A stretch of DNA of 64,000 nucleotides from Thermoplasmata archaeon (GTDB lineage: Archaea; Thermoplasmatota; Thermoplasmata; RBG-16-68-12; JAGMCJ01). Positions 1 through 64,000 of the stretch are shown one piece after another. The position numbers were made by a program, and so were the translations under genes. The stretch lies in the NCBI GenBank assembly GCA_046761045.1, contig JBHIFJ010000001.1, positions 89,785 to 153,784 on the forward strand, in the 5' to 3' direction. The notes under the pieces were generated by a model. That model did no database searches and was not told the origin of the DNA. It saw only the letters and a program-made list of their open reading frames with translations. Numbering within the stretch: position 1 is the stretch's first letter; the number at the start of each line of letters is the position of its first letter.

Positions 1-420
1 TATGGGTGGGGTCCTCACAACCCTCGGCGCCCAGCCGATGCTCTTCTTTATCTCGTTGAGAATCGTGCCGTGCTTCCCTATCACGAGTCCGGGAGAAAGA
101 GCCTCTATGGTTACCTCACCATTCTCATGCTCGAAGTATATATTCGTAATCTTGGCCTCTTCTGGGATAATCTCCTTAATCTTCTCCTCAGCCTCCTTGG
201 TCTTGGCGAGCAGGGAAGGATCTGGCCTGATGGCTACCCTCCGTCTCATCCCTTGGGCGAGCTGCCTGACTATATCGTTGTTCTCGGCGAACTCCCCCAT
301 GCTCTTTGTGTAGATGACGACGACTGGCCCTTCAAGCTCAATCTTCGTGATCTCCACTTCAGCGGGGACGACTTTCCTAACTACCTTTTCAGCGTCCTGA
401 AGAATTCTTTCTACACTCAT
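1..420 (-). CDS. N-terminal part (KH-domain region) of archaeal beta-CASP ribonuclease aCPSF1 (FttA-type termination factor); gene continues beyond window start
   Basis: Own translation of minus strand from ATG (rc of 418-420): MSVERILQDAEKVVRKVVPAEVEITKIELEGPVVVIYTKSMGEFAENNDIVRQLAQGMRR... matches tandem KH N-terminus typical of aCPSF1; not in ORF track because no stop in window; classic neighbour of psmB. Confidence 0.7.
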   Translation of the reverse strand, partial: MSVERILQDAEKVVRKVVPAEVEITKIELEGPVVVIYTKSMGEFAENNDIVRQLAQGMRRRVAIRPDPSLLAKTKEAEEKIKEIIPEEAKITNIYFEHENGEVTIEALSPGLVIGKHGTILNEIKKSIGWAPRVVRTPPI

Positions 421-451
421 TTGGTTTCACTCAGACCTTTAATGAGAAGAG

Positions 452-1093
452 CTAGCTCAACTTCATTGCCGACTTTCTCTTCTCGACCTCTTTGTCGTCG
501 AGGTGAACGTAACCCTTCTTTGTGATAGAAACCACATCCACTCCATCGCCCGAGGCCGCATCCCTCTTCATAGCGGCGTTCAGGGCCCTTATTGCCAGGT
601 TCAGGCCATCGTCGACGCTTATATCGTCCTTGTAGTGGTCCTCCAGAACTCCGTACACGTACGGTGAACCGGAACCTGTCGTAACGTACTTGTCGGGTAT
701 GCTCCCTCCCGCCATGTCGAGCGAGTAGACGTGATTGCCCTCTTCGTCGATGCCCCCCACGACGAGCTGCACCCAGTAGGGGAAGTATCTCCTTCCCGCC
801 AGTATGTTCGCCAGCAGAGTCGCGCAAGACTTGACCGGCATATGCGCGTCTCTTTTGAGCTTGAATAGCTCCACCTCAGCCGTTATGTACCTCGCCAGAA
901 GCTGGAGGTCCCCCACGAGCCCAGCAGTTGTTAGGCCGAGGTTGTCGTCCAGCCTGTAAATCTTCTTTGTTGCCTTGTGGGCGATCAGTGTTCCCATGGT
1001 CGCCCTTCGCTCCGCCGCCAGGACCACACCTTCCTTGCAGACTAGCCCAAGTGTGGTGGTTCCCTTCTTTACCTCGTCTCCCATCTGCGTCAT
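452..1093 (-). CDS. psmB: Proteasome subunit beta (Ntn-hydrolase) with short propeptide before catalytic Thr (..GTTTLGL)
   Basis: 213 aa ORF; motif MTQMGDEVKKG|TTTLGLVCKEGVVLAAERR characteristic of archaeal 20S beta subunits. Confidence 0.9.
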   Translation of the reverse strand: MTQMGDEVKKGTTTLGLVCKEGVVLAAERRATMGTLIAHKATKKIYRLDDNLGLTTAGLVGDLQLLARYITAEVELFKLKRDAHMPVKSCATLLANILAGRRYFPYWVQLVVGGIDEEGNHVYSLDMAGGSIPDKYVTTGSGSPYVYGVLEDHYKDDISVDDGLNLAIRALNAAMKRDAASGDGVDVVSITKKGYVHLDDKEVEKRKSAMKLS

Positions 1094-1302
1094 GTCACAC
1101 CCTCGAAAAGTGATAAAACTGACGTGTCTCTTATTGTAGTACTGCTATTTAACTATTTTGAAGCAAACCGCGCACAGACCGGGGAATCAGCCAGCCCTTC
1201 CAAGGGCCCCCTCGCCAATTCGGAACCTCGTGGTCATGCCTTGATATACAGAGGGCTATCTTTTTATAGTCGCTGCTTTCTACTCGGGCAAAAGCCTTTA
1301 GG

Positions 1303-4300
1303 ATGGGAAATCTCATGAGAATTGTTTCGAGAGAAAATAGGAATAAGGGCCTGCGCTCGATTGCCCTCATGGCGTTGCTCGTTCTTGGGAGCATTCTAAT
1401 CATGGTATCGCCACAGACAAGAGCTGAGCTGAACCCGCCCGTTCAGGTAGGTCCAGATACTTGGGTGGTAGCAGCAGGTGATTGGGTCATAGAGAATGGT
1501 GACAATATTGTCCACGGAAACAAGACGATATATGTTGAAGCTGGCAACGTCGTGATTGAGAACGGCGGGGCACTGACACTCTACAATGTCACCCTGCAGC
1601 TGAACTCCACTTTCAGCGGGGAGTTCCACATAGAGGTCCAGGATGGCGGAACATTCAGGGTCCTCGACGGTGGAGATGGATACACGCCTTTTGACATGGC
1701 CGACACCGATCAGTCCACACTGCTGGGCAGTCCTTTTGAATTCCAATTTTGGGTGCGAGGTTCGGCGGTCTTTGAGATGAACAATAGCGTCATCGCATTC
1801 ATGGGCGAGACACACCCGCCAGGTCCGCCTCTTCCGACCCTCGAGCCCTACGGACTCTACGTTGAATCCGATAATGTCGTCATCAGAAGGTCGGGAGTCA
1901 TATTCAGTGGCGGAATCATCGCCAACGGGTCAAGCCCTAGGATATACGACTCTGTGTTTGTCATGGGCTGGTTCGGTGTTGCCTCGTTCAACGCTGGAAA
2001 CCCGTACGCGTCGAATCTGTCGGCCAATTCCCTCGAGTATGCGGGTGTCCTTGTCGATGCCTCCTCGATTGAAATCTATGACAGCCGGATTGATTCGACT
2101 GGAGTTGGAGCATTCTTGATGCCCGGGGTCCAATTGGTCAACGGCTCGTATGCATTGGTTTCCAACGTCTCAGTCTCAAACAACGGCAACGGAGGATTGG
2201 TCGTGGAGAACTCACACATTGACCTCTTCGATTCCAGGGTCACAAACAACGGTCCCTGGGGCCTGATCATGCTCGAAGACCAGTACAACCTGTTCACTTC
2301 TGTCGTGCGCAACAACACGTTCAGCCAGCATCCCAATACCGAGATAGTCCTGGATGCCTTTGGAGACTCCGATGTGGTTATAGAACACAACAACATCACC
2401 GCCGATCCTGGGGCGACAGGCATCTGGCTCTCCACAGATAACAACCTGACCGCCTCGCTTGGTTGGAACAATATCACAAGTGGCGACCAGGGCATTGTCG
2501 CAATGGCACAGGAAAACGCCACACTGAACCTCACCGGGAACTGGTTCGAGGGCCTCGCCACACAGGGAGTGCAGACCATCAATTTCGGAGACTGGCAGGA
2601 CCTTGTGGTTTTCAATAACACGTTCTTCAATCTTGGAGGCTTCGGCGGTTCCCACCTCAATCCCGTCGGGGAGCTGTCTGCCGATGTGCAGAGCAATAGC
2701 ATAATCCTGACGGGGGATGCTGGAATCATACTTGGAGCCGAAACACTGGTCACTGCGAATATTGCCGATAACTACGTCATGGCGACTGGAATGACCCCTT
2801 CCATGGCCCCAGCGGGTTTGATCACCTCTTCCAACGGAGACGCTTCTGTCGGCTTCCATGATAACCAGTTCTTTGCCACCTCTGACACTGCCATAATGGC
2901 GCTGGCCACGCGGGACCTGGACATCAATCTCTCATCGAACGCGTGTCTTTGGTGCTCCTCTGGGCCGACCTTCAGTGCCACATCGTTCGTGGCGACCTCG
3001 GGAGGCAATATGAGCGCCAATGTGTACAACAACTCGATAGACCTCACTGGTGCCGGGAACGGTATGAACTTCACTGCCAGCGGACAGTGGGCGACTCTGG
3101 ATTTCGTCGAGAACACGATAACCAACTCTCCTGACAGCGGTATTTACGTCGACCTTCTCTCGCAGTCGGATATTCTGTTCGATTCCAACGATGTCAGCTA
3201 CAATGGTGGGGCCGGTGTCTATGTCACCGTTTCTAACTATGCGAATGTCGTGGCGAGGGACAATCAGTTCTCCAGGAACGCTGTCTACGGACTGGGGATC
3301 GTTGGCGGTGGTCCATTACCGGTGAACCTGACCTTGGAGGACAACTACTTCGTGGCAGACGATGTCATCGGTCTTTGGCTGACCGATATCAACATAAGTT
3401 CCAGGGGGAACTATGTCATCGCATGCAACAACTTCGGCGCTGCCCTATTCCAGGTGGCGGGAACCATGGAGGATGAGGAGTACTCTTTCAACTCCAACGG
3501 CATAATCTTTGATGCAGGTTCACAGGTCGACCTGATAAACTCAACGCTCGACAATGCTGGAGTGGACATCTTCATAGACGGGGACTCTCACATCACTACG
3601 CTGAACACGACATTCGATCGTCTCTTCGGTCTGTTTTTCGGGGATATGCTTTCAAGCATCACGGTGAATTGGTTCCTTCATGTCCGTGTGGAGACCCAAC
3701 AGGCTGTACCTCTCGTGGGGGCCACTGTTGATGTGGAGGACTTCTACCAGACGCCCGTTGCGAGCCGCACAACCGGAGCAGACGGAATGGTGAGATGGAT
3801 GGTCGTGACCGAGTTCCATCTAGAGGGCTTCATATGGACCTACTACACGCCGCACAATATTACCGCGACTCTTGCAGGATTCGGAAGTGGCGTGGCTCAA
3901 CCCAACATGGATGCGACCAAGACGGTGGTCATTCAGCTTGCCGATGTCGAACCCCCTATGGCAGTGGCAAATGACGTGACCGTTGATGAGGACACCCTCT
4001 TCAATCTCGACAGCACGGGCAGTGGCGACAATGTGGCGATAGTGAACTGGACATGGGTCGTGAGTGATATTGGCGGTGATGTCTATCTGTACGGTCCGAA
4101 CCCGTTCTATATGTTCTCGGAGCCCGGAAGCTATGGGGTCAATCTCACGGTGACGGACGCCGCCGGGCTCTCTGGCTGGGACACAGCCACGATTACTGTG
4201 AACGACATCACGGATCCCATTGCGGACGCCGGACCAGATCAGGCGGTGTTCTCTGGGGACCAGGTGTTCTTCGATGGAACGAATTCGACGGACAACGTGG

Positions 4301-5340
4301 GCGTGGTGAACTACACATGGACTTTCACATACGACGGAGGACCGATCAACTTGTGGGGAGCGGCACCAAACTTCACCTTCGTGACTCCTGGCATCTACGA
4401 TGTCACCCTTACTGCTCGCGATGCCGCCGGCAATACTGGATCCGATGCGGTCACCATTACCGTCGAGGACAATGAGGCTCCCGTGGCAGATGCGGGACCT
4501 GACCAACTGAACAATGACGAGGGAACCACGATTTACTTCGATGGAACCGCTTCCACGGACAATGTTGGTATCGTTACCTTCAAATGGGAGTTTGACTACG
4601 GACCCAACCACATAGTCCTCGAGGGAGCAACGCAATCCTTCGTCTTTGAGGCGATTGGTGAGTACACGGTCACCTTGAAAGTAACCGACGGTGTTGGCCT
4701 CTCCGATACAGACACGATGGTCGTGTCCATTGTGGATTCCACTCCGCCAGAAGTCGTCTCGACCTCGCCACCGAATGGGGTGACCGACGTATCAATTGCC
4801 ACGGACTGCGTCATCGTGTTCAGTGAAGCCATGGATACCGATTCGACCGAGATGGCGATATCCATAGAGGGCGCGACGATTAAGAGCTTTGACTGGTCCA
4901 ATGGCGATTCCGTGCTTACTCTAGATCTCTCGGGACTGGAAGAGGACAAGGAGTACACCGTCATAATTGCCGATAACGCCACGGACGTTGAGGGCAATGA
5001 GATCAATGATTATGTTCTGACATTCAGGACCCAACCTCCACCCGCCCTCTTCTCCATGGAGAATGATTGGTGGTGGATCATAATAGTCATCATCCTGATA
5101 GTCGTGATAGCCATACTCGCCCTGAGGAAGCCGAAGGCCCCTGCGCCAACACCACAAGTATATGAGCCTGTGGCGTATGAGCCATCACCGCCGGCCGAGT
5201 ATCCTCTAGATGAACCGGACGAAGCTCCACCAGAGGAGCCACCGGATATGCCAGAGGAAGCTCCGGAGGAAGTGCCCGAACCTCCCGAGGGACCCCCGGA
5301 GGAGGAAGCTCCAGAACCGCCAGAAGAACCCGAGGAATAG
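1303..5340 (+). CDS. Giant secreted/cell-surface protein: signal peptide, parallel beta-helix (NosD/pectate-lyase-like) repeats, 3-4 PKD domains, Ig-like domain, C-terminal TM helix and acidic Pro/Glu-rich cytoplasmic tail
   Basis: 1345 aa; N-term hydrophobic segment ALMALLVLGSILIMVSP; repeated N-x-(I/V) beta-helix turns; PKD signatures (VNYTWTF..GxYxVTLTxxDxxG); TM WWWIIIVIILIVVIAILAL then RKPK and PEEAPEEVPEPPEGPPEEEAPEPPEEPEE. Confidence 0.8.
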   Translation: MGNLMRIVSRENRNKGLRSIALMALLVLGSILIMVSPQTRAELNPPVQVGPDTWVVAAGDWVIENGDNIVHGNKTIYVEAGNVVIENGGALTLYNVTLQLNSTFSGEFHIEVQDGGTFRVLDGGDGYTPFDMADTDQSTLLGSPFEFQFWVRGSAVFEMNNSVIAFMGETHPPGPPLPTLEPYGLYVESDNVVIRRSGVIFSGGIIANGSSPRIYDSVFVMGWFGVASFNAGNPYASNLSANSLEYAGVLVDASSIEIYDSRIDSTGVGAFLMPGVQLVNGSYALVSNVSVSNNGNGGLVVENSHIDLFDSRVTNNGPWGLIMLEDQYNLFTSVVRNNTFSQHPNTEIVLDAFGDSDVVIEHNNITADPGATGIWLSTDNNLTASLGWNNITSGDQGIVAMAQENATLNLTGNWFEGLATQGVQTINFGDWQDLVVFNNTFFNLGGFGGSHLNPVGELSADVQSNSIILTGDAGIILGAETLVTANIADNYVMATGMTPSMAPAGLITSSNGDASVGFHDNQFFATSDTAIMALATRDLDINLSSNACLWCSSGPTFSATSFVATSGGNMSANVYNNSIDLTGAGNGMNFTASGQWATLDFVENTITNSPDSGIYVDLLSQSDILFDSNDVSYNGGAGVYVTVSNYANVVARDNQFSRNAVYGLGIVGGGPLPVNLTLEDNYFVADDVIGLWLTDINISSRGNYVIACNNFGAALFQVAGTMEDEEYSFNSNGIIFDAGSQVDLINSTLDNAGVDIFIDGDSHITTLNTTFDRLFGLFFGDMLSSITVNWFLHVRVETQQAVPLVGATVDVEDFYQTPVASRTTGADGMVRWMVVTEFHLEGFIWTYYTPHNITATLAGFGSGVAQPNMDATKTVVIQLADVEPPMAVANDVTVDEDTLFNLDSTGSGDNVAIVNWTWVVSDIGGDVYLYGPNPFYMFSEPGSYGVNLTVTDAAGLSGWDTATITVNDITDPIADAGPDQAVFSGDQVFFDGTNSTDNVGVVNYTWTFTYDGGPINLWGAAPNFTFVTPGIYDVTLTARDAAGNTGSDAVTITVEDNEAPVADAGPDQLNNDEGTTIYFDGTASTDNVGIVTFKWEFDYGPNHIVLEGATQSFVFEAIGEYTVTLKVTDGVGLSDTDTMVVSIVDSTPPEVVSTSPPNGVTDVSIATDCVIVFSEAMDTDSTEMAISIEGATIKSFDWSNGDSVLTLDLSGLEEDKEYTVIIADNATDVEGNEINDYVLTFRTQPPPALFSMENDWWWIIIVIILIVVIAILALRKPKAPAPTPQVYEPVAYEPSPPAEYPLDEPDEAPPEEPPDMPEEAPEEVPEPPEGPPEEEAPEPPEEPEE

Positions 5341-5381
5341 GCGAGGAGCTCGCATCCCTCATACAGGGAAGGAGACTACCA

Positions 5382-5612
5382 ATGAAAGGTGAGACTCGAA
5401 AGGTCAGCAGAGAGACTGCCGAAAGGATGATAATGGAGATTCTGAAGGAGGGCAAGCCTCTCACGACAATAGAGATCGAGAAAAGGTTCCGGTCGGAAAA
5501 AGCCGAGTGTCCGGATTCCGCTGCGCTTTTCCTCAACAAGATGAGGTTGCAGGGCAAGATTTGCGGGAAGCTGTCCGTGGAACACAAGGGCTGGCTCTGG
5601 TGGATCGCCTAG
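5382..5612 (+). CDS. Small (76 aa) hypothetical protein, possible winged-helix DNA-binding protein
   Basis: ORF preceded by GGAAGGAG Shine-Dalgarno-like sequence; protein-like composition; no recognisable family. Confidence 0.45.
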   Translation: MKGETRKVSRETAERMIMEILKEGKPLTTIEIEKRFRSEKAECPDSAALFLNKMRLQGKICGKLSVEHKGWLWWIA

Positions 5613-6880
5613 GGTGCCGTCCATAGATGCGTTTCCACCGTCTGCTGGGTCGCCCGCCATATGATCGAGAACTGATAGTCGTGACCGCTTGTCACGTTGA
5701 TCACGAATGAGTCTCCGACCGTGAAGAGACCGTCGGAATCCATGTCATAGAACGTGATATTTCCCGCGGTCGCGCCGTCTGCAAGAGGGTCCATCCTGTC
5801 GGTCTCGTTCAAGTCCGTGAGGAGGGAGGCTCCATACAGACCAAAGTCAACGGCTTCCGAGACGAAGAAGACAGTTATGCTGTATGTGCCTGGCCCCTGC
5901 GGCACGCCCGATATCGAAACCTCAGGGACGGATGATGTGGGCGTCCCCGATGCGGGGTTGGACTCCGGACCCTCGTTTCCCTGAGCATCCACAGCGCTTA
6001 CGGTGTAAGTGTACTCCTGCCCATTGCTCAGGCCAGTGTCAAGGAACCAAGTTGTCGCTGGCTCGTCCAGCAGCTTCAATCCATCCCTGTAGATATGGTA
6101 CTTAACCACGCCAATGTTGTCCGTCGCAGGAGACCATGTGAGGTTGAGTTTGCCATCCTTCTCATCCGTCACCATCAGTCCCGTCACCTTGGACGGGGGT
6201 TCCGAGTCGTATTCCGTGGGTGTCCCTGTTGCGGGAACAGACCTCTGGCCTTCGTTTCCTGAGGTGTCGACAGCGCTCACTTCATATGTGTAGTTCCGGT
6301 AATTGGTGAGCCCTGAATCGACAAAGTATGTGTTCACGGGCTCCTGATCGAGCCTCACACCGTCCCTGTAGACATTGTAGTGCGAGATGCCAACATTGTC
6401 GAATGCCGGGTTCCAGGTCAGATTCAGCTTCCCATTGTGGACATTCATAACTTCGAGCCCATCGACCCTGCCTGGAGGGACATTGTCCGAGGGTGTCGGG
6501 GTGCCCCAAGCAGAATTCGACTTCTCGCCCTCGTTGCCAGAGCTGTCCACTGCCCTTACCTGATAGACGTATGAGACCCAGTTGACCAGTGAAGCGTCAA
6601 CGAAGAAGGGGTAGGAGGGCTCCGTGGGCAGCATGTTGCCATCCCTGAATACCTGGTATCTGTCCACCTTCCGATTATCAGTGGCCTCGTCCCAGAATAG
6701 AAAGAGCTTGCCATCGTGCATGTCGTACACCTCGAGACCCTCCACCTTGCTCGGTGGGGTGGTATCCTCTGGAAGTTCGAGGTGGAGGACATACAACATC
6801 GTGGAAACGATTATCGCGGCCACTACAATGATGACGAAGAACGCGATGTATCTATGCCTCGTGCTTCTGTCCTCCTCCAT
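5609..6880 (-). CDS. Membrane-anchored (N-terminal TM) protein with three to four fibronectin type III domains
   Basis: 423 aa; TM YIAFFVIIVVAAIIVSTMLYVL; repeated PPSKVxGLxVxDxxDGKLxLxWxxAxDNxxVxxYxxYRDG FN3 signatures. Confidence 0.75.
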   Translation of the reverse strand: MEEDRSTRHRYIAFFVIIVVAAIIVSTMLYVLHLELPEDTTPPSKVEGLEVYDMHDGKLFLFWDEATDNRKVDRYQVFRDGNMLPTEPSYPFFVDASLVNWVSYVYQVRAVDSSGNEGEKSNSAWGTPTPSDNVPPGRVDGLEVMNVHNGKLNLTWNPAFDNVGISHYNVYRDGVRLDQEPVNTYFVDSGLTNYRNYTYEVSAVDTSGNEGQRSVPATGTPTEYDSEPPSKVTGLMVTDEKDGKLNLTWSPATDNIGVVKYHIYRDGLKLLDEPATTWFLDTGLSNGQEYTYTVSAVDAQGNEGPESNPASGTPTSSVPEVSISGVPQGPGTYSITVFFVSEAVDFGLYGASLLTDLNETDRMDPLADGATAGNITFYDMDSDGLFTVGDSFVINVTSGHDYQFSIIWRATQQTVETHLWTAP

Positions 6881-7731
6881 GCTATCGTGTCTTCATCGTG
6901 TCTCTGCTCTAAAATGCTTTCCACGCTTCGCCAAAGGCACTTCCCTGAGACTATGCACAGAATTCTCGAGTAGTGGGCAAGACCGATTCTTTCTACGTCG
7001 CTGCCAAATTCGTCCCAGACCTCCTTGAAGCCGCGCGTCTTCACGCCGTAGTCGCGAAAGACCTCCGGCGTCCTCTCGCACGCGAAGCGGATTTCCTCCT
7101 TTGCCTGTTCCGCAATGAGCTTCTTGCCCGTGACAAACAGAATCTCCTCAACGATTTCCAGTCCGTTCCGTCTCAGCTGCTCTCTGAAGAAATCTGGCGG
7201 CGGGAAGACAGCGCCGTGACCTATGAATTGTTCGACTTCTCTTAGCAGCACTTCCTCGGGCTCGTCGCCGTACACGCCTATCGCAATCTGAACGAACCCT
7301 CCTGAACGGACCACTCTTGCCATCTCCCGAATGGCGCGCATGAGCCCCTCTTCGCCACGGGTCATTCGAATGTCTTCCAGCCCGAGAAAGTTCACGACGA
7401 AATCGAAGCGGTTGTCCTCGAACTCAAGCCTCGTCGCATCCATTTCGAGGTAGTAGATCTTTTCACTGAATCTGCCCTCAGGGACCTGTGTGCGGTACCA
7501 CTTGTAGTCACGCAAGTCGTTCGCCAGGCCTATAGCAATGACCTCTCCCTCGGGAACCGCCTCCGCGATCTTCAAGGCGAGGGTTCCATGTCCTGCCGCA
7601 ACATCCAAGACCCTTGATTCCCGCCCGAGCCCCTTGGACCTGAGCACCCTTATGACCTCGTCTCGTGCACCTGCGAGGTCAAAGAACCATCCCTCGTATT
7701 CCTCATCCTTCAGAAAGGTGTTCATCTTCAT
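6823..7731 (-). CDS. Class I SAM-dependent methyltransferase
   Basis: Motif I VLDVAAGHGTLALKIAE, acidic motif II region; ORF-track N-terminal extension (to 7896) rejected as it has non-protein-like composition; start placed at ATG 7731. Confidence 0.7.
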   Translation of the reverse strand: MKMNTFLKDEEYEGWFFDLAGARDEVIRVLRSKGLGRESRVLDVAAGHGTLALKIAEAVPEGEVIAIGLANDLRDYKWYRTQVPEGRFSEKIYYLEMDATRLEFEDNRFDFVVNFLGLEDIRMTRGEEGLMRAIREMARVVRSGGFVQIAIGVYGDEPEEVLLREVEQFIGHGAVFPPPDFFREQLRRNGLEIVEEILFVTGKKLIAEQAKEEIRFACERTPEVFRDYGVKTRGFKEVWDEFGSDVERIGLAHYSRILCIVSGKCLWRSVESILEQRHDEDTIAWRRTEARGIDTSRSSSSL

Positions 7732-7848
7732 CGTCAAAAGCGCATCCCCTAGTAACTCTTTTGGGGGGTTGAGCGCTTCTTGACGACAGGCCATCCACAC
7801 AAACCATAAAATAGTGAAATCTGCATACAGGGAACAGATGGGATTGCC

Positions 7849-8103
7849 ATGTTGGAGGAAATTTCTGAGGTCATAGGGCTGCAGGTTTACACCCACAATG
7901 GGATCTATCTAGGTAACGTGAACAACCTGATTGTGGACGTTGAGAACTCCACTGTCGATAGACTGTTCATCGGAGAACCCAACCCTCTTCTGGTGGAGGG
8001 GTCCAAGTCCGTAGCCGTTCCCTACCGTTGGATCCAGAGCGTGGGCGACATCGTAATCCTCAAGTACTTTCCCAAGCGGGTGAGCATGAAGAAGGGAAAG
8101 TAG
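7849..8103 (+). CDS. PRC-barrel domain protein
   Basis: 84 aa; typical archaeal PRC-barrel pattern (..GxxVYTxxGxxLGxVxDLxxDxxxxxVxxLxIG..). Confidence 0.65.
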   Translation: MLEEISEVIGLQVYTHNGIYLGNVNNLIVDVENSTVDRLFIGEPNPLLVEGSKSVAVPYRWIQSVGDIVILKYFPKRVSMKKGK

Positions 8104-8219
8104 CCCAGGAACGTTTTTAAGTCCCATAGCCATACTCGGACTCATGGTGCATGCCGAATCCTCTGAGGCGGGGGTCTTTTTTGCGGGGAATGGCGCGTTC
8201 CGAAGCTGAGGGAGTGTGG

Positions 8220-8618
8220 ATGAGGTACCGCTTTGAGATTCTTGATGTCGAAGTCCTCCACAGCCACGAAGGGATAGACCCTGAAATGCTCGAGTGCCTC
8301 GTTGAGCGGATAGCCAAGGATGGTGCCCTCTTCAAGCCCATCGTTGTCGATGACAGGAACAACGTCATATTGGACGGCCACCATAGGTTCGAGGCCCTCA
8401 AGAGGCTCGGATGCAGAAGGATTCCGGCTTACTTGGTCGACTACATGGACGATGCTGTGGAAGTCGTCACTTGGCCTGGAGCAGTCGTCAATGAGATCTC
8501 GAAGGCCGACATAATCGAGATGGGCCTAAGCGACAATGTCTACCCGCCAAAGACATCCAGGCATATCATCAAGGTCGCACTGGAGGACAGGACCGTGGAC
8601 CTCGCAGAGCTACGCTAG
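8220..8618 (+). CDS. ParB-like nuclease (ParB/Srx N-terminal) domain protein
   Basis: RFEILDVEVLHSHEG...KPIVVDDRNNVILDGHHRFEALKRLG matches ParB N-domain (ILDGHHR); ORF begins at 8151 but internal ATG 8220 (MRYRFEIL) preferred. Confidence 0.6.
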   Translation: MRYRFEILDVEVLHSHEGIDPEMLECLVERIAKDGALFKPIVVDDRNNVILDGHHRFEALKRLGCRRIPAYLVDYMDDAVEVVTWPGAVVNEISKADIIEMGLSDNVYPPKTSRHIIKVALEDRTVDLAELR

Positions 8619-9274
8619 TCCTCCTCCTTTGGCCGGGACTCCATGAACCAGATCGAGAACAGCATGATTACGCAGACCACGAAGGCGATGTGCCACCCGA
8701 TTGAGGGCCCCCAGGTCGTGGTCACGCTCATTGTGGGCGTCTCATTCAGGTCCGTGTCCGCGAAGGTCTGGATGTTCGGAAGGATCGTGTCAAGGGCGCT
8801 TCCCAGACCAACTCGTGAATCTCCCACTGCAGGGGGGACCTTCGCATGCAGGTAGGCGGCGGAACCCAGGACGAGGAATATTACCGCGAATCCAACAACC
8901 AGGGCTATCATTCTTAGACGTTGCCGTGAGCGGGACAGGTGATAGAGGACGAGCGAGAGCAGGATGAGGATCATCGCCGTTGTCACAAGGGCGAGCATGA
9001 CGAGGAAATGCGTGTCGAGACCGGAGTTCTGGATATCCGCATAGGAGGTGTCCCACCTCCTCTCGTTTGACACACCCAGGGTCGTGTCCTTGTTGTATGA
9101 CGAGATACTGAGAAGCCTGAATTCATGCGTGCTGTTGACGTATACGGACGGATACATCGTGGGAGACTTCTCTCTGCGTTCAATCGTCCACCAAGGAAGG
9201 AAGAGGCTCGAAGCGAGTATCGCTATGCAAATGATCGCGAGGACAGCCCCGATCTGAAACTTGCCGATTTTCAT
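8615..9274 (-). CDS. Integral membrane protein, unknown function
   Basis: 219 aa, 4-5 predicted TM helices. Confidence 0.55.
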   Translation of the reverse strand: MKIGKFQIGAVLAIICIAILASSLFLPWWTIERREKSPTMYPSVYVNSTHEFRLLSISSYNKDTTLGVSNERRWDTSYADIQNSGLDTHFLVMLALVTTAMILILLSLVLYHLSRSRQRLRMIALVVGFAVIFLVLGSAAYLHAKVPPAVGDSRVGLGSALDTILPNIQTFADTDLNETPTMSVTTTWGPSIGWHIAFVVCVIMLFSIWFMESRPKEED

Positions 9275-9306
9275 GCGTGCTCACCTATCATTCTCTTTCG
9301 GCTATA

Positions 9307-10365
9307 TCACCATATTGCTCTCCCACAGAGTGGACATGTCATCTGCCCCTCTGGTATGTCGGACCCGCATCTCCTGCACACGCGCTTGACCTCCACGGCT
9401 CGAACTCGGTCAGTCGCCTCCCGGGACCGCCTCTTCAGAAGGATGATGACTGCCACGACAATGAGCATGATGATTATCAGCGTGATCAAGAGGAACTCAA
9501 GACCGCTCCCCCTGGTGGGGCTTTCCACATATGATAACAGGTTCCACTCTCCCACGAGGGCCGTCCTGTTGTCATAGACCTCGACCCTGACGTTGTTGTT
9601 CACGTTCTCTGAGTAGTATTCTTTCCTCTGGCCGCCGGGGAACCCGAAGAGGTATATTCCCGGTGAGGACGCATTGACCTCATACGCTTCGAACTCTCCC
9701 GCCTCGACCGTCACGTTCAGATGATCCGTGCATTCGTATGTCTGATTGTATGCGTATCTGACCGTCGTCTCGTTCTCCTCCACGAGAGTCCCGCTCATGC
9801 CAACTGAGTATCTGGCATGACTGAGCCCTTCGCCCGATGCTGAGCCCGCCGAGCCCACGTCGAACGGGAAATCCCATGTGTCGCTCAGAATGGCTAGGTA
9901 GGTCTCGGCCTCCAGCAGTAGACTGAAGGTGACGGAAAACCTGCGAAAGTTGGACGTTATCGTGAGAGAGGTCATGACGTATTCGAAGGAGTCGTTGTCC
10001 AGGTAGAGAGTGCCCTCGCTTACGGCGGGTGCGGTTATGAGGAATGTGCCCGTATCCGGAATGGTGTAGGCGAATTCCACGTCAAAGTCGCCTTCCAGTT
10101 CGATGACCCATGCATCATATGAGTGGTTCAGGACCTCTACCGTCTGCCTCGACACCACTGTAAGGTTAACGGTGCCCTCGAGATCCACATCCTGCATGCC
10201 CTCTTCCATTTCGCTCACGAGGTCACCCAAGGAGATGGAAACGGAGTACTTCCAGGTGTTTCCGACAGAGATGGTCGGAGCATGGGCCTGTGCCATCGCG
10301 TTTCCTGTGCCCCCGAAAGACAGCAGCAGAAACAATAGCAACGAGAACAGTCGCCTCAAGGACAT
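9307..10365 (-). CDS. Secreted surface protein with signal peptide, C-terminal TM anchor and cytoplasmic Cys4 zinc ribbon
   Basis: N-term MSLRRLFSLLLFLLLSFGGTGNAMA; C-term LLITLIIIMLIVVAVIILLKRRSR...CRRCGSDIPEGQMTCPLCG. Confidence 0.7.
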   Translation of the reverse strand: MSLRRLFSLLLFLLLSFGGTGNAMAQAHAPTISVGNTWKYSVSISLGDLVSEMEEGMQDVDLEGTVNLTVVSRQTVEVLNHSYDAWVIELEGDFDVEFAYTIPDTGTFLITAPAVSEGTLYLDNDSFEYVMTSLTITSNFRRFSVTFSLLLEAETYLAILSDTWDFPFDVGSAGSASGEGLSHARYSVGMSGTLVEENETTVRYAYNQTYECTDHLNVTVEAGEFEAYEVNASSPGIYLFGFPGGQRKEYYSENVNNNVRVEVYDNRTALVGEWNLLSYVESPTRGSGLEFLLITLIIIMLIVVAVIILLKRRSREATDRVRAVEVKRVCRRCGSDIPEGQMTCPLCGRAIW

Positions 10366-10414
10366 CCTCCGCTCAACCCAGTCAATAGATTGCGGGGATA
10401 TAAGTAGTTAGGGT

Positions 10415-11440
10415 CTACAAGAGCGAGTCCAGGTCTGTTCCGCAAAGCCTGCTCAGCTCGTCGTGCAGCCGCCTCATCCGCCTTGCCGCAGCGAGGAGTC
10501 CCCTCCTCTTCAATTGACTCACAAGCGCGTCAATCTCGCCCTCCTCCACAAGGTTGTCGGCGTGCGAAACGACCTTCTGTTCAAGCGTTCGGGGAATATA
10601 GCTCCTCACGGGCAGGCCGAGTCTTCTCGCCTCATCCCTGGCGATGCCCGCCCCTACATGCCTCTCCGCTATCTCGACTAGGACCTCTGGGAATCCTCTC
10701 TCCCTGAGGATATGGGCTCCCACCACACCGTGGTCTATGCCGTGAGTTCTACCCCGACCGATGTCATGGAGTAGGCCGCCCAAGGCGCAGACCTCCTCAT
10801 CAGCACCACAGAACCCGGCAATCTTCCTCGCCAGCCTCGACACCCTCTTGCAGTGAATAACCACGCCCCCGTCGCATCCTGCTTCCTGGAGCGCCCTCAG
10901 GCACGCTTTGCGAGAGGGGAGGTCCTCGGATCTATCGATGACCATCTTGCCGCGTTTGGAGGGGACTATCCTCATCCTTCCTTTGAAGTCCACCTCCAGC
11001 GGCTTTCCGCCGAGAAGCCTGTCCAGGAACACCGCCAACGCGGCGACCTCGGAATGAGGCTGGTTGCCCACCGAGACGTTGAAGTCTGCGAGGTCGTAGA
11101 CCTCGGCAGGGACCTTCTCCCCTCCAATCACGATGAGCAGGTCCTCCTCGCCGATTTTCGGAACCGCATCCTTCAGCCTCTCCCCATACATTGTGAGATG
11201 GACGATGGTGCCCTTCCATTCCTTCAGCGTCTTCCTCCAGTTGACTCCCGTGGAGACGTGGAACTCACCGCCAAATTTCCGTACAACATTCCTGACGCTA
11301 TTCTCCAGTGCCGTGTCCCTTGTGGAGACCATCATGCAGTCCGCGCCGAAGGCCCTGGCGACAAGCGCGACATGGGTGGTGATCCTGCGGTCTCTTGGAA
11401 TCCTGTGACCCAGCCTGAGAACGGAAATCATTCTTCCCAC
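10415..11440 (-). CDS. trm56: tRNA (cytidine56-2'-O)-methyltransferase Trm56 (SPOUT) fused to C-terminal HD phosphohydrolase domain
   Basis: N-term ISVLRLGHRIPRDRRITTHVALVARAFGA typical of aTrm56; C-term LHDIGR...H..D HD-domain motifs. Confidence 0.7.
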   Translation of the reverse strand: MGRMISVLRLGHRIPRDRRITTHVALVARAFGADCMMVSTRDTALENSVRNVVRKFGGEFHVSTGVNWRKTLKEWKGTIVHLTMYGERLKDAVPKIGEEDLLIVIGGEKVPAEVYDLADFNVSVGNQPHSEVAALAVFLDRLLGGKPLEVDFKGRMRIVPSKRGKMVIDRSEDLPSRKACLRALQEAGCDGGVVIHCKRVSRLARKIAGFCGADEEVCALGGLLHDIGRGRTHGIDHGVVGAHILRERGFPEVLVEIAERHVGAGIARDEARRLGLPVRSYIPRTLEQKVVSHADNLVEEGEIDALVSQLKRRGLLAAARRMRRLHDELSRLCGTDLDSLL

Positions 11441-11937
11441 ATCATAGAATAGAGAAACAGGGCGACGCTTGCATTGGTTAGTATCATGATTATGAAGACA
11501 GGAAACGCCTTCAGTATGTCGCTTCGGAAGGTCAACGCCGTTGCTATGATGAGAAGCACAAGGGTCCCGAGGAAGATTCCCGCCAGAAAGTGGGCCCCCC
11601 TCTCTGTCATGGATTTCGGCCTTATCGTCAAGTCGTCAAGCAAGTAGAAGAGGGCGACGAGAGCGGAGACGACCAATGCGGCCAAGGAGAGGATGAACTG
11701 AGTTGTCTCCCAGACCTGGATGACGAAGAAGTAGAAGAAAATCGCTAGGCCCACGAAACCTATCCCTGAGACCAACGCCAGCTTGCTCCTGTCGAACTCG
11801 TCCGCAAGTATCGGTATGTCCTCGAGATTCTCGATCTCTTCGACGGAGGAGGGCACGTTTTCGAATGGATTCTCCTCGAATGATGGCTCATCCTGAATGG
11901 GCCGATTCTCGAATGGATTCTCGGAATCACCCTTCAT
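11428..11937 (-). CDS. Membrane protein with acidic repetitive N-terminus (ENPFEN repeats)
   Basis: 169 aa; 4 TM helices after acidic N-term region. Confidence 0.55.
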   Translation of the reverse strand: MKGDSENPFENRPIQDEPSFEENPFENVPSSVEEIENLEDIPILADEFDRSKLALVSGIGFVGLAIFFYFFVIQVWETTQFILSLAALVVSALVALFYLLDDLTIRPKSMTERGAHFLAGIFLGTLVLLIIATALTFRSDILKAFPVFIIMILTNASVALFLYSMMWEE

Positions 11938-11948
11938 ACGAGGTGCTC

Positions 11949-12437
11949 CTACAGCTTTCTTATGCGATGACCCTTGTACTCCAACTTGGCGGACCTCTTA
12001 ATCAGGCCCTTGAGCATCGTCTGCGAGACACCCAGGTCGTCAGCGATGTCTCCCGAGAACTTCCCCTCTTTGTCAACCTCTTTCAGTATCTTCTCCTCGA
12101 TCTTGCGATACTCATTCTCAGGCATCACAACGGCTGCGAGGATGTCGCACATCTCGTTCACCGGCGATGAAGCGTTTATGTGAAATGACGTGTAGAAGGC
12201 ATGATAGGCCTTCTCGGGTTCGGACTCACCCGTCTGCCACTTGGTCTCCACCAGGTTCATCTTCTCGAAGAACTTGAGAGCCTCCAGGCCTTCCTCTCCA
12301 AACTTGTCCTCGATCTCCCGTGCGGTCCGCCAGTTCTCGGATACATCCTTCAAAACTTCTCTCTTGACCTCTTTGTCCACAGCCATGAGGATCGGAACAA
12401 GCTCTGCTGGCTCGTTCACAAATTTGATTCTATTCAT
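11949..12437 (-). CDS. Putative HTH transcriptional regulator
   Basis: C-terminal helix-turn-helix-like FSGDIADDLGVSQTMLKGLIKRS; start moved to internal ATG 12437 (MNRIKF) with AT-rich upstream. Confidence 0.5.
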   Translation of the reverse strand: MNRIKFVNEPAELVPILMAVDKEVKREVLKDVSENWRTAREIEDKFGEEGLEALKFFEKMNLVETKWQTGESEPEKAYHAFYTSFHINASSPVNEMCDILAAVVMPENEYRKIEEKILKEVDKEGKFSGDIADDLGVSQTMLKGLIKRSAKLEYKGHRIRKL

Positions 12438-12575
12438 TATCGACCATAAGGTATATTGGTCTCGGAAGATAAAAAGCTTTATATCACCTTGCGCGAAAAT
12501 CGATTGGGCCAGTGCTCGGTTCTCGACCTCTGGGTTTGAGCATGGACCCTGATTGCCATGGGGCACGGAGCGCCG

Positions 12576-12887
12576 CTAGAGGTCCTTGTCGATACCCTCC
12601 ACGCCCTTGCGAGCGACGTCCTCGTATACGTCCTTGTGCTTCCTGAACTTCCAGATTCTGGAATCGTCGAGCGCCATGATCCTAATGACATCCTCCACTT
12701 CCTCGTCCCATTTCCCTTCCAGTTCCATGCGGGTCTCCAGGTCCCTAACACGGCTCACCAAGAACGTGATGACCTCCGCTTGGCGGTTGAGGATTCTCTT
12801 GACCTCCTCCATGTTTGAGTTTTCGGCATCCTTCAGGTCCCGAATCTCATGGTCTATGCTCTCGAAAATGCGTTCAATCTCTCTCAT
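12576..12887 (-). CDS. Hypothetical coiled-coil protein
   Basis: Start at MREIERIF; charged heptad-like sequence. Confidence 0.4.
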   Translation of the reverse strand: MREIERIFESIDHEIRDLKDAENSNMEEVKRILNRQAEVITFLVSRVRDLETRMELEGKWDEEVEDVIRIMALDDSRIWKFRKHKDVYEDVARKGVEGIDKDL

Positions 12888-13005
12888 GAGTGCACCACAG
12901 GGTAATATTGGAACGGGAATATAAAGGGTTAGTCTGAAGGCAGTTCCACGGCGTACTCGATGCATAGGAAAGTTCAAATTTCAATCCTCCATTCCCCTGA
13001 CGGTA

Positions 13006-13308
13006 ATGTTCATGTTCGTCAAGGATCTCAAGCCCAATCAATCATTCGACATACTAGAGCTGTCAGTGATCTCCAAGGGAGAGGAGAGGAGTTTCATGAG
13101 CAGGTTCGGAACGAGCGGAAAGGTCTGCGATGTCAAGTGCCAGGACGGGATGGGAGCAGAGGTTTCACTCACGCTATGGAACGAGGAAATCGGAAAGGTC
13201 AACGTCGGGGACAAGATAAGACTGTCAAATGGTTGGGTCAAGGAATGGCAGGGGCAGATGCAGGTGAGCACGGGAAGGAAGGGGAAGCTAGAGATCCTAG
13301 AATCGTGA
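13006..13308 (+). CDS. Single OB-fold nucleic-acid-binding protein (SSB/RPA-like)
   Basis: 100 aa; pattern of archaeal short SSB OB fold (..FDILELSVISKGEERSF..GKVCDVKCQDGMGAEVSLTLWNEE). Confidence 0.55.
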   Translation: MFMFVKDLKPNQSFDILELSVISKGEERSFMSRFGTSGKVCDVKCQDGMGAEVSLTLWNEEIGKVNVGDKIRLSNGWVKEWQGQMQVSTGRKGKLEILES

Positions 13309-13890
13309 CACCATAGTCATGACTACAACGGGGATGATGAGCATAAGGAAATCATCGTCCACGAATCTGGTTTTGAAGTGCTCGGACGCCATTCCAGCCG
13401 CCGCTCCCGTAATCGATATCGCGGCGATCCTGAGCGGGTCAAATGTCGAGAGCAGGAGCAGGGCAGTCGCTGCGATTGTGAGATAGCAGATGAAGGGCAT
13501 CAGGGGATACGACCTGCTCCCTCGGCTTCTCAGGACGCCGTTGAGCGGATCCACCCATGCCATTCCGAGGACGGCGGGAACGACCAAGGAGATGTCGAAG
13601 AGGAGGAACACGAGCGTGAGGCCAGCTCCCGCCCACAGGTAGGCCCCGACGGCATCCATTTCGTAGTCCCGCAATCCGAATATCCTGATTTGATGGGAGA
13701 GCCTGATGGATTCGAAGACGAGAAGGAACAGGAGCGAGGCCAACATGACAGCCCTTTTGTCCAATCCCATCCAGGTATCTTCCGGGACAAGATAGTAGAG
13801 CAGAAAGATCGGGAGACAGATGTGGACGAATCTCCTTATGCCTGACTCTTCGACCTCAATCCGCAAACTCAGCCCTTGCCCACCTTTCAT
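13297..13890 (-). CDS. Integral membrane protein (possibly polyprenol-kinase/CTP-transferase-like), function unknown
   Basis: 197 aa, 5-6 TM helices. Confidence 0.45.
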   Translation of the reverse strand: MKGGQGLSLRIEVEESGIRRFVHICLPIFLLYYLVPEDTWMGLDKRAVMLASLLFLLVFESIRLSHQIRIFGLRDYEMDAVGAYLWAGAGLTLVFLLFDISLVVPAVLGMAWVDPLNGVLRSRGSRSYPLMPFICYLTIAATALLLLSTFDPLRIAAISITGAAAGMASEHFKTRFVDDDFLMLIIPVVVMTMVSRF

Positions 13891-15322
13891 CTATGCCCAA
13901 GAAGAGGATTAGGGTGGTCATTATTAAAACTGAGCAGACGACCAGGATCGCGAGTGATGCCAAGAATAGGTTCTTGTCAATCGTGAAAGAGAGTATGACT
14001 AGGCAGACATCTGGCAGCATGGACATTGCCGTGAACTTCACGAGGATGTTCGCGTCGAACAGGAAGGTGTTTGTCCGAAGGCCTGTGAGATATGCCGTCA
14101 TAACGACCATGTAGATCGAGACGACGAACATGACTGGTACGGCCAGCCAGAGCAACGAAAGATCGTTGTTGAGGAAGCTGATGGCAAGGAGGAAGATGAG
14201 GCTTATCCAGGAGGTTAGGATCAGGAAGGTGATGATCTTCGTCTTTATAACATCCGTGGGCGAGACTGGAAGCGTCTCGAAGTAGTCCATGATGTCCACA
14301 TTGTTGAGCCAACTGTACAGGATGACGCCGAAGAAGCCGACCATGGCCCCGTAGAAAACGGTGTTGAACCCGACCGGGACGGCGAGACCTGTCTTGACGA
14401 ACCATGCCGTGAAGCTCAGGAAGAGGAGGGGCGTAACAAAGCTGAAGAGCATCTTGGTAACAGTGCCACTTCTCTTGAGATCGACCAGCTCCTTTGCCAG
14501 CAGGCCACGGTATCGCCTCGCAAAGGAAAGCTTCTCGAAGGCCTGCGGAAGGTCCCTTTCCCTGCTCTTTGGCTTGAGTGGCTGGAACCTCATCGGTATA
14601 AGGGCATACGCTCCTGCGATGAAGAGGAGGATTAGCGCGATCCCGCCAAGCGTCGAGAAGATGAGCTCGTTCGTCATGGCGTATGAGAATGGCGGTAGCG
14701 AGTGCTGCATCGCGAGTCCTGGCAGGAGGAAGGTGAGCGGGAATGCGTTGAGAGAAACCTGGGCTACGAAGAACCCGAGAATCACCCCGATGATTCCGAC
14801 GAAGGCGGTTTTGCTCCTGATGTAGACGGTCGAAACGAAGAAGCTGAGAGAGATGCCGACCATGAACGACACTAGCGCAGCAAGGAAGAGAAGGACGATT
14901 GAAGTCCATCGGAAGTGAGTGAATGGGATGGATAGCAGGAGCCCGAGGGTGGCCGGTAGCAGAAGCAGGAGGATGTAGAAGATTACATCGCGGATGTACA
15001 TCCCGAAGAAGGTTCTCCTGAATGAAATCGGGAGGGTCAGGGGACTCGCGACGAGGTACTTCCTTCTCCCATGCCTTCTCTCAATGTACTCCCTTCCCAT
15101 GAATCCGAATGCCCCGACGCTCAGACCGTACAGGAAGACCGATGTGTGAAGGAGCAGTATCATCTGCTCGATTGGTGTATCTGCCAGTATCCTGTCAGAT
15201 GTCAGCCCTATGCCGAAGGTGAAGAGACAGACAATGACCGGGAAGGAGAGGAACATCTTCTTGTTCGTGTAATACGTGTGCATCCTGAACTCTTCCCTGA
15301 GGAAGAGCGTGGTCAGCCTCAT
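13856..15322 (-). CDS. ABC transporter permease (ABC-2-like, many TM helices)
   Basis: ATG (rc 15320-15322) overlaps stop of upstream ATPase gene (ATGA); ~12 TM helices; ORF-track extension to 15481 rejected. Confidence 0.75.
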   Translation of the reverse strand: MRLTTLFLREEFRMHTYYTNKKMFLSFPVIVCLFTFGIGLTSDRILADTPIEQMILLLHTSVFLYGLSVGAFGFMGREYIERRHGRRKYLVASPLTLPISFRRTFFGMYIRDVIFYILLLLLPATLGLLLSIPFTHFRWTSIVLLFLAALVSFMVGISLSFFVSTVYIRSKTAFVGIIGVILGFFVAQVSLNAFPLTFLLPGLAMQHSLPPFSYAMTNELIFSTLGGIALILLFIAGAYALIPMRFQPLKPKSRERDLPQAFEKLSFARRYRGLLAKELVDLKRSGTVTKMLFSFVTPLLFLSFTAWFVKTGLAVPVGFNTVFYGAMVGFFGVILYSWLNNVDIMDYFETLPVSPTDVIKTKIITFLILTSWISLIFLLAISFLNNDLSLLWLAVPVMFVVSIYMVVMTAYLTGLRTNTFLFDANILVKFTAMSMLPDVCLVILSFTIDKNLFLASLAILVVCSVLIMTTLILFLGIDERWARAEFAD

Positions 15323-16041
15323 CTGGTTCCTCTCACACGAACGAGACTCACGAAGGCGTTCTCCAGACTCCCGTACTTGTCCAGGAGGTTGTGCATGTCC
15401 TCGCGGACGATTATGCTTCCCCCGTTTATTATCGCCACGGAACTGCAGAGGTTCTCTGCCATGTCCAGGAGATGCGTGCACATGAAGATTGTTCCCCCCG
15501 CCTTCACGTAGTCCAAGAGGTAGTCCTTGACAATCCTCTGGAACAGCGGGTCTAGATTGATTAACGGCTCATCAAGGAAAAGAACGCTTGGTTCGTGTAT
15601 GAACGCGCTTGCGAGCATGAGCTTCTGCCTGTTCCCCTTCGAGAGGTCCCGGCAGACGATTCCCTCGTTCTCATCAAGGCCGAAGTAGTCCATCCATTTC
15701 CCTATCTTCCTCTCGCTGTCCTCTACGTTCCTCACCTTGGATACGAAGTAGAGGAACTCGTAGGCGGTGAGATAGCTCGGCGGGGACTCGACCTCGGGGA
15801 CGATGCCTATGAGCCTCTTCACGCCGATGGGGTCTTCCACGGCGTCGACGTTCAGGACCCTTGCCTTTCCCTTGGTCGGTGCCAGCTGGCCTGTCAGTAT
15901 CCTCAAAAGAGTGGTCTTCCCGGCGCCGTTCGGCCCACAGAGGCCGAACAACTCGCCTTTCTCGACATTGACGTTGATGTCCTTGAGGGCCTCGAAATCC
16001 CCGAACCTCTTCGCTATGTTTTCGGTCTCGATGACTGACAT
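15319..16041 (-). CDS. ABC transporter ATP-binding protein
   Basis: Walker A GPNGAGKTT, signature LSKGNRQKL, Walker B LFLDEP. Confidence 0.9.
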   Translation of the reverse strand: MSVIETENIAKRFGDFEALKDINVNVEKGELFGLCGPNGAGKTTLLRILTGQLAPTKGKARVLNVDAVEDPIGVKRLIGIVPEVESPPSYLTAYEFLYFVSKVRNVEDSERKIGKWMDYFGLDENEGIVCRDLSKGNRQKLMLASAFIHEPSVLFLDEPLINLDPLFQRIVKDYLLDYVKAGGTIFMCTHLLDMAENLCSSVAIINGGSIIVREDMHNLLDKYGSLENAFVSLVRVRGTR

Positions 16042-16145
16042 GGACCGTAGCTTCGAACGGTGGGCGGTTATATATCGTTTCTGATGAGATTATCAGCGGT
16101 CGAGCAATCAAAAAGGTTAATCGTCGCGTCAGCATTGCAAGGGTT

Positions 16146-16985
16146 ATGACTCTCCGTATCGTCACCAACTGCGGTGCGGGATCCTCTGAGGCCGCAAACG
16201 AACTCGCCGAGCGGGCTGGAAGGGCCGGGATGACAATCCTCGAGGAGGGTGGCAGTTCTCTGGATGCCGTCGTTGAGGCAGTGGTCGTTTTGGAGGACGA
16301 TCCGAGCACGAATGCAGGACTCGGGTCCAGGCTGAGGCTCGATGGCTCGGTGCGTATGGACGCCTCCCTGATGGACTCGGATCTCAACTGTGGCTGCATC
16401 GCGGGCATAAGGGATGTCAAGAATCCCATAGCCGTCGCTAGAAGGGTCATGGACACGCCCCACATCATGCTGGCTGGCGAGGGGGCCACGTCTTTCGCAA
16501 GGAAACAGGGCTTCAATCGCTTCGACCCCAAGACGGAGAAGTCTATTGAGCGGCTGGAACTCGTCAAGAAGAGGCTCCGCGAAGGTGACATTCCTGAATG
16601 GGCGAGCAAGTGGAGGGGCTATCATGTCGGAACCGTGGGAGCGGTTGCCTTGGACAGCAAAGGGAGGATGGCATCCGGGAACTCGACGGGTGGGACTTCC
16701 CTCATGCTTCCCGGGCGCATCGGAGACACCCCGATCATTGGTTCCGGCATATACTGCGGGCCGTTGGGTGCGGTCTCCGCTACGGGCATAGGGGAGGAGA
16801 TTGTCCGCCGGGTCCTTTCATTCAGAATCTACGAGAAGTTGGGGGAAATGCCCGCCAAGGAGGCGTGCGAGTGGGGGATTTCCCTGTTCCCGCCCGAGAT
16901 CCCCGTCGGAGTCGTTGCAGTCTCCCCCTCTGGATCAGCGGTAGCGAGCAACAGAGAGATGGCGTCGTGGATCGGCGAGTCCTAG
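16146..16985 (+). CDS. Isoaspartyl peptidase / plant-type L-asparaginase (Ntn hydrolase)
   Basis: 279 aa; autocleavage/nucleophile region GTVGAVALD, DPSTNAGLGS motif. Confidence 0.8.
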   Translation: MTLRIVTNCGAGSSEAANELAERAGRAGMTILEEGGSSLDAVVEAVVVLEDDPSTNAGLGSRLRLDGSVRMDASLMDSDLNCGCIAGIRDVKNPIAVARRVMDTPHIMLAGEGATSFARKQGFNRFDPKTEKSIERLELVKKRLREGDIPEWASKWRGYHVGTVGAVALDSKGRMASGNSTGGTSLMLPGRIGDTPIIGSGIYCGPLGAVSATGIGEEIVRRVLSFRIYEKLGEMPAKEACEWGISLFPPEIPVGVVAVSPSGSAVASNREMASWIGES

Positions 16986-17018
16986 CCATACATTTTAAGG
17001 GCAGAAGCACATTTAGGG

Positions 17019-17345
17019 ATGCAGCCTGGAGGTGTTTTCATAGAGAGGACGGAGTTGGAGGAAGGCACCCTCGAGTCGAGGATCGAGCTCCTTCAAAGGC
17101 ACGTGGAGATGCTCAAGACGATAAGGGACAACCAGCCGATTGGAATCATTAAGCTCTCCGAGATGTTCAACTATCCCCGCCATAAGGTGAGGTACTCTCT
17201 TCGCATTCTGGAGGAAGAAGGGCTCATTCAGCCCACCCCTGATGGCGCCCTGGTCACGGACAAGGTCGCGGAGTACCTCGACCGCGTCAAGAAGAGCCTC
17301 GACGAGACTCTGAACATGATAGATGAGCTGAGGAAATCCCTCTGA
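17019..17345 (+). CDS. Small winged-helix transcriptional regulator
   Basis: 108 aa; ..IIKLSEMFNYPRHKVRYSLRILEEEGLI.. wHTH pattern. Confidence 0.55.
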   Translation: MQPGGVFIERTELEEGTLESRIELLQRHVEMLKTIRDNQPIGIIKLSEMFNYPRHKVRYSLRILEEEGLIQPTPDGALVTDKVAEYLDRVKKSLDETLNMIDELRKSL

Positions 17346-17386
17346 CGAAAAGCTATTCTAGTCGGCCACCTTATGGGACTTTCGTT

Positions 17387-17475
17387 GCCGCCGTAGCTTA
17401 GTCTGGTGGAGCTCCCGGCTGTTAATCGCCGAAGCAGAAACCGGAGGGTCACCGGTTCAAATCCGGTCGGCGGCG
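17387..17475 (+). tRNA. tRNA-Asn (anticodon GUU) with 15-nt intron (17425-17439) at canonical 37/38 position
   Basis: Manual fold: acceptor GCCGCCG/CGGCGGC, D-arm GCTT..GGAGC, anticodon stem CCCGG/CCGGA, loop CU-GUU-A, T-arm ACCGG-TTCAAAT-CCGGT; intron ATCGCCGAAGCAGAA. Confidence 0.8.
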
Positions 17476-17480
17476 CTCTC

Positions 17481-20400
17481 TCAAATGATGATTGTCGTTG
17501 TCGCAACCGACGTCGCACCATCATCGTCGTGCAGATACAGGGTTATCACATAGGTTCCGTGGCTGCTGAAGGCATGCGCAACCACACAGTGTGCGGGGAA
17601 TGGATAGGTTCCCGTCCAGTAGCTCAGATAGGGATCAGGACCGAGACCGTCGTTGAAGAACGAAGCCGTGTCTACGGTACCGTCTCCCCAATTCCATTCG
17701 AATATGAGGTCGTCGCTTCCAGGGTCCAAGCCATCGGCGATGAACGTGATGTCGTGACCGAGGAACATGCTCGAGAGGTTGTCAACGTTCCAGAACCATG
17801 TCTCTTCGTGCCTCACGTTGAACGTGTGATGCATCCTGGACTCCGTCCCGTCATCGAACCTCATGACGATCCACGAAGGGCTCGCTCCCCAAATCTGCCC
17901 ATTGATGGGATCGTTCGAGGGGGTGTAGTAGACCTCTGCCCGATACTCACTCGAGAGATCGATGGAGAGGTTAGATGCCCACACCATCTGTTCGTTCGGA
18001 CTTCCTGGATACCTCACAATCGTTGCATTCCAAATCTCGACGTCATCCTTGAGCAGATGGATGGAGACATCGTGCCATTTCTCGCCCGCGATTCTCAATC
18101 CCATTGACGCGTTGAAGAAATACTGAGGACTGACCGATATCTGAGGAGCGGCGTTGGAAACGCTAACGTTCACCGTCCCGCTTCCCAGGCCACCATCATC
18201 GTCGAGGACAAACACGTACACGGGGCCGTCATAGTCGTCATTGAACGTCCATTGGACAGTCGGCAGGGAGCCTTGATTCAGCGTCGACCCTTCAACATCC
18301 CTATCGTTGGCTGGGTCTCCGTCCCCATCCGAGTCGTAGGTCGGCCTGAAGTCCCACCACCACACCCAGGTATCGAGCCAGCCCGGATCGCTGAAACTCC
18401 CGTCAAAGGACAGCGTGGTCGGCTCGGCTCCCGTTGCGTTGACCGTACCTGCCACCGTTGGGGCGACATTGAGAACCGTGATGGCGAGCTCAGCGGTGTC
18501 CCAGTCCCCGACATCATCCTCCACCCTTAGGCTGACTGTGTAGATGCCGTTGTCACCGTAGGCATGCTGAACCTCATCCATCTCGTGATGGCTGTATCCC
18601 CAGCCCGGTGCAAAACTCCCTGATTGTGGCGGGCCGTCACCGAAGTCCCATTCTGCGACGTGACTGTCAAGCCAGCTCGGGTCGTCGAAGTACCCGTCGA
18701 AGGTGGCGAGGGCTCCTTCGTTCGCCGGGTTCGGAAGGGCACTGTCTATTACGACCGTTGGCGGAACGTTCGTGACGAGTGCCAGAGCGGTCGCGCTCGC
18801 CAAACCATTGTCGTCATCCTGAACCGTGATGAGGACAGAGTACGATCCCGCATGGCCGTACGCGTGAGAGCCGTATGCCGTCAGGTTCACGGGATTGACC
18901 TCCGGGCTCGGATACGGGTCTGGACCCAGGCCATTGAAGTAGGTATCAAAGTCATCAGGGCTGCTGTCTCCCCAGGACCAGGCAACCGTGATGTCATCAC
19001 TCCCTGGGTCGGTCACTGTTATGTCGAACAGAATCGAGTCGCCTTCATCTCCCGCGAATGTTGGTGCAATATGAGCCTCAGGCGGGACGTTGAGGACGGT
19101 TATCTGGACTGTGTCATTGTCCACGAGTCCTTGGTCGTCGGTGATCGTCAGTGTGGCGTTGAACACTCCGTTGTCCCCGTATGTGTGCGTCACGACCATG
19201 CCATCTGCATCCGCATCATTCGTGTAGATGCCGTCTCCGTCCGAGTCGACTCTGTCATCGAAGTCCCATTCGTATTGCAGGTCGGGTTCTCCCGCTCTGC
19301 TGACCCAGTAGAGCGCGTTGACAAAGAGCTCGGACTCCTGGACAGATGGGAGGGTGAGGTTGGTGCCGTCACAGAGCATGACAAGGTGCCCGATTTCACT
19401 GACCGAGACTCTGCCTTCGCCGTGCTCGTGAACGGTGAGATAGAAGTTGTTGCTGGCTGGAGGGGAGCCAGCGAATATCGCCACCGCCGTTGCAGTAGTC
19501 ATCTCCCCGCCCACGGTGTGGGTGTCCTGCACAGGGACTGACTGTCCTGGTGCCCCAACATCGAACGGGGAGTGCATAACGGGGTGGTCCGTTGTGAACA
19601 AGATCGTGTTCCCATTGATCCAGCCAGCGCCGACATCGTCCACACCAGCCGGTGTCTCGGCGTCGGAACCGTAGTCGAACTTGAATTCCAATGCATCGTG
19701 GGTCCAGAGGATGCCCCCGCCCTGCTCCACATATGTCCTGAGCTCTGATATCCTCTGCAGCGGAGTGTCAATTGGCTCATAGCAGTCGCTTATTCCAAAG
19801 ACGATGGCATCGTACGCGCTCAGGTCCACAGGGATGCCAGAGTTGAAGTCGTGGATGCTCACCTGCTTGATGTCGAAGAGCTCTCCTGCGCCCGCGTTGT
19901 CCACGGTCTTCTGGACTTCGTTCTGTGAGAAGATGGACACATGGAGGACCTTCGACTGCTCAGCTGCGTCGGGATCGAATGAGCCTGACCCGTCCAACGT
20001 GACCTCTTGGCCCTCGTCAGCTGTCTGGTCCTCTCCGGCGTCTGCCACCGGAGGCTGAGGTCCCGTGTATGCGTAGGGCAGGAATGCGCCGAAGGTCTGC
20101 GGGTCATCGTAGTCTCCGTTTATCACAAGTATCGGCTGGTCCGAAGTGATGTGGAGAATCTCGCCCGCCCAAACGCCGCTTCCCCACCAATAGCCGAATC
20201 CATCAGTGCCCTTGGGCCACGGCGTCCCGCCGGGTCCGATTGTGAAGTCGTGATGCGCCTGATTACCAAAGCCCTTTGTCCTCGTCAAGGACGTGATAAC
20301 CACATTCGTGGATTGATTGTATGCGAAAATCTGAAGGTCGTTCGAGTTCCCGAAGTTCTGGGCAAAGCAGTAGAGTTCTCGACTGGAGGGTCCGGTGGGA

Positions 20401-21542
20401 ATTGGATAGGCAACGTCGGCATAGTCAAGAGTATTGCTTCCCACAGGCCCGTCGTAGACCAGCACAGGCTTGTTGGAGGCCACTTTGACATAGTCGCTGT
20501 CGAAGGCATTGTTGGGGCTGACGAGCGTTACAGTTGGATTCGAGCCTCTTGGTGTGATATCACCAAAATTGTCCGTCTGCTTCCAGCCCGTGTATATGTC
20601 GTATGTGCCATCCGAATCATCACCGTCCAGGGTGGCGTTGAAGCTGTCATCGCCATCGCTCAGGTCGATTATGGAGATTTGCGTATCGTTCTCCAAGGGA
20701 AACACTGTCAGATGTTTTCTCACATAGGTGAAAAAGAGCGTCCCCCTCTCCAATCCATCATCACCGGTGGCATACGACGGAGGAGTTGCAGTCCAGTCAC
20801 TCAACCACGGATGTCTCGATTGTTTTCCCACAAGGACGGATGTGAGGACATTGCTCGTGACATGGACAGTGTCCTCCTCGAATCCTTGTATGTAGTATAT
20901 CTCGATCTCGGAATCCGAGTAGTCAAGCATCGGAGAGGAAGATGTGAGAGTGTAGTCATCATCCGTATCTCCATCTTGATTGGTCACCATGTCATCCACG
21001 GTGACAAGCGTCGATTTGCCGGCCTCCTTAAGGGCGAATATGTACATCTCCTCGTCCACAAACCCGAGGAACTCATGTCCTAGTTCCGTACCGCTCCTTC
21101 CCTCCTCCCCGTAGGCAGGCACATAGGACATCCACGGATTGCCGGTTCCGGGATTGAGGTATCCCGTCCAAATGGTGACGGGTTTTCGAGCGGTCCCACC
21201 CGTTGCATCCTCGGTCACGACCTTGAGCCTAATCTCCTGAGTGGGTGAACCGACGCCACCCCTTTCTATGAACGAATCGCCGGCATTGCTGAGCACGAAG
21301 GGGTTCACTATTGGCGGGCTGTCCAGTCGCGAGTCAGTCGTGCTCAGGAGACCTCCCGTGTCGATGTCATACAGATAGACCTTCGTCGCAGGTTCCTGGG
21401 CAATTATGATTAAGTCGCCGGACCAGAATGTGAGATAGTCCGTCCCGGTCGCTCCGCCTACAATATCCCCGATGGGCACAGCGACTGGCGTGATCGAGGC
21501 GACAAGTAGAGCGCAAACCATTACCGAACAGAGTCCTCTCAT
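17481..21542 (-). CDS. Giant secreted surface protein (1353 aa) with signal peptide, multiple PKD/Ig-like domains and an embedded GATase1/ThuA-like domain
   Basis: N-term MRGLCSVMVCALLVASITPVA; repeated DxDGxxxxYxWDFGDG/TxTVTDDxG PKD signatures. Confidence 0.8.
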   Translation of the reverse strand: MRGLCSVMVCALLVASITPVAVPIGDIVGGATGTDYLTFWSGDLIIIAQEPATKVYLYDIDTGGLLSTTDSRLDSPPIVNPFVLSNAGDSFIERGGVGSPTQEIRLKVVTEDATGGTARKPVTIWTGYLNPGTGNPWMSYVPAYGEEGRSGTELGHEFLGFVDEEMYIFALKEAGKSTLVTVDDMVTNQDGDTDDDYTLTSSSPMLDYSDSEIEIYYIQGFEEDTVHVTSNVLTSVLVGKQSRHPWLSDWTATPPSYATGDDGLERGTLFFTYVRKHLTVFPLENDTQISIIDLSDGDDSFNATLDGDDSDGTYDIYTGWKQTDNFGDITPRGSNPTVTLVSPNNAFDSDYVKVASNKPVLVYDGPVGSNTLDYADVAYPIPTGPSSRELYCFAQNFGNSNDLQIFAYNQSTNVVITSLTRTKGFGNQAHHDFTIGPGGTPWPKGTDGFGYWWGSGVWAGEILHITSDQPILVINGDYDDPQTFGAFLPYAYTGPQPPVADAGEDQTADEGQEVTLDGSGSFDPDAAEQSKVLHVSIFSQNEVQKTVDNAGAGELFDIKQVSIHDFNSGIPVDLSAYDAIVFGISDCYEPIDTPLQRISELRTYVEQGGGILWTHDALEFKFDYGSDAETPAGVDDVGAGWINGNTILFTTDHPVMHSPFDVGAPGQSVPVQDTHTVGGEMTTATAVAIFAGSPPASNNFYLTVHEHGEGRVSVSEIGHLVMLCDGTNLTLPSVQESELFVNALYWVSRAGEPDLQYEWDFDDRVDSDGDGIYTNDADADGMVVTHTYGDNGVFNATLTITDDQGLVDNDTVQITVLNVPPEAHIAPTFAGDEGDSILFDITVTDPGSDDITVAWSWGDSSPDDFDTYFNGLGPDPYPSPEVNPVNLTAYGSHAYGHAGSYSVLITVQDDDNGLASATALALVTNVPPTVVIDSALPNPANEGALATFDGYFDDPSWLDSHVAEWDFGDGPPQSGSFAPGWGYSHHEMDEVQHAYGDNGIYTVSLRVEDDVGDWDTAELAITVLNVAPTVAGTVNATGAEPTTLSFDGSFSDPGWLDTWVWWWDFRPTYDSDGDGDPANDRDVEGSTLNQGSLPTVQWTFNDDYDGPVYVFVLDDDGGLGSGTVNVSVSNAAPQISVSPQYFFNASMGLRIAGEKWHDVSIHLLKDDVEIWNATIVRYPGSPNEQMVWASNLSIDLSSEYRAEVYYTPSNDPINGQIWGASPSWIVMRFDDGTESRMHHTFNVRHEETWFWNVDNLSSMFLGHDITFIADGLDPGSDDLIFEWNWGDGTVDTASFFNDGLGPDPYLSYWTGTYPFPAHCVVAHAFSSHGTYVITLYLHDDDGATSVATTTIII

Positions 21543-21830
21543 TCCAGTCCCCCATTGCTGGAATGAACTTCGACATATATAATGATGTCACAGTAAAGAA
21601 AAGAAAGGAGGGAGGAACCGTCGCTTATCAGGAACTTCCGTCCGGCATCCAGCATTTGTGATGGAGCGCTCGTTCACCCCCCTCCAGGCCAGCGTTATTT
21701 CCTCTTGCGAGAGAACAAACACTGTCTGTAACGGCTCGTATTCTTCATTAACAGCACGATATTTAAAGCTCGTTGGGAAATCACCTTCCTGGGTACCACA
21801 TACCAACTCAGATACCATTGCTACAATATT

Positions 21831-21842
21831 AAATACGGAAAT
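21831..21842 (+). promoter_or_regulatory. Candidate archaeal TATA box upstream of tRNA-Met
   Basis: AATATTAAATAC ~20-30 nt upstream of tRNA 5' end. Confidence 0.35.
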
Positions 21843-21860
21843 AACCTATCCTCGGGACGA

Positions 21861-21934
21861 GGGCCCGTAGCTTAGCCTGGTGGAGCATCTGGCTCATAAC
21901 CAGAGGGTCGTCGGTTCAAATCCGGCCGGGCCCA
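21861..21934 (+). tRNA. tRNA-Met (anticodon CAU); could equally be tRNA-Ile2 (CAU, agmatidine)
   Basis: Manual fold: acceptor GGGCCCG/CGGGCCC, anticodon stem TCTGG/CCAGA, loop CU-CAU-AA, T-loop TTCAAAT; G1:C72 so not initiator. Confidence 0.85.
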
Positions 21935-22073
21935 TTCCTTCTTGATCTGCCTCAAGCCTCTTCTTTTGATCAGGCTTCACCTAGGACTCGCATATCCGCT
22001 TTCGAGAACTGCGTGTACGCCTCTCCCCTGAAGCGAGAAGCCCCAACGTACTCTGGTTCCCCGTGCGTGTCGA

Positions 22074-22997
22074 TCAGACCGCCACATAGCGCTCAAGGGC
22101 TTTCAATCCATCGACGCCACCCGCGCTCCTTTCGAAGGACATCTTCAACGCGTATTCCTTCTTCGTGGGTGTGTGCTCGAAGTGGACGCCGTAGTCCACC
22201 AGAACTCTGGCCGCAGCGGCCGCGGTTGTGTGGAGCGTGTTGTCAGTCTTACGCACGATATTCCTGAGGTCGTCTCGCGACCCATGAATCGAGCCCTCGA
22301 CAATGAGTTCGCCGTCCCTGATATCGCTGAACCTTCCGAACACCCAGAGAATGTTGAGCAATGTCTTCCTCAGTCTTTTGATTGTTACCTGCTTGGCATA
22401 CGTCTCGGCTGGGGCTGTCAATATGTCCACGAAGACGCCATGTAGTGATCTGAGAGTATCGTTCTCCTTTTTTGATAGAGGCAGGTCGTCGGGGAACTTG
22501 GCGATTCTCACTCTCAATGGCTCGACCTCGGGTTTCTCGCCGATGTCTTCTTGCTTCAGCGAGGCTCGTATCTCCGCAAGGTGCTTGAGCCCTTCGTACG
22601 GCTCAATGAAAGCTATGTAGTCCTCCTCTGGGATTGGCTCGCCCGTCTTCGTTTCGACTATCTCCCTGAAGTCTTCACCTGGGATCCTTCTTTTGAGGTC
22701 CTCGCACGGATACCAAGCGCAATGGGCGCATGTTTCTACTCCCGTCCTCAAGGCGCATGGTCGAATGTAACAGCCACGGTCTGGCACCACGTTTCCAGGC
22801 TTCCACGGTACGGATGATTGGCATCCCTGGCAGTAGCATAGGTCCGGACTCAGGCGAACCCCCAAGTACTTGAACCATCCATCACTGCACCTCTGTCTGT
22901 CCTCTTCTGTTCTGGCATTCCCCTTGAAAGCCGGGCAGCGCCCACAGTTGCAACCACACTTGGCGAACCAGTCCTCCGTGATCACTCCTCCTCCCAC
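22074..22997 (-). CDS. Hypothetical protein with Cys-rich N-terminal (putative metal-binding) domain
   Basis: 307 aa; CGCNCGRCP...CYCQGCQ...CYIRPC...CAHCAWYPC. Confidence 0.55.
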   Translation of the reverse strand: MGGGVITEDWFAKCGCNCGRCPAFKGNARTEEDRQRCSDGWFKYLGVRLSPDLCYCQGCQSSVPWKPGNVVPDRGCYIRPCALRTGVETCAHCAWYPCEDLKRRIPGEDFREIVETKTGEPIPEEDYIAFIEPYEGLKHLAEIRASLKQEDIGEKPEVEPLRVRIAKFPDDLPLSKKENDTLRSLHGVFVDILTAPAETYAKQVTIKRLRKTLLNILWVFGRFSDIRDGELIVEGSIHGSRDDLRNIVRKTDNTLHTTAAAAARVLVDYGVHFEHTPTKKEYALKMSFERSAGGVDGLKALERYVAV

Positions 22998-23053
22998 TTG
23001 CGAAAGCTCGAACCTGCCAATCGGTCCTCAGTATCTATAAGTTTCCCATGGGT

Positions 23054-24391
23054 CTAGGCGCTCGTCACAGAGACGTTTTCCAGCCTGACCCAAGGAACGA
23101 TGAAGTTCATTATCCTCTCCGTCTCCTTCGATATGCCGCTGATCTCCTTGAGGAGTTCGAAGACATTTCCCGCCACCAGCGTCTCCTTTATCGGGCTGAC
23201 CTTCTCACCCTTCTCGATTAGATAGCCGCCCTTCACTCCACCAGAGAAGTCGCCGCTTATTGGGTCGGGAGCGCCTGAGAACCTGCTTATTGCGACGCCC
23301 TTCTTCGTTTCAGCTGTCAGGTCGTCAACGGAATCATTGCCGGGTTCGATGATCAGGTTCGTCGTTGCGATTCTTGGTGGGCCTGATATTCCGCCAGATG
23401 CGTGGCCAGTGGTCTCGCGGTCCTCCTTCTTCGCCGTAAGCGTGTTGTACAGGAAGTTCTTCAGAACACCCTTCTCGATTATATGCAGCGGTTGATGAGG
23501 GCAGCCCTCTCGGTCGAAGCTCGATGAGCCCAGAGCGCCAGCGATGAGGCCGTCGTCGCGCACGGTGAACGCCTCCGACGCGACTCTCTCGCCGATGCGA
23601 CCCGCGAATCTGCTCATGCCCTTCTGCACGGCATTCGAGTTTGTTGAGAACGCTATCACGGGGGCGAGGAGGTCCACAACTGTGTTAGGGTTTAGCACGA
23701 CCGTCCCCTTGAAGCTCTCTATCTTCTTCGCGCCAAGGGAGTTGACCACGGTCTCCGCCAAGGTCCGGGCGCTCGTTTCCACATCGATCTCGTCCACCCG
23801 CCGGGTTCCGTTGAAGCGGTAGTCGAAGCTGGAGACCTCCTCGTCCTCGATGGCCATTCCCATTATGACATGCGTGAAGGCGCATGCCCTCTCCGAAGCC
23901 TCGGTCCCATTCGAGTTCGCCACCGCTGATTCGCCCACATCAACGGAGAAGTATCCACTGTCGACAGTGACTCTGGGGTCGTAGTCCCTGGCGACCTTGA
24001 GAAGCCTCGTTGCATTCTCCAGGGCATCGTCCATGGTGAAATCCCTGCTCTGCGGGTCATATAGCCCCTCTACCTTGCTGATGGGCTTCACGTCAGGGAG
24101 TTCGTTGAACTCAAGGGGGGGCGCCCTTCTCGCCAGGCCGAGAGCGTTCTCAGCCGCTCTCACGATTTCTTCCTTTGCGAGGTCATTGACGGACGCGAAG
24201 CCGAGCGAGTGGTTCAGGATGACCCGTATCCCGATGCCTGAGAGATCCTGGCTCTTTCCCATCTTTATCCCGTTCCTCTCTATCGAGACGTTGATCTCCT
24301 TCCCCCTTGCAGCGAAGCCCTCTGCCTCTGTCGCTCCGAGTTCAAGCGCCTTCTTGACGGCGTATTGGCAGGCCTCGAGAACGTCTAGCAT
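23054..24391 (-). CDS. TldE/PmbA-family metalloprotease component
   Basis: TldD/PmbA family similarity; start ATG 24391 two nt after stop of upstream TldD gene. Confidence 0.8.
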   Translation of the reverse strand: MLDVLEACQYAVKKALELGATEAEGFAARGKEINVSIERNGIKMGKSQDLSGIGIRVILNHSLGFASVNDLAKEEIVRAAENALGLARRAPPLEFNELPDVKPISKVEGLYDPQSRDFTMDDALENATRLLKVARDYDPRVTVDSGYFSVDVGESAVANSNGTEASERACAFTHVIMGMAIEDEEVSSFDYRFNGTRRVDEIDVETSARTLAETVVNSLGAKKIESFKGTVVLNPNTVVDLLAPVIAFSTNSNAVQKGMSRFAGRIGERVASEAFTVRDDGLIAGALGSSSFDREGCPHQPLHIIEKGVLKNFLYNTLTAKKEDRETTGHASGGISGPPRIATTNLIIEPGNDSVDDLTAETKKGVAISRFSGAPDPISGDFSGGVKGGYLIEKGEKVSPIKETLVAGNVFELLKEISGISKETERIMNFIVPWVRLENVSVTSA

Positions 24392-24393
24392 CT

Positions 24394-25794
24394 TCAGCCC
24401 TCCTGTCTTCCACCAATGATGGCCTTGCAACGGATGGCACCTCCGCCGCCATCAACCTTGGCTCTTTGGTACTTGCCGCAGAACCCGACGCCTATGTCGA
24501 GGAGGAAGTCCTTCCCCACCGCATCAACGCTTTTGAGGACATCGAACGCCTGCCCGCTTATCGTGACGCCCCTCAGAAGCTCCTTCACCTCACCCTTCCT
24601 TATCATGTAGGCCTCGTCGACCTCGAACATGAACTCAGCATTGGAGTCGGCCTGCCCGTTTCCCGCCCCGCGCATGAGATACCCCTCCTTGACGCCCTCA
24701 ATTATCTCGTCCATCGAGTAGTCGCCCGGAAGGATGTATGTGTTTGTCATCCTGATTATCGGTTCGTCCGTGTACTCGAATGCACGAGCGTTCCCAGTCG
24801 GCTCAGTATCGAACATCAGGGCGCTCTCCCTGTCGTGCAGGTAGGACTTGAGCACGCCGTTCTCGATGACCTTGGTTCTTTTTGCCGGGACGCCTTCATC
24901 GTCCACGAGGACGGAACCTGTGCCATGTGAGTCCTCCTCAGGGTTCCCACTGTCCACCAGGGTGACGAGTTCACTCGCCAGCTTATGCCCGAGCTTCCCC
25001 TTGGTGATGGAACCTGAGAGGACGAAATCGGCCTCCACCGTGTGCCCAATCGCCTCATGGCTGATTAGGCCAACGAGCGAGGGTTCCAGTACGACTGTCG
25101 CGGTCTCACCCTTTGGGTGCTTTGCATGTAGCAGCCTGCTGGCGAGATTACAGGCATCCAATGCCAACTGCTCGGGCTCGTTCCTTCGCCAGAGGTCCTT
25201 CCAGCCACCGGTGACACTGGCTGCCTTCATGGCTCCGACCCTGTCCCCGTTCTCGGAAGCAATCGCATAGACATAGAACTCTGGCTTGACGTCATGGAGC
25301 TCGAACTCCGCCCCATCCGTGTTGACAACGACCTTCCTATCAATGAGTTCGGAGTAGACGGATATGGCCGACCTCACATTCTTTGACTCGTCCTTGGCTG
25401 TCTTCTCCGCCTCTATGACGAGGTTCATCTTCTCTTCCATGGAGTGGTTCTCGGCCGGGTCGTTCACTGTCGGGCAGAAGGTTCCTTTTGCCAGCTCTGC
25501 CTCAGCGAGCCCCTTAATCCTCTCTGTCCTATTCTGTGAGGCAACCCCTGCAGCCTTCTCCGCGTCCTTCAAGCTGCTCCTGATGGCATCGACTTTGAGG
25601 ACATTGGTGCTGCTGAAACCCCAGGATCCGTTCACGAGAGCCCGGACACCCACACCCGCATTCTTGAGGAATGTGGCATCCTCCAGCTCACCTGCAGCCA
25701 TGCGGATGTAGGTAGACTCCCTCTGATGGAACCTCATCTCGGCGTAATCACCCTCAAAATCGGAAAGGCACTTCGCGAGCAAGTCTAGCAACAA
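24394..25794 (-). CDS. tldD: TldD-family metalloprotease
   Basis: 466 aa; HExxxH-type region EAIGHTVEAD and conserved TldD blocks. Confidence 0.85.
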   Translation of the reverse strand: MLLDLLAKCLSDFEGDYAEMRFHQRESTYIRMAAGELEDATFLKNAGVGVRALVNGSWGFSSTNVLKVDAIRSSLKDAEKAAGVASQNRTERIKGLAEAELAKGTFCPTVNDPAENHSMEEKMNLVIEAEKTAKDESKNVRSAISVYSELIDRKVVVNTDGAEFELHDVKPEFYVYAIASENGDRVGAMKAASVTGGWKDLWRRNEPEQLALDACNLASRLLHAKHPKGETATVVLEPSLVGLISHEAIGHTVEADFVLSGSITKGKLGHKLASELVTLVDSGNPEEDSHGTGSVLVDDEGVPAKRTKVIENGVLKSYLHDRESALMFDTEPTGNARAFEYTDEPIIRMTNTYILPGDYSMDEIIEGVKEGYLMRGAGNGQADSNAEFMFEVDEAYMIRKGEVKELLRGVTISGQAFDVLKSVDAVGKDFLLDIGVGFCGKYQRAKVDGGGGAIRCKAIIGGRQEG

Positions 25795-25878
25795 ATCACC
25801 ATATGCAGAATGAGTGCGTGGTATATCTCACTTCCCGCGGCATCAAACCTTTTTATGCAGTCGGCCGTTTATCGGGCG

Positions 25879-28626
25879 ATGGACGTTCTGAAGTGCCTCC
25901 GACCGGAGATATCTGACGCACTGGCGAAGCTTGGGTTCGAGGCTCTTACCGAGCCACAGGTCAAGGCAATCCCCCTCGTGATCGAGGGGAAGAATGTCCT
26001 TCTCGTCGCTCCAACGGGGATTGGCAAGACGGAGGCGGCAGTCCTCCCGCTGATGAGCTGGATTCTGGAGGAGGATCCTGAGCGCATAGCTGTTCTTTAT
26101 ATCACCCCGCTCAGGGCGCTCAACCGCGACATGCTCGAGCGGATGGAGGTCCTCGGCGAGATGCTCGGCATCGACGTCGCGGTGAGGCACGGCGACACGC
26201 CCAAGTCCGAGCGGACAAAGCAGTCGAGGAACCCGCCGCAGATTCTCATCACCACACCAGAGACCTTTCAGATAATGTTCACGGGGAGGCGACTTCGGGA
26301 GCACCTCAAGAACGTCAGGTCCGTCGTTGTGGACGAGATTCACGAGCTCGCAGGAGATGAGCGGGGCGGGCAACTGGCAGTCGGCCTCGAGAGGCTTGTG
26401 AGCCTGGCGGGACGACAGATTCAGAGGATAGGGCTTTCCGCCACCATCGGTTCACCCGACAAGATAGCATCCTTTCTGGCGGGAGTAGGTCGGGAGGTCG
26501 AGACAGTCGTATTGGACGTACCGAAGGGCATAAGGATCGAGGTCCAGTACCCACGGACAGAGAAAGGGGATGCGAGGTTGTCCTCGAAGCTCAGGATGAG
26601 CGAGGAGCATGCGTCCGCCCTGAGGGTCTGCAGGGAGCACATCGAGAGACACCGTTCGACGCTGTTTTTCGTCAACACTAGGGACACGGCTGAGTTCCTC
26701 GCATCGCGGTTCAGGCACTGGGAGGGCAGCCCGAACGTGGGCGTTCACCACGGCTCCCTGTCAAAGGAGATTCGAATCAGAATGGAGGATGATTTCAAGC
26801 GGGAGACGAGCAAGGCGCTCATCTGCACATCCTCCATGGAGCTCGGCATCGATGTCGGCTCGGCAGACTTCGTCCTGCAGTACAACTCGCCTCGACAGGT
26901 CACCAGGCTTGTTCAGCGTATCGGGCGGTCTGGCCATGGTGTGGGCGAAGTATCGGACGGTGTCACGATTGCCACGAGTCCCGATGACTTCGCCGAGGCA
27001 TGCGTCATCGCTCGACGCGCCTTGAGCGGGGAGCTGGAGGACTCCCCCGTGAGAGAAAACGACCTTGCCGTTCTGGCGAACCAGATTGTGGCCCTGACGA
27101 TGACTCAACCCTCCCATCACGTGGACGAAGCCTACGAGATTGTCAGGCGGGCGTACTGCTTCAGGAACCTGCCAAGGCGGGTCTTCCTCGACGTCGTGGA
27201 GCAGCTGGGCACGATTGGAGCTGTCTGGTTCAGGGACGAACTCTTCGGCAGATCGAGAGGCTCCCTGAAGTACTTCTACGAGAACATCTCCATGATCCCA
27301 GATATCAAGACGTACAAGGTCATCGACATCACGACCCGAAGGAACGTGGGGACGCTTGATGAGTGGTTCGTCTCCGAGCATGCGAAGGTGGGGGCAACCT
27401 TCGTGATGAGGGGATCTAGCTGGCGGTTCGTCGAGTTCAAGGACGACACGATGCTTGTCGAGCCCATCTCGGAGATGGGTTCCGTTCCGAGCTGGCTAGG
27501 TGAGGAGATTCCGGTTCCGTTCGATGTTGCGATGGAGGTAGGACGGCTCAGGAGAACGAGGGATTTCTCAGGATATCCGTGCAACGAATCCGGAATCGAG
27601 GAGTTCGAGGGCTACCTCGATAGGCAGGAGGGCAAGCCAATACCATCGGACAGGCTCATCACGGTCGAGGCTGGGAAGAAGACGGTCATAATAAATGCAT
27701 GTTTCGGCAGCAAGGTGAATGAAACGTTCGGGCAGATTCTCTCCTCCTTCGTTTCCGCGAGACTGGGCGAGAGCGTGGGAATGCAGACCGATCCCTACAG
27801 AATCGTGCTCCGCGTACCCGAGAGGTTCGACCCTGCCAAGATCAAGGAGCTTCTGTTCCCGACGGACCTGGAAGGCCTGCACGCTCTCATGAGGGTGATT
27901 CTGAGAAACTCCACCTATATGCGGCGCATATTCGTCCACGTCGCCAAGAAGTTCGGCGCAATCAGGCGCAATGTGGATTGGGATGCCGTGAGCATACCCA
28001 GGCTCTTCAAGGCGTATGAGAACACACCGCTCTTCGACGAGGCCATTGAGAAGGCCATGTGGGAGCGGCTGGACATCGAGAGGACGGAACAAGCGCTCAG
28101 GATGATCGCCGAGGGCGAGATCCAGGTTCACGTGGGCCGGCTCTCTCACATAGGAAAGGCGGGAATCGAATGGTCGAGGGCCTTCCTCATCCCGCGGGAG
28201 GTGGACAGAGAGACGCTCATTGCGCTGAAGAAGAGGATTGAGGACACGTACGCCCTGCTGTACTGTCTCGGCTGCGAATCGGCCCGGAGGATTAGGGTCG
28301 CGGACCTGCCACCGAAAATCAAGTGTCCAATATGCGACGGAGTGATGGTGGCCGCTGTTCATCCCGCCAATAGGGAGAAGACGGCTCTGTTCAGGAAGAA
28401 GAGCCTGACTGTCGAGGAGAAGAGGGAGGTCACGCGGATACAGACCAGCGCGAATCTTGTCAAGGCCCACGGCAAGAAGGCGGTTCTCGCTCTGATGGCG
28501 AGGGGCGTCGGCTCGGCCAATGCCGCAAGGATATTGGGACGGCTCCACGAAAGCGAGGAGGACTTCCTCAGGGATATATTGGCGGCAGAAGTAACGTATG
28601 CGAGGACGAGGAGATTCTGGGACTAG
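25879..28626 (+). CDS. lhr: Lhr-type large ATP-dependent helicase (DEAD/DEAH superfamily 2) with C-terminal zinc-ribbon domain
   Basis: Walker A APTGIGKTEAA, DEIH box VVDEIHEL, motif VI QRIGRSGH; C-term CLGCES...CPICDG; start chosen at ATG 25879 (MDVLKCL) because ORF-track start overlaps divergent tldD. Confidence 0.85.
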   Translation: MDVLKCLRPEISDALAKLGFEALTEPQVKAIPLVIEGKNVLLVAPTGIGKTEAAVLPLMSWILEEDPERIAVLYITPLRALNRDMLERMEVLGEMLGIDVAVRHGDTPKSERTKQSRNPPQILITTPETFQIMFTGRRLREHLKNVRSVVVDEIHELAGDERGGQLAVGLERLVSLAGRQIQRIGLSATIGSPDKIASFLAGVGREVETVVLDVPKGIRIEVQYPRTEKGDARLSSKLRMSEEHASALRVCREHIERHRSTLFFVNTRDTAEFLASRFRHWEGSPNVGVHHGSLSKEIRIRMEDDFKRETSKALICTSSMELGIDVGSADFVLQYNSPRQVTRLVQRIGRSGHGVGEVSDGVTIATSPDDFAEACVIARRALSGELEDSPVRENDLAVLANQIVALTMTQPSHHVDEAYEIVRRAYCFRNLPRRVFLDVVEQLGTIGAVWFRDELFGRSRGSLKYFYENISMIPDIKTYKVIDITTRRNVGTLDEWFVSEHAKVGATFVMRGSSWRFVEFKDDTMLVEPISEMGSVPSWLGEEIPVPFDVAMEVGRLRRTRDFSGYPCNESGIEEFEGYLDRQEGKPIPSDRLITVEAGKKTVIINACFGSKVNETFGQILSSFVSARLGESVGMQTDPYRIVLRVPERFDPAKIKELLFPTDLEGLHALMRVILRNSTYMRRIFVHVAKKFGAIRRNVDWDAVSIPRLFKAYENTPLFDEAIEKAMWERLDIERTEQALRMIAEGEIQVHVGRLSHIGKAGIEWSRAFLIPREVDRETLIALKKRIEDTYALLYCLGCESARRIRVADLPPKIKCPICDGVMVAAVHPANREKTALFRKKSLTVEEKREVTRIQTSANLVKAHGKKAVLALMARGVGSANAARILGRLHESEEDFLRDILAAEVTYARTRRFWD

Positions 28627-28976
28627 GCGTTCTCGCCAACGATGTCATCCAGCTTCTTGATAGTCTTCGAGATCTCCTTTCTGAGAACGGTGGACACCTT
28701 CTCCGTAGGCGCGATGTAATAGATGTATGCCAGTTTCCCTCGTGCCGTCTTCACGACCTCACGCTCGAGAATCCCCTTCCTCCATAGGGAGACGAGGTAT
28801 TTCCTCACGCTCCTCTCTGAGCTGTGCACCCGTTCCACTATCTGATTGACGCTCAGCTTCTTGGTGCTTCTCACGAGTGCCTTCAGTATCCTCGATGCAG
28901 TCTTCGGAAGACCGAGGACCTTCTCCGCGATTTTCGTGAGCGCGTAGAGCACCTTTCTCTCTGTTTGGTGCGTCAT
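28623..28976 (-). CDS. Winged-helix (MarR/TrmB-like) transcriptional regulator
   Basis: 117 aa; ..KKLSVNQIVERVHSSERSVRKYLVSLWRKGILERE.. wHTH. Confidence 0.6.
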   Translation of the reverse strand: MTHQTERKVLYALTKIAEKVLGLPKTASRILKALVRSTKKLSVNQIVERVHSSERSVRKYLVSLWRKGILEREVVKTARGKLAYIYYIAPTEKVSTVLRKEISKTIKKLDDIVGENA

Positions 28977-29119
28977 AGTAGGAATCCTTAGCCGGTCCGA
29001 TTATATGAATTTTGTTTTTCATAGATGGAGGGAATGGCTATCGCTCGGAATAAGTGTTAAATAGAGAGATATCTTAACCTGCACTCGATACTTGTCGATG
29101 TGGAGTAAGAGGTGGAGCT
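28977..29119. promoter_or_regulatory. AT-rich divergent intergenic region (likely promoters for regulator and radical SAM gene)
   Basis: TTAAATAG and TTATATGAATTTTG TATA-like elements; AGGTGG SD before 29120 ATG. Confidence 0.35.
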
Positions 29120-30739
29120 ATGGTGACCTCTGGGCTGAGAGACGGTGGAGTTCCTATAGTTCTCACAGCCCCGCGCTCCGAAATCAGCACATACAGCGGG
29201 GACCCGTTCACAGCCTTCGTGGCCGTTTTTCCCAGGAAGCTCATTCCAGCTCTTGTTGTCAAGGACGAGTGGCTGGAGGCCAAGAACAACGACGATGGTA
29301 CCGCCAAGTTCCTCCCGTACGGTCTCAGGAAGGTCGAGTCTCTTCTGATCGATGAGTTCGGTGAGGAGAATGTCGCCTCCGTTCATCCCGACAAACTGCA
29401 GGAGTTTGTGGGGCCCAACACGAAGGCGGTGGGAATCTCCACGATGGATGCCATGGGATTAGCATATGTCTCCATGACTTACAACTCGATTCTGGGCATT
29501 GGCGGGGAATCGCTGGACGCGTACGAATTCGAGCAGCTCATGAGGACTCCATGCCTCTCGCAGTACCGCCCCAAGGTAATCGTGGGTGGGGCGGGGTCCT
29601 GGCAGGTTCGGGATGCGGGAAGGCTGGATCAGCTTGCGGTGGACACGCTCGTGCACGGTGAGGGCGAGAATGTCGTTCTTGAGCTGTTCCGCAAGGCGGT
29701 GGAAGGCGATCCGTTGCCCAAGGAGGTGTATGGAAAGACGGTCAAGACCCAGGACATTCCACTCATCAAGCGAGCTGCGAGCTATGGCGTCGTCGAGATC
29801 ACGAGAGGTTGTGGGCGTGGCTGCTACTTCTGCTCTCCCACGAACAGGGTGAGGAACTCCCTCCCGCTTGACCACATCATGAAGGAGGTTGAGGTCAACA
29901 TAAGGGGAGGCGCGAATTCTATCTTCACTGCGACCGAGGATATGTTCATCTACCAATGCGGGCCGAAGTTCGTCCCGAACAGGGAGGCAGTGGTGAAGCT
30001 CTACAGATCCGTGGCCGATTACCCAGGCGTAGACTACATCCATCTCTCCCACGCATCCCTTGCACCAGCGGTTCGCGACCCGAAGATGGTGGAGGAGCTT
30101 ACCCCGATACTCGAGGGGAAGACGATGTATACTCCCAAGCTGAGAAGGGGCTACTCCAGGAAGTTCGTCACGGTCCTGTTCGGCATCGAGAGCGGGAGCA
30201 TCAGGATCATGGAGAAGTACATGCGAGGCAAGGCTCTTCCCTACGATGTCAAGGACTGGCATGAGATAGTCACACAAGGGATCGGTGTCTTCAACGACAA
30301 TGGTTGGCGACCCATGGGAACGATCATTACGGGCTGGCCCGGCGAGACCGAGGACGATACCATAGAGACGCTCGAGCTCCTGGACAAGCTGAAGGATGCG
30401 GACATGTTCTACGTGCCATTGCTCTTCATCCCTCTGCAGGACAGCAAGCTGAGGGACGCGAGGATGATGCCCCTTGAGAGCCTCACGGAAGCGCAGCTAG
30501 ATTTCATCGCCACCTGCTGGAAATACAACATAAACTGCTGGGACAAGAGGTTTCAGCCCATATACTCAGTCGCATCCCTGCTCTCCTACTATCTGTTCTT
30601 TAGATGGAAGCACGGGAAGAAGTTCAAGCTCCCTGCCTTGAGGATAGCCGGCCTGCATCCAGGGGTCTATGCAAGAGAATACAGAGGATGCGACCGCCGG
30701 GTGTGCACCGAACCGCAGGCACCGAGAATCAGCAGCTAA
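29120..30739 (+). CDS. B12-binding domain radical SAM enzyme
   Basis: 539 aa; Rossmann-like N-domain then CGRGCYFC (CxxxCxxC) radical SAM cluster motif. Confidence 0.85.
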   Translation: MVTSGLRDGGVPIVLTAPRSEISTYSGDPFTAFVAVFPRKLIPALVVKDEWLEAKNNDDGTAKFLPYGLRKVESLLIDEFGEENVASVHPDKLQEFVGPNTKAVGISTMDAMGLAYVSMTYNSILGIGGESLDAYEFEQLMRTPCLSQYRPKVIVGGAGSWQVRDAGRLDQLAVDTLVHGEGENVVLELFRKAVEGDPLPKEVYGKTVKTQDIPLIKRAASYGVVEITRGCGRGCYFCSPTNRVRNSLPLDHIMKEVEVNIRGGANSIFTATEDMFIYQCGPKFVPNREAVVKLYRSVADYPGVDYIHLSHASLAPAVRDPKMVEELTPILEGKTMYTPKLRRGYSRKFVTVLFGIESGSIRIMEKYMRGKALPYDVKDWHEIVTQGIGVFNDNGWRPMGTIITGWPGETEDDTIETLELLDKLKDADMFYVPLLFIPLQDSKLRDARMMPLESLTEAQLDFIATCWKYNINCWDKRFQPIYSVASLLSYYLFFRWKHGKKFKLPALRIAGLHPGVYAREYRGCDRRVCTEPQAPRISS

Positions 30740-30961
30740 TCAGATGGTCTCGACCTTGTATAGAACCTTCATGCCCTTGAGTGTATGGTGGATCTGGTCG
30801 GCCAGGTCGATCGCCTCCTCCACGCCAGCATTCTTGTCCCATTCGTACATGAAGTCGTAGTTTCCAGTCGTCGGAACGAAGCCGAGCGCCTGAAGTCTTT
30901 GAACCACATCGGATGGCCTTGCGCCGTCACTGTTGAATGTCACAGTCAGATATGTTATCAT
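30740..30961 (-). CDS. Small hypothetical protein (73 aa)
   Basis: Protein-like composition; convergent with radical SAM gene. Confidence 0.4.
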   Translation of the reverse strand: MITYLTVTFNSDGARPSDVVQRLQALGFVPTTGNYDFMYEWDKNAGVEEAIDLADQIHHTLKGMKVLYKVETI

Positions 30962-31005
30962 TCAATCGAACCTATCGTTCAAGCCCGTCTTAAATCTTGT
31001 GTGTG

Positions 31006-32571
31006 CTAGTCCTTGCCTTCCTCGAGACCCTTCCTCATTGCCTCGAAGGCCTTCTCGTACTGCTCGAAGTAATCTGAGCGAATGAAGTTGTCAATGACCT
31101 CGTAGGGCATCTTCTCCAGTATCTTGTCGACGGTCATCAGGGCGTCTCGAGCATTGATGATCTCGTTCTCGTAGCCCTTGAGCTTCCTCTCCATCTTCCT
31201 CAGCTTCTTGCTCTCCTTCTCTGCCTTGGTCGCCCTCTCCCTTGCCTCCTCCAGCATTCTCTCGATTTCGGCCTCCCTCTCCTGGGCGGCCTTGAGCTTC
31301 TCCTCAGCCTCACGGGCCCGCTCTTCGATTTCCCGCTTCCTCTTTTCGAGCCTCTCCTTCTCCGTCTGGATTTCGGCCAGCTCATCTCCCGAAAGGGATT
31401 CCTTCCTCTCCTCGAACTCCCTCATCTGCCTCTCGAGTTCCTCTCGCTTCCCCTCGATCAGCTCCTCCTCCCGCCTGTACTTCTCCTCGGCCTTCTGCAG
31501 CTCCTCGCGGAGGGATTCGAGCTCTCCGCTCCGCTCCTTCAGGCTCGCCTCCCGCCTTTCCAGCTCGCGTTGCCTATCCTCAAGGACCTTCCTTTCCTTC
31601 TCGACCTTCTCTTCCAGCTCCTTCTCCCGCTCTTCCAGCTCCTTCTCCCGCTCTTCCAGCTCGGCAATCTTCTCGTCCGAGAGGGTGACTTCGCCGGACT
31701 CAATAGCTTCTTTCCTCTCCTCCAAGTGCTCGGTCATCCTCGTGAAGGTCTCCTTGAGGTTTTCAACCTCCCGCTCGCCAAGTTTGATTCTCTGGTCGGC
31801 CTCGCGGGCGATGTCGGCATAGCTCTCGAACTTCCTCATGATTCGGTCAAGCTCAGCGGTCTTTTCATCCAACTGCCTCATCCTCTGTTCCAGCGACCGC
31901 TTCACCTCCTCCTCCTGCCTTTTCAACTTGGTCTCTCTCTCCAGCAGCTTCTCGTCGCTCTTTGCCAGCTCCCTGAAGAACGCGACCATCTTCTTGGTGC
32001 TGTCCTCCAGGAACTCTCCTCTCTCCTCCAGCTTCTTCTCGACTCGCAGCAGGAGCTCCTCGCGTTTCTCCATCTCCATCAGCTTGTTCTTCCACTCGTC
32101 CCTCAGGCGGGAGGCAGTCTTCCTCTCCGAACCAAGCTGCTTCCGCTCCTCTTTGAGCTTCCTTATCTCTTCGCTGAGTAGCTGAGTCCTCGCCTTGATG
32201 AGCTTCTTCTTGAGCTGGTCCAGCTCCCTGCTCTTCGCCTCCAGCTCCTCCTCCTTCCTAAGCAGGCGCTGCTCCTTCTCCTTGATGGTCTCCGCGTCCG
32301 TGAAGATGCGCTCTGCTTCCTCTCGCAGAAGGGCCGTCGACTGCATGATGCTCTTCTTCAGGTCCTCGATCGTCGCCCTACCCCTCGCTGTGGAATCGGA
32401 ACCCTTTTGCTGTACATCCGCCTCGAGCTCCCTCAGGCGGTGCAGGTCCTCCTGTATCTTCTTCTGCTCTTCCAACAGCTTCCTAGCTCTCTCTCCTTCC
32501 CCTGACTTGGATGCCTTGCCCCTCTTTCGTGAGCCTTTTCCGCTTGCCAAGAAAACAACGGTCGCAATCAT
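31006..32571 (-). CDS. Long Glu/Lys/Arg-rich coiled-coil protein (SMC-hinge-less, 'EEREKELEE' repeats), ~520 aa
   Basis: Heptad-rich charged sequence throughout; start moved to ATG 32571 (MIATVVFLASGKGSRKRGKAS) since ORF-track start overlaps divergent gene. Confidence 0.7.
   Translation of the reverse strand: MIATVVFLASGKGSRKRGKASKSGEGERARKLLEEQKKIQEDLHRLRELEADVQQKGSDSTARGRATIEDLKKSIMQSTALLREEAERIFTDAETIKEKEQRLLRKEEELEAKSRELDQLKKKLIKARTQLLSEEIRKLKEERKQLGSERKTASRLRDEWKNKLMEMEKREELLLRVEKKLEERGEFLEDSTKKMVAFFRELAKSDEKLLERETKLKRQEEEVKRSLEQRMRQLDEKTAELDRIMRKFESYADIAREADQRIKLGEREVENLKETFTRMTEHLEERKEAIESGEVTLSDEKIAELEEREKELEEREKELEEKVEKERKVLEDRQRELERREASLKERSGELESLREELQKAEEKYRREEELIEGKREELERQMREFEERKESLSGDELAEIQTEKERLEKRKREIEERAREAEEKLKAAQEREAEIERMLEEARERATKAEKESKKLRKMERKLKGYENEIINARDALMTVDKILEKMPYEVIDNFIRSDYFEQYEKAFEAMRKGLEEGKD
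31606..31662. repeat. 21-nt tandem direct repeat (2 exact copies + 1 degenerate) inside coiled-coil CDS
   Basis: CTTCTCCCGCTCTTCCAGCTC at 31621-31641 and 31642-31662; encodes EEREKEL repeats on minus strand. Confidence 0.6.
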
Positions 32572-32745
32572 GTCCTTCCCTCTGTGCACTTGTGTGCGGT
32601 TCCTCCTCCCTTGCCATATGTCTATTTTCTCCAGAATATTAATATCTATTGGTGGCAAGAGCCCCTCCAGTCCTCGGGACGATGTGTGGAGAATCACTGC
32701 GTTAGCTTTATATTGAACTAGTCCGTAATACGCATCGGTGGGTTC

Positions 32746-33870
32746 TTGGCCATGCCAGAGGACAAGACGAAGTGTGAGGTTTGCGGTCATCTGAATCCTC
32801 GGAGAGCAGAGTTCTGCGAAGGGTGTGGAGTCAAGCTCGAAATCGCAGAGGACGAGGAGGACATAGACCGGTTATTGAAGGAGCTCGTCGAGGTTGAGGC
32901 CCCCGCAGCTGGTGCCGATGAGGCTCTCGACTTGGACAAGGAGATTGTCGACGAGCTTCTGGACTCCCTTCTCATCGAGGAAGAGGGAGAGCTCTTCGAG
33001 TGTCCTGTCTGCAGTGCCATGATTCCCGTTGAATCCACCGTCTGTTCTGAGTGCGGAACCGAGTTCGCTGAGCTGCTTGAGACGCCACGGAAGAGGGCCG
33101 AGGCCATCGAAGAGATCGAAGTTCCAATCGAGGAGGAAGCCCCGGTCAAGGTCGAGGTCTCCGAGAAGGTTCCCAAGCTCACCATCTCCAGCGCGAGGAT
33201 GATTGATGGAGTGGTTGTTGGGACGATTGCGGCGCTCGTGGTCGTCTTCACAGTCTTCAGGATGTGGGACTGGAATGCCTATTCCGAGAGCCTGACCCCT
33301 CTCCTAGTCTTCGCAGGCGTTGCGGTCATCGGAACGCTGCTCGGATTCGTATTCTTCAGGATAAGTACCTCTGCGGTCGCTCAGGGGGACAGGCTCGTGA
33401 AGGACGGGCAGTTCCTTGAGGCCATCCAGTACTACAACAGGGCCATTCGGATAGGCTCGAGACCCGCGACCGCATGGACATCCAAGGGTGTGGCATACAA
33501 GAGGTTGAAGCAATACGACGAGGCGCTCAAGTGCCATGAGATTGCATTGAAGATGGACCCGAAGAACGAGATCGCTTGGACCAACAAGGGCGATGTGCTG
33601 TTCAGGCTTGAGCGGTACGACGAGGCCCTCGAGGCGTTTGACAAGGCGCTGGAGATCAGGCCGAGATACGCTATCGCGTGGAACAACAAGGGCGCCACCC
33701 TTGCTCGAATGGGAAGGTTCGAGGAAGCGAAGAAGTGCCACGACGAGGCGATCAAGATAAGGCCGCGGTACACCGCCGCCTGGCTGAATCGCGGGGAGGT
33801 TCTCGTGAGGCTTGGTGACAGGGACGAAGCTGCCAAGTGCCTCCAGAGGGCGAAGGCACTGGGAGCCTAG
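32746..33870 (+). CDS. Membrane protein with two N-terminal Cys4 zinc ribbons, one TM segment and C-terminal TPR repeats
   Basis: CEVCGH...CEGCG and CPVCSA...CSECG; TPR consensus (W..KG.AL..LG.Y.EA...FDKALEI.P) x5. Confidence 0.75.
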   Translation: MAMPEDKTKCEVCGHLNPRRAEFCEGCGVKLEIAEDEEDIDRLLKELVEVEAPAAGADEALDLDKEIVDELLDSLLIEEEGELFECPVCSAMIPVESTVCSECGTEFAELLETPRKRAEAIEEIEVPIEEEAPVKVEVSEKVPKLTISSARMIDGVVVGTIAALVVVFTVFRMWDWNAYSESLTPLLVFAGVAVIGTLLGFVFFRISTSAVAQGDRLVKDGQFLEAIQYYNRAIRIGSRPATAWTSKGVAYKRLKQYDEALKCHEIALKMDPKNEIAWTNKGDVLFRLERYDEALEAFDKALEIRPRYAIAWNNKGATLARMGRFEEAKKCHDEAIKIRPRYTAAWLNRGEVLVRLGDRDEAAKCLQRAKALGA

Positions 33871-34496
33871 CGCCTGAATCCTTTTGCGACAACGTAGATC
33901 TCGGCGCTCTCTGAGATCGTTGCCTTTGGCCGGTGTCCCTTCACGAATGCGAACCTGCTCTTCACTTCGTTCAGAAAATCGTTGTACATGTCCCCTTGGA
34001 AGATTTTGATCACCGTGTTCCCGCCTGTCTTGAGCATCTGAGTGGCGATTTCAAGTGCGATCTTACTGAGGTGCACGGACAGCGCATGGTCCCGGTTCTT
34101 GTTCCCGCTCAACCTCGGAGACATATCGCTCAGGACGACATCGACCTGTCCGTCAATCCAGTCCTGTAACCGCTCTGCGGCTCCCTCGCTCTCCAGATCC
34201 AGCTTCCTGGTGGAGACGCTGTCCATTTCACGAATGCGGACCCTGTCCACCGCGAAAACCGCTCCCTCTTCGCCAACAACCTCAAGGGCGACCTGCGACC
34301 AGCCTCCCGGAGCGGCTCCTAGGTCCAGGACGATATCGCGCGGTCCAATCACATCGAACTTCTTCACAATCTGCATGAGTTTGTAGGCCGCCCGGCTCCT
34401 GTATCCAGATTTCTTGGCACTCCTGTAGTAGTAATCCCTCCTTCTCTTCCGGAGCCAAGCCCTGGGCATTGCTTTCCTATCGATGAGCCTCCGCAT
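33867..34496 (-). CDS. rlmE: 23S rRNA (uridine-2'-O)-methyltransferase RlmE/FtsJ
   Basis: YRSRAAYKLMQI...VLDLGAAPGGWSQV...DVVLSDMSP motifs of FtsJ/RrmJ. Confidence 0.85.
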   Translation of the reverse strand: MRRLIDRKAMPRAWLRKRRRDYYYRSAKKSGYRSRAAYKLMQIVKKFDVIGPRDIVLDLGAAPGGWSQVALEVVGEEGAVFAVDRVRIREMDSVSTRKLDLESEGAAERLQDWIDGQVDVVLSDMSPRLSGNKNRDHALSVHLSKIALEIATQMLKTGGNTVIKIFQGDMYNDFLNEVKSRFAFVKGHRPKATISESAEIYVVAKGFRR

Positions 34497-34643
34497 AATC
34501 GTTTCGGTGGGTCACGATCCGCTGGTAATCGAAGAGTCTACAGGTGTTTTCGAAGCCAGTCCGAAGACGGCTCGACCAGATATCGAGACATGCAGATGCG
34601 AAAGAGGAGGATGCGGAGAAATGCGAGCGAATCGCACCAGACG

Positions 34644-34910
34644 CTATTTCGTGACGACTTGTATCCTCGGGAAATGGGCGACCTCCACGGTGTAAGGCCT
34701 GAGTGTTATCTCCGCATGACCAAAGGAAAATTGAGCGGGAAGCTCATCGGGCTTTGCCTCGCCCACCTTCTTGTTGATGAAGTCCGCGAGCGGAAAGACA
34801 TCGTCCTCAGAGAAATCCTCAGTATCGATTTCCACGATGAGGGAGAATTGGACTGGAACCTCCTCCAATGCCTTCAGCAATCTGTTTCTCAGGACCTCCT
34901 CCTCCGTCAT
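34644..34910 (-). CDS. Small acidic hypothetical protein (88 aa)
   Basis: Protein-like ORF upstream of rlmE on same strand; divergent from GTPase gene. Confidence 0.45.
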   Translation of the reverse strand: MTEEEVLRNRLLKALEEVPVQFSLIVEIDTEDFSEDDVFPLADFINKKVGEAKPDELPAQFSFGHAEITLRPYTVEVAHFPRIQVVTK

Positions 34911-35061
34911 AGTACGCCCCCTTCAATCACTGAATGGGTCACTCGATTGATAAATCTATCGCGGAATCGAGAGGGGCGTCCTGAGCGGGAATGGCTGATG
35001 CTATCCTCCCTGATAATGTAGCAGAAACGCATTTATAGAGCGCAAAGCCCAGCCTCCCTCA

Positions 35062-35652
35062 GTGAATGGGACCGAAGAGGAATCAATGAAAGTGAAGATT
35101 TGCCTGGTTGGTGACTTCCAGGTCGGGAAGACCAGCCTCATTAGGCGCTTCGTCCTTGACGAGTTCGATGACAGGTACCTCGAGACGATCGGCACGAAGG
35201 TGACGAAGAAGACCGTCAATGTCGACCATCCGGGCGGAGAGGACTTGCTGCGCGTCAAGCTGCTCATATGGGATATAATGGGCCGCAAGGAGTTCGGCGA
35301 CCTTCTGCGCGATGCCTACTTCTACGGTGCGAAGGGCATAATCGCCGTCTGCGACCTGACGAGACCCGAGACGGTCGAGAGCGTGCGGGAATGGATAGAT
35401 TCCGTCGTCCGCGTGACGGGCAGGGTCCCAATCCACATTCTTGGGAACAAGGCGGACCTCGAGCGCAAGGTTGACGAGCAGGCAATCGCGGACCTCGCAT
35501 CATCATACGACTCGCCGCATCATCTGACCAGCGCCAAGACGGGTTTGAACGTCGAGCTGGCTTTCGCAGATATGGCTCTGAGAACCTCAGCTCAGTACTA
35601 CGGTCTGCCGGAGGTTGGGTCGGGGGAGAGGGCTACCGCGCCGGTGGATTGA
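35062..35652 (+). CDS. Ras-superfamily small GTPase (Rab/Ras-like)
   Basis: G1 GDFQVGKTS, switch II WDIMGRKEF (DxxG, no catalytic Gln), G4 NKAD, G5 TSAKTG. Confidence 0.85.
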   Translation: MNGTEEESMKVKICLVGDFQVGKTSLIRRFVLDEFDDRYLETIGTKVTKKTVNVDHPGGEDLLRVKLLIWDIMGRKEFGDLLRDAYFYGAKGIIAVCDLTRPETVESVREWIDSVVRVTGRVPIHILGNKADLERKVDEQAIADLASSYDSPHHLTSAKTGLNVELAFADMALRTSAQYYGLPEVGSGERATAPVD

Positions 35653-35791
35653 GTTCGACTGTTGTACCAAACTCTTTTTAAAGGACCTGTCGTTTGATAC
35701 CAGCTGAGCGGCTCACCAAAAAGATATATACAAGCAGGGTTATCCGCTCGAATACCATCCACCTTGGACTTTTGTTTAAGGAGGAGGACAC

Positions 35792-38700
35792 ATGTCTGAG
35801 AACAGAAAGGTTTCGATAAGTGCGATAGTGGTGATGGTTTTTGTGTTAGGGCTATTCTCTCCGATGAGCCAACACGCTCGAGCAGCCATACCAGTACCTC
35901 ACAACCTCTATGGGCACGCATGGGATGTGAATGGAGTGAACTACACTCCCGGTTTCTACATATCGGCGTGGATAGATGGTGTGGAGTACGGATGGAATTT
36001 GACCTTTGACGACCTTCTTGACCCTGGTTGGCCAAACTTCAACTATTCCAGCAAGATCGACATCGACACGGCAGGCAATCAGGTCACGATTCCTAGTGAC
36101 CCTGACACACCTTGGGTGAAAGAGGGTGGCGATCAAGGTGTCGATGACATAATGTACGTCGAGGGGGACATGACGGAACTCGTGACAGGGGGGATGGGCA
36201 GCAACATATTTGAGAACACAACAGTCTGGCAGACCTTTGTCTCAGAGTACATCGACCTCACGATGGCTACAATACAGCCACCAGCGCTACCCAAGATAAA
36301 CAATGTCGTGACACAGCCCGGTGACATGGGAACCCAGTACATTTACATCTACGGCCCAGAGGGCACGCCAATGGATGAGTTCTACCTGGAGAAGAACGAT
36401 GGAGTGCTCCACAATGCGGCCACACAGATATTCCTCTCTGGAACGATTTCAGAAACCAAGTACTTCTACGTCGACCTGGGAGCGGTTGACTATCTTGACC
36501 CGAATGGGGATGAGCTGAAGCTGCTTTGGGAGAACCCAGGAGGTCCAGGAGCGCCCTTTGGCGGGATGGACGTGGTCGTCGACAGAGTGGAGTACAACGC
36601 GACATCCGGCGGGACGCATTTCGGAGAGCCTGACAACACAATCATGCCAGATGCCATCGCGCCAGGGATGGGCCTCGACATTCACCGGATACCGTTTGCG
36701 GGAGACGACACGAATGACTGCTCCGTCGACTTCCTTAGCGGCACCGAACCTGGAAGACCGCCCACAGCACCCTACCCACTCAAAGTCGAAGTGCTAGGTG
36801 TGGCGAATGGCCCAGGGGAGACTATCGATCATGTGGTCAATAGAGTGAATCCCCTTCTTGAGTGGACACATAACGACCCAGATGTCCCTCCCCTTCCCCC
36901 GTTCGGATACAAGGTTGAAATCGCAAACGACTCCGCCTTCAGCGACATAAGGTGGGCGAGCTATCAGACCTCAAGTGGTGCGGAATCGGAGAATTACGGC
37001 GGTCCATATCTCACGGAAGGAGCCTGCTTCTACTACAGGGCAAGAACGAAGGACGCCTATGATTACGGACCCTGGGCAAACACAACGGTTTGCATGAACA
37101 CGCCGCCGCCCGTTCCAATGACGATCTATCCGCACAACGAGACGGTAGACCCAATCAACTTGTCAATGAACTGGAGCCTTGTCTCCGATGCCGAGGGGGA
37201 CACTGTCACATATCACGTACAGGCAGACGAAGACAGTGCGTTCAGCCTTCCACCCTTCTTCACCGATGAGTCCGTTCCGGTCAATGAATCGACGGGAAAG
37301 AACTACAACGCACAGACGACATACTACTGGCGTGTGAGGGCGTACGACGGGTATGAATACTCAGCCTGGAGCAATGATCCCTGGTACTGGTGGTTCAATA
37401 CCACGAACCCGCCCCTTGAACCATGGGTCGAGTTCATGGCCGTGGAAGGCTGGTATGCTCCCAGCATGGAAGCCGACCACATCACGAATCGCGTCAATCC
37501 CACATTCAACTGGACATTCATGGACGGCAACCTCGGTGACAACCAGCAGGCATTCAATGCGGAGCTCCGAGATCAGCCCAGTGGAGGAGGAAACCTCATC
37601 TGGTTCACCACCGGCGGGGCTGCGGAACAGGTCACGTACGATGGAGCACCTCTCAGCGAGTGTACTAACTACTACTTCCGCGTGGAGGTTCAGGATGACT
37701 CACCTAGCCAGCTATGGAGCCTCACCTGGGAAGAGATCGCCTTCCACACGAACTGTGTTCCAACCGTTCCAGTGCTGAATCTGCCGGCCAATCAGAGCGC
37801 CCTCAACGAGAATATGAACGAGCAGGTTTTCTGGATCGCCTCCAGCGATGACGATCCGTTTGACTTCATCTCATATGAATGGGTCGTCGACACGGAGTGT
37901 CCAGCTGTCGCTCCCTATTTCGCAAGCGGCTCGACCACGAACACGTTCTCCGATCCGTTTGACACGACGGGCATGGGTCCAACTACCTTCTACTGGACGG
38001 TGCGTGCGAACGATACCTGGGAGTACAGCGCTTGGGCCGGTTGCTACGAGTTCGATGTCCTGCAGCCAAATGAGCGACCTCTGGCTGCCACGAACTTGGC
38101 GGTCGACGGGTTCACTGCGGCACCCGAGATCACGCACCTGCTGAATCTGCTTCCCACATTTACATGGACATTCAACGACCCTGACCCGGGTGACACCCAG
38201 GGTGGGAGGCATGTTGAGGTCAATCTGGGTCCCGGTGGAGCTAACAACATCTGGTGGTCAAACACAACAGACCCGGCGGAGTCGGTTGACTATCCACCGA
38301 CAGCCCAGCCCCTGGTCATGTGCCAGGACTACTACTTCCGAGTGCTGACCAGGGATGCCGGAGGCCTGTGGGCGGCCGACACCGACTGGGCGGAGATTCT
38401 CTTCCATACGAACTGCGAGCCTGATGTGCCTGTTCTAGCGGACCCGCAGGATGGCAACGTAACCACTCCTGACGCTGCACAGACACTGACTTGGCAGCCC
38501 TCGTCCGATGGAGACAGTGACACCGTGACCTACAACCTTGAGGTGTCAACCGACTCGAGCATGACTCCAATCGTTCATCAGGACACGACCACGACGACCT
38601 CGTCTAGCTTCACGACGACATCTGGCGAATGCTACTGGTGGCGCGTGAACGGCACGGACGGGTATGTCTATACGGCCTGGAGCACGGTATGGAGCTTCTG

Positions 38701-39898
38701 CGTGAATAACCCGCCTGACGCACCCACCGATCTTGCTGTGGATGGCTTCTCGTTACCGCCTAATGTGACGCACATCCGCGTGAGCGAGCCAGCACTGAGC
38801 TGGAACTACTCAGACCCAGACGGCGACGCGCAGACTGAGTTCGAGGTCGAGGTTCAGAATGACACTGGAGTTCCGATTTGGACCTACTCGGAGTTGAGCG
38901 CTTCTGAAACAGTGGACTACAACGCCGACGGGACGGCTCCGGCATTCGTGCCCGGAGACTCGTACTCCTTCCGTGTGAGGACGAAAGACGCAAGCATGTG
39001 GAGTGCTTGGTCAGCGCTGCTGCAGTTCGAGCTGAGCGCACCACCACCGGCTCCAATACTGACTGACCCAGCGGATGCCGCCACGGGTGTGTCATTCACT
39101 CCGACTCTCAACTGGACCTCCGGCGGCGACGATCCCAACGGAGATTCTGTGACCTACCACTGGTACCTCGACAACGAGACATCAGTGACTTATCCATGGA
39201 TTGAGAACGACACCACAGCCCTCTTGACGGCCACGGTGAGCACACAACTCGATGGTTCCACGACATACTACTGGAGGGTCTGTGCTGAAGACGGATGGGA
39301 GCAGCCCCAGTGCTCGGCAATCCGGTCCTTCACGACGCAGGTGCCAGCAAACATTGCGCCAACGGCGAACGCCGGGGGACCATACGAGGTGACCGAGGAC
39401 ACGCAGCTGACCCTCAGCGGTTCTGGAACAGACACAGATGGCACGATAGTCCTGTATGAATGGGACTTCGAGGACGATGGTACATGGGATTCCAGCAGTT
39501 CCACCTCGGGCACTGCAACGCATACCTACACCGAGCCAGGGACATACACAGCCCGATTGAGGGTGACAGACGACGACGGAGCCACTGGCGAGGCCACGGC
39601 GACGGTGACAGTGAAGGAGAAGGCACCCGCTCCTGACTTCCTAGGCGAGTATTGGTGGATACTCCTCATCATCATAATCATCGTAATCCTACTCCTCATC
39701 CTCCTCGCAAAGAGGAAGAAGCCTGAGGAGGAAGGGATCGAGGAGGAGGAAATGGAAGTGCCCGCCGTGGAGGAGGAAGTCCCTCCCGAAGAGGAGGAAG
39801 CGGCCGAGGAAAAGGCCGAGATGAAGGAGTGCCCCAACTGCGGAACCGTCCTTGCAGCGGACGATACAGAGTGCTTCATGTGTGGGGCAAAGGTCTAG
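35792..39898 (+). CDS. Giant secreted surface protein (1368 aa): signal peptide, ~10 FN3-like domains, C-terminal PKD domain, TM helix, acidic Glu-rich cytoplasmic tail and terminal Cys4 zinc ribbon
   Basis: N-term VVMVFVLGLFSPMSQHARA; recurrent YYWRVRAxDxxxYSAWS and FHTNC motifs; PKD EWDFEDDGTWD...TARLRVTDDDG; TM WWILLIIIIIVILLLILLA KRKKP; EEEGIEEEEMEVP...; CPNCG...CFMCG. Confidence 0.85.
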   Translation: MSENRKVSISAIVVMVFVLGLFSPMSQHARAAIPVPHNLYGHAWDVNGVNYTPGFYISAWIDGVEYGWNLTFDDLLDPGWPNFNYSSKIDIDTAGNQVTIPSDPDTPWVKEGGDQGVDDIMYVEGDMTELVTGGMGSNIFENTTVWQTFVSEYIDLTMATIQPPALPKINNVVTQPGDMGTQYIYIYGPEGTPMDEFYLEKNDGVLHNAATQIFLSGTISETKYFYVDLGAVDYLDPNGDELKLLWENPGGPGAPFGGMDVVVDRVEYNATSGGTHFGEPDNTIMPDAIAPGMGLDIHRIPFAGDDTNDCSVDFLSGTEPGRPPTAPYPLKVEVLGVANGPGETIDHVVNRVNPLLEWTHNDPDVPPLPPFGYKVEIANDSAFSDIRWASYQTSSGAESENYGGPYLTEGACFYYRARTKDAYDYGPWANTTVCMNTPPPVPMTIYPHNETVDPINLSMNWSLVSDAEGDTVTYHVQADEDSAFSLPPFFTDESVPVNESTGKNYNAQTTYYWRVRAYDGYEYSAWSNDPWYWWFNTTNPPLEPWVEFMAVEGWYAPSMEADHITNRVNPTFNWTFMDGNLGDNQQAFNAELRDQPSGGGNLIWFTTGGAAEQVTYDGAPLSECTNYYFRVEVQDDSPSQLWSLTWEEIAFHTNCVPTVPVLNLPANQSALNENMNEQVFWIASSDDDPFDFISYEWVVDTECPAVAPYFASGSTTNTFSDPFDTTGMGPTTFYWTVRANDTWEYSAWAGCYEFDVLQPNERPLAATNLAVDGFTAAPEITHLLNLLPTFTWTFNDPDPGDTQGGRHVEVNLGPGGANNIWWSNTTDPAESVDYPPTAQPLVMCQDYYFRVLTRDAGGLWAADTDWAEILFHTNCEPDVPVLADPQDGNVTTPDAAQTLTWQPSSDGDSDTVTYNLEVSTDSSMTPIVHQDTTTTTSSSFTTTSGECYWWRVNGTDGYVYTAWSTVWSFCVNNPPDAPTDLAVDGFSLPPNVTHIRVSEPALSWNYSDPDGDAQTEFEVEVQNDTGVPIWTYSELSASETVDYNADGTAPAFVPGDSYSFRVRTKDASMWSAWSALLQFELSAPPPAPILTDPADAATGVSFTPTLNWTSGGDDPNGDSVTYHWYLDNETSVTYPWIENDTTALLTATVSTQLDGSTTYYWRVCAEDGWEQPQCSAIRSFTTQVPANIAPTANAGGPYEVTEDTQLTLSGSGTDTDGTIVLYEWDFEDDGTWDSSSSTSGTATHTYTEPGTYTARLRVTDDDGATGEATATVTVKEKAPAPDFLGEYWWILLIIIIIVILLLILLAKRKKPEEEGIEEEEMEVPAVEEEVPPEEEEAAEEKAEMKECPNCGTVLAADDTECFMCGAKV

Positions 39899-39972
39899 GC
39901 CCCACACCCCTTTCATATGTCGGACTCACACCAAAACTCATTTAAACAGCCCGGGCTTTGTAAGGGCAGCTC

Positions 39973-41370
39973 ATGAGGAAGAGAGAGGAGTTCAGCGAGT
40001 GGTACGACGAGGCGATTCAGAACGCTGACATCTGCGACAAGCGATACCCGATAAAGGGGATGAACGTCTGGACCCCCTACGGGTGGAAGATAATGACACT
40101 GATGGACTCCTTCATTCGTGATGAGCTGAACAGGACGAATCACGACGAGGTCCACTTCCCGGTCCTGATTCCGGAAGAGGAGTTCGCAAAGGAGGCCCAG
40201 CACATAAGGGGATTCGAGGAGGGCGTCTACTGGGTAACCCATGCTGGTCTCAACCCGCTCGACGTCCGTCTGCTCCTGAGGCCAACGAGCGAGACCGCTA
40301 TGTACCCGATGTTCTCGCTCTGGGTGAGGTCCCACGCGGACCTCCCGCTCAAGACATACCAGATAGTTGAGGTCTATCGATACGAGACCAAGCAGACGAG
40401 GACCTTGATCCGTGTCCGCGAGATCCACTTCTTCGAGTCGCACACATGCCATGCGACCTTCGAAGAGGCCGAGGAGCAGATACGAGAGGACCTCGAGATC
40501 ATGGACAACCTTGCCAAGACGTTCTGCATACCCTACTTGAAGATGAAGCGTCCCGACTGGGACAAGTTCGCGGGCGCACACTACTCTGTCGGGGTGGACT
40601 CGCTCATGCCGACTGGCAGAACGATGCAGAATGGTGGGATACATCAGTACCGCGATAATTTCTCACGGGCCTATGACATCAAGTACGAGGACGAGAAGGG
40701 CGAGCATCAATATGTCCACCAGACGACCTTCGGGCTTTCCGAGCGGCTCCTTGGAGGCATAGTCGCGCTTCACGGTGACGACAGAGGGATTGTCCTCCCG
40801 CCAGAGGTCGCACCGATCCAGGTCATCATTATCCCCATACCAGAGAAGGGAGCGCAGGAGGAGATTCTGGCGGGTGCCAGGGACATAGGCCTCCAGCTGG
40901 CGGGATGCGGAATCCGCTCCAAGACCGATGACCGCGATATCAGGCCCGGAGCGAAGTTCTATGAGTGGGAGCGCAAGGGCGTGCCCCTGAGGCTGGAGTT
41001 CGGCAGGAATGAGATGAAGGACGGAGCCGTAACGCTGGTCAGAAGACATGACATGAAGAAAGAGACGGCCTCCCGGACCGAGATGGTAGACGTCGTCCAG
41101 AGGAGCCTCAATGAGATTCAGAAGGACCTGTGGGAGCGGGCCTCGGAGGAACTTGCGCAGGGTATCCGCACAATCGAGAACCTGGGCGATGCGCGTACGG
41201 GGATAAATCGCGTGGGATGGTGCGGAGAGGAGTCCTGCGGGCACGAGATGGAGGATGTCACGGGGATGTCAGTGCTCGGAACGCTCTACGATGGCGAGGA
41301 ATTCAAGGGCAAATGCATCGTATGTGGCAACCCAACGAGGACAGCCGCATACCTGGCCAGGACATACTAG
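39973..41370 (+). CDS. proS: Prolyl-tRNA synthetase, archaeal/eukaryotic-type class II
   Basis: 465 aa; conserved class II motifs (..LRPTSET.., ..RVREIHFFE.., C-terminal Zn-binding CGxxxC..Y tail) typical of archaeal ProRS. Confidence 0.9.
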   Translation: MRKREEFSEWYDEAIQNADICDKRYPIKGMNVWTPYGWKIMTLMDSFIRDELNRTNHDEVHFPVLIPEEEFAKEAQHIRGFEEGVYWVTHAGLNPLDVRLLLRPTSETAMYPMFSLWVRSHADLPLKTYQIVEVYRYETKQTRTLIRVREIHFFESHTCHATFEEAEEQIREDLEIMDNLAKTFCIPYLKMKRPDWDKFAGAHYSVGVDSLMPTGRTMQNGGIHQYRDNFSRAYDIKYEDEKGEHQYVHQTTFGLSERLLGGIVALHGDDRGIVLPPEVAPIQVIIIPIPEKGAQEEILAGARDIGLQLAGCGIRSKTDDRDIRPGAKFYEWERKGVPLRLEFGRNEMKDGAVTLVRRHDMKKETASRTEMVDVVQRSLNEIQKDLWERASEELAQGIRTIENLGDARTGINRVGWCGEESCGHEMEDVTGMSVLGTLYDGEEFKGKCIVCGNPTRTAAYLARTY

Positions 41371-41570
41371 CGCTTCGAGTAGAGGAGTATGCCCACTATT
41401 CCGAATCCAACGAGAACGACGGTGAGGGCGTACACTCCTATGTTCTCGGGATGCGTGATGTCCCAGGTGTTGTAGATTATGCCCCACCCGATGTAGAAGA
41501 AGATGCCTAGGATTAGGAGAAAGGTGTAGAAGGCGACTGCGACCCTGCGGGGGAAGGTCTCCTCTTCCAT
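41367..41570 (-). CDS. Small membrane protein (2 TM)
   Basis: Start at MEEETFPRR; ORF-track extension rejected. Confidence 0.4.
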   Translation of the reverse strand: MEEETFPRRVAVAFYTFLLILGIFFYIGWGIIYNTWDITHPENIGVYALTVVLVGFGIVGILLYSKR

Positions 41571-41602
41571 CGGCGGGTAGAAGGTTGGCGTGGCTATAAA
41601 GG

Positions 41603-42424
41603 TTATTCCTTTGGCTTCCTGGGCCTCTGGAAGGTCTGTCTCCAGAGACCGCGGAAGCGCCTCCACCTGCGCTCCATCCAGGGCCAGGTTCCCGGGTTCT
41701 CCTCTAGGTAGAACATGAGGGCGAGGAACGCGAAGATGACGCTGAGGACGATCAGCAGGTAGAAGGGCCACATGGGGATGGGTTCCTTGACCCCGAAGCT
41801 CGAGTCCGGGATGATTCCGTCGACGCCGAGATACGTGAGACAGATATCACCCTTCGTCTCGTTCGCGTTGCAGTTCTCCACATTAGTATCGTTCGTCGCG
41901 TCTTCCCACTGCTTGTCGGTGAAGTAGCCCCTCGAGGCCATGACATAGTGTCCCGGCCCCGATTCATTTACGTAGTCAAACTCCAACCAGAAGCGGACGA
42001 AGTAGGCTCCTTGATCGAAGATCGTGCCCCGCGTCGTGTGCACGGATGTCATGATGTTCACAGTCAAGGTCCTAAAGTTGTCCCCTTCCAGAGTTCCGTT
42101 GATGTCGAAAGGCGGGAAGGTGAACTCCTGCTCCAGGTTGTTCTGTATGTAGGGCGTGTCCCAGCTCGAGTTCACGACCTTCTCGACGCTGGCGCTCTTG
42201 AACATGTAGATGCTCATGGTCAACGATACGTTCGTCATGTCGTTCTCGTTCTCGTTGACGACGTCGAAACTGAAGGGTCCCGACTCTCTGGGGGCGAGCT
42301 GGGGCGTGCTGAAGTTGGAGAGAAGCTTGTTCACCCGGTCCACTCTCGTCGGATCATCGGCTGCCGCTACGTGCGGAATTAGAAGCACAACTAGGAGCAA
42401 AAGCACGAGAGCCTGGAGGCGCAT
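41603..42424 (-). CDS. Secreted protein with signal peptide and C-terminal TM anchor
   Basis: MRLQALVLLLLVVLLIPHVAAA; C-term WPFYLLIVLSVIFAFLALMFYL + basic tail. Confidence 0.6.
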   Translation of the reverse strand: MRLQALVLLLLVVLLIPHVAAADDPTRVDRVNKLLSNFSTPQLAPRESGPFSFDVVNENENDMTNVSLTMSIYMFKSASVEKVVNSSWDTPYIQNNLEQEFTFPPFDINGTLEGDNFRTLTVNIMTSVHTTRGTIFDQGAYFVRFWLEFDYVNESGPGHYVMASRGYFTDKQWEDATNDTNVENCNANETKGDICLTYLGVDGIIPDSSFGVKEPIPMWPFYLLIVLSVIFAFLALMFYLEENPGTWPWMERRWRRFRGLWRQTFQRPRKPKE

Positions 42425-42519
42425 CTGAACTCGATAATATCTCTTTGCACAAATAGTTTTTGAAAGTGGGATCCGTCGGTGTCACGTTTAAATAGAAGAA
42501 GGGATGTGAGTGCTCGGCA

Positions 42520-43164
42520 ATGATGGACTTCGCCCTCTCGGCCTTTGCAGCGATATTCGCTATAGTCAATCCAGTGGGAAACCTCACGTTCTTCGTTGCA
42601 CTTACGGAGGGATACACCCAGGAACTCAAGAGGAAGGTCATAAACAAGGTCATACTGGTTGCCTCTGCAACGCTCCTGATCTTCGCGCTCGTGGGTAACT
42701 ACATATTCATGATATTTCAGACGTCCATTCCGGCCTTCAGAATTGCTGGCGGAATCCTCCTCTTCTCGATAGCCTTTGTCATGGCCTGGGGAGGCAGACC
42801 GGGCACAAAACTCACGGAGAGGGACAGGTCCGAGGCTCTCGAGATGGAAACGGTGGGGGCGGTTCCGCTTGGGATCCCCATGTTCGCGGGACCCGGGTCC
42901 ATCACGACGGTGATGGTGTTCATGGCCGAAGTCTCGTCACCCAATATGGACGTTGTCAAGGCTTCGGTGATACTTGCAGCCATCGTGGCAACGATGGCGG
43001 CCTCCTATGTCCTGCTTACTTACAGCGACAGGATTACGAGAAGTATGGGACGGATAGGCGCACTGGCATTCTCGAGGATAATGGGTCTCATACTCGCAGC
43101 GATCGCCGTGCAGATCATCTTGGTCGGCATATTCGGAGCCATGGACATGTACTACTTAGGATAG
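42520..43164 (+). CDS. MarC-family (UPF0056) integral membrane protein
   Basis: 214 aa; N-term FAAIFAIVNPVGNLTFF.. typical of MarC family. Confidence 0.8.
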   Translation: MMDFALSAFAAIFAIVNPVGNLTFFVALTEGYTQELKRKVINKVILVASATLLIFALVGNYIFMIFQTSIPAFRIAGGILLFSIAFVMAWGGRPGTKLTERDRSEALEMETVGAVPLGIPMFAGPGSITTVMVFMAEVSSPNMDVVKASVILAAIVATMAASYVLLTYSDRITRSMGRIGALAFSRIMGLILAAIAVQIILVGIFGAMDMYYLG

Positions 43165-43257
43165 CGGGGCCGAGTTCACAAGCTCAGTCCCTGCCCTGGG
43201 GGGACCAGCACGCTTCTGACGGGCGATCCCTGAAGGCGAGACGGCAATCCTATATCA

Positions 43258-44295
43258 GTGAATCCTGATTCCCGTGCTGTGCGTGCGTTTCGCGTGGCTC
43301 GTGAGGCAGCAGAGGAGGCTAGGCTGCTCCTGCAAGAAATCGGAGCAATGGACAGGACGAAGAGGATAGTTGAGCGGGAGGGTGCCGTGATGATACCTCT
43401 CCTGAGCACGGTCGTGGAACTTCCCGAACTTCCAGGGAAGATCGTGGAGGTGCCTTCGGTTCCGCTCAAAAAGGAACAGGAGACCCCATTCAGCATCATC
43501 GCGCGCAGTCTCGACATTCCAGTTTCTGCCAAGGCAAGGCTACCACGAAAATGGGAACTCATCGGAGACATTCTGATTCTGAAGCTCGATCCATCGCTCT
43601 CCGAATATGAACGGGAAATCGCGGAGGTCTACGCGAACGTTCTGGGAGCGAAGTCCGTCCTTGAAGACATTGGCGGCATCGGCGGGGAGTTCAGAGAGCC
43701 CAAGCTGAGGCTAATCTCGGGAAGTGATACGACGACCGTTCACAAGGAGAACGACGTGCTCTTTAGGCTGGATGTCACGAAGGTCATGTTTTCCTCTGGG
43801 AACATCCACGAACGGATAAGGATGGCGAGGATCTGTCAGCCAGGCGAGACAGTCGTGGATATGTTTGCGGGCATCGGGTACTTCTCGTTGCCAATCGCAG
43901 TTCACTCCAACCCGAGAAAGGTCTACGCTTGCGAGATCAATCCAACGGCTTTCGAATATCTGGAGGAGACTATCCGGTTGAATCGAGTCGATACTGTCAG
44001 ACCGCTCTTCGGTGACTGCAGGGACATTGCGCCTGAGGGGGTCGCTGACAGGGTTATCATGGGTTATCTCTGGGGGCAGGAATACTTGGGGAAGGCGATG
44101 AGAGTGGTGTGCGAGAAGGGGCTCATCCACTATCACGAGGCATGTCATAGAGAAGATGTCTTGACCCGTCCAGCGGAATCGGTGAAGTCAGCGGGACGGA
44201 GAGAGGGACGCCGTGTGCGAATTCTGGCGACCAGGAGGATTAAATCCTATTCTCCGAACACCTACCACGTCGTCGTGGATGCTGATGTGGAGTGA
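43258..44295 (+). CDS. Trm5/Taw2 (Met-10+) family class I SAM-dependent tRNA methyltransferase (likely tRNA m1G37 methyltransferase)
   Basis: VVDMFAGIGYFSLPIA...VYACEINPTAFEYLEE..IRLN motifs. Confidence 0.75.
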   Translation: MNPDSRAVRAFRVAREAAEEARLLLQEIGAMDRTKRIVEREGAVMIPLLSTVVELPELPGKIVEVPSVPLKKEQETPFSIIARSLDIPVSAKARLPRKWELIGDILILKLDPSLSEYEREIAEVYANVLGAKSVLEDIGGIGGEFREPKLRLISGSDTTTVHKENDVLFRLDVTKVMFSSGNIHERIRMARICQPGETVVDMFAGIGYFSLPIAVHSNPRKVYACEINPTAFEYLEETIRLNRVDTVRPLFGDCRDIAPEGVADRVIMGYLWGQEYLGKAMRVVCEKGLIHYHEACHREDVLTRPAESVKSAGRREGRRVRILATRRIKSYSPNTYHVVVDADVE

Positions 44296-44379
44296 CTTCC
44301 CCAATCCTTCGTCTTACCTCCATCCCAAAGGCTCTGGGGTAACGTTCAACTACCGTTGACGTATCCAATATCTTGAGGT

Positions 44380-44796
44380 TTGAACCAAGGAAATGGCATC
44401 ACCGTGGCGAAGAAAATACCATCATCATGCGGGAACTTCTCTGACCTGGACATTGCAGTACCAGGCCCTGTCAGCGCAGGGTCTATGGTCGTCGTGTCCG
44501 TGACGGTCTACATAGGGATTTACCACGAGGCGGGGGTGTATGACCACCTGTCCATGTTCATCGCACTGTCTACCACGAACTGCACGGCCTATCCAGGTCA
44601 CCTTGGAACCAACGTACCCGCTCAACACCCGACATGGTACTACTATTCCACCTCCACCTTTCAGAGGGCTTTCTACTTCGACACAGGTTTCACAAACCCA
44701 GTGACGTTCTACGTGAACGGGTACATGGGGGCTGGCTGGGACAATGCTGACCGCTTGGTGGTGGCAAACTCAGTCGCTGTGGTCTACCCGGGCTGA
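44380..44796 (+). CDS. Hypothetical protein
   Basis: ORF only; weak. Confidence 0.25.
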   Translation: MNQGNGITVAKKIPSSCGNFSDLDIAVPGPVSAGSMVVVSVTVYIGIYHEAGVYDHLSMFIALSTTNCTAYPGHLGTNVPAQHPTWYYYSTSTFQRAFYFDTGFTNPVTFYVNGYMGAGWDNADRLVVANSVAVVYPG

Positions 44797-44801
44797 TTGC
44801 A

Positions 44802-46361
44802 TCAACCCTCCAGCGCATGGAAACGCTGGATGGAATGCCCGCTGGCGGTTAACAACCTCCTCAGGGCGGCATCGTATTCTTCTGGCTTGGCGGTCAGCAG
44901 TGCCTCAGCGGCGGACTTTAGGTGAACACCGAATCCACGCTCGTCCTCCGTATACTGCCAGTCAAACCCCGTCTCGTTGAGGGCGAGGAGGAACGCGTAC
45001 TCTAGGGCCTTGAAGGCCTTTGACCTTGTGGTGTCTTTCCGCACCTCCATCGCTGCCGCCGCTGGACCACCCGTTCTATAGACTCTCGCGATGCGATCGC
45101 AGAACCTGGCGACCGGAGACAACTTCCTGTACTTTGGAAGGTCGGACAGGATTCTCTCCTTCTGCGCGGTCTGGAAGGCTTGCCGCACGAACTGTGACGG
45201 CGACTCCTGCGAGGAGAGCGACCTCTCGTAGAACTCGTTGGCTGCGTCTTCATCCCCGAGGACTGCCTTGAGGGCCTCCAGACCTGCCTCCTGCCAGTAC
45301 GTGTCCAGGACCTTGGCGGGGGACGCCTCGTCCAGGATGACGTTCTCGCCGAGGTTCTTCACCATGGCCCTGAGTGCCTCCCGCTCGATCTTGTTCGGTC
45401 TAAGCGACTCGATGAAGGCATCGGAATCGTCGTCGAAGCAGTTCATCCCCACGGCGAACACCCGTCTCTCCATCGCGATACCCTCCTCCCTCACGTCCTT
45501 CATGTGGTTGTCGATGAGCTCCCTGTCCGAGACACGCCCGCTCATGTACTCGGACCTCCAGCGGTCGCTCACCTCCGTGAGCGTATTGAGTGGGCAGTCC
45601 TCACCGCCGCTGGCGTGCCTGAATCCTGGCTGGACCCGCACATCCAGTATCTTGGCTCTCTCCGGATGGAGCATCCTGTTCAGTATGACGCTCGCGATGT
45701 TCCGCTTCGTGCTAGACCTGAGGCGGGAGACCTTGAGCGAGATGCCGGCGGGAATCCAGCGGACCTCTATGAAGGTGTCGTCCACAGAGTCCAAGGCGGC
45801 GTAGCCACCCTCGGTCTTCTGAAAGGGATACCTCATCCTGCCGATGGTCTCTGTCACATACTCCTCCGGTGGCTTCCCGATCGTCCCCGTGCAGACCATC
45901 TTGTCCTTCGTGCTGAATATGAATAGCCCGTTCCTGCGCGCGATGTCCGCCACGGCCAGTAGTCTTGCATCCGGGTCGTCGTAGTGCTGGAATCCTATTA
46001 GCAGCTCCTTCTTCGCCTTGCCACGTTGCGCGTACGCGATGTCCTTGTTGCCTACCCTCGCAACCGCCAGATAGGGCGCCTTCTCCTGGATTGCGAGTAG
46101 CAATGTGGCAGCGTATGCTTTTGAGAAGGCAGGCCCGAGGTTGGCGAGCCCGCTCAGTTTCTTCTTGTTATCCTTGAACCTCAGTTGCTTGAGCAGCCTT
46201 GCCCTCCACTTCTCAAACGGACACTTCCTGCATTCCCCCTCACATTCTGGAATGAGGGGGTCTGGCCCGTCGCGAAGCTTCTTCGCCCTCGCGATGAGCT
46301 CCCTTTCCTTCTTCTTGGCGGCCGCCCTGGCCTTCATGCGTACCGTGCTCCGCTGCCTCAT
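44802..46361 (-). CDS. Conserved hypothetical protein (519 aa) with N-terminal basic region and Cys cluster (CEGECRKCP)
   Basis: Long protein-like ORF, no P-loop or other recognisable catalytic motif. Confidence 0.6.
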   Translation of the reverse strand: MRQRSTVRMKARAAAKKKERELIARAKKLRDGPDPLIPECEGECRKCPFEKWRARLLKQLRFKDNKKKLSGLANLGPAFSKAYAATLLLAIQEKAPYLAVARVGNKDIAYAQRGKAKKELLIGFQHYDDPDARLLAVADIARRNGLFIFSTKDKMVCTGTIGKPPEEYVTETIGRMRYPFQKTEGGYAALDSVDDTFIEVRWIPAGISLKVSRLRSSTKRNIASVILNRMLHPERAKILDVRVQPGFRHASGGEDCPLNTLTEVSDRWRSEYMSGRVSDRELIDNHMKDVREEGIAMERRVFAVGMNCFDDDSDAFIESLRPNKIEREALRAMVKNLGENVILDEASPAKVLDTYWQEAGLEALKAVLGDEDAANEFYERSLSSQESPSQFVRQAFQTAQKERILSDLPKYRKLSPVARFCDRIARVYRTGGPAAAAMEVRKDTTRSKAFKALEYAFLLALNETGFDWQYTEDERGFGVHLKSAAEALLTAKPEEYDAALRRLLTASGHSIQRFHALEG

Positions 46362-46462
46362 CCCTGTTCAATACGGGAGCCGCCAATTAACTCTTTCGCA
46401 GCGGACCAGTTAGCCCGCTCTCGAAAACTCTTTAGGAGCGTCCGAGATTATGTCTCGATATC

Positions 46463-46723
46463 ATGTATTGCCCAAAATGCGGAGCTGAGGTCGAGGAGAA
46501 GGCAACCTACTGTCCTCGCTGCGGACACCGAATCAAGCCGAAATCAGGGAAGTTCGTGGACGACGCTGGACGAATCACAGGTGAGGCCATAGAGGGTGCT
46601 GTGGACCTCACGGAGAAGGCCTATGAGAAGACGAAGCCCGTCGTCAAAAGCGCAGCGAAGAAGACGAAGGGGCTCGTGAAAGGTGTCGCCAAGAAGCTCA
46701 AGGGGGACGAAGAAAAGTCTTAA
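46463..46723 (+). CDS. Small zinc-ribbon protein with Lys-rich tail
   Basis: MYCPKCGAEVEEKATYCPRCG. Confidence 0.5.
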   Translation: MYCPKCGAEVEEKATYCPRCGHRIKPKSGKFVDDAGRITGEAIEGAVDLTEKAYEKTKPVVKSAAKKTKGLVKGVAKKLKGDEEKS

Positions 46724-46736
46724 ATCGACCTGACTC

Positions 46737-47792
46737 TTGCACCGTAGCATGGCCGGTTCCAGGTTCGACCTCATTGCGAGGGGAGCGGAAGAGGTAGTCA
46801 CGGAGGAGGAGCTAGCTGCACTCCTCGACGGGAAGGAAAGGATACGCTCCTACGTTGGCTTCGAACCGTCTGGCCTGATGCACATCGGTCAGGGCTTCGT
46901 CATTGCCCGCAAGGTCGTGGACTTCTCCGAGGCTGGGCTGGACACGATCATATTGCTGGCGGACTGGCATGCATACATCAACGACAAGCTCGGCGGGAAC
47001 CTGGACAGCATCAAGCTGTGCGGGGACTACGTGCGGGACTGCTTCATCGCGCTGGGCGTGGACCCAGGCAAGACCGAGTTCCTTTTCGCACACGACCTCG
47101 TGGGCAGGCGGGAGTACTGGCAGAAGGTGCTATCCATATCCAAGAATGCCACCGTCTCGCGAATGAGGAGGGCCATGACGATTATGGGGCGAAAAGAGGA
47201 GGACGCCGACATCGATGCCTCCAAGCTCATCTATCCCGCGATGCAGGCCGCTGACATAGTCGAGCTGGACCTCGACATCGCGCTAGGGGGTATGGACCAG
47301 AGGCACGCACATATGCTCCTGCGGGATGTGGCAGACAGGATTGGTGCGAGAAAGCCCGTGGCCGTGCACACGCCACTGCTATCCGGACTGCAAGGTGGCG
47401 GGAGGATGGACTCCTTCGAGGGCAAGATGAGTAAGTCAAGGCCAGAGACATTCATATCGATTCACGAGGAGCCTGATGTGGTTGAGCGGAAGATCGGGAA
47501 GGCGTTCTGCCCTGAGGGTGATGTTCAGGACAATCCTGTGCTTGAGATCTGCAGGCTGATTGTCTTCCCCGAGATCGAGGAGTTCAAGGTCGAGCGGGAG
47601 GAGAAGTTCGGCGGGGATGTTGTTTTCGCCAGCTATGAGGAGCTCGCAGAGGCGTTCGCAGCCAGGGAGCTGCATCCTAGTGATTTGAAGACAGCCACGA
47701 TACGGTATCTCAACGAGGTCCTAGAGCCCATCCGGAAGTACTTCGAGATGAATCCAGACAACTACGAGAAGATGATTGAGCTGACATCGTAG
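46737..47792 (+). CDS. tyrS: Tyrosyl-tRNA synthetase (archaeal-type class I)
   Basis: GFEPSGLMHIG (HIGH-like), LLADWHAYIN, KMSKS. Confidence 0.85.
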   Translation: MHRSMAGSRFDLIARGAEEVVTEEELAALLDGKERIRSYVGFEPSGLMHIGQGFVIARKVVDFSEAGLDTIILLADWHAYINDKLGGNLDSIKLCGDYVRDCFIALGVDPGKTEFLFAHDLVGRREYWQKVLSISKNATVSRMRRAMTIMGRKEEDADIDASKLIYPAMQAADIVELDLDIALGGMDQRHAHMLLRDVADRIGARKPVAVHTPLLSGLQGGGRMDSFEGKMSKSRPETFISIHEEPDVVERKIGKAFCPEGDVQDNPVLEICRLIVFPEIEEFKVEREEKFGGDVVFASYEELAEAFAARELHPSDLKTATIRYLNEVLEPIRKYFEMNPDNYEKMIELTS

Positions 47793-47800
47793 TGAGCGCG

Positions 47801-48520
47801 ATGGACAAGGATGAGATTCGCCAGATGATCTGGGACGTGATGGAGGGGAAGGACATCGCTCTTTTCCCTCGCCCAGTCCACGGACGTATTCCCAACTTCA
47901 AGGGTGCGGACGCAGCCGCAAGGAAGATGGAGCAGCTGGACATTTGGCGTGAAGCGAGATTCGTGAAGTGCAATCCAGACAGCCCGCAGAGGCCCGTCAG
48001 GGAGGCAGCTCTTCAGAGCGGCAAGACGATCTATATGGCCGTCCCCCGCTTGAGGGAGGAGAAGTGCTTCATCCGAGTGGACCCTGACTATGCGGGGTCG
48101 CCGCGAAAAGCATCGACGATACGAGGCGCGTTCAGGTACGGAAGGGCCGTCCACCCCCATGAGATGAACCCAGTCGACCTGGTTGTCGCGGGCTCTGTTG
48201 CCGTGGACCGAGCGGGCGGAAGGGTCGGAAAGGGTGGCGGCTACTCTGATCTGGAATACGCTCTTGGGCGGGAATTCAGCATTCTCGATGAGGATGCGCC
48301 AATCGTGACCACCGTCCATCCGATTCAGGTCTTGGACATAGACATTCCCATGCTGGAGCACGATGTGCCGATTGACTTCATAGTTACGAGAAGGTACACA
48401 ATCGAGTGCAGGAGGAGGGGGAAGCCACGGGGAATCCTCTGGGAGAAGCTCGGTGAGGAGATGCTTGAGAGCATTCCTATTCTGAAGATCCTGTCGAAAT
48501 CGCGAAAAGGCTTTATGTGA
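47801..48520 (+). CDS. 5-formyltetrahydrofolate cyclo-ligase family protein
   Basis: ..GKGGGYSD..LDEDAPIVTTVHP.. MTHFS-family pattern; ORF-track start 47792 is GTG overlapping tyrS stop; ATG 47801 preferred. Confidence 0.7.
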   Translation: MDKDEIRQMIWDVMEGKDIALFPRPVHGRIPNFKGADAAARKMEQLDIWREARFVKCNPDSPQRPVREAALQSGKTIYMAVPRLREEKCFIRVDPDYAGSPRKASTIRGAFRYGRAVHPHEMNPVDLVVAGSVAVDRAGGRVGKGGGYSDLEYALGREFSILDEDAPIVTTVHPIQVLDIDIPMLEHDVPIDFIVTRRYTIECRRRGKPRGILWEKLGEEMLESIPILKILSKSRKGFM

Positions 48521-48537
48521 GCGGGTCGTTGTTGATA

Positions 48538-48824
48538 CGCCAGGAGACCGTGGACGGCTGACGGTGCCTCCGGGTGCTGAGGAAAGTCCCCCCTCCTACA
48601 AAAGGTGGACTGGTGCAAGCCAGTTGTCCGAGAGGGCAGGCAAGGGCGCAGAAACGACACAGCCGCTGGACAACGCGATGATTCGTTCGGCGATGAGGTC
48701 TCCAGCGGATCTGGTGAGACGGCGACTCCCCACCGGAGCAAGTCCAAATTAGCAGGTAGGACGCTTAGTCGAATGCCGTCGGAACAGAAGGGGGCTTACG
48801 GCGGTGACCTGGCAACTCCTGCGT
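48538..48824 (+). ncRNA. rnpB: RNase P RNA (archaeal type)
   Basis: GAGGAAAGUCCCCCCUCC (CR-I/P4), GAGAGGGCAG, CUCCCCACCGGAGCAAGUCCAAAUUAGCAGG, GGAACAGAAGGGGGCUUACGG (CR-V ACAGAAnnnGGCUUA); terminal P1 CAGGAG/CUCCUG; ends approximate. Confidence 0.8.
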
Positions 48825-49365
48825 CCTCATCGGGCAGATTCCATTCTCCGACCTGCTTCAATATGCGCTGCAGTCGGTTCAAATAGGGGTCTGCAGTGTG
48901 ATTGCGGATCACCTGACTGGAATGCAACCTTCCTATCATTCTCCCACGGCAAGAACTTCAATCCCTTCGTGCCCATTAGGCAGGACTGCGCTCGGTGGGA
49001 TTGCCGGGCACCTATGTTTCCTAAAAGGCGAGTGAATCCGGACTCCTTCTGAAAAAGAGCACATCGGTCGTTTCTATGCAAACACATCCACGAGGTAGTG
49101 CGTAGAGTGCGTGAGGGGGCCATGTGAACGGAAGGGCCTGTGTGGCGACTGCAGTCGCGGCTATCGCAGTCCTCCCAAGTGCTGGCTCGCAGTTCATGGA
49201 CGGAAATGCCGATGACAGAGCCCGAGACGAGATATGATTCACAGCCATTCCAGCGCTCCCCGTGCCTCATCGCCACGATACTCTCGCGATCGGTACTCTT
49301 GCACCGGTGAGGATGGTAAATCACCTTGCGACTAAGACGGGCCCAAAGCGTCAGGAGGGGCGAAC

Positions 49366-50151
49366 TCAGAACCTCCTGTGCTCCCCGTGACCCGGCCTCA
49401 GGCACGCGCCGTGAGTGCAGGTGTCGAAGAACTCGTATACGATCTCCGGAACGCCCAGCTCTACGGGAAGACCGAATCCTTTGATGACATCATGCGAGAT
49501 GGGCTCGTCGTGCGAGATATAGCCTCCCGTCAGGTACTCAGCGAGGCTCTTGGCCTCCTTGGCCTTCATCCTACGCTTTAGAAGCCATCGCACGAAGTTC
49601 TGGACCTCGGAGATCGACAATCTCGCGATGTCCGCAAGAACAATGGTCTTATCGTCGATCGCCTGAATAGGCTTCCTCTCAAGAATGGAGACGAGCGAGT
49701 TCGACGGAAGTCCGTCTATCTGCGGGTCGAGCGGGCCCATGACGCTAAAGCGCTCCATTCTTATCTCGTCAGCAGCGAGCGCTATCATTGTCCCGCCAGA
49801 CATCGCATAGAAGGGGACATGCACTGTCACCTTCCCCTTGTGCATCTTCAATGCGATAGCGATCATCTGAGCCGCCAGGGCAATCCCCCCGGGTGTGTGA
49901 AGGATGAGTTCAACGGGCTGTTTCTTGCCAGCTCGCTTGATGTTCAGAAGGACCTTTTCCGAGTCCTCGATTTCGATCTCGGGATAGCCCTCCCCCTTGA
50001 CCCAAGGCTCCTTTCTATGAACCATCGTGACGACTTTCGAGCCCCTCTCCTTTTCCATCCTCGCTATGATTCGCTCCCTTCTGGCGAGGATTTGATTCCT
50101 CAGCTCCTCTCTCCAGCTCCATTCTCGGTCATCCTTGTTCGTATTTTTCAC
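49366..50151 (-). CDS. SDH-family (ClpP/crotonase-fold) serine protease
   Basis: ELILHTPGG...FYAMSGGTMIALAADE motifs; GTG start 50151 overlaps stop of upstream MFS gene (GTGA) with GAGGAG just upstream; ORF-track N-terminal 284 codons rejected. Confidence 0.65.
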   Translation of the reverse strand: MKNTNKDDREWSWREELRNQILARRERIIARMEKERGSKVVTMVHRKEPWVKGEGYPEIEIEDSEKVLLNIKRAGKKQPVELILHTPGGIALAAQMIAIALKMHKGKVTVHVPFYAMSGGTMIALAADEIRMERFSVMGPLDPQIDGLPSNSLVSILERKPIQAIDDKTIVLADIARLSISEVQNFVRWLLKRRMKAKEAKSLAEYLTGGYISHDEPISHDVIKGFGLPVELGVPEIVYEFFDTCTHGACLRPGHGEHRRF

Positions 50152-51248
50152 CTCCTCTTGAGTCCGACCAAAGGGACGATGAGTAGCGATACGCCCGCAA
50201 CGACGAGGGTCGCCTGAACACTCACGAATAGAGTGAGAAGCAGGCAAAGGAACGCTCCCAGCGTCCTCCCTGCATTCAGTGTAAGCTCTCTCACCATTAT
50301 AGCATTTTGCGACGAGGCTGCCCTGTCCATCGCGAGGGCGAAGAGGAAGATCGGAAGGAGTGGCAGAAAGAAGTATATGACGCCGATTGTGATGCCAAAC
50401 GCGACGAGATTGGAAACGAAGGCTGCAAGGAGCAGAAGAGGTCCGCAGATCAGAGCAGCCAGATTGATGAAGAGCATCCTGTTGCCCTTCCTGTCTGAGA
50501 GCTTTCCAGCAACAACCGACATGACGCCGCCAGCGACGCCAATGGCCGCGAGTATCTTGCCCAGTTCGAACTCCTCTCCCACGAAAAGGAAGGTCGCAAG
50601 GGGGATTGCGATTGTGAAGACGCCTTCTTGTATGCCCTCTAGGAAGAAGCCAGCCGAGGTGTATGATTTCACCTCCGTGCGCTGCACCCTCGGCGTGTAC
50701 TTCCTCGCGAACTTCCTCCAAGTGAGGAGCACGAGTGTCGAGGTCACTATCAAAAGGATCAATGCAACAGAGAACAGGACATCGTACCCAAGGTTCTGAA
50801 TGGTTGCACCGCCCGCGAGCGGGCCGAGGAAGTAGACGATTGGGAATACGAGGAAGGATACGCTGATGATGAGGCCCCTGTTCTTGGCGGTGGTCAAGTC
50901 GATCATCGCTATACTGAGGGGTATCCAGAAGAGGACGACAGATAGGGCTATGAGCACCGGAACAGCGTTGAGGAGTGCGTGTCCCGACAGGAACAGGAAA
51001 CATCCGAACGAGACTCCAAGAAGAATCAGGCCGAGTGTCATCGAGACGTCTGCTCTGGGGAATCTCGTCCTCGAAAAAACGAGCACCAGAAGGGTTGCCA
51101 GCAGGTATTCGAGCAGGTAGAGCCAGGCGGCCTGCTGGATGCTATAGCCCTCCCTGATCAGGAAAACGAGAGAGAAGGAGCCTGCAAAGAACCAGGCAAG
51201 GACAAGGATTGCCTCATATGTCAACAATCGTGCTAGCTTTCCGAGCAC
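50148..51248 (-). CDS. MFS-type transporter
   Basis: 366 aa, ~11-12 TM, MFS motif A GKLSDRKGNR. Confidence 0.7.
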   Translation of the reverse strand: MLGKLARLLTYEAILVLAWFFAGSFSLVFLIREGYSIQQAAWLYLLEYLLATLLVLVFSRTRFPRADVSMTLGLILLGVSFGCFLFLSGHALLNAVPVLIALSVVLFWIPLSIAMIDLTTAKNRGLIISVSFLVFPIVYFLGPLAGGATIQNLGYDVLFSVALILLIVTSTLVLLTWRKFARKYTPRVQRTEVKSYTSAGFFLEGIQEGVFTIAIPLATFLFVGEEFELGKILAAIGVAGGVMSVVAGKLSDRKGNRMLFINLAALICGPLLLLAAFVSNLVAFGITIGVIYFFLPLLPIFLFALAMDRAASSQNAIMVRELTLNAGRTLGAFLCLLLTLFVSVQATLVVAGVSLLIVPLVGLKRR

Positions 51249-51332
51249 CTTCCGTGATATACAGAGGGGATATTAAGCCATTTACAACGAACTGTACCGA
51301 TATTTTCATATTCCCCGGAATCCAAAGAACTA

Positions 51333-51665
51333 GTGATGTCGAGGGAGCTAGTAGTTCTCGTGAAGAGCGAGGAGATGACGGTGCGGAAGAAGCGCTACAA
51401 TCCGTTCTACGGTCACTACTGTACTGCCCGCGAAATTGAGCAGAGGACTCGGGGTCTCTCGCCAGACGAAGCGAAGACCATAGCCCGTGTCCAGGAGTTC
51501 ACCAAGCACGAAAAGATGGTCTTCAGGATTCTTGGGATCTCCGATCTCAGGGTTCGGCTCAGGTACAGGTTGGCGAGGGACGAGAGGACGCCCATCGTCA
51601 TTTGCGGCAGGAGGATGTTTCGGGGCGTCCCCACCATGGGCGACCTCTCCAAGCTCGTTGGCTGA
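51333..51665 (+). CDS. Hypothetical small protein (110 aa)
   Basis: ORF with plausible composition. Confidence 0.35.
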   Translation: MMSRELVVLVKSEEMTVRKKRYNPFYGHYCTAREIEQRTRGLSPDEAKTIARVQEFTKHEKMVFRILGISDLRVRLRYRLARDERTPIVICGRRMFRGVPTMGDLSKLVG

Positions 51666-51752
51666 TTTGGGCAGGAACTGTGATGCGAATCTCCTGCGGT
51701 GTCCCTTCCAGGCGGAAGATACAAATATCCATAGTCGAATCCAACTCTCCAG

Positions 51753-53651
51753 ATGTGTGGGGGCCTCTGCCGATTGAAAGCCTCAGCTGCTTGCTTTGCG
51801 ATTATCCTCTCGATTCCGGTCATTGCCTTTACCGTCCCGTCCATCGGACATGAGAATGACCAGCATTTCGCTCACGTAATGAAATCCCAACCGGCCTTGG
51901 GCTCGGAGGAGAACTACTCTGTCGCTATAGGCGATGGACACATGCATTCTCTGCATTCGAGCGGGGCAACATCAATCCATGAGAACTCAGATGTGGCGAA
52001 GTCCAGGGGTCTCAATTGGATATTTCCCACCGACCACAATGTCGTGCCGCCGCAGTCCGAATGCGATGCTGAAAACAGCGAGAGCTTCAGATGTTTGGTG
52101 GGTGAAGAGGTGACAACTTGGGACGGTCACATTCTAGGATGGGGCCTGAAGGAACTCGTATCCTGGAACCTGGGACCCGATAGAGACATGAACGATATCT
52201 TCGAGGATATCCACGTTCAAGGCGGACTTGCTGTACTGGCGCATCCCATGGCCCCAGACGCGCCGGATCGCTACCAGTATTTCGGTGTCTATGAGGACTT
52301 TGACGGGTTGGAGGTCTATCACGGCTATGGCGGGTTAAATGCAGCGTTTCCCACCACGATGGACGGCGACGCACTCACCAAATGGGAGGAGTATCTGAAT
52401 GCGGGCATCAGGAAGACGGCAGTCGGTGACAGCGATTGTCACGATGGCAACAACGTTTGGAACGAGGGGGACCTTCTGAATCTTCAGGGTGCGATAGGCT
52501 TTCCCAGGAACGTCCTCCTGGTGAAGGAGTTCAGCCGGCAGGGGATACTGGAAGCAGTTTCCAAGGGGAGGCTCTATGTCACCGACGGTCCGGTTCTGAA
52601 CTTCACAATTGATGGTCACATCCTCAGCGAGACGATTCGATCCTCGGTTCCGGCAACGCTCAACGTGAGCGTATCCGGGTATGCCAACGAGTCCTCTCAG
52701 GTCAGGCTCATAAGAAATGGATCAGTCATAAGCTCCTGGTCAGTGGGAGCAGGCTGGTTCTCTGTTTCGGAATCCACGCTCGCCGACTCGGATTTCTGGT
52801 ACAGGACTGAGATCCGGACCTTCAACGGAGGGATATTCAAAGGGGAGACATACGTTGCCTTCACCAATCCAATTTTCTTCGATTTGGAACCGTATGATCT
52901 GCCTCCTGCCCCGCCCAAGAACCTGATGGCCGAGTTGAGCGGGAATGATGTCTTTCTCTCCTGGGACCCATCCACCTCGGCAGATGTGGACCACTATCAT
53001 ATATACGTATCGAATTCGTACGGCAACTTCAGCTTCCTCTATCCGGTCGCGAGGACAGCGGGCACCAACTGGACGCATCAAGGGGTGGGGGTAGGCAACA
53101 ACGAGGACTTCTTCTACATCGTGCGCGCAGTGGACAAGATGGGATATGAGGACAACAACACAAGAAAGGCAGCGAAGACCTCAAGGTTTCTGGCAAGCGG
53201 GAAGCATCTGATTTCCCTTCCTCTCGTTCCTGCTAATGATAGCCTCCACAGCATCCTTCAGACCGTCAGCCTCGACCGAGTGTGGGCCTATGAGTCCGGG
53301 CGGTGGGCGAAGTTCTCGAGCTTCAAGGACTACTCGGACCTGAGCTCCATGACGCACCTAGGCGGATACTGGCTTAACGTCACGCAGGACTCGTTTTTCA
53401 TTCTGGCGGGAGCCGTGCCAGAGGAGACAACCATCGATGTGCGAGAGGGCTGGAATCTTGTGAGTTTTCCGTCCTTCCTTGAGATGAGCGTCTCGGACGT
53501 TATGGCTAGCCTTCCGCTCAAGCGTGTTGAGGGACCATCTGGCGGGCCGCCGCACCATCTGAGGAGGCTCACAGCACTCGACAGTCTCCAGCCATTCCAG
53601 GGATACTGGTTCGAGGTCTCGGCGAACTCCACATGGATCGTCCCCGGCTAG
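51753..53651 (+). CDS. Secreted PHP-domain phosphoesterase with FN3 domain and tandem-duplicated C-terminal 'GWNLxSxP...GYWxEV' domain
   Basis: Signal peptide AACFAIILSIPVIAFTVP; PHP His motifs GDGHMHSLHS, VLAHP; FN3 (PPAPPKNLMA...WDPS..DVDHYHIYVS); C-terminal repeat shared with 53648-56110 and 57434-60745 proteins. Confidence 0.75.
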   Translation: MCGGLCRLKASAACFAIILSIPVIAFTVPSIGHENDQHFAHVMKSQPALGSEENYSVAIGDGHMHSLHSSGATSIHENSDVAKSRGLNWIFPTDHNVVPPQSECDAENSESFRCLVGEEVTTWDGHILGWGLKELVSWNLGPDRDMNDIFEDIHVQGGLAVLAHPMAPDAPDRYQYFGVYEDFDGLEVYHGYGGLNAAFPTTMDGDALTKWEEYLNAGIRKTAVGDSDCHDGNNVWNEGDLLNLQGAIGFPRNVLLVKEFSRQGILEAVSKGRLYVTDGPVLNFTIDGHILSETIRSSVPATLNVSVSGYANESSQVRLIRNGSVISSWSVGAGWFSVSESTLADSDFWYRTEIRTFNGGIFKGETYVAFTNPIFFDLEPYDLPPAPPKNLMAELSGNDVFLSWDPSTSADVDHYHIYVSNSYGNFSFLYPVARTAGTNWTHQGVGVGNNEDFFYIVRAVDKMGYEDNNTRKAAKTSRFLASGKHLISLPLVPANDSLHSILQTVSLDRVWAYESGRWAKFSSFKDYSDLSSMTHLGGYWLNVTQDSFFILAGAVPEETTIDVREGWNLVSFPSFLEMSVSDVMASLPLKRVEGPSGGPPHHLRRLTALDSLQPFQGYWFEVSANSTWIVPG

Positions 53652-56110
53652 TTGTTGACAATCCACCAACATTCCTGCGGAACCTCTATCCACAGCCCCA
53701 TTCCGGGAGAGAGAACGTCCGTGGGCGAGAGCACCCTCAAATAGTGTGGAGGAGCGAGCGGGTCGAAGCCCTCAATCCTCGTCCATGGAACCCCCGCCAA
53801 GACATCCCCAATCGTCCGATTCGCGAACGAGGGATAGCCTACGAGGTTCCATCCGTACCTGAGCTTCACCCAGGTCGTTGGCACCTTCACGCCCCAGACA
53901 ACGAGGTCCCCCTCAGCAACCATGTGAATCCAGAATCCCATCCGGTTGTTGATCTCCCTAAGCTCGTTCAGAGACGGATCTCTTCCCGGTCTGTACGTCC
54001 TCCATTCGTCTCCAGTCAGGGTCGTGTTGTAGTATCTGACCATGTCATACTTCCCATCGATGGAGGCGAGCACGGATTCGATGCTGCGGTTTGGTCCGAC
54101 GAAAGGGAGGGAAATGAGATTCCATCCGGCATTGATGTGCATGGTACCGACAAGCGTGAGGTTCGAGCAAGCAATGTTGTTGGACTCATCCGTCTCAAGG
54201 TACTTATCGAGTGGGTCAACCTGTACGCAGAACTCATGCTCGCCCGTTGTCATGTTCGCGGTCGAGAAGGGAATCGACGTTGAGTTGGCGGAGTGATGGA
54301 AGACATCCATGCTGTTGTTCCCTAGCAGGGTCCCGCCGCTCCTCGGGTTGCCTTGATAGAAGGAGACGGTGACATCAGTGGTGGGATACTCTCCAAGATT
54401 TGAGACATTGGCTGTGATATTGAGGTCCTTGCCCGCGACCACTGGATATGGCGAGAAACCAACGGTTGTTTCATTCACGCTCAGGTCTGGGAGATAGCTT
54501 GCATTGTAGGGGGCCAGCTTTGGGTCACCGACTATGGCGTCCATCCAGCTGAGGCCGATCTCGGACGCCATGGAGAAGCTCTCAGCGAGGGTGTATCCCT
54601 CTGTATAGGCCTTGAAGAGGATGTTAGGATGGGCCACGGCGCCCAGGTAGGGCTCGTACACATAGCCCTTGAGTCCCGTGACGCCATCTCTCAGGAGGTC
54701 GGCGACGAGCGACTGGCCGTAGGAAGTTCCATAGATGAAGCTCCTCCCGCCAGTGGAGACGTAGGTCTCCGCGAGGGCGCCGGGAATCCATTCGTTGTGC
54801 GGCTTTATGTCCACAAGCCTCACGTCATCGAAGACAACCGTTCCTCTGGACTCGGAGAGAACGGCCGATATCTGTATTCTCGTCTCGTTCCTGGGCTCGA
54901 GTATGACTTGGCCGAGAGAGACATAATTGGCGGTTGTTCCGGTCCTTGCGGAGCCGTTCAGAACGGTCACAGGACTTCCCGTTTCGTTCAGGACCCTTAT
55001 CTGGAGGAAGGCGCCGTGATCCGGAGAAACGCCTGAGAGGTTCGCATAGCCGCGGATGTGATACCGCCTGTCAGGGGCGACGGTGACGTTCTGTGTCACC
55101 GCTGCGAGATTCGCATCAGCACTGGTTCGCGTGATCTGCACGGACCAGCTTCCGGTGCGAACATCTGTGCTGTTTCTCGATAGAATCGCAGTGCCCGAGC
55201 TGTCCTCATAGGTCCAATCATCGGGCACGCCATTCAGGTCAATGTCATCTTCGAAACCCGCGTTCTTGTTCTCTGGTACGTACCAGCTGCCGTCATTGCT
55301 TCCCCAACTCGTATACCCCGCAATGTCGGAGTGGTTCGTGAGAAATTCGTTCGTCTGATCGAGCATGACGTCAAAACCCTTCTGGCGCAGGATGAAATCA
55401 GCGTCTATCATCCAGTCGTTCCCAATCTTGTAGCCTCCACCCTTTCGCGGGTCCGTGTCCAAGAGGAATATGCCCCTTCTTCCAATGGCGAGTGTGGCTT
55501 TGTCTATCAGTGCAATCGCTTCCTCCTTTGTGAAGGCCGTGAGCCTGGTCACGATGTAGAAGTGATATTGCGCGTGCGAGAAAGGCTGCGATGAATTGAA
55601 GTAGGGGTTGGCAAGCCAGCGGAAGTTGCCAATGGAGCCAGAAAAGACATCGTTGATCAGCGCCAGTTCAGAATCGACCGAGGCGGAGTATTCCCAAGGT
55701 GAGTCGGAAACCTTCAGCGGGACTCCTTTCGTGGTCACGATGACATTTATCTTGTCGACTAAACCGTTGCTGATCATGAAGTTCTCAACCTGAGACCTGA
55801 GGTTGCCAAAGGTCGGGCGGTCGATGACCTCAGACTCCGTGATGGTCACGTTGCAGATCCTCTCCCAGGGTATGTTCCTCTGGGTCGCGAAGTAGTCCGC
55901 AATATCCATGGAAGTCTGCGAGTTCAGGTTTCGGATGACCATTACGTCGCTGTAGTTGACTATCTCGACGAACCTCTGCGAGAGCAGCGACATGGGTTGG
56001 TGGAGGGACCTGGAGAAAACTGGTTTTGTATCTGCCTCTTCCTGATTCAGGAAGGGAAGCATGAGAAGAATGGCTACGAGCAAGCAGAGCAATAACCTCT
56101 TCGAAGGCAT
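53648..56110 (-). CDS. Secreted putative hydrolase with central CBM-like beta-sandwich and tandem-duplicated C-terminal 'GWNLxSxP...GYWxEV' domain
   Basis: Start at ATG 56110 (MPSKRLLLCLLVAILLMLPFL signal peptide); CBM-like block GFEDDIDLNG...WSVQITRTS...VVFDDVRLVDI; C-terminal repeats. Confidence 0.75.
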   Translation of the reverse strand: MPSKRLLLCLLVAILLMLPFLNQEEADTKPVFSRSLHQPMSLLSQRFVEIVNYSDVMVIRNLNSQTSMDIADYFATQRNIPWERICNVTITESEVIDRPTFGNLRSQVENFMISNGLVDKINVIVTTKGVPLKVSDSPWEYSASVDSELALINDVFSGSIGNFRWLANPYFNSSQPFSHAQYHFYIVTRLTAFTKEEAIALIDKATLAIGRRGIFLLDTDPRKGGGYKIGNDWMIDADFILRQKGFDVMLDQTNEFLTNHSDIAGYTSWGSNDGSWYVPENKNAGFEDDIDLNGVPDDWTYEDSSGTAILSRNSTDVRTGSWSVQITRTSADANLAAVTQNVTVAPDRRYHIRGYANLSGVSPDHGAFLQIRVLNETGSPVTVLNGSARTGTTANYVSLGQVILEPRNETRIQISAVLSESRGTVVFDDVRLVDIKPHNEWIPGALAETYVSTGGRSFIYGTSYGQSLVADLLRDGVTGLKGYVYEPYLGAVAHPNILFKAYTEGYTLAESFSMASEIGLSWMDAIVGDPKLAPYNASYLPDLSVNETTVGFSPYPVVAGKDLNITANVSNLGEYPTTDVTVSFYQGNPRSGGTLLGNNSMDVFHHSANSTSIPFSTANMTTGEHEFCVQVDPLDKYLETDESNNIACSNLTLVGTMHINAGWNLISLPFVGPNRSIESVLASIDGKYDMVRYYNTTLTGDEWRTYRPGRDPSLNELREINNRMGFWIHMVAEGDLVVWGVKVPTTWVKLRYGWNLVGYPSFANRTIGDVLAGVPWTRIEGFDPLAPPHYLRVLSPTDVLSPGMGLWIEVPQECWWIVNN

Positions 56111-56163
56111 CTGGACCGCACCTAATCGCGGTGAAAAATGAATCTTCCACGTATTAACTCTTG

Positions 56164-56838
56164 CTATCGTCGAGACAGATCGCGCTCGACAGATACCGCC
56201 CTCGCGGCCATCCTCTCGGTCACCACTCTTTTCGCAAGGTCGTAGAACGCCCTCTCCACGTTGTCCCCCGTCTTCGCGCTGGCACGTATGCATGAGGTGC
56301 CATCGCTGAGAACGGACCAACCAGGTTCTGGCGTGGCGCTCTCAATCTCCGACTTGTTGATTACAACCTGAATCGGGACGTCACCAACGAGATCCTTGAC
56401 CACGGCAATCCAGTCTCCCACGCTTGCTATGGTCTTGTCATCCGTGGCATCGCAGACGGCGAGGACACCCTGCGTTCCATACAGATAGTCGCGCTTGAGG
56501 ATGGAATCCTTGCCTCTCATGCCGGCGATGTCCCATAGGATCATGTCGACCCTGATTTCCGCTCCGTTCCAAGGAATGACGAGGGTCTTCTTGGCTATCT
56601 TGGCACCAACCGTCTTGAGGTACTCGTCGTCGAACTGGTCCTTGACGTACCGGCGAACCAGGCTGGTCTTGCCTACGGCAGGATCACCCACCAAACATAT
56701 CTTCAGCTTGATAATCAGATTTTCCGGCGTGTCTCTCCCTCTTGCTGGTCGATTCTCCACTCCAAGGCCGTTCGCGTAAACCGGAACCACCCTGGAAATC
56801 TCCTTATGGATATTTAAATCTGGCGGTTTGATGTTCAT
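56164..56838 (-). CDS. Ras-superfamily small GTPase (paralog of 35062-35652)
   Basis: G1 GDPAVGKTS, WDIAGMRGK, NKSE, ASAKTG; ATG (rc 56836-56838) overlaps TAA of upstream gene (TAATG). Confidence 0.85.
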   Translation of the reverse strand: MNIKPPDLNIHKEISRVVPVYANGLGVENRPARGRDTPENLIIKLKICLVGDPAVGKTSLVRRYVKDQFDDEYLKTVGAKIAKKTLVIPWNGAEIRVDMILWDIAGMRGKDSILKRDYLYGTQGVLAVCDATDDKTIASVGDWIAVVKDLVGDVPIQVVINKSEIESATPEPGWSVLSDGTSCIRASAKTGDNVERAFYDLAKRVVTERMAARAVSVERDLSRR

Positions 56839-57380
56839 TACGCATAGCCCAGACCGAGCCCTTCCTTGAAGATAGTCCTGTCTAGACTCCTTCTTAGCTT
56901 GGCGTCCAGCAGCCTCTGCTTTTCTGAGAGCTGCCCTTTCCAGCCGAATTGGAGAGGCCCCTGGATCATCCCTGGAGAGTCTATCTCGCTCAGTCGCTTG
57001 GGCTCTGTGCTCAGCACACTGTCTATCGCATGCGTGAACTCTTCCCGCTCGAACTCCCCTCCGAGGAATCTGTCCAGGATGTCCGAAGGCAATGGTCTGA
57101 ATCCATAACCGGGCAAGGAAGCCGAGGCGACCTTGCGGGCCTCTGTCCTTCCTCCGATTCTGGCACCTATTGCTTTCGGATTCGGTCTGTAGAGACTGTC
57201 GACCTTTATCTGCCACAGCTCGTCCTCGGTTGAGATGAGGAAGTCTGAGTATCCTGACTTGCTCTCCTTGACGAGGACGGACCAGCCCTTTGGGTTCCTC
57301 TCGTACTTGTCGGCCAGCCTCTTCAGAATCTCTTCTCTGGTTCTGATCTCTGCCATGCCTCTGGAATATATTGAACTCAA
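56838..57380 (-). CDS. Hypothetical 180-aa protein translationally coupled upstream of small GTPase (candidate GTPase partner)
   Basis: Protein-like ORF; no recognisable family by eye. Confidence 0.55.
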   Translation of the reverse strand: MSSIYSRGMAEIRTREEILKRLADKYERNPKGWSVLVKESKSGYSDFLISTEDELWQIKVDSLYRPNPKAIGARIGGRTEARKVASASLPGYGFRPLPSDILDRFLGGEFEREEFTHAIDSVLSTEPKRLSEIDSPGMIQGPLQFGWKGQLSEKQRLLDAKLRRSLDRTIFKEGLGLGYA

Positions 57381-57433
57381 TGCTAGATAATGGTTTCCAT
57401 CAGGGACAATTTAAATACGAAGGTGGCATTGAT

Positions 57434-60400
57434 ATGGCCATCAAGAGGAGGCTTTATATGGCCGTGGGCAGCAAGTTGGCCTGCATTCTGGTTGTGGTGT
57501 CCTTTCTTCTCCTTGGCGTTGTCGTGACTGGCGCAAATACCGTCTTTTCCTCCCCTCCCGACGAGGAACCTACCGCCTATGATCCAGTCATCGCGTCAGT
57601 GGTGGCAAACGTGTCGAGGTCGCAGCTTACTGACTATCTGTGGAGCCTGCAAAACTTCACAACCAGGTATGCGTATACCAACAACCTGAACTGGTCAGCG
57701 TCCTACATACTCGAGGAGTTCGGTTCGTGCCCATTCATGACCAATGAGTCTCAATACTTCGTATATTCTGGCAGGACGTATAGGAACGTCTACGGGGTCC
57801 TTCCCGGGCTCAACCCCGTCAACAACACCGTCTACATCGTGTCTGGGCACTACGACTCATACAGCACCGTCGACCCGATGAATGAGGCTCCTGGGGCGGA
57901 TGATGATGCCAGCGGGACCTCGGTCGCCATGGAGGCGGCCAGGGTTCTGTGCGACTACAAGTTCAACTCGACCATAATATTCGCCGGATGGACCGCTGAG
58001 GAGCTGGGTCTCATCGGCAGTGACCACTTCGCCAAGAAGGCGAGAGAGGCAGGTATGGACATAGGCATGGTCCTTCAGTTCGATATGGTCGGCTACGATC
58101 CGTCGGGCCTGCTGGGTCTGGACATTGCAGCCAACTCGCCCTCCGCATGGATATTGGACAAGTTCCTGGAGGCCAATATGGACTACTCGATAGGTCTCGA
58201 CCTGACGGACTACGTGACCTCTGGAGGGGGTGGAAGCGACCACGTGTCCTTCTGGCAGCAGGGTTACCCTGCCATGATGGGAATCGAGACCGTCTTCAAT
58301 GTGCCGAATTACCACAAGCCCACGGATACGATTGACAAGCTGAACATGGGCCTCGTCACCAAGACGGCACAGGTCGCAGTCGCCGTTCTTGCGGAAATCG
58401 CGGGCATCCACACTCCTGGTGTTGGAGCCATTTATCTCAACAGGACGTCATATTTGCTGACGGACGATATAGGGATAACCCTCTATGATACCGACCTCAA
58501 CGTGAATCCCGGAATTCAGGATTTCATCGATGTGGTTATCAACAGCACATCTGAGCCCACAGGTGAGCTGGTTCCACTCGTCGAGACAGGGCCGGACACG
58601 AACGTGTTCTTCGGAAGCATACTCTCGACGCCCGTCCCCGGTGTCCCAGGTTCCCTGACAGTTTCGCATGGTGATATGATTACAGCGACGTATACAGAGG
58701 TCTCCCCGCCTGGACTAAGACAGGCCAATGCCACTGCCGATGGTTTGCCTCCTGCGATCCGGAACGTAGCAGCAACTCCGGACGTGACCTCTGCCGTCAT
58801 AACATGGGAAACGGACGAAGTGGCGGACAGCGAGGTCTCTTACGGTCTCACAACAGCACTCGGAAGCGCGGAGTCCGACGATGCCGTGAAAGAGCAGCAC
58901 AGAATCATCCTCGATGGGCTGACCCCAGACACGAAGTACTACTTCGAGGTGGCTTCCACCGATATGGCCGGAAATCGCATCATGGAAGACAACGGCGGGC
59001 TGAAGTATTCCTTCAGGACCCTGCCTGGATACACGAAGGTCCCTGGATACGGATACGTCGGCTGGGTCAGGGACGAGGAGGCCACGGGCAACCATTTTAC
59101 AGATCCCGAGGTTCTCGTGGGACACAGCAACAGGCGTTGGCCGACCTACGATGTCGACTACCTAGGCGCGGCCCAGTTCCCAACGGACCCGATACCTATC
59201 GGCGCTTCCGTCACGAATGCCAAGGTTGAGTTCTATGGCAGTAGGTGGATATATGATGGCCAGGCTTCACAATGGAATCTCAGGCTACTCGATAGTGCCA
59301 TCGATCCCGGCTGGACGACGCATGCCTTCCCAGACATTGAGGCGGCCAGTGTGGAGGCCACGGTTCCTCCCACGCTCGCCAACTCGGACCTCGATGCTTG
59401 GCAGTGGAACACCTTCGAGTTCGACCCCTCCCAGCTCGGGCTACTGGAGTCCCATCTGCTCAATGGCAGAATATCCTTCAGGCTTGATGGCCCTCGATCT
59501 CCAGCAGTGACTCTCGGTGTCCTGTTTGCATGGAGGTCAGGTTACGAGGGCGGGTCGAGCTTTGCCACTCCCTACGCGCCGAGGCTGACGGTGGCATACA
59601 CCACGACGGGAGATCTCTCCGGGCCGCTCGTCACCTCGATTGGTTTGAGCCCCAACCCGACAGAGGGAAGGCCTCTCTCCAACCTCACCGCCACGGTGTC
59701 AGATCAATTCACAGGTGCGAATGATGTTCTCGCGGCCGAGTACTTCGTGGACTTCGACCCCGGGGAGGGGAAGGGAGTGCCAATGGCCGCAACCGACGGC
59801 TCGCTGGATTCTGTGGTTGAGGATGTGAAGTATTCAATCGACGTGAGCGGTGTCTCAACTGGTCTGCACACCCTCTTCGTGAGGGGCATGGATTCCGTGG
59901 GCAACTGGGGACCCGTGCAGAGTATCGTGCTTAACGTGACGCAGGGTGACACGATACCTCCACTTCCAGCTGCGAACGTGACGGCAAGTCTGGAAGGGGC
60001 CTCCCTCGAGGATCTGAACATAACCTGGAACCTCTCTCCAGATGACGGCCTCGACGTGGCGAACTATGCCATTTACAGAGGTTCCGCGTACGACAACGGT
60101 GGTCAGGGCTACTCCTTCCTTGCGAGTCTTCCTCCGGGTTCGAGTAACTACCTCGATGCAGGTGCAGGACGCAACGACTCGAGTGACTACTACTATGTTG
60201 TCTGTTCCAACGACACCAGGGGCAATTGCGGAATGAGCGAGAGCCAGGGCGGGAAGAAGGTTCTGAATCTTCCTTCGGGTGAGCATCTTGTCTCGGTGCC
60301 CTTCCTTCAATCGAGCGCGGAATTTTGGAAGGACGTGTCGATGGCCTCGTACAGCTCAATCAGGGCGTACGACCCAACCTTCTCGTCGTCCGGATGGAGG

Positions 60401-60745
60401 ACCTATGCTCCATTCAGGCATGTGGACACGCTCACGACGGTCGATTATTCCGTCGGGATATGGGTCAACATCACATCCAATTCGCAGCTGATTCTCGCAG
60501 GCTCGGTCTTGCCCCAGTTCACGATTCAGTTGAAGGCAGGGTGGAATCTCGTGGGCTTTCCTTCTCCCACGTCCAGGTCGGTGAGCAATGCCTTGGCGGG
60601 AGTTCCCTATCTCTCTGTCGAAGGATACGATACAGGCTCTCCGCCGTATTTTCTAAGAGAATTCACCCCGAGCGAGTTCCTTGATCCAGGCATGGGATAC
60701 TGGATAGAAGTTGCCTCCGATGCAGTCTGGACGATTGCGAACTAG
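57434..60745 (+). CDS. Secreted M28-family zinc aminopeptidase with FN3/Ig-like domains and tandem-duplicated C-terminal 'GWNLxSxP...GYWxEV' domain
   Basis: Start ATG 57434 with GAAGGTGG SD; signal peptide LACILVVVSFLLLGVVVTG; M28 motifs HYDSY...DDDASGTSVAMEAARVL...FAGWTAEELGLIGS; FN3 (ITWETDEVADSEVSYG). Confidence 0.8.
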   Translation: MAIKRRLYMAVGSKLACILVVVSFLLLGVVVTGANTVFSSPPDEEPTAYDPVIASVVANVSRSQLTDYLWSLQNFTTRYAYTNNLNWSASYILEEFGSCPFMTNESQYFVYSGRTYRNVYGVLPGLNPVNNTVYIVSGHYDSYSTVDPMNEAPGADDDASGTSVAMEAARVLCDYKFNSTIIFAGWTAEELGLIGSDHFAKKAREAGMDIGMVLQFDMVGYDPSGLLGLDIAANSPSAWILDKFLEANMDYSIGLDLTDYVTSGGGGSDHVSFWQQGYPAMMGIETVFNVPNYHKPTDTIDKLNMGLVTKTAQVAVAVLAEIAGIHTPGVGAIYLNRTSYLLTDDIGITLYDTDLNVNPGIQDFIDVVINSTSEPTGELVPLVETGPDTNVFFGSILSTPVPGVPGSLTVSHGDMITATYTEVSPPGLRQANATADGLPPAIRNVAATPDVTSAVITWETDEVADSEVSYGLTTALGSAESDDAVKEQHRIILDGLTPDTKYYFEVASTDMAGNRIMEDNGGLKYSFRTLPGYTKVPGYGYVGWVRDEEATGNHFTDPEVLVGHSNRRWPTYDVDYLGAAQFPTDPIPIGASVTNAKVEFYGSRWIYDGQASQWNLRLLDSAIDPGWTTHAFPDIEAASVEATVPPTLANSDLDAWQWNTFEFDPSQLGLLESHLLNGRISFRLDGPRSPAVTLGVLFAWRSGYEGGSSFATPYAPRLTVAYTTTGDLSGPLVTSIGLSPNPTEGRPLSNLTATVSDQFTGANDVLAAEYFVDFDPGEGKGVPMAATDGSLDSVVEDVKYSIDVSGVSTGLHTLFVRGMDSVGNWGPVQSIVLNVTQGDTIPPLPAANVTASLEGASLEDLNITWNLSPDDGLDVANYAIYRGSAYDNGGQGYSFLASLPPGSSNYLDAGAGRNDSSDYYYVVCSNDTRGNCGMSESQGGKKVLNLPSGEHLVSVPFLQSSAEFWKDVSMASYSSIRAYDPTFSSSGWRTYAPFRHVDTLTTVDYSVGIWVNITSNSQLILAGSVLPQFTIQLKAGWNLVGFPSPTSRSVSNALAGVPYLSVEGYDTGSPPYFLREFTPSEFLDPGMGYWIEVASDAVWTIAN

Positions 60746-62022
60746 GCAACGGCCTCAGGGGCTTCAGGCGCGGCCTCGATTTCTTCAGCAGTCCTCTTCA
60801 GTGTCGGTGCAAGTTCGCCAAGATAGAGCCCGATGAACGAGTCCTGTTTCCCAATCCAGTCGGCCATCATCACTATGGGCATCATCACCGTGATGAACGG
60901 ATAGTAGAGAGTCTCATCTTCATGCGCGCCTGTCATAATCTCGAAAGCCCTTGAGGCGTATCTTGCGAGCCCGTACAGGTGGCTGGAATAGTCGCCTGCG
61001 GTCAGGCGTGGATTGTATCCCTGCAGGGTCTTGAGGTTCGAGATCTCCTCCTCCCTCAGTGATATGAGCGAGAGGTTCGCAATCCCCTCCTTGAGGTCCT
61101 GGTAGATGTGCACGATGTTGTTCAGATACACGATTACCACGTCGTAGTAATACCATCCCTCTAGGAGGGCATCGATGTGGCCGATGTCGAGTGGCTTGTC
61201 GCAGAAGGACATGTCAATAAGATTGTACCTCGTCCCCCCGCTGACGTAGTTTGCCAGGCGGTCGTACCACCCAAGGTCATCCGCGGGGGCATAGAACTTC
61301 GAGGCGATCTTTCTTATCTTGTTGGTGTCCAGGGAGGTTTCCTTCTGAAACATGGTCAATGCCTGACCCAACGTCACTCTCTCGTCCAGAACCTCCATCT
61401 GATAGAAGAACTCGTGCCCGTGAGGCGATTCCACGAAGATCTTGTTGAAGTTGGCGGTGATATTTGTCATCAGATCGAAAAGGCTCAGCTGCTCCTGCTT
61501 CATCATCGATATCAGCTTTTTCTTGAAAGCGTTTATCTTGAAGTCCGGGTCGGTCATCGAGGACAGAACATGGTGGTAGAGGTCCTTTGCTTCGATGTAC
61601 GAGTATTTCTGCGTGTCTATCAGGTCATCCAGAATTCCTGTCTGGCATTTGTACAGGATCTTCGCAATCATCGATTTTCTCAGGTTTTCCGACGACATGA
61701 ACCTGTAGTACTTCTGAGATATCATGGTGGCGCCGGCTGCGAACCTCAGTGTCTGGACATAGTTCCATGTGTCGCCCGTGTTGTCCAGCACTGGGCTGTT
61801 GCTCATTCCAGGTGGTCTGAGTGCTATTGTCCTTCCTCCGTTCGATTCTCTCAGTCTCGATAGATTGCGGCGCACTTCGTTGATGTGCCATTCGAGCCTT
61901 GACTTGCTGATTCCTAGATCTAGGTTGTCGAGGAGGCTCTCTGCATAACCTCCAAGCTTGGTAACCATGTTCGACAGCACGTCGATGTCCTCCGAGCTGA
62001 GCTCGACTGTTCTCCTTGCCAT
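60742..62022 (-). CDS. Isoprenoid-synthase-fold protein (terpene/prenyl synthase-like) with DDxxD motif
   Basis: GILDDLIDTQ aspartate-rich motif, all-alpha-like composition; C-terminal Ala/Pro/Glu tail. Confidence 0.45.
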   Translation of the reverse strand: MARRTVELSSEDIDVLSNMVTKLGGYAESLLDNLDLGISKSRLEWHINEVRRNLSRLRESNGGRTIALRPPGMSNSPVLDNTGDTWNYVQTLRFAAGATMISQKYYRFMSSENLRKSMIAKILYKCQTGILDDLIDTQKYSYIEAKDLYHHVLSSMTDPDFKINAFKKKLISMMKQEQLSLFDLMTNITANFNKIFVESPHGHEFFYQMEVLDERVTLGQALTMFQKETSLDTNKIRKIASKFYAPADDLGWYDRLANYVSGGTRYNLIDMSFCDKPLDIGHIDALLEGWYYYDVVIVYLNNIVHIYQDLKEGIANLSLISLREEEISNLKTLQGYNPRLTAGDYSSHLYGLARYASRAFEIMTGAHEDETLYYPFITVMMPIVMMADWIGKQDSFIGLYLGELAPTLKRTAEEIEAAPEAPEAVA

Positions 62023-62165
62023 AAAGTGGAACTCTCCCAGGACAGCCTCAGGGTGCAAGATTCGAATGGCAACGGATTAATATTCTTTTGAGAAAATCAA
62101 AATTGATTATCTATTTCGAGATTGAGAACGTCTCGCCCTCGCTCCATCTTGCCAGAATTATCATT

Positions 62166-63557
62166 ATGGATAACGACAACGACATCATTTTTAAGCCGCG
62201 AAATGGGTGGAAAGACGACCAGAAGCTAAGAGATGGGGGTAGTCAGATACTCCAATACATCAGCGCCTTTGTTGCCCTGACAATGTCAGCTGTCATAGTG
62301 ATAGCGCTGCTCAGGCAGAGAACAATGAAGGCCTTTCACAAGACGATTCTCATAATATCCATTCTCTTCCTCGTCTGCGCTATTTCTGCTCACCTCTTCA
62401 TATATACGGCGGTTGCCCAGACGGACTTCAGTAGTTTCGTCACTGTAAGTAAGAAGATACAAGCAACATTTGACCTTCTGATGGGAATAATGGCGGGCGC
62501 CTTCGCTGTCGTCATCGCCAACCCCGAGATGATGGGCGCGAGGGATCTTGGCAGATATCTCCGCAGGGAGTTCCCAAGCGCATACATCTTCTACCTTATC
62601 ATCATGACCGGAGCCATAATCTCCACCATAATCGCACCGGTGGAGGTGGTGTATGAGGGTGGGAGCACCTTCACATTCACCTTCCCTCTCTGGTTTATCG
62701 CGATGCTGGCCATCGCTTCGATTGCGACGGTCCTTTTCATACCCTGCAAGCTGATTAGCTACCTGATGAGGACAAAACTGCCGAAATCCGTGGTCTTCAA
62801 CACCTACCTCATCCTGATTGGCATGGTCTCATACACATTATCCGAGCTGTTCTTTGAAGTCGTGCTGCCCAGTCAGTCCATCGACCTCAGAGGCATCGGG
62901 TTCGTGTTCGGGATCTTGATGCTCGGACTTGTGGCCTACGCTGTGAGGGGTCCGAGCTACCTTCAGGAGCTGGTCGTCCCGGTTTCCGAGGCGAATCTGG
63001 GTACACAGAGGAGGTTTGAGCTTCACGACGGGCAGAGCTATCTCATTGTCGACACGAGTCCCAATCTGAGCTTTGAGGTCTTCAGAGACCTCGTCACCCA
63101 TGGATATCAGGGTCTCTGCATCACACGGCTCCCTCCGAGGCGGGTGAGAAGTGAGTTCTCCCTGGAGAAGACCCCTGTTCTATGGCTGAGCAGAGTTTCC
63201 GGTGACAAGGACACGATACGACCCTGGCCATTGGAGGGCATCTCTAGAGCTGTCGAGCACTTCGTTTCGACCGGCGAGAAGACGGTCGTTCTTCTCGACG
63301 GCCTAGAGTACATCATCTCTCACAACGATTTCCAGTCCTCGCTTACTTTGCTGCATGACCTCAATGAAAGGATGGCTATGAAGGACTCCATACTCATCCT
63401 GCCTCTCGATCCCGAGGCGCTTGAGGAAAAGGAGTTCGCCCTCATCAGAAGGGATCTAGTCGAATTGGAACCCTCTGCCGTGCGAAACATCATGAGAGAG
63501 GTGATCATGGAAGAGGATTTCACGAAGGGATTGACGAAGGAAAAGGCTGAGACCTAA
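62166..63557 (+). CDS. Multi-TM membrane protein with C-terminal cytoplasmic DUF835-like domain
   Basis: 7-8 TM helices then ..GLCITRLPP...VLWLS...VVLLDGLEYIISHNDF..LLHDLNE.. pattern. Confidence 0.6.
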   Translation: MDNDNDIIFKPRNGWKDDQKLRDGGSQILQYISAFVALTMSAVIVIALLRQRTMKAFHKTILIISILFLVCAISAHLFIYTAVAQTDFSSFVTVSKKIQATFDLLMGIMAGAFAVVIANPEMMGARDLGRYLRREFPSAYIFYLIIMTGAIISTIIAPVEVVYEGGSTFTFTFPLWFIAMLAIASIATVLFIPCKLISYLMRTKLPKSVVFNTYLILIGMVSYTLSELFFEVVLPSQSIDLRGIGFVFGILMLGLVAYAVRGPSYLQELVVPVSEANLGTQRRFELHDGQSYLIVDTSPNLSFEVFRDLVTHGYQGLCITRLPPRRVRSEFSLEKTPVLWLSRVSGDKDTIRPWPLEGISRAVEHFVSTGEKTVVLLDGLEYIISHNDFQSSLTLLHDLNERMAMKDSILILPLDPEALEEKEFALIRRDLVELEPSAVRNIMREVIMEEDFTKGLTKEKAET

Positions 63558-63577
63558 CCATTCTGGAGCGTGAAGGA

Positions 63578-64000
63578 ATGAAGAAGCTGAGTTCGATGGT
63601 AGTGCTGTCTACAATCATCGTTCTGTCCGCATCGTCCGGGAGTTCGACAGGACAGGTTGTTCTGCCGAACTACGAACAAGGGAACTCGTGGATCTATTCT
63701 TCGAACATGACCTACCCCCCTGGATTCTTGCTGGCAGGGATAGTGGAGATGGAGATTACAGACGTCGAGTCGGTATTCGTCGACTCACCATACGAAACCC
63801 TCAGGAATGAGATCATCGGTAACGGAACCTTCTCGGGCGTCTATGAGGGCTTCAACGTCTCCGGGAACTGGACAATGGTGGGACTGGAGAACTGGGATGT
63901 TGTGAGCTACGAGATAGTCAGGTCCGAGACGACGCTTGTCTTCCGCGGTATCATTGATATGGGAGTTCCCCTCAACTTCTACCTGAGTGCGCAGAACACC
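63578..64000 (+). CDS. Secreted hypothetical protein, N-terminal part (runs off window end)
   Basis: ATG 63578 after GAAGGA; signal peptide MKKLSSMVVLSTIIVLSASSGSS; no stop in window. Confidence 0.5.
   Translation, partial: MKKLSSMVVLSTIIVLSASSGSSTGQVVLPNYEQGNSWIYSSNMTYPPGFLLAGIVEMEITDVESVFVDSPYETLRNEIIGNGTFSGVYEGFNVSGNWTMVGLENWDVVSYEIVRSETTLVFRGIIDMGVPLNFYLSAQNT

Follow-up and report, generated by a model that had tools for sequence, protein, structure and literature searches.

A portable cytoplasmic tail on predicted type I surface proteins of a Thermoplasmata archaeon, with a terminal zinc ribbon as candidate docking knob

Three proteins (A, B and C) encoded in the 64-kb stretch of DNA analysed here (the window) are predicted type I surface proteins with a portable cytoplasmic tail, and we infer, with a probability of about 0.5, that the zinc ribbon ending this tail in B and C is a docking knob on a flexible tether. 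The tail consists, in this order, of a very hydrophobic transmembrane (TM) helix, a Lys/Arg cluster and a predicted disordered, usually polyanionic spacer; B and C end in a four-cysteine (Cys4) ribbon that makes up their last 22–25 residues. A preliminary description of the window had noted a single TM helix followed by an acidic tail and/or a Cys4 ribbon as a recurrent architecture, which proved real in A, B and C; a fourth protein, D, differs.

Protein B (35792–39898, forward strand; 1368 aa) comprises a signal peptide, a conserved 320-aa N-domain, Ig_Rha78A_N repeats, a PKD domain, a TM helix, an acidic linker and a zinc ribbon. The TM helix YWWILLIIIIIVILLLILLA and its stop-transfer cluster KRKK (39650–39721; aa 1287–1306, AF2 helix pLDDT 85–95) are followed by a 36-aa polyacidic linker predicted to be disordered (39722–39829; pLDDT below 50) and by the Cys4 ribbon CPNCGTVLAADDTECFMCGAKV, which occupies the last 22 residues (39830–39895), is assigned by Pfam and is modelled at pLDDT 82–87 with a RanBP2/NZF-like fold. 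This agrees with the earlier reading of this C-terminus as TM-KRKKP, an acidic stretch and then Cys4. Ribbon identity is 88–96% in orthologues, in which the mid-ectodomain is 45–57% identical, and 56–68% in positional orthologues, in which the middle of the protein is only 25–29% identical; among homologues the linker spans 40–88 aa. P0013 and P0015–18, close homologues of B at 45–48% identity, end in a short TM-RRRRR tail with no ribbon.

Protein C (9307–10365, reverse strand; 352 aa) has a signal peptide, a 264-aa ectodomain with a weak DUF3108-like match, a TM helix (aa 289–310) with the stop-transfer cluster KRRSR (9421–9501), a basic linker of 14 aa after KRRSR and a C-terminal ribbon CRRCGSDIPEGQMTCPLCGRAIW (9310–9378) that matches Pfam Zn_Ribbon_1 at 23.7 bits. 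This agrees with the previously described ending TM-KRRSR plus Cys4 (CRRCG..CPLCG). Invariant columns make up 58% of the ribbon, 31% of the ectodomain and 12% of the linker; syntenic orthologues occur at loci L007 and L010, and orthologues of C are already named 'zinc ribbon domain-containing protein' by NCBI. In both B and C conservation peaks in the ribbon, and these alignments demonstrate purifying selection on it at the level of sequence. Since it is conserved in orthologues, the view that the pattern is a generic low-complexity feature fails. The gene following C (8615–9274) encodes a 4-TM protein of no assigned function that is conserved in L001 and L010; as it is itself a membrane protein, we set it aside as a candidate conserved partner of C. 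A comparator from the same window, protein E (41603–42424, reverse strand), has a signal peptide, a TM helix and a 33-aa basic tail with no ribbon, and its syntenic orthologues lie at L013, L016 and L017.

Protein A (1303–5340, forward strand; 1345 aa), for which orthologues are known, is a type I surface protein that carries no zinc ribbon. Its signal peptide, beta-helix/NosD region, three PKD domains and Big_5 domain are followed by the TM helix WWWIIIVIILIVVIAILAL with the stop-transfer cluster RKPK (5068–5136; aa 1256–1274), so that the protein ends ...DWWWIIIVIILIVVIAILAL-RKPK and then a cytoplasmic tail (5137–5337) of 67 aa with 23 Pro, 21 Glu, 0 Cys and a net charge of about −23. A Pro/Glu-rich stretch after TM-RKPK had been described correctly, but its length had been put at about 80 residues and it had been called repetitive; Tandem Repeats Finder detected no DNA repeat in the tail, and the bias is compositional. 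The tail is 61–70% identical to those of orthologues (ectodomain 52–53%) and retains the motifs VYEPV(A/G)Y, EAPPEEP and a terminal EPPEEPE(E/D). With these conserved short motifs it may represent a second tail type that follows the same logic as the ribbon tails. Loss of a ribbon from A by frameshift or stop was considered and rejected: open reading frames 3' of 5340 contain no Cys4 motif, and the orthologues, 52–53% identical and ending PEEPE(E/D), also lack a ribbon. A 76-aa ORF downstream of A (5382–5612) has no Pfam match. Because some homologues of B lack the ribbon and the family of A never carries one, the ribbon is dispensable for the job of the ectodomain, which counts against docking.

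A type I, bitopic topology (N-out/C-in) is supported for A, B and C by their predicted features. Their signal peptides look cleavable, with n, h and c regions ending in TRA, ARA and AMA; each single TM helix scores 3.2–3.7 on the Kyte-Doolittle scale and carries 3–4 Lys/Arg directly after it and 0–2 before it. N-glycosylation sequons occur in the ectodomains at 1.9–3.0 per 100 aa, 2–3 times the shuffled expectation, versus 0.43 in cytoplasmic control proteins, and are absent from the tails, in which every Cys belongs to the Cys4 motif. These observations support the proposed cytoplasmic location of the tails; judging from sequence, all three are adhesin-like proteins of the cell surface that are probably N-glycosylated. 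The tails extend 71 aa (A), 62 aa (B) and about 42 aa (C) beyond the TM helix, which is preceded by ...SMENDWWW, ...FLGEYWW and ...RGSGLEF. No ORF in the window has a PGF-like C-terminus and no NCBIfam CTERM sorting model (TIGR04126-type) matched at E ≤ 0.1; the tails are thus distinct from PGF-CTERM signals, as had been stated. Substrates of PGF-CTERM/archaeosortase A are likewise archaeal surface glycoproteins with a C-terminal hydrophobic helix and basic residues, but they end in a few basic residues, whereas the tails described here are about 41–71 aa long and include a folded domain in the ribbon-bearing proteins; in A–C, nothing points to cleavage or lipid attachment.

Pfam assigns the ribbons of the window to Zn_Ribbon_1, Zn_ribbon_3 and DZR (PF13240, PF13248 and PF12773), families defined by a domain of about 23–26 aa in which ~10 residues separate two CxxC knuckles. 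The spacing C-x2-C-x10-C-x2-C is found in B, in C, twice in D and in a small ORF at 46463–46723. Scores for B (Zn_ribbon_3, 25.4 against a gathering cut-off of 27; Zn_Ribbon_1, 19.2 against 25) and C (Zn_Ribbon_1, 23.7 against 25) fall slightly below the cut-offs, and precomputed PF13240 or PF13248 matches are present on orthologues of C and on the database entry of B itself. In the AF2 model of the tail of B, the TM helix leads through a disordered linker to a folded ribbon of two short hairpins, a predicted zinc-ribbon fold that superposes on solved zinc ribbons with an rmsd of 0.6–0.9 Å over 25 residues. In Foldseek it is matched best by RanBP2/NZF fingers in complex with Ran-GDP or ubiquitin and by the ArnA finger in complex with ArnB. 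A domain of only about 25 residues is too small for these matches to reach significance (E-values 0.5–2), and when a profile of the tail was run against solved structures no match was significant either (best E = 0.08). The zf-RanBP pattern is W-x-C-x2-C-x3-N-x6-C-x2-C, with Trp before the first Cys. The ribbon of B (KECPNCGTVLAADDTECFMCG) lacks both the Trp and an Asn in the expected position, and zf-RanBP is absent among Pfam matches at E ≤ 0.01. The ribbon does not belong to the RanBP2/NZF family at the sequence level, and the agreement is one of fold and Cys spacing only. Zinc-binding anti-sigma factors (zf-HC2/ZAS) have an N-terminal HxxxCxxC motif and a cognate ECF sigma factor; the motif here is Cys4 and C-terminal, with no HxxxCxxC, and there was no Pfam match to zf-HC2. 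To our knowledge, archaea lack sigma factors.

A profile of the tail of B matched 934 cluster representatives. Among the best 150 of these, 59 of 146 new matches share the full layout of a TM helix, Lys/Arg residues, a 37–98-aa linker and a terminal ribbon. Their linkers are rich in Glu, Pro and Ala, and the C-x2-C-x10-C-x2-C ribbon stands at the extreme C-terminus; the x10 spacing is kept in 58/59 related tails, and 26 and 21 of 57 have Pfam ribbon matches at E ≤ 1e-4. The 59 proteins carry Big_5, PKD, fn3, He_PIG, beta-helix/NosD, GLUG, cadherin and CopC ectodomains, and the layout therefore recurs on varied ectodomains. In a FIPCPNCGTMVKPTDAECFVCGAKL subtype the ribbon is nearly letter-identical in at least 12 cluster representatives that are themselves below 50% identical overall. 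Beyond the stop-transfer cluster, two tandem paralogues at locus L018 have the same tail of 79 residues, and such tails occur on 2/5 clustered surface proteins at L019. These comparisons show, at the sequence level, that tandem paralogues and many proteins with unrelated ectodomains make use of the same tail. The tail-bearing named MAGs belong to Thermoplasmata, Thermoplasmatota and Methanomassiliicoccales.

In the reading we prefer, the ribbon would serve as a small protein-docking knob beneath the membrane, at the end of a flexible tether of some tens of residues. It would couple or cluster surface proteins by way of a partner in the cytoplasm or close to the membrane, or by way of other ribbons, and the acidic spacer would keep it off the anionic membrane and nucleic acids. 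For an archaeon, protein docking by a zinc finger has been demonstrated in ArnA (PMC12852372). A search for a co-occurring cytoplasmic partner, as the preliminary description had suggested, did not yield one: no shared cytoplasmic gene lies near other tail-bearing genes (L012, L018–L020), and none is consistently linked across the loci compared, including L012, L013 and L016–L020. A Ras-family small GTPase encoded 139 bp upstream of B (35062–35652, forward strand; Pfam Ras, 2e-33) is a candidate partner by context, and its adjacency to B is present in the closest relative (L016) and absent in L013 and L017. A second Ras-like GTPase is encoded at 56164–56790. A more specific version, very doubtful at present, would make the ribbon an address tag read by a cytoplasmic adaptor, such as a small GTPase of the Ras superfamily or an ArnB/Sec23-24-like protein, for cargo clustering or surface-protein positioning in Thermoplasmatota, with D possibly part of the same hub, by analogy with Nup153 fingers reading Ran-GDP and ArnA reading ArnB.

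The absence of a conserved partner gene at the loci compared would also fit a passive role, which is possible though unlikely: the charged tail, with an optional zinc-stabilised cap, would act as a rivet that blocks TM pull-out or translocon slippage and needs no partner. Related proteins manage with ribbon-less tails (acidic in A, basic in E, RRRRR in P0013 and P0015–18), and linker length and sequence vary freely. The conserved ribbon residues are, moreover, largely those of the generic Zn_Ribbon_1 consensus (CPxCG...FCxxCG), an overlap that counts against docking, as the needs of folding, and not an interface, could account for it. A stopper, however, would work whatever its sequence, whereas in B and C no segment is more conserved than the ribbon, which is also nearly identical in the subtype representatives that are otherwise so diverged; nor does a plug have any need of a 40–100-aa spacer. 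That the tails make up a membrane-tethered regulator, in which the ribbon binds DNA or RNA, the ectodomain signals and proteolysis may release the tail, is improbable, although the ribbon (+3) and linker of C are basic and some RanBP2-type fingers, such as that of ZRANB2, bind ssRNA. Among the 59 proteins the ribbon is neutral or negative in 54 and the linker negative in 47 (median −9), which argues against nucleic-acid or membrane binding by the B-type tail. A single 25-residue ribbon alone is also a weak nucleic-acid binder, the tail has no HTH or other DNA-binding domain, and the ectodomains are adhesin-like or Ig-like repeats and not sensor domains; a regulatory role has, even so, been proposed for the mirror-image bacterial proteins with an N-terminal ribbon, a TM helix and a YARHG domain (PMC3355149). 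Finally, the low complexity of the linkers and the Pfam scores of B and C, 1–6 bits under the gathering cut-offs, might suggest drifting leftovers with no specific function, in which Cys4 arose by chance or is decaying. This is effectively refuted by sequence conservation across orthologues, positional orthologues and paralogues, and it also sits poorly with the confident AF2 model and the 934 profile matches. Across the window, six-frame ORFs of 40 aa or more contain only seven CxxC-x(6–25)-CxxC motifs, 6/7 of them in long ORFs taken as genes, and at a Cys content of ~1% a 60-aa tail would carry one by chance with a probability of the order of 1e-5.

Zinc ribbons on the cytoplasmic side of surface proteins had been called unusual, which is overstated because PF13240, PF13248 and PF12773 ribbons are routinely fused to bitopic membrane proteins (YARHG proteins, PMC3355149; TcaA). 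Cytoplasmic ribbons on such proteins are already known, mainly at the N-terminus in Gram-positive bacteria, where YARHG-domain proteins have an N-terminal ribbon-TM arrangement (PMC3355149). These proteins, with S. aureus TcaA and B. subtilis YdjG, share with B and C the Pfam families, a ribbon at the free cytoplasmic terminus and an extracellular domain, but they are type II proteins with an N-terminal ribbon and no signal peptide, whereas B and C are type I, with a signal peptide and the ribbon at the extreme C-terminus. The tails described here also differ in their long polyanionic spacer, their archaeal hosts and their Ig/PKD/beta-helix adhesin-like ectodomains. RanBP2/NZF fingers and ArnA of Sulfolobus acidocaldarius with ArnB (PDB 8s05), all of them small modules for protein docking, share the C-x2-C-x10-C-x2-C spacing and the two-hairpin fold; unlike the tail ribbons, they occur in soluble proteins with Trp/Asn hallmarks, and the structural match is statistically weak owing to the small domain size. 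Adhesin-like proteins (ALPs) of Methanobacteriales are also very large, repeat-rich archaeal surface proteins with right-handed beta-helix and Ig-like ('Big') domains and K/R-flanked TM anchors, but they are mostly anchored N-terminally, and zinc is unmentioned in the ALP paper. From the same lineage come the Thermoplasmatales heliorhodopsins, in which N-terminal, cytoplasm-facing Cys4 ribbons have been proposed to recruit partners (Bulzu et al. 2021, preprint). They resemble B and C in having such a ribbon appended to a membrane protein, but are polytopic, with an N-terminal zinc_ribbon_4-type domain of spacing CxxC-x17-CxxC instead of a C-terminal one with x10. Within the literature covered, to which most subscription journals do not belong, no C-terminal or cytoplasmic zinc ribbon has been described on archaeal surface or adhesin-like proteins.

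Most discussion of archaeal surface and adhesin-like proteins has centred on their extracellular regions and on a small number of sorting signals, PGF-CTERM among them. The tails define a second widespread C-terminal solution, in which a TM helix is followed by a disordered, charged tether and then by a conserved, predicted zinc knob in the cytoplasm, on unrelated ectodomains in dozens of sequence clusters. Docking, if true, would be a simple means of coupling inside to outside, by which surface proteins could be positioned, clustered or turned over; this would matter in lineages that often have no rigid wall, and it would give a testable function to a very common uncharacterised mini-domain of prokaryotic membrane proteins. 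If the tail is instead a rivet, its signature would still be of use in annotation, for recognising type I surface proteins in metagenomes of Thermoplasmatota.

Two further ribbon proteins are encoded in the window. Protein D (32746–33870, forward strand; 374 aa) has two N-terminal Cys4 ribbons (32773–32829 and 33001–33057; aa 10–28 and 86–104) that score above the gathering cut-offs (DZR 39.0 against 27.3; Zn_Ribbon_1 26.6 against 25), an acidic spacer, a 2-TM hairpin (33199–33258 and 33301–33357; aa 152–171 and 186–204) and C-terminal cytoplasmic TPR repeats (33385–33867); an orthologue keeps the gene order in L016. The description of two ribbons N-terminal of a TM segment was accurate, but not that of a surface protein: because two adjacent TM helices are followed by TPRs, D is predicted to be cytoplasm-facing and hairpin-anchored, with both ends in the cytoplasm. 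The other, overlooked earlier, is a small soluble protein (46463–46723, forward strand) with an N-terminal Zn_Ribbon_1 domain (37.6 bits against a gathering cut-off of 25), a Lys-rich tail and no TM helix, in which the same ribbon family would be free in the cytoplasm.

The genomic loci nearest to the window belong to Thermoplasmata or Thermoplasmatota MAGs, and its 64 kb encode approximately ten predicted secreted or surface proteins interspersed with housekeeping genes (proteasome beta subunit, Trm56, ProRS, TyrRS and an Lhr-type helicase). All four proteins named in the preliminary description, here A to D, were found. Protein A (1303-5340, forward strand) comprises a signal peptide, beta-helix/NosD, three PKD domains and one Big_5 domain, the TM helix WWWIIIVIILIVVIAILAL, the cluster RKPK and a 67-residue tail with 23 Pro, 21 Glu and no Cys. 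The tail is Pro/Glu-rich as reported but shorter than the reported length of about 80 residues, and no tandem repeat was found in it at the DNA level. Directly downstream of A lies a 76-aa ORF (5382-5612, forward), called as a gene in a metagenome assembly and without a Pfam match. Protein B (35792-39898, forward) consists of a signal peptide, Ig_Rha78A_N repeats, PKD, a TM helix, KRKK, a 36-residue acidic linker and the final residues CPNCGTVLAADDTECFMCGAKV, and protein C (9307-10365, reverse) of a signal peptide, a 264-residue ectodomain, a TM helix, KRRSR, a 14-residue basic linker and CRRCGSDIPEGQMTCPLCGRAIW. In protein D (32746-33870, forward), two ribbons at the N-terminus (Pfam DZR) precede a pair of adjacent TM helices and TPR repeats; because both of its ends are cytoplasmic, it is not the surface protein it had been taken for. 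The window ribbons were assigned to Zn_Ribbon_1, Zn_ribbon_3 and DZR, those of B and C scoring 1-6 bits below the Pfam gathering cut-offs and those of D above. Across all ORFs in the six frames of the window the Cys4 pattern turns up only seven times; six of these fall in long ORFs taken to be genuine genes, one of which encodes a small soluble ribbon protein (46463-46723, forward).

The topology of A, B and C, read from N-termini, TM hydrophobicity, flanking charge, sequon density and Cys placement, is that of type I surface proteins. Each N-terminus has a basic n-region and a hydrophobic core followed by TRA, ARA or AMA preceding the mature part, and each late single TM segment is extremely hydrophobic (Kyte-Doolittle 3.2-3.7) with 3-4 K/R directly after it. 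The ectodomains carry 1.9-3.0 N-glycosylation sequons per 100 residues, a density two- to threefold that expected from matched composition, compared with 0.43 in nine cytoplasmic control proteins and zero in the tails, where every Cys falls within the Cys4 motif. Together these features indicate with high probability that the tails are cytoplasmic, as originally suggested; nor are they a PGF-CTERM signal.

In B and C no other part is as strongly constrained as the ribbon, and the tails are conserved in orthologues rather than being generic low-complexity sequence. Orthologues of C (49-59% identity overall) keep CRRCGxxIxxGQxxCPxCGRxI nearly unchanged with a variable linker, invariant columns accounting for 58% of the ribbon, 31% of the ectodomain and 12% of the linker. 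Orthologues of B (57-60% identity) retain the TM helix, AKRKKPEEE, the acidic linker and K/TKECPxCGTxxxxxDxECFxCGAxL, with identities of 88-96% in the ribbon, 66-77% in the N-terminal domain and 45-57% in the middle. A second family (P0021-P0032, ~1,050 residues) occupies the same genomic position as B, directly upstream of ProRS; what it shares with B is confined to the 320-residue N-domain and the tail, the repeat-rich middle being replaced. Some B homologues at 45-48% identity end in TM-KRRRRRGEDSEIQEES in place of the ribbon tail and others lack a TM helix and end in a different beta-rich domain, so the ribbon tail is one among several interchangeable C-terminal modules. In orthologues of A (52-53% identity) the P/E tail is likewise without a ribbon and 61-70% identical, with the conserved motifs VYEPV(A/G)Y, EAPPEEP and terminal EPPEEPE(E/D). 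In locus L012, a 1,382-aa protein (1683-5831) with a very long D/E/P-rich, ribbon-less C-terminal tail adjoins a two-ribbon-tailed paralogue and mirrors A; ribbon-less acidic tails thus recur in other lineages too.

Three secreted proteins of the window without a TM anchor (51753-53651, forward; 53648-56320, reverse; 57371-60745, forward), one an M28 peptidase and one with a CARDB domain, share a conserved C-terminal domain of ~110 aa (...GYWI.V...L.AGWNLVGFP...VEG...P..L...L.PG.GYWIEV...W.I.N) that has no Pfam match and is also present in locus L010 (12692-17425), P0033-36 and P0055. Some members of the homologous B N-domain family carry this domain instead of a TM-ribbon tail, so it may provide another means of attachment or sorting.

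The tail module is portable. A B-type tail profile searched against 1.84 billion cluster representatives gave 934 matches at E <= 1e-3 (75 at E <= 1e-10), and the best 150 of these 934, of which 146 were new proteins, were classified. A single TM helix, K/R cluster, low-complexity linker and ribbon ending 4-9 residues before the C-terminus characterised 59 of the 146, the remainder being multi-ribbon proteins, mostly soluble (67), multi-TM proteins with a terminal ribbon (6) and others (14). Among the 59, linkers span 37-98 residues (median 54) with a median net charge of -9, the median TM-exit K+R count is 4, ribbon net charge is <= 0 in 54 and the x10 knuckle spacing is kept in 58. Ectodomains are diverse, led by Big_5 (32/57) and followed by PKD, fn3, He_PIG, beta-helix/NosD, GLUG, cadherin-like and CopC. 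Where a source is named, it is a Thermoplasmata, Thermoplasmatota or Methanomassiliicoccales MAG; most other matches are metagenome proteins. The same tail also recurs within single contigs. L019, an archaeal contig also encoding MCM and NMD3, has ribbon tails on two of five clustered surface proteins, and tandem beta-helix/PKD paralogues in L018 (8001-13187 and 13701-19061) share an identical 79-residue stretch that begins at EELLA and takes in the acidic linker, the ribbon and the C-terminus. The L018 pair differs in its TM helices, in the stop-transfer clusters and at the membrane-proximal end of the ectodomain, which, with the shared 79 residues, suggests gene conversion or recent duplication.

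The cytoplasmic tail runs from stop-transfer cluster through a disordered charged spacer to a folded Cys4 ribbon. AlphaFold2, run on the B-type tail alignment, modelled the TM helix at tail-model residues 2-28 (pLDDT 85-95), the linker at about 30-60 (below 50) and a two-hairpin ribbon at 61-87 (82-87). In Foldseek comparisons with the PDB the modelled ribbon superposes on RanBP2/NZF-type fingers with an rmsd of 0.6-0.9 Å over 25 residues, at E values of 0.5-2, which fall short of significance given the small size of the domain. These matches include Nup153 or RanBP2 with Ran-GDP, TRABID NZF1 with di-ubiquitin, RYBP and the zinc finger of ArnA, which is bound to ArnB in a co-crystal structure (PMC12852372) and has the same C-x2-C-x10-C-x2-C spacing as the window ribbons. 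Judged by their sequence, the window ribbons do not belong to the RanBP2 family.

The ribbon tail is a real, conserved feature whose role we infer: with a probability of about 0.5, the ribbon serves as a tethered knob for protein docking or self-association and would couple or cluster surface proteins from inside. Judged from charge, the acidic ribbon and spacer of the B type argue against DNA, RNA or lipid binding, to which the basic version in C may leave room. The main rival, in which the tail is a passive rivet, draws on relatives bearing ribbon-less tails and on the failure to find a linked partner gene, but is weakened by ribbons near letter-identical across clusters <50% identical overall and is the less probable of the two. 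A membrane-tethered transcription factor, as proposed for the mirror-image bacterial architecture of ribbon plus YARHG (PMC3355149), fits poorly.

The co-occurring cytoplasmic partner envisaged in the preliminary description did not emerge, as no consistent neighbour gene of ribbon-tail proteins was found across the compared loci. A Ras-family GTPase (35062-35652, forward; Pfam Ras 2e-33) lies 139 bp upstream of B and is retained in L016, the closest relative, where D and a long coiled-coil protein are found too; it is absent upstream of the B orthologues in L013 and L017 and is a lead rather than evidence. On this lead rests the highly improbable reading of the tail as an address tag read by a cytoplasmic adaptor, such as a Ras-superfamily GTPase or an ArnB/Sec23-24-like protein. 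A second Ras/Roc-family small GTPase (56164-56790, reverse; Pfam Ras 2e-23) is situated between two surface-protein genes, placing two such GTPases inside one 64-kb Thermoplasmata window. The coiled-coil protein (31006-32790, reverse; 594 aa, almost wholly E/K/R-rich, no Pfam match) is divergent from D, the pair being conserved in L016, and may be a membrane-proximal scaffold. The gene of a 219-aa 4-TM protein (8615-9274, reverse) with a short acidic C-terminal tail, ESRPKEED (...EEEPEEEPED in L010), follows C on that strand after a gap of 33 bp; both L001 and L010 keep this pair of genes, which may be an operon.

Cytoplasmic zinc ribbons were initially regarded as unusual, yet Zn_Ribbon_1/DZR domains on that side of bitopic membrane proteins are well known from Firmicutes YARHG proteins, TcaA and YdjG, and ribbons have been noted in Thermoplasmatales heliorhodopsins. 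In the Firmicutes proteins the ribbon is mainly N-terminal, whereas in the window it forms the very C-terminal end of archaeal adhesin-like proteins that carry a signal peptide, follows a polyanionic tether and recurs as a module; no description of such a tail on archaeal adhesin-like proteins was found in the searchable literature.

Two further loci of the window encode a stand-alone PRC-barrel protein (7849-8103, forward; Pfam PRC 1e-12) adjoining a ParB_N-like protein (8151-8618, forward), and a multi-TM protein (62088-63557, forward) with a C-terminal DUF835 (Pfam 1e-33), a membrane-linked cytoplasmic domain. Small PRC-barrel proteins have lately been linked to archaeal cell division.

Follow-up and report, generated by a model that had tools for sequence, protein, structure and literature searches.

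The fusion of Trm56 to an HD domain is already known: it has been described in the literature and curated, and the exact protein examined here is already annotated. A passage of a 2017 review discusses the fusion and credits its prediction in 2007, for Thermoplasma acidophilum Ta0931, to Tkaczuk et al. (PMC5372735), and a 2022 JBC review of SPOUT enzymes makes the same point (PMC9508554). Ta0931 is a long Trm56 with a C-terminal 'HDPD-like' domain. The full-length protein has been purified and forms Cm56 in vitro, with mature tRNA a better substrate than a precursor that contains an intron, and its activity was undetectable in soluble cell extracts (Kawamura et al. 2014, PMC4307237). Two PDB entries, 8x6k and 9u46, contain a 151-residue Trm56 chain, and because this chain starts with MITVLRINH, as in the Ta0931 cloning primer, both appear to represent the SPOUT half of Ta0931 alone. 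For the HD half, or for the TIGR00295 family of archaeal HDIG proteins, we found no reported activity in the literature, and Trm56 papers from 2023 onward are silent on the HD half.

Stand-alone aTrm56 enzymes, among them P. horikoshii PH0461 (PDB 2yy8), A. fulgidus AF0751 (2o3a) and P. abyssi PAB1040, are 178-201 aa long and lack an HD domain. A first-pass annotation of the locus studied here took the stand-alone form to be the norm, which is true of archaea generally, as the P. horikoshii and A. fulgidus structures and the 178 positions of the short-form model NF003048 illustrate. The novelty that it implied for the fusion is a different matter. The fused protein is the standard form in Thermoplasmatales and in several other Thermoplasmatota lineages, it has been published, and a dedicated NCBI model of the fused architecture exists (NF009343/PRK12703, 339 positions). 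Both domain calls of that annotation are upheld below, and the implied novelty is not.

Here we analyze a trm56-HD gene in a stretch of 64,000 nucleotides (the window) from an uncultured Thermoplasmata lineage different from that of Ta0931. The fusion as such adds little: its architecture entered the literature in 2007, the methyltransferase activity of a fused orthologue is proven, and annotation pipelines name the exact protein (at NCBI, tRNA (cytidine(56)-2'-O)-methyltransferase). The remaining value lies in the C-terminal half. TIGR00295 is a widespread and uncharacterized archaeal family with conserved catalytic positions, and it is persistently tied to trm56, whether by fusion, by overlapping genes or within a trm56-tfe-HD-DUF2110 string, and once to Cgi121. 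Our contribution is a comparative picture of this HD module and of the fused, split and interrupted states of the trm56-HD pair. We think it probable that the Thermoplasmata-type long Trm56 links two complete enzymes through a short flexible tether and arose through read-through of a gene pair.

Results

The trm56-HD gene and its product

The same frame can be opened at either of two start codons. From a GTG at 11440 it would encode 341 aa (10415..11440, minus strand). The ATG at 11431 is the likelier start: it lies within an ATGA overlap, and it yields a 338-aa product that is 100% identical to an NCBI protein of the same length from a 'Thermoplasmata archaeon' MAG (P0001). We therefore take the gene as 10415..11431 (Table 1). 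The reading frame is continuous and needs no frameshift, and no second copy of Trm56 or of the HD half was found within the window. The match to NF009343 covers model positions 1-337 (residues 4-339, E 8e-120). At 399.8 bits it falls short of the equivalog cutoff of 434 bits; the architecture is the same, the lineage more distant.

Residue numbers given from here on follow the 338-aa version, which is laid out as a SPOUT half of ~166 aa, a 7-aa linker and an HD half of 165 aa. The two-domain architecture and similar length are shared with Ta0931. Identity to Ta0931 residues 1-151 is 54% for the SPOUT half, and the full-length protein has 47.5% identity with its Picrophilus orthologue. On a rough neighbor-joining (NJ) tree the window HD half lies apart from the Thermoplasmatales fused clade, and the window fusion may therefore be of independent origin.

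Table 1. Positions of the trm56-HD gene, its parts and its upstream neighbors in the window
Feature	Position	Strand	Basis
trm56-HD fusion gene, complete (338 aa + stop)	10415..11431	minus	ORF list; sequence; identical 338-aa NCBI protein; NF009343 match
Trm56 SPOUT half, aa 1-166	10934..11431	minus	PF01994; NF003048; PDB matches; invariant residues
Inter-domain linker, aa 167-173, DRSEDLP	10913..10933	minus	Full-length model; junction comparison
TIGR00295-type HDIG phosphohydrolase half, aa 174-338	10418..10912	minus	
His193 codon, first HD-superfamily metal ligand	10853..10855	minus	Invariant; aligns with first ligand His of PgpH and YqeK
His222-Asp223 codons, HD dyad in LLHDIGR	10763..10768	minus	Invariant; aligned to HD of PgpH, YqeK, Bd1817 and 2pq7
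His234 codon, putative second-metal ligand	10730..10732	minus	Invariant; aligns with 'SH' His of PgpH and 'WH' His of YqeK
His258 codon (ERHVGAG)	10658..10660	minus	Invariant; aligns with 'QHH' of PgpH and 'IEIH' of YqeK
Asp292 codon (HADNL), terminal HD-superfamily Asp	10556..10558	minus	Invariant
ATGA overlap of trm56-HD ATG start and TGA stop of upstream ORF	11428..11431	minus	Sequence
Upstream 169-aa predicted membrane protein	11428..11937	minus	ORF; weak DUF2157 match; stop overlaps trm56 start (ATGA)
PF09824 ('ArsR'-type wHTH) gene	11949..12437	minus	PF09824, E 5.4e-54

Two apparently intact enzyme halves

The N-terminal half matches the Pfam Trm56 family (PF01994, E 2.6e-45, 153.6 bits against a cutoff of 25) and exceeds the cutoff of NF003048, the NCBIfam equivalog model of the short form (236.9 bits against 223). 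Its PDB matches range in E from 1e-50 to 1e-56 and include 2yy8 (9e-56), 2o3a (3e-50) and 8x6k. In alignments to these three structures, the catalytic Arg16 and the SAM-binding loops LTMYG, GxEKVP and NQPHSEVAAL are present, in common with the stand-alone members of the SPOUT fold family. R16, L79-G83, K106, P108 and N123-E128 are invariant among 24 homologues. Given the demonstrated activity of Ta0931 and the identity shared with it, the SPOUT half is most readily understood as a SAM-dependent tRNA cytidine-56 2'-O-methyltransferase.

A domain scan, which the first-pass annotation had proposed as a check, identifies the C-terminal half as HD with both Pfam and NCBIfam models: PF01966 (HD) at E 1.9e-16 and 60.8 bits against a cutoff of 22, and TIGR00277 (HDIG domain) at 70.8 bits against 27.6. 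The H..HDIGR..H..D signature read in the C-terminal ~160 aa is thus borne out over what are actually 165 aa, as is the assignment of the N-terminal ~170 aa, actually ~166, to aTrm56. A third model, TIGR00295, spans the whole C-terminal half (model positions 2-163 of 164, E 6.4e-44) with 149.6 bits, below its cutoff of 172.35. A free Bathyarchaeia homologue (locus L023) passes that cutoff at 173.3 bits, and the nearest free relatives of the HD half carry the name TIGR00295 in several sources. These free archaeal HDIG proteins are at most about 50% identical to the C-terminal half and have the N-terminal helix and the invariant residues in common with it, but they stand alone, whereas the window HD half shares one polypeptide with Trm56. 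With only the HD half as query, an exhaustive HMMER search returned 847 relatives at E <= 1e-3, many of which are complete proteins of 165-195 aa with a Met start and the same N-terminal helix.

Across 24-36 homologues, fused and free, H193, H222-D223-I-G-R226, H234, H258 and D292 are all invariant. When sequences and profiles are aligned, the invariant H193, H222-D223, H234 and H258 fall on the equivalent His and Asp residues of PgpH, YqeK and Bd1817. Two of these, H234 and H258, are extra predicted ligands that lie after the HD dyad and before the terminal Asp, as in binuclear HD phosphodiesterases. Modeled alone, the HD half folds with a mean pLDDT of 97.4 and a pTM of 0.92, and its nearest folds are PgpH, YqeK and HD-GYP. 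Judged from its sequence, the HD half is a complete TIGR00295-type HDIG protein with a predicted six-ligand (H, HD, H, H, D) binuclear metal site. Conservation and fold together predict a catalytically active binuclear metal phosphodiesterase or phosphohydrolase, and since the ligands are invariant in both fused and free forms, we infer an active enzyme rather than a degenerate binding module.

The likeness to characterized HD enzymes stops at fold and ligand pattern. PgpH (c-di-AMP; 4s1b), YqeK (Ap4A; 2o08, 8wmy, 8jja) and HD-GYP proteins (c-di-GMP; 3tm8, 4mcw) are 18-26% identical to the HD half, and their sequence matches to it are partial, with E from 1e-4 to 3e-6 by family profile; the phmmer match to the YqeK structure 8jja is likewise partial (E 1.8e-4). 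The window protein does not match the YqeK equivalog model TIGR00488, and the GYP motif of HD-GYP is absent from it. We thus rejected membership in the YqeK, PgpH and HD-GYP families: with no GYP motif, no PgpH 7TM domain and no YqeK signature, the protein falls outside all three. The HD domains of bacterial class II CCA-adding enzymes and of GlyRS-beta have other partner domains and belong to other HD subfamilies than the window HD.

In a full-length AF2 model both domains are well folded (mean pLDDT 90.8), the seven linker residues have no secondary structure, and pLDDT drops to 67-82 over roughly aa 150-172. No confident inter-domain interface or orientation is seen in this model (pTM 0.60), which is therefore silent on any juxtaposition of the active sites. 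The model fits two modules on a short flexible tether with no predicted interface.

Fused, split and interrupted trm56-HD pairs

We scanned for HD loci with an HD-only profile built from an 8-sequence alignment, taking one genome per species, and compared the junctions of the best 80 of more than 532 loci by inspection and by tblastn, for which the two halves of the window protein served as separate queries. Trm56 and HD are fused in one frame at 11 of these best 80 loci, including a Thermoplasmataceae MAG and a close relative of the window (L001). They are split but adjacent at about 43, mostly from Thermoplasmatota and Methanomassiliicoccales, where trm56 immediately precedes HD on the same strand and the two genes either overlap by 1-47 nt (often as ATGA or GTGA) or are separated by gaps of 2-17 nt. 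A Bathyarchaeia-type arrangement, in which one gene lies between trm56 and HD, accounts for about 20 more; the interval is 350-830 nt, mostly 540-620 nt, and at the loci inspected it contains a single gene, TFE (PF02002). One locus (L025) has the two genes 3 kb apart, and five have no trm56 in the flank, two of these ending at a contig edge.

The linker of the window protein (..GKMVIDRSEDLPSRKACL..) falls at the stop/start junction of split pairs, for instance ..KKVVEIE and a stop codon, then MTETTPSREEC.., and the fusion can therefore be read as the read-through state of an overlapping two-gene unit. On the NJ tree of HD halves, which is rough and unsupported, fused forms occur in at least three or four groups and are interleaved with split forms. 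This interleaving suggests that trm56 and HD may have undergone repeated fusion or fission.

At 22 of the 43 split pairs HD could start at no codon other than a TTG, which lies within the conserved trm56 codons for 'GK-x-VV' (G-TTG-T), 17-47 nt before the trm56 stop, and at 30 of the 43 HD is read in the +1 frame with respect to trm56 (loci within L004-L077, e.g. L035 at 5992-6011, L029, L039, L042, L048, L064, L071 and L077). The likeliest interpretation of the TTG-start pairs, from their junctions, is that they would be TTG-initiated, translationally coupled genes; a possible alternative is a +1 frameshift that yields a fused protein.

The Bathyarchaeia arrangement forms part of a longer conserved and co-directional string, hflX - trm56 - tfe (TFIIE_alpha) - TIGR00295 HD - DUF2110, which occurs at L023 (3591-7286) and also at L030, L033, L043, L061, L067, L069, L070 and L072, with the HD start overlapping the tfe end. 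An archaeal trm56-HD pair also occurs in two records whose titles are 'Faecalibacterium sp. CAG:74' and 'Firmicutes bacterium CAG:194' (L059, L073). These records are probably mis-binned or mislabelled contigs, as they group with Methanomethylophilaceae loci (L056, L076) on the HD tree.

Gene neighborhood and other partners of the HD family

The neighbors of trm56-HD in the window encode membrane proteins, a PF09824 wHTH protein, a PRC-barrel protein, a ParB_N domain and a methyltransferase, and no tRNA-related genes were found among them. The PF09824 gene is co-directional in the trm56 ORF cluster at 37 of 81 loci and directly upstream of trm56 in the examples inspected; it is the usual conserved upstream neighbor of trm56 in Thermoplasmatota. 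In the window, the membrane-protein ORF is inserted between the PF09824 gene and trm56, while in most related genomes the two abut. The close relative L001 has a similar gap of ~500 nt between them.

Trm56 is one of several partners of the HD family. A TIGR00295-type HD is fused N-terminally to Cgi121, a KEOPS subunit, in 8 sequence clusters from the Ca. Syntrophoarchaeum lineage (P0159, P0270-P0276; 317-335 aa, 64-100% identity), Ca. Syntrophoarchaeum butanivorans included. DUF2110 is found both fused and adjacent to the HD family; it has no relatives in the PDB or NCBIfam and we found nothing on it in the literature, so that it offers no clue as to an RNA or a nucleotide substrate. Apparent fusions to TFIIB (N-terminal), flavin reductase and YjeF_N each occur in a single cluster (P0176, P0177, P0250). 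In Methanobrevibacter, a gene with DUF5591, TGT_C2 and PUA domains (an ArcS-type archaeosine synthase) lies ~170-190 nt downstream of a free HD gene (L051, 5959-7584; L060, 3582-5160), with no trm56 in the flank. The HD family is thus tied repeatedly, not exclusively, to tRNA-modification genes, and about as tightly to basal transcription factors and DUF2110.

Elsewhere in the window, ARAGORN identifies a tRNA-Asn(GTT) of 90 nt at 17387..17476 (plus strand), which is beyond the standard length and may therefore contain an archaeal intron. A tRNA-Met at 21861..21934 is of normal length.

Discussion

In the reading that we favor, the N-terminal SPOUT domain would use SAM to methylate the 2'-OH of C56 in tRNA, and the HD half, with its predicted intact binuclear site, would hydrolyze a phosphodiester or a phosphoanhydride. 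The fusion would be the read-through form of a trm56 -> HD pair that is conserved, runs in one direction and usually overlaps, and that appears split in most Thermoplasmatota and Methanomassiliicoccales and has tfe in between in Bathyarchaeia.

The first-pass annotation suggested either a coupled tRNA modification and processing activity or a regulatory nucleotide-hydrolysing one, and these correspond to the two leading readings of the HD half. For the HD substrate we offer a guess, held at somewhat less than even confidence: a small phosphodiester or phosphoanhydride of the nucleotide type. Examples would be 2',3'-cyclic nucleotides, dinucleotides in linear or cyclic form, and NpnN compounds like Ap4A. 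Hydrolysis would proceed as in YqeK, PgpH and HD-GYP, alongside the methyltransferase and without mechanistic coupling to it. We lean this way because both the nearest folds and several of the fusion partners unrelated to tRNA point to substrates of this type, and because the HD module is small, has no RNA-binding domain and is only tethered to Trm56. Knowledge of the substrate would close a gap in the nucleotide or tRNA metabolism of archaea and explain why Thermoplasmata keep the HD domain joined to Trm56.

Other HD domains that handle tRNA exist, and that of bacterial CCA-adding enzymes opens or removes 2',3'-cyclic or 3'-phosphate ends. The window HD half might likewise act on tRNA or RNA, opening or removing such ends or serving as an RNase-Y-like nuclease. 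With such an activity, the fusion would tie tRNA end-processing or quality control physically to the formation of Cm56. The links of the HD family to Trm56, Cgi121 and ArcS speak for such a role, which we nevertheless find rather doubtful: the HD module is only ~170 aa with no recognizable RNA-binding domain, its top structural neighbors are small-nucleotide phosphodiesterases, and no confident interface with the methyltransferase is predicted. The ArcS adjacency, moreover, is seen in one genus only and the Cgi121 fusion in one lineage, and the family is equally tied to tfe, TFB and DUF2110, so the neighborhood may be a mere string of housekeeping genes.

A broader form of the same idea would make the TIGR00295-type HD a widespread archaeal phosphodiesterase on tRNA, active in end healing or quality-control cleavage and recruited by fusion or co-translation with Trm56, Cgi121 and possibly ArcS, and the window protein a bifunctional tRNA maturation enzyme. 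We regard this as unlikely; a sub-variant of it would have the TTG-only split lineages make some fused protein by +1 frameshifting.

It is very unlikely that the HD half is instead a non-catalytic accessory module for tRNA binding, oligomerization or complex formation, in the manner of the degenerate HD of GlyRS-beta or of HDOD. The HD of GlyRS-beta is understood to be non-catalytic; the window HD, by contrast, keeps every ligand, and the six metal ligands, together with the G-R that follows the HD dyad, are invariant in 34-36 diverged fused and free sequences. Separately, T. acidophilum Trm56 1-151 appears to have been crystallized without the HD half (8x6k, 9u46), and stand-alone Trm56 enzymes function without any HD domain.

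Finally, the halves are mostly separate genes in relatives, overlapping by a few bases, such that one indel could fuse them. Even so, the probability is negligible that adjacent genes were joined by an error of assembly or sequencing, including the frameshift raised as a caveat in the first-pass annotation, or form a recent pseudo-fusion. These readings are ruled out by the continuous frame, the conservation of both halves at catalytic positions, and the occurrence of the fusion on other contigs, in relatives and in cultured species. The identical fused protein is present on 4 contigs from NCBI and Logan assemblies, and relatives at 69-77% identity (ENA, JGI, NCBI, Logan) are all fused, at 336-339 aa save one of 315 aa (92% coverage). 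Both Pfam domains occur in 120 of the 120 best database matches. Cultured Picrophilus (P. oshimae among those matches) and Thermoplasma carry the fusion, and it is in full-length form that Ta0931 was purified.

Follow-up and report, generated by a model that had tools for sequence, protein, structure and literature searches.

A type A-like archaeal RNase P RNA gene without the P16/P17 arm in an uncultured Thermoplasmata archaeon

The window, by which we mean the whole 64-kb stretch of DNA that was analysed, almost certainly carries at 48539-48813 on its plus strand the archaeal RNase P RNA (RPR) gene of an uncultured Thermoplasmata archaeon, a gene that ORF calling had missed. The RNA is best described as a type A molecule that has lost P16, P17 and P6 and retains L15. 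RNase P, a universal enzyme, trims tRNAs at their 5' ends, and in archaea the complex contains Pop5, Rpp30, Rpp21, Rpp29 and L7Ae, which would be the probable partners of the RNA here. By homology, the RNA would provide the catalytic core of a ribonucleoprotein by which pre-tRNAs lose their 5' leader through Mg2+-dependent hydrolysis. An essential and universally expected non-coding RNA was absent from the gene track, where three false ORFs had been drawn instead. The value of the result is mainly one of annotation, since the correction does away with hypothetical proteins and settles the limits of the gene and of its promoter. The RNA itself is a typical representative of a family that is well known; it would not surprise a specialist, and it opens no new question.

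Identification and extent of the gene

Scanning of the 64-kb window against Rfam 15, with the gathering scores as thresholds, gave three matches, two to tRNAs and one to RF00373 (RNaseP_arch). The latter lies at 48542-48810 (+), scores 202.8 bits (gathering score 84; E=6e-59), and spans model positions 1-288 of 288, and is therefore not truncated. RF00373 is also the best clan member for this RNA, and a more permissive Rfam scan of 48300-49600 returned nothing else credible and no competing family. The RPR would be a single-copy gene; a plasmid collection searched with the RNase P RNA gave no match.

The sequence-only reading had proposed an RNase P RNA gene here from four sequence blocks in canonical order, and had named the Rfam archaeal model as the check; the very strong, full-length match, far beyond chance, bears it out, as does the canonical structure supported by covariation (below). 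All four blocks were found in that order between 48579 and 48798, namely GAGGAAAGUCC...CUCC (48579-48596), AGGGCAG (48633-48639), CCACCGGAGCAAGUCCAAAU (48730-48749) and ACAGAAGGGGGCUUA (48784-48798, CR-V). In an alignment of the window RNA with 67 relatives (alignment A1, 68 sequences), conserved regions CR-I to CR-V occur in order and are invariant or nearly so, their members including GAGGAAAGUCC at 48579-89, AGAAACGA in J11/12, GAGACG in J12/11, AGUCGAAU in J15/2 and ACAGAAGGGGGCUUA at 48784-98.

The 5' boundary is marked by GCCAGGAG and the 3' boundary by CCUGGC, both conserved in the 68 sequences, and the flanks diverge immediately outside them, which sets the RNA at 48539-48813, or about 275 nt. 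This is shorter than the 287 nt (48538-48824) first proposed, an extent that had included a terminal P1 pairing of CAGGAG with CUCCUG. Both hexamers exist, at 48541-46 and 48816-21, but their pairing is no better than chance: 63.7% of cells pair in the 68 sequences versus 57.7-65.7% in slid controls, no change on both sides is seen in those sequences, and CUCCUG sits in the non-conserved 3' flank. This pairing was rejected as P1, and the earlier 3' boundary was accordingly about 10 nt too far downstream.

Relatives of the RNA

Relatives were collected by scanning the genomes of species representatives with a pattern running from J5/15 through P15 and J15/2 to CR-V, which gave at least 119 loci, and by scanning metagenomes with a pattern from J11/12 to P10/11, which gave at least 120 contigs; an earlier metagenome scan with a clade-specific P15/L15 pattern had given 0 matches. 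Among the matches listed, the closest are L034 (RS_14_3) and L039 (RS_17_1), both MAGs labelled Thermoplasmata archaeon, at 93-94% identity, and the next are L089 (a Methanomassiliicoccales MAG) and L111 (a complete MAG chromosome, CP070767.1), both at about 79%. Identity falls to about 76% for L108 and L110 and is 77-80% for around 60 distinct metagenome sequences, again among the matches listed. The RNAs of the closest relatives score 197-215 bits in Rfam. Lower scores, of 145-148 bits, are seen for the more distant Thermoplasmata RNAs L108 (5006-5302) and L110 (6484-6784), in which an additional hairpin (about 20-25 nt) separates P5 from P7 and P3 is longer; P16 is absent from both as well.

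The window is collinear with L034 over 41200-48814 (76-81% nucleotide identity) and with L039 over 45734-48812 (84.5%). Together with the intron-containing tRNA-Asn, this indicates that the window comes from an uncultured Thermoplasmata lineage. The tRNA genes of the window include:

17387-17476 (+), tRNA-Asn(GTT), with a 16-nt intron adjoining the anticodon
21861-21934, tRNA-Met

Secondary structure and covariation

All helices of the catalytic (P1-P5, P15) and specificity (P7-P12) domains were located from the Rfam alignment and the 68-sequence alignment. Features of the RNA are as follows.

48539-48813 (+), RNase P RNA gene (RPR), 275 nt, bounded by the outermost paired bases of P1
48539-48552 (+), 5' strand of P1, pairing with 48799-48813 by complementarity
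48553-48558 (+), 5' strand of P2, GACGGC, pairing with GCCGUC at 48775-48780
48562-48579 (+), P3 hairpin of 7 bp with loop UCCG
48579-48592 (+), CR-I, GAGGAAAGUCCCCC, including the 5' strand of P4 (48584-86 and 48588-92, with U48587 bulged)
48593-48596 (+), 5' strand of P5, CUCC, pairing with GGAG at 48735-48738; invariant and 100% paired
48604-48608 (+), 5' strand of P7, GGUGG, pairing with CCACC at 48730-48734
48609-48624 (+), P8 hairpin of 5 bp (48609-13 with 48620-24) with a GCAA loop
48625-48638 (+), P9 hairpin of 5 bp with a GAGA tetraloop
48639-48729 (+), P10/P11/P12 arm of the specificity domain, helices from alignment A1
48639-40 with 48728-29 (+), P10
48646-47 with 48722-23 (+), P11
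48648-59 (+), J11/12, GCAGAAACGACA, conserved
48660-70 with 48701-13 (+), P12, with a tip helix of 48683-85 with 48691-93
48714-21 (+), J12/11, GUGAGACG, conserved
48742-48762 (+), P15, GUCC/GGAC, 4 bp (48742-45 with 48759-62), from the Rfam alignment and alignment A1
48763-48774 (+), J15/2, GCUUAGUCGAAU, the CR-IV region, from the Rfam alignment; near-invariant in alignment A1
48790-48797 (+), 3' partner of P4, inside CR-V (ACAGAAGGGGGCUUA, 48784-48798)

When the Rfam-derived helices, the extended P1 and P4 were projected on alignment A1, 98.6% of 5098 cells formed standard pairs, versus 36.4-49.1% with the 3' partners slid by 1-3 columns, and 26 of the 75 pairs changed on both sides, versus 1-7 in the slid controls. 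None of 500 shuffles reached any of the five measures. At least one compensated pair is present in each of P2, P3, P7, P12 and P15.

P1 of the window is made up of GCCAGG/CCUGGC, an A/GA internal loop with a G.G mismatch, ACCG/CGGU and UG/CG; across the alignment it is 95.4% paired and shows C-G to G-C and A-U to G-C changes, with L108 and L110 having their own versions (AAGG/CCUU and GAAAG/CUUUC). The 6 bp of P2 are 100% paired, with A-U replaced by G-C in six sequences, and P3 is 98.9% paired, with two pairs changed on both sides. Inability to form the P4 pseudoknot had been named as grounds for giving up the RNase P assignment; P4 does form, with 8 bp that are 100% paired, and it covaries, a C-G/A-U swap being present in 19 of the 68 sequences. 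Of the 68, 49 combine GAGGAACGUCC in CR-I with GGGGGCGUAC in CR-V and are mostly soil or sediment metagenome contigs; the combination amounts to a compensated A-U to C-G change at alignment A1 columns 60 and 297 (48585 and 48796), within the normally highly conserved P4.

Three pairs of P7, four of the five pairs of P8 (100% paired) and three pairs of P9 (97.1% paired) change on both sides; P8 and P9 covary strongly. P12 is 98.5% paired, with seven pairs changed on both sides, and its tip helix has U-A replaced by C-G in 26 sequences, while P15 is 100% paired, with U-A replaced by G-C in four. P5, P10 and P11 never vary in the alignment and are uninformative, and for the register of P11 we followed the Rfam model, in which two positions of that helix are marked as non-canonical. 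For 48538-48824, the minimum-free-energy fold is no better than those of shuffled sequences (z=-0.34), so thermodynamics alone gives no support; a poor value of this kind is to be expected of an RNA that is pseudoknotted and depends on proteins, and it carries no weight.

In functional terms, the catalytic domain consists of P1-P5 and P15 together with CR-I, CR-IV and CR-V, and its active site would lie at the P4 pseudoknot. The specificity domain consists of P7-P12, whose J11/12 and J12/11 modules would read the tRNA elbow. Both domains are complete. There is no unassigned sequence in the 48539-48813 RNA long enough for the bacterial P13, P14 or P18. P12 contains a K-turn-like motif, in which a GAU bulge (48677-79) is followed by G48680.A48696 and A48681.G48695, all four of these bases being invariant in the 68 sequences. 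By analogy with the RPRs of P. furiosus and Methanococcus (PMC5499556), this motif would be a K-turn and an L7Ae site; the double K-turn described in that study is not apparent in P12 of the window RNA.

Overlapping open reading frames

Three ORFs overlap the gene, and all are at the positions from which the sequence-only reading had dismissed them as artefacts.

48325-48747 (-), spurious ORF of 140 aa, antisense to the RNA, to the putative promoter and to the upstream gene at its 3' end
48564-48752 (+), spurious ORF of 62 aa, inside the RNA gene
48605-48886 (+), spurious ORF of 93 aa, running out of the RNA gene

They are artefacts and not genes, the certainty being slightly lower for the one on the minus strand. 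It is scarcely conceivable that the locus is protein-coding, with at least one of the three being a real small gene and the resemblance to RNase P RNA secondary. All three frames are open in the window, and that of 48325-48747 (-) is stop-free over the aligned part in 50 of the 67 relatives, where the stop test is weak and the dismissal less secure. However, none of the three has a Pfam match, and no frame shows a third-position excess of substitutions across the 67 relatives, that is, no codon periodicity. The plus-strand frames are broken by stops in most relatives (60 of 67 for 48564-48752 and 62 of 67 for 48605-48886), and in 35 of the 67 the length of 48564-48752 differs by a number of nucleotides that three does not divide. 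The minus-strand ORF crosses, on the opposite strand, 196 nt of a real gene (47792-48520), and nothing else speaks for it. The variation in the region instead tracks base-pair covariation, and the 203-bit covariance-model match covers it.

Loss of the P16/P17 arm and retention of L15

The sole large departure from RF00373 is found beyond P15, where the Rfam alignment has 3 nt in place of 27 distal model positions. P15 is closed by a 13-nt loop, AAAUUAGCAGGUA (48746-58), that joins both L15 strands directly, without P16/P17. The AA (48746-47) and GGU (G48755, G48756, U48757) of L15 are invariant in 68 of 68 sequences, and GGU lies in a hairpin loop, not in an internal loop. With the arm gone, P6 has no partner strand, and inspection of the P15 loop found no complement to J5/7 (UACAAAA) that could serve as one; the KT1 K-turn of P16-17 is necessarily absent as well. 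The architecture is that of archaeal type A with one reduction, in which deletion of the P16/P17 arm took the P6 partner strand with it; the two conserved L15 strands, AA... and ...GGU, are united in the P15 hairpin loop. The short length had led the sequence-only reading to suspect a reduced helix complement and to single out P8, P9 and P15-16 for checking: the suspicion was right only for the P16/P17 arm and, with it, P6, while P8, P9 and P15 proved to be present.

Relatives display the loss in a graded form. The arrangement in most of the metagenome relatives is GUCC-AAGCA-[GGCGC-loop-GCGCC]-AGGUA-GGAC, which comprises P15, L15 as an internal loop and a P16 hairpin of 5 bp. L034 and L039 have just AGC-GAAA-GCA between the L15 strands (a stem of 2-3 bp with a GAAA loop), and there is no P16 at all in the window, L089, L111, L108 and L110. 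We suggest tentatively, as a possibility rather than a favoured conclusion, that this Thermoplasmata lineage keeps successive steps in the loss of P16, P17 and P6, with AA...GGU of L15 and P8 retained, and so represents a natural intermediate between type A and type M. If this were true, the L7Ae site of the C-domain (KT1) and P6 would be dispensable, and L15 would still be under selection, even though the tRNA genes of the window do not encode CCA. In bacteria, GGU of L15 pairs with the CCA of tRNA. The tRNA-Asn and tRNA-Met genes of the window are without an encoded 3'-CCA, so that the retained GGU may play no part in CCA pairing of the bacterial kind. For comparison among RPRs, the graded loss of P16 with L15 kept is a minor point and adds a little to the known structural plasticity of archaeal RPRs. 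It could guide the design of minimal RPRs, or the study of which peripheral elements are replaced by archaeal proteins.

Comparison with known RNase P RNA types

In common with type A RNAs (RF00373; Methanothermobacter thermautotrophicus, Pyrococcus furiosus), the window RNA has CR-I to CR-V, P4, P1-P5, P7-P12 and P15, P8 and P9 with GNRA loops, AA...GGU in L15 and a K-turn-like motif in P12; it is likewise without the bacterial P13/P14/P18, and its covariance-model match is full length. Unlike them, it is without P16/P17, the P6 partner and KT1, the K-turn that is the L7Ae site in P16-17 of the P. furiosus RPR (PMC5499556). Its L15 forms a hairpin loop where theirs is internal, its P12 is short and has apparently one K-turn-like motif instead of a double K-turn, and its length of about 275 nt falls below the 288 positions of the model.

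It is unlikely that the molecule is a type M RPR of the Methanococcales/Archaeoglobus kind and not a reduced type A, although the choice between the two names is a labelling question, and the alignment places the RNA with type A-like Thermoplasmata sequences. Type M RNAs are defined as having no P8, P16 or P6 and no substrate-recognition loop in P15 (PMC4919922). P16, P17 and P6 are absent here as they are there, and P15 ends in a simple hairpin as in classical type M (Methanococcales, Archaeoglobus fulgidus), but the window RNA has P8 and, with its L15 sequence and GGU retained, apparently the P15 loop as well, and the presence of P8 excludes the classical form. A P8-retaining type M variant has been described in the Archaeoglobaceae, where the RNAs of Archaeoglobus profundus, A. 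veneficus and Ferroglobus placidus keep P8 and are without L15, P16, P17 and P6 (Chan et al. 2012; PMC3579882). This resembles the window RNA in having P8 and no P16/P17/P6, and differs from it in L15, which the window retains in invariant form, including the GGU that type M is without, and in lineage, since the window belongs to the Thermoplasmata, where the loss is visibly recent and graded among relatives. P8 of the window RNA also covaries, and a P16 stem persists between the same L15 strands in close relatives, from which it follows that the window form derives from type A within the lineage. The reduced type A description is retained on these grounds.

A P8-containing form without P16 has already been published, and a hairpin P15 occurs in other archaeal phyla. 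RNAs with a hairpin P15 like that of the window were found in ANME-1/Methanophagales (L084, L117) and Micrarchaeota (L022, L015, L079, L100). They are RF00373 members scoring 106.9-201.5 bits, with just 10-15 nt between J5/15 and J15/2, and can be shorter than the window RNA (259 nt in L084 and 239 nt in L022). Unlike it, several, such as L084 and those of Micrarchaeota, are without GGU, and the lineages are unrelated, so these are independent reductions. By the Rfam scores of the matches listed, hairpin-P15 RNAs also occur in other uncultured archaea. Their presence in several archaeal groups indicates that reduction of the P16/P17 arm is recurrent and falls within the known range of the family.

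In type T RNAs the specificity domain is almost entirely missing and P2 has 3 bp. Assignment to this type (Rfam RF02357, Thermoproteaceae), which is described as being without most of the specificity domain (PMC3579882), was rejected, since P7-P12 are complete, P2 has 6 bp and the best clan member is RF00373.

Putative promoter and integrity of the gene

48503-48517 (+), putative archaeal promoter, with purine-rich, BRE-like CGAAAAG at 48503-09 and TATA-like CTTTATG at 48511-17

In the 67 relatives, an A/T-rich box is found at -28..-24 from the conserved 5' G, with an AT fraction of 0.75-0.97 versus about 0.1-0.4 at most other positions. An archaeal TATA element would be expected here for a transcript whose 5' end is approximately the first base of P1. 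Judged from sequence, CGAAAAG and CTTTATG would represent the BRE/TATA promoter of the RPR gene, and transcription would most likely start from it at, or a few nt from, the mature 5' end. This putative promoter and the end of the upstream gene (its last codons and its stop TGA, 48518-20) overlap, so that promoter and coding sequence share bases. At the other end, most relatives have a pyrimidine- or T-rich tract no more than 10 nt downstream of the RPR, and no oligo-T terminator was found after the gene in the window.

Want of a clear terminator, the missing P16/P17/P6 and the G.G mismatch in P1 could all suggest a decaying, non-functional pseudogene, with the working enzyme (a second RPR or the protein-only HARP) encoded elsewhere in a genome of which 64 kb are in view. 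This is very improbable. All of the conserved regions are intact, the Rfam score is as high as the 197-215 bits of relatives, and the form without P16 has been kept in the diverged genomes L089, L111, L108 and L110. The compensatory substitutions between relatives point to purifying selection on the structure of the RPR. In addition, the promoter box is conserved, and synteny with the orthologous gene is preserved in L034 and L039. The gene thus appears to be genuine and functional.

Neighbouring genes and the 3' flank

Upstream of the RPR are genes for a class I Tyr/Trp-tRNA synthetase (46737-47792) and a protein of the 5-formyltetrahydrofolate cyclo-ligase family (47792-48520), and downstream, on the opposite strand, are those for an SDH-type ClpP-like protease and an MFS transporter. 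The stretch of about 550 nt from the 3' end of the RPR to the next gene (48815-49365) has no convincing ORF, no Rfam match at E<=1, and no tblastn match in the 239 fetched loci.

Homology with L034 ends exactly at 48814, and the contig of L039 ends at the 3' end of the RPR. An element integrated at the 3' end of the RPR was considered for the downstream DNA of the window and rejected, there being no repeat of the 3' end in the window and no integrase or mobile-element domain in the downstream ORFs (MFS, CARDB, Ras/Roc, M28 peptidase). In the relative L111, the last part of the RNase P RNA is present a second time, as a 43-nt copy that has the orientation of the intact gene and is situated 1.64 kb downstream of it (3251-3293 and 4929-5202 of CP070767.1), and 29 nt of the copy are identical to L111's own gene. 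Between gene and copy are a PNP_UDP_1 phosphorylase ORF and a 160-aa ORF, on DNA that is missing from the close relative L089; no integrase was seen. The repeat resembles what would be left behind by DNA inserted into the gene at its 3' end, and, to judge from this relative, the 3' end of the RPR gene may serve as an insertion site.

Two of the downstream ORFs deserve comment. That at 49366-51003 (-), of 545 aa, is over-extended: its SDH-type serine protease domain takes up residues 302-527 only, and the composition of its 5' part, which overlaps the ORF of the MFS transporter at 50148-51248 (-), is unlike that of a protein. The real start is probably internal, near 50200. The ORF at 56164-57216 (-), of 350 aa, has a C-terminal small GTPase domain of the Ras/Roc family (PF00071, 8e-23; PF08477, 4e-22), and its neighbours specify a CARDB-domain protein and a large M28 peptidase.

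What the first reader, a model, noticed from the sequence alone, without database searches (positions are those of the whole stretch)
51753..60745. Three adjacent secreted hydrolases share a tandem-duplicated, unclassified C-terminal ~70-aa domain
Three different enzymes end in the same two-copy module: the PHP phosphoesterase (51753-53651), the enzyme with a CBM-like domain (53648-56110), and the M28 aminopeptidase (57434-60745). The module signature is G-W-N-L-[VI]-[SG]-[FYL]-P ... [VL]..[LA] ... G-[YLF]-W-[IFL]-[EN]-V ... W-[IT]-[IV]. There is no TM helix and no PGF-CTERM-like sorting signal, and each protein terminates right after the second copy. The conservation across unrelated catalytic N-terminal domains suggests a dedicated cell-surface attachment or sorting module. 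Its role may be analogous (not shown to be homologous) to bacterial GW or S-layer-binding modules. I do not recognise it as a named family.
Basis: seen in the sequence. Interest (0 to 1): 0.78.

Follow-up and report, generated by a model that had tools for sequence, protein, structure and literature searches.

The report
Unnamed C-terminal two-repeat surface-protein module
Three neighbouring exported enzymes of an uncultured Thermoplasmata archaeon end in the same two-repeat domain, which belongs to a very large but unnamed family that sits where other microbes put cell-surface anchors, so it is probably a new kind of surface-retention module.

Summary
Genes A (51753-53651, +), B (53648-56110, -) and C (57434-60745, +) each end, with no residues after it, in a 155-165 aa module of two homologous repeats (82-91 aa and 73-74 aa). 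The three C-termini align at 33-34% identity (94-125 bits). Family profiles of repeat 1 and repeat 2 match each other (hhalign 99.7%, E 4e-27).

The family is large: 23,185 clusters at 50% identity. It is almost always a pair at the extreme C-terminus, on at least 50 different passenger families. Most members come from Thermoplasmata and Methanomassiliicoccales MAGs, with several copies per MAG; a few are attributed to bacteria.

Homologues of B's passenger (TIGR03790) end either in this module, in a T9SS C-terminal domain, in a TM helix with a charged tail, or in a dockerin. That places the module in the surface anchoring/sorting slot.

Best reading (confidence about 0.45): non-covalent cell-surface retention. 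The binding partner is unknown and the function is inferred, not shown. I class it as a new variant of a known kind.

The parts
51753..53651 (+). Gene A, 632 aa: exported CehA/McbA-type PHP metallohydrolase + fn3-like spacer + C-terminal didomain
   Evidence: ORF. NCBIfam NF038032 CehA_McbA_metalo, E 1.6e-49, aa 60-377. Logan gene call of 632 aa.
51765..51851 (+). A: N-terminal hydrophobic segment (aa 5-33), a signal peptide or signal anchor
   Evidence: Kyte-Doolittle scan. Cleavage was not predicted by any tool.
51930..52883 (+). A: CehA/McbA PHP metallohydrolase domain (aa 60-377)
52911..53183 (+). A: fn3-like spacer before the didomain (aa 387-477)
   Evidence: Pfam fn3, E 0.0011, 19.5 bits, below the cut-off. 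The A-C alignment extends into it.
53184..53429 (+). A: didomain repeat 1 (82 aa; GKHLISLP variant of the motif)
53430..53648 (+). A: didomain repeat 2 (73 aa; GWNLVSFP ... GYWFEV ... WIV), followed directly by the stop codon
53648..56110 (-). Gene B, 820 aa: TIGR03790-family protein + CBM_4_9-like region + CARDB + C-terminal didomain
   Evidence: TIGR03790, E 8.8e-55. CARDB, E 2.3e-9. Identical to P0265.
56033..56110 (-). B: N-terminal hydrophobic segment (aa 1-26)
55292..55948 (-). B: best TIGR03790 stretch (aa 55-273)
54815..55267 (-). B: weak CBM_4_9 / BppA-like region (aa 282-432), below the cut-off
   Evidence: E 0.0017 and 0.014.
54173..54490 (-). B: CARDB Ig-like spacer (aa 541-646)
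53873..54145 (-). B: didomain repeat 1 (91 aa; GWNLISLP ... MGFWIHM)
   Evidence: AlphaFold model.
53651..53872 (-). B: didomain repeat 2 (74 aa; GWNLVGYP ... GLWIEV ... WWIV), followed directly by the stop codon
57434..60745 (+). Gene C, 1103 aa: M28 aminopeptidase + Ig/fn3-like region + C-terminal didomain
   Evidence: Peptidase_M28, E 5.3e-37. Logan gene call of 1103 aa.
57449..57553 (+). C: N-terminal hydrophobic segment (aa 6-40)
57785..58384 (+). C: Peptidase_M28 domain (aa 118-317)
58757..58972 (+). C: Pur_ac_phosph_N / fn3-like domain (aa 442-513)
60260..60520 (+). C: didomain repeat 1 (87 aa; GEHLVSVP variant of the motif)
60521..60742 (+). C: didomain repeat 2 (74 aa; GWNLVGFP ... 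GYWIEV ... WTI), followed directly by the stop codon

Best explanation
The three genes encode exported proteins. Each has an N-terminal signal peptide or signal anchor, then a catalytic or passenger region, then Ig-like spacers, then a portable C-terminal 'GWNL didomain'.

The didomain consists of two homologous beta-rich repeats that fold into one compact unit of about 160 aa. Most likely it keeps the exported protein at the cell surface by binding non-covalently to a component of the archaeal envelope. That component could be a surface glycoprotein, a glycan layer or a partner protein. The enzyme would then be displayed on its Ig-like spacers instead of diffusing away.

Shown here:
- homology of the three modules and of the two repeats;
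- a compact, confidently predicted fold;
- the strict C-terminal position and independence from the passenger domain;
- many paralogues per genome, often clustered;
- positional equivalence with known anchors in homologues of one passenger.

Inferred:
- export;
- the binding itself;
- the identity of the partner;
- that the module stays on the mature protein.
For: 1. Same module on three unrelated passengers in 9 kb.

2. Family-wide pattern.
- 23,185 clusters at 50% identity match at E <= 1e-3; 2,464 match at E <= 1e-30.
- Of the 160 family proteins fetched by that point (mainly the best hits), 152 have exactly two repeats and 143 end within 5 aa of the module.
- 91 of 101 module-bearing ORFs in 80 genomic loci end within 5 aa of it.

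3. Passenger diversity: 50 Pfam families in 74 members. These include NosD/beta-helix, BNR, PKD, S8, metallophosphatase, Kelch and lectin-like domains. Cyclophilin, cohesin, C25 and CAP appear in other members. This breadth argues for a generic localisation role rather than targeting of one substrate.

4. Copy number: 6-8 loci per MAG among only the best 80 loci, and 16 of 80 loci carry two or more module genes.

5. Choice of anchor. Of 120 homologues of B's TIGR03790 passenger:
- 50 end in the didomain (Thermoplasmata);
- about 45 end in the T9SS CTD PF18962; the two of these that carry an organism name are from Bacteroidetes and Ignavibacteria MAGs;
- about 10 end in a TM helix with a charged tail;
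- one ends in a dockerin.
All these alternatives are surface-retention or sorting devices.

6. Architecture. The module follows Ig-like spacers (fn3 in A and C, CARDB in B), the usual enzyme-stalk-anchor order. Small cohesin + didomain proteins mirror cohesin + SLH anchoring scaffoldins.

7. Other large surface proteins in the same window use a C-terminal TM helix instead.

8. In B orthologues the module evolves at the rate of the CARDB spacer, which is slower than neutral but faster than the enzyme core.

9. The AlphaFold model is confident and compact: pLDDT 94.4, pTM 0.87.
Against: - No binding partner or ligand is identified, and no experiment exists.
- The family is also attributed to bacteria with very different envelopes: Anaerolineae and Cloacimonadota MAGs. 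This is awkward for a ligand specific to one envelope type.
- Some members carry the didomain followed by a linker and a TM helix (P0053, P0055, P0090, P0112, P0063). In those proteins it is not needed for anchoring.
- Stand-alone secreted didomains (P0006, P0105) and internal or multi-pair forms (P0014, P0017, P0019, P0049) exist. These fit a general binding or assembly domain at least as well.
- The module is acidic (median pI 4.3), unlike modules that bind anionic wall polymers.
- If the N-terminal hydrophobic segments are uncleaved anchors, the didomain would sit at the end distal to the membrane.
- The most conserved residues lie in beta-strands, so they are probably structural. No obvious ligand site emerges.
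Confidence: 0.45

Rival explanations
1. Lectin- or CBM-like targeting module. The didomain binds an environmental polymer or particle (detrital polysaccharide, glycoprotein, another cell) and brings the attached enzyme to its substrate, rather than tethering it to the producer cell.
For: - The module is Trp-rich (5.1% W), acidic and beta-rich.
- Many passengers are beta-helix/NosD-like or BNR sialidase-like, and so may act on glycans.
- Multi-copy, internal and stand-alone forms are typical of lectins and CBMs.
- The distribution across archaea and bacteria of similar habitats fits a shared external ligand.
Against: - The passengers act on unrelated substrates: aminopeptidase, subtilase, PHP and metallophosphoesterases, cyclophilin, cohesin, CAP.
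- The near-obligatory position at the extreme C-terminus as exactly one pair is unusual for CBMs.
- The same slot holds anchors in homologues of B's passenger.
- No CBM or lectin model or fold matches significantly.
Confidence: 0.2
2. Homotypic or heterotypic docking module. Didomains bind each other, or a dedicated partner protein, to assemble multi-enzyme complexes or a heterogeneous protein coat. This would resemble cohesin-dockerin systems. Multi-didomain and stand-alone didomain proteins would act as scaffolds or fillers.
For: - Gene clusters consist largely of didomain proteins. Examples are three genes in the window and six consecutive genes in L086, including the stand-alone P0105.
- Some proteins have 4-8 repeats.
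- A partner that travels with the module would explain the spread across archaea and bacteria.
- The weak fold resemblance of each repeat to RCK_C domains is compatible with pairwise packing, because RCK_C domains work as dimers (general knowledge).
Against: - No partner is identified, and no interface was modelled because no multimer prediction was available.
- The neighbour-gene survey found no recurrent didomain-free extracellular partner.
- The hypothesis overlaps with the best explanation instead of excluding it.
Confidence: 0.17
3. Export or sorting signal. The didomain is recognised by a dedicated secretion or processing machine and then removed or modified, as the T9SS CTD is.
For: - The position at the extreme C-terminus is strict.
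- T9SS CTDs occupy the same slot in bacterial homologues.
Against: - There is no homology to the T9SS CTD (hhalign probability 0.1-0.4%) or to any NCBIfam sorting-signal model.
- The host is an archaeon, which by inference has no outer membrane to cross. The proteins already have N-terminal Sec-type signals.
- A 160-aa two-domain fold is large for a tag.
- Stand-alone, internal and pre-TM forms have nothing to sort.
- No conserved candidate machinery gene lies nearby.
Confidence: 0.1

Closest known systems
T9SS C-terminal sorting domain (Por_Secre_tail, PF18962 / TIGR04183)
   Same: It is a beta-rich domain at the extreme C-terminus of many unrelated secreted proteins, with many paralogues per genome. 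It occupies exactly the same slot in homologues of the TIGR03790 passenger.
   Different: - No sequence or profile similarity.
- The T9SS CTD is a single domain of about 80 aa, whereas this is a fixed pair of about 160 aa.
- The host is an archaeon, which by inference has no outer membrane or T9SS.
- Stand-alone and internal copies of the didomain exist.
Dockerin (PF00404) and the cohesin-dockerin system
   Same: It is a C-terminal duplicated module that positions diverse enzymes by non-covalent docking, and it occurs in both archaea and bacteria. One TIGR03790 homologue carries a dockerin in this slot. Some didomain proteins carry cohesins.
   Different: Dockerins are Ca-binding helical repeats of about 70 aa in total (general knowledge). 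The didomain is beta-rich, about 160 aa, has no match to the dockerin model, and no partner is known.
SLH and GW cell-wall-binding repeats
   Same: They are repeated non-covalent anchoring modules at the termini of secreted enzymes. Cohesin + didomain proteins parallel cohesin + SLH scaffoldins.
   Different: - No HMM match.
- SLH domains are helical triplets, and GW modules are basic SH3-like domains that bind lipoteichoic acid (general knowledge).
- The didomain is acidic (pI 4.3), and its fold matches neither.
Archaeal C-terminal anchors: TM helix with charged tail, and PGF-CTERM/archaeosortase signals
   Same: They are alternative C-terminal endings of the same classes of surface protein in the same organisms. 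Window proteins 1303-5340 and 35792-39898 and the archaeal TIGR03790 homologues P0329-P0338 are examples.
   Different: The didomain has no hydrophobic helix and no PGF-type motif or model match. In some proteins it precedes such a helix.
RCK_C / TrkA_C fold (PF02080)

Membership tests
T9SS C-terminal sorting domain (PF18962 / TIGR04183) | Significant match to the family HMM or profile | tested here: not met
   No Pfam or NCBIfam hit on the module in A, B, C or in 38 diverse members. hhalign of repeat 1, repeat 2 and the didomain against an alignment of T9SS CTDs from TIGR03790 homologues gives probability 0.1-0.4%.
T9SS C-terminal sorting domain (PF18962 / TIGR04183) | Host has an outer membrane and T9SS machinery | not testable with these tools
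   Only 64 kb of the genome is available. The context is archaeal: a DUF835 gene, an archaeal-type ProRS, and best loci from Thermoplasmata MAGs.
GW module (SH3_8) or SLH domain | HMM match | tested here: not met
   No hit at E <= 1.
GW module (SH3_8) or SLH domain | SH3-like fold (GW) or helical fold (SLH), and a basic surface for GW | tested here: not met
PGF-CTERM / PGF-pre-PGF (TIGR04213) archaeosortase targets | C-terminal TM helix with a PGF motif, or a match to the pre-PGF model | tested here: not met
   There is no C-terminal hydrophobic segment and no NCBIfam hit.
Dockerin (PF00404) | Match to the dockerin HMM (duplicated Ca-binding repeat) | tested here: not met
   No hit. A true dockerin is recognised in homologue P0337, so the test works.
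CARDB / PPC / other Ig-like pre-peptidase domains | An HMM match that covers the repeats | tested here: not met
   CARDB matches only aa 541-646 of B, upstream of the module. Nothing covers aa 656-820. There is no PPC hit.
Carbohydrate-binding modules (CBM_4_9, CBM6/35) | An HMM or significant fold match on the module | tested here: not met
RCK_C / TrkA_C | Same fold and detectable sequence relationship | tested here: inconclusive
DUF1737 (PF08410) | Match at or above the gathering score over the whole domain | tested here: not met
   Ten of 38 members give sub-threshold hits (best E 5e-4). In the one hit inspected the match covers only 16 residues (GWNLVGYP...), scoring 12.5 bits against a cut-off of 24.
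GWNL didomain family (unnamed; defined here) | Two tandem homologous repeats with GWNL[IV][SG]xP ... G[FY]W[IV] motifs, ending the protein | tested here: met
   A, B and C each score 193-214 bits against the repeat HMM, with two domains each and a 0-residue tail. The family profile finds 23,185 clusters.

The most novel reading that the evidence does not exclude
The GWNL didomain could be the common 'foot' by which a heterogeneous set of enzymes and adhesin-like proteins assembles into the unordered exterior protein layer that replaces an S-layer in wall-less Thermoplasmata. The composition of that layer is currently unknown (PMC12448462). Production or placement of these proteins might be coupled to the Ras-like small GTPases that repeatedly sit next to them, often co-directionally upstream: window 56164-56838 upstream of B, 35062-35652 upstream of the surface protein at 35792-39898, and loci L061, L071, L074 and L076.
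Probability: 0.12. Interest if true: 0.8.

Novelty: new variant of a known kind. Interest (0 to 1): 0.6.

Why it matters
Uncultured Thermoplasmata are abundant degraders of detrital protein and polymers in sediments and digesters. How they keep their exo-enzymes at the cell is unknown, and many relatives lack an S-layer or wall.

This module marks a large part of their surface proteome. It appears on tens of thousands of proteins yet has no name, no model in Pfam or NCBIfam, and no solved structure.

Defining the family would:
- improve annotation of thousands of 'hypothetical' C-termini;
- give a handle for predicting the archaeal surface proteome;
- provide a testable candidate for a new envelope-anchoring or coat-assembly mechanism.

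Tried and rejected
- A literature search for the motif 'GWNL', for TIGR03790, and for Thermoplasmata surface anchors or cohesin-dockerin found nothing describing this domain.
- The Foldseek afdb50 library was unavailable. The AlphaFold database, the most informative comparison, was therefore not searched.
- Foldseek against viral structures gave one borderline hit, 'putative hemin binding protein [uncultured marine phage]' (TMq 0.63, E 3e-3). It probably contains the same fold but tells nothing about function.
- An exact-sequence look-up of protein A found nothing. The look-up of B (P0265) worked.
- The DUF1737 hits were rejected as a 16-residue motif coincidence.
- Homology to the T9SS CTD was rejected.
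- The idea that stand-alone didomains (P0006, P0105) are membrane-anchored receptors was dropped. Their hydrophobic segments end in AxA-type sites (VWA|Q, AWA|Q), so they look like cleavable signal peptides (my reading, no predictor was run).
- A neighbour-gene clustering across 80 loci, looking for a conserved partner or machinery gene, found only antisense shadow ORFs, housekeeping genes and the Ras-like GTPase.
- The cohesin-bearing neighbourhood L083 gave no dockerin partner.
- Conservation mapping showed only strand-core motifs and no evident ligand site.
- Recent duplication or gene conversion among the three modules was rejected because they share no DNA similarity.
Full report

The region holds three long ORFs:
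- A: 51753-53651 (+), 632 aa.
- B: 53648-56110 (-), 820 aa from the internal ATG.
- C: 57434-60745 (+), 1103 aa.

A Logan assembly of the same DNA (SRR29324585) calls genes of exactly these lengths, and P0265 is identical to B.

The last 200 residues of the three proteins align pairwise at 33-34% identity over 158-198 residues, scoring 94-125 bits. Each C-terminus splits into two repeats:
- A: 53184-53429 and 53430-53648.
- B: 53873-54145 and 53651-53872.
- C: 60260-60520 and 60521-60742.

The first repeats are 82-91 aa and the second 73-74 aa. First repeats resemble each other more than they resemble second repeats, so the duplication is older than the three paralogues and the pair moves as one unit. 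Within the window the repeat-1 to repeat-2 similarity is weak (23-33 bits). With family alignments it is unambiguous: hhalign probability 99.7%, E 4.3e-27 over 84 columns.

Further checks:
- An HMM of the six repeats finds no other copy in the six-frame translation of the window.
- Each protein stops immediately after the last strand.
- None has a C-terminal hydrophobic helix, and each has one N-terminal hydrophobic segment.
- The modules share no DNA-level similarity beyond the short motif, so this is old paralogy, not recent duplication.

- GWNL is degenerate in repeat 1 of A (GKHL) and of C (GEHL).
- B is a TIGR03790-family protein of unknown activity, not an established hydrolase.

**2. 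The passengers and the setting**

| Protein | Passenger domains |
|---|---|
| A | CehA/McbA-type PHP metallohydrolase (NF038032, E 1.6e-49) + sub-threshold fn3 |
| B | TIGR03790 (E 8.8e-55) + weak CBM_4_9-like region + CARDB (E 2.3e-9) |
| C | M28 peptidase (E 5.3e-37) + Pur_ac_phosph_N/fn3-like domain |

In all three the order is signal, enzyme, Ig-like spacer, didomain.

The window is archaeal chromosome:
- It carries a DUF835 gene, TldD/PmbA, an Lhr-type helicase, an archaeal-type ProRS, Trm5/TYW2 and a 90-nt tRNA-Asn.
- The best related loci are Thermoplasmata MAGs. L001 (K_1_bin.53) is 79% identical over the module.
- L001-L006 reproduce the convergent B/A gene arrangement.

Other giant surface proteins in the window (1303-5340 and 35792-39898) end instead in a TM helix with an acidic tail.

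**3. Is it a named family?**

No. The evidence is negative at every level I could test:
- Pfam-A and NCBIfam give no hit on the module in A, B or C at E <= 1.
- A per-member scan of 38 diverse didomains gave no NCBIfam hit. In Pfam it gave only sub-threshold hits to DUF1737 in 10 of 38 members. In the one hit inspected the match covers 16 residues around GWNLVGYP and scores 12.5 bits against a cut-off of 24. I treat these hits as a motif coincidence.
- phmmer and two profile searches against all PDB sequences found nothing.
- NCBI and JGI names for family members are 'hypothetical protein' or describe only the passenger.
- Literature searches found no description.

Caveat: InterPro member databases other than Pfam and NCBIfam, and the AlphaFold database (library unavailable), could not be searched.

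**4. Structure**

AlphaFold2 with a 14-sequence alignment gives a very confident model of B's didomain: mean pLDDT 94.4, pTM 0.87, and no residue below 70.
- Each repeat has the order beta-beta-alpha-beta-beta-beta-beta.
- The high pTM indicates that the two repeats pack in a fixed arrangement.
- Foldseek against the PDB finds nothing at E <= 0.001, with TM <= 0.29.

By these searches the fold has no solved counterpart.

**5. How big and how spread is the family?**

An exhaustive HMM search of 1.84 billion cluster representatives found 23,185 proteins at E <= 1e-3, 8,908 at E <= 1e-10 and 2,464 at E <= 1e-30.

Repeat number and position:
- Of the 160 family proteins fetched by then (mainly the best hits), 152 have exactly two repeats and 143 end within five residues of the module.
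- In 80 genomic loci, 91 of 101 module ORFs end within five residues of it.

Exceptions:
- multi-pair proteins: P0014 with 8 repeats; P0017, P0019 and P0049;
- forms with the didomain followed by a linker of about 60 aa and a TM helix with a basic tail: P0053, P0055, P0090, P0112, P0063;
- stand-alone proteins of signal peptide plus didomain: P0006, P0105.

Passengers are very diverse. Fifty Pfam families occur in 74 proteins: NosD/beta-helix in 27, BNR in 9, PKD in 6, and also S8, metallophosphatase, Kelch and lectin-like domains. Other members carry cyclophilin with C39, cohesin, C25 or CAP.

Taxonomy and copy number:
- The genome scan used the pattern GWNLVG[YF]P[SAT], which is biased towards close relatives. 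It confirmed 574 sites.
- The best 80 are almost all Thermoplasmata, Methanomassiliicoccales or Thermoplasmatota MAGs, with 6-8 loci per MAG for several of them.
- Sixteen of the 80 loci hold two or more module genes.
- A few members are attributed to bacterial MAGs: P0225 to Anaerolineae and P0014 to Cloacimonadota.
- One metagenomic contig carrying this second sequence type (L086) has six consecutive genes ending in the didomain. Its organism was not determined.

The module is acidic (median pI 4.3, net charge -11), Trp-rich (5.1%) and carries about two N-X-S/T sequons.

**6. What does it do?**

The most informative result is a choice-of-anchor comparison. I searched with B's passenger alone, aa 1-655, and classified the C-termini of the 120 best homologues.

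| C-terminal ending | Number | Source |
|---|---|---|
| GWNL didomain, tail 0-1 aa | 50 | Thermoplasmata orthologues |
| T9SS C-terminal domain (PF18962) | about 45 | proteins of about 560 aa; the two with organism names are from Bacteroidetes and Ignavibacteria MAGs |
| TM helix with charged tail | about 10 | PKD-bearing proteins of 1073-1119 aa |
| Dockerin | 1 | P0337 |

The rest are mostly fragments cut by contig ends or have other endings.

Every recognised alternative is a device that sorts a protein to the cell surface or holds it there. The didomain therefore occupies the anchor slot.

Other observations fit the same reading:
- the passenger independence, the paralogue number and the clustering described above;
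- the enzyme-stalk-module order;
- cohesin + didomain mini-proteins that mirror cohesin + SLH anchoring scaffoldins;
- a substitution rate in B orthologues like that of the CARDB spacer and faster than the enzyme core.

The best-supported reading is non-covalent surface retention of exported proteins. This is inference from position and analogy. No ligand, partner or localisation is shown.

**7. What argues against it, and the rivals**

Four facts complicate the best reading:
- Attribution to bacteria with different envelopes.
- Forms that already have a TM anchor after the didomain.
- Stand-alone and internal copies.
- The acidic charge.

Together they show that the didomain is an autonomous binding or assembly domain and not a mere terminal tag. 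They keep two rivals alive:
- A lectin/CBM-like module aimed at external polymers (0.20). The substrate diversity of the passengers and the fixed terminal position count against it.
- A homo- or heterotypic docking module that builds complexes or a protein coat (0.17). This overlaps with the best explanation.

A cleaved export signal of the T9SS type is unlikely (0.10):
- there is no homology to the CTD (hhalign 0.1-0.4%);
- the host is archaeal and the proteins have their own N-terminal signals;
- the module is large, and some copies have nothing to sort.

A neighbour-gene survey of 80 loci found no conserved partner or machinery gene. Conservation is concentrated in strand-core motifs, so no ligand site stands out.

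**8. Comparison with known systems**

- Functionally it most resembles the T9SS CTD, dockerins and SLH/GW modules: shared C-terminal modules that position diverse secreted proteins.
- It fails every membership test I could run for those families (see the membership table).
- Structurally the nearest thing is the RCK_C fold, at marginal significance.
- I therefore class it as a new variant of a known kind: an unnamed, structurally distinct family in the role of a C-terminal surface-protein module. This remains subject to the AFDB and InterPro checks that I could not run.

**9. Side observation followed part-way**

A Ras/Roc-type small GTPase (Pfam Ras, E 2.6e-23) and a conserved 172-aa ORF lie co-directionally just upstream of B. 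The order is ORF172 (57356-56838), then the GTPase (56838-56164), then a 53-bp gap before B.

A GTPase HMM finds homologues in other places:
- Homologous GTPase genes lie beside didomain genes in non-syntenic Thermoplasmata loci. L061, L071 and L076 each have one GTPase gene on either side of CAP-CARDB-didomain genes. L074 has one 1.3 kb away.
- A second GTPase in the window (35062-35652) lies 139 bp upstream of the TM-anchored surface-protein gene at 35792-39898.

Rab-like GTPases are known sporadically in Thermoplasmatales (PMC4915359). A recurrent linkage to surface-protein genes may be new, but I did not test it statistically.

Thermoplasmatales lack an S-layer and carry an unordered exterior protein layer of unknown composition (PMC12448462). 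This motivates the speculative 'common foot of a heterogeneous coat' reading.

**10. Verdict**

- This is a real, very large, unnamed domain family with a confidently predicted fold that has no solved counterpart.
- Its most likely role is surface retention or assembly, with the mechanism inferred rather than shown.
- Interest: 0.6.

Noticed in passing
window 56164-56838 (-), 56838-57356 (-), 35062-35652 (+); L076 3263-4123 and 8423-8971; L061, L071, L074: Ras/Roc-family small GTPase genes sit immediately next to genes for secreted or surface proteins, often co-directionally upstream. In the window the order is ORF172, GTPase, then B, and a second GTPase lies 139 bp upstream of the TM-anchored surface protein at 35792-39898. 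In L061, L071 and L076 one GTPase gene lies on either side of CAP-CARDB-didomain genes. This may be a functional linkage; it was not tested against chance.
   Followed up: partly
window 1303-5340 (+), 17481-21542 (-), 35792-39898 (+): Three further giant surface proteins (about 1350 aa; beta-helix/NosD, PKD, Big_5 and Rha78A-like Ig domains) lack the didomain. Two end in a TM helix with an acidic tail. The third of the three listed (35792-39898) also has a C-terminal zinc ribbon on the cytoplasmic side.
   Followed up: partly
P0053, P0090, P0112, P0063 (C-terminal 40 aa): In these proteins the didomain is followed by a Ser/Thr/Gly/Glu-rich linker and a conserved ending, SSGG[LS][ST]LF[AG]L..LLA.V.LA.R[RK]. 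It resembles an exosortase/archaeosortase-type sorting signal, but no NCBIfam model matched in the three that were scanned (P0063 was not).
   Followed up: partly
L086 1-19402 (JGI metagenome contig Ga0366840_1000586): Six consecutive genes all end in the didomain. They include a beta-helix protein, an S8 peptidase and a 266-aa stand-alone protein of signal peptide plus didomain (P0105). This looks like a dedicated gene cluster on a contig carrying the second sequence type of the family (didomains resembling the Anaerolineae-attributed P0225); the organism was not determined.
   Followed up: partly
window 17387-17476 (+): ARAGORN predicts a tRNA-Asn(GTT) of 90 nt, longer than a standard tRNA. 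It probably contains an archaeal intron.
   Followed up: no
window 60742-62058 (-) and 62088-63557 (+): Directly downstream of C lie a 438-aa ORF with no Pfam match and a DUF835 membrane protein. The same pair follows the C orthologue in the Logan contig.
   Followed up: no
BFVD entry A0A8D9C8P8: A 587-aa 'putative hemin binding protein' from an 'uncultured marine phage' is the only database structure that resembles the whole didomain (TMq 0.63). It may be a family member on a misassigned or viral contig.
   Followed up: no
L083 2-15210: A 343-aa cohesin + didomain protein (P0192) lies between two giant subtilase genes. One carries two cohesin stretches and the other Kelch propellers. No dockerin was seen.
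   Followed up: partly
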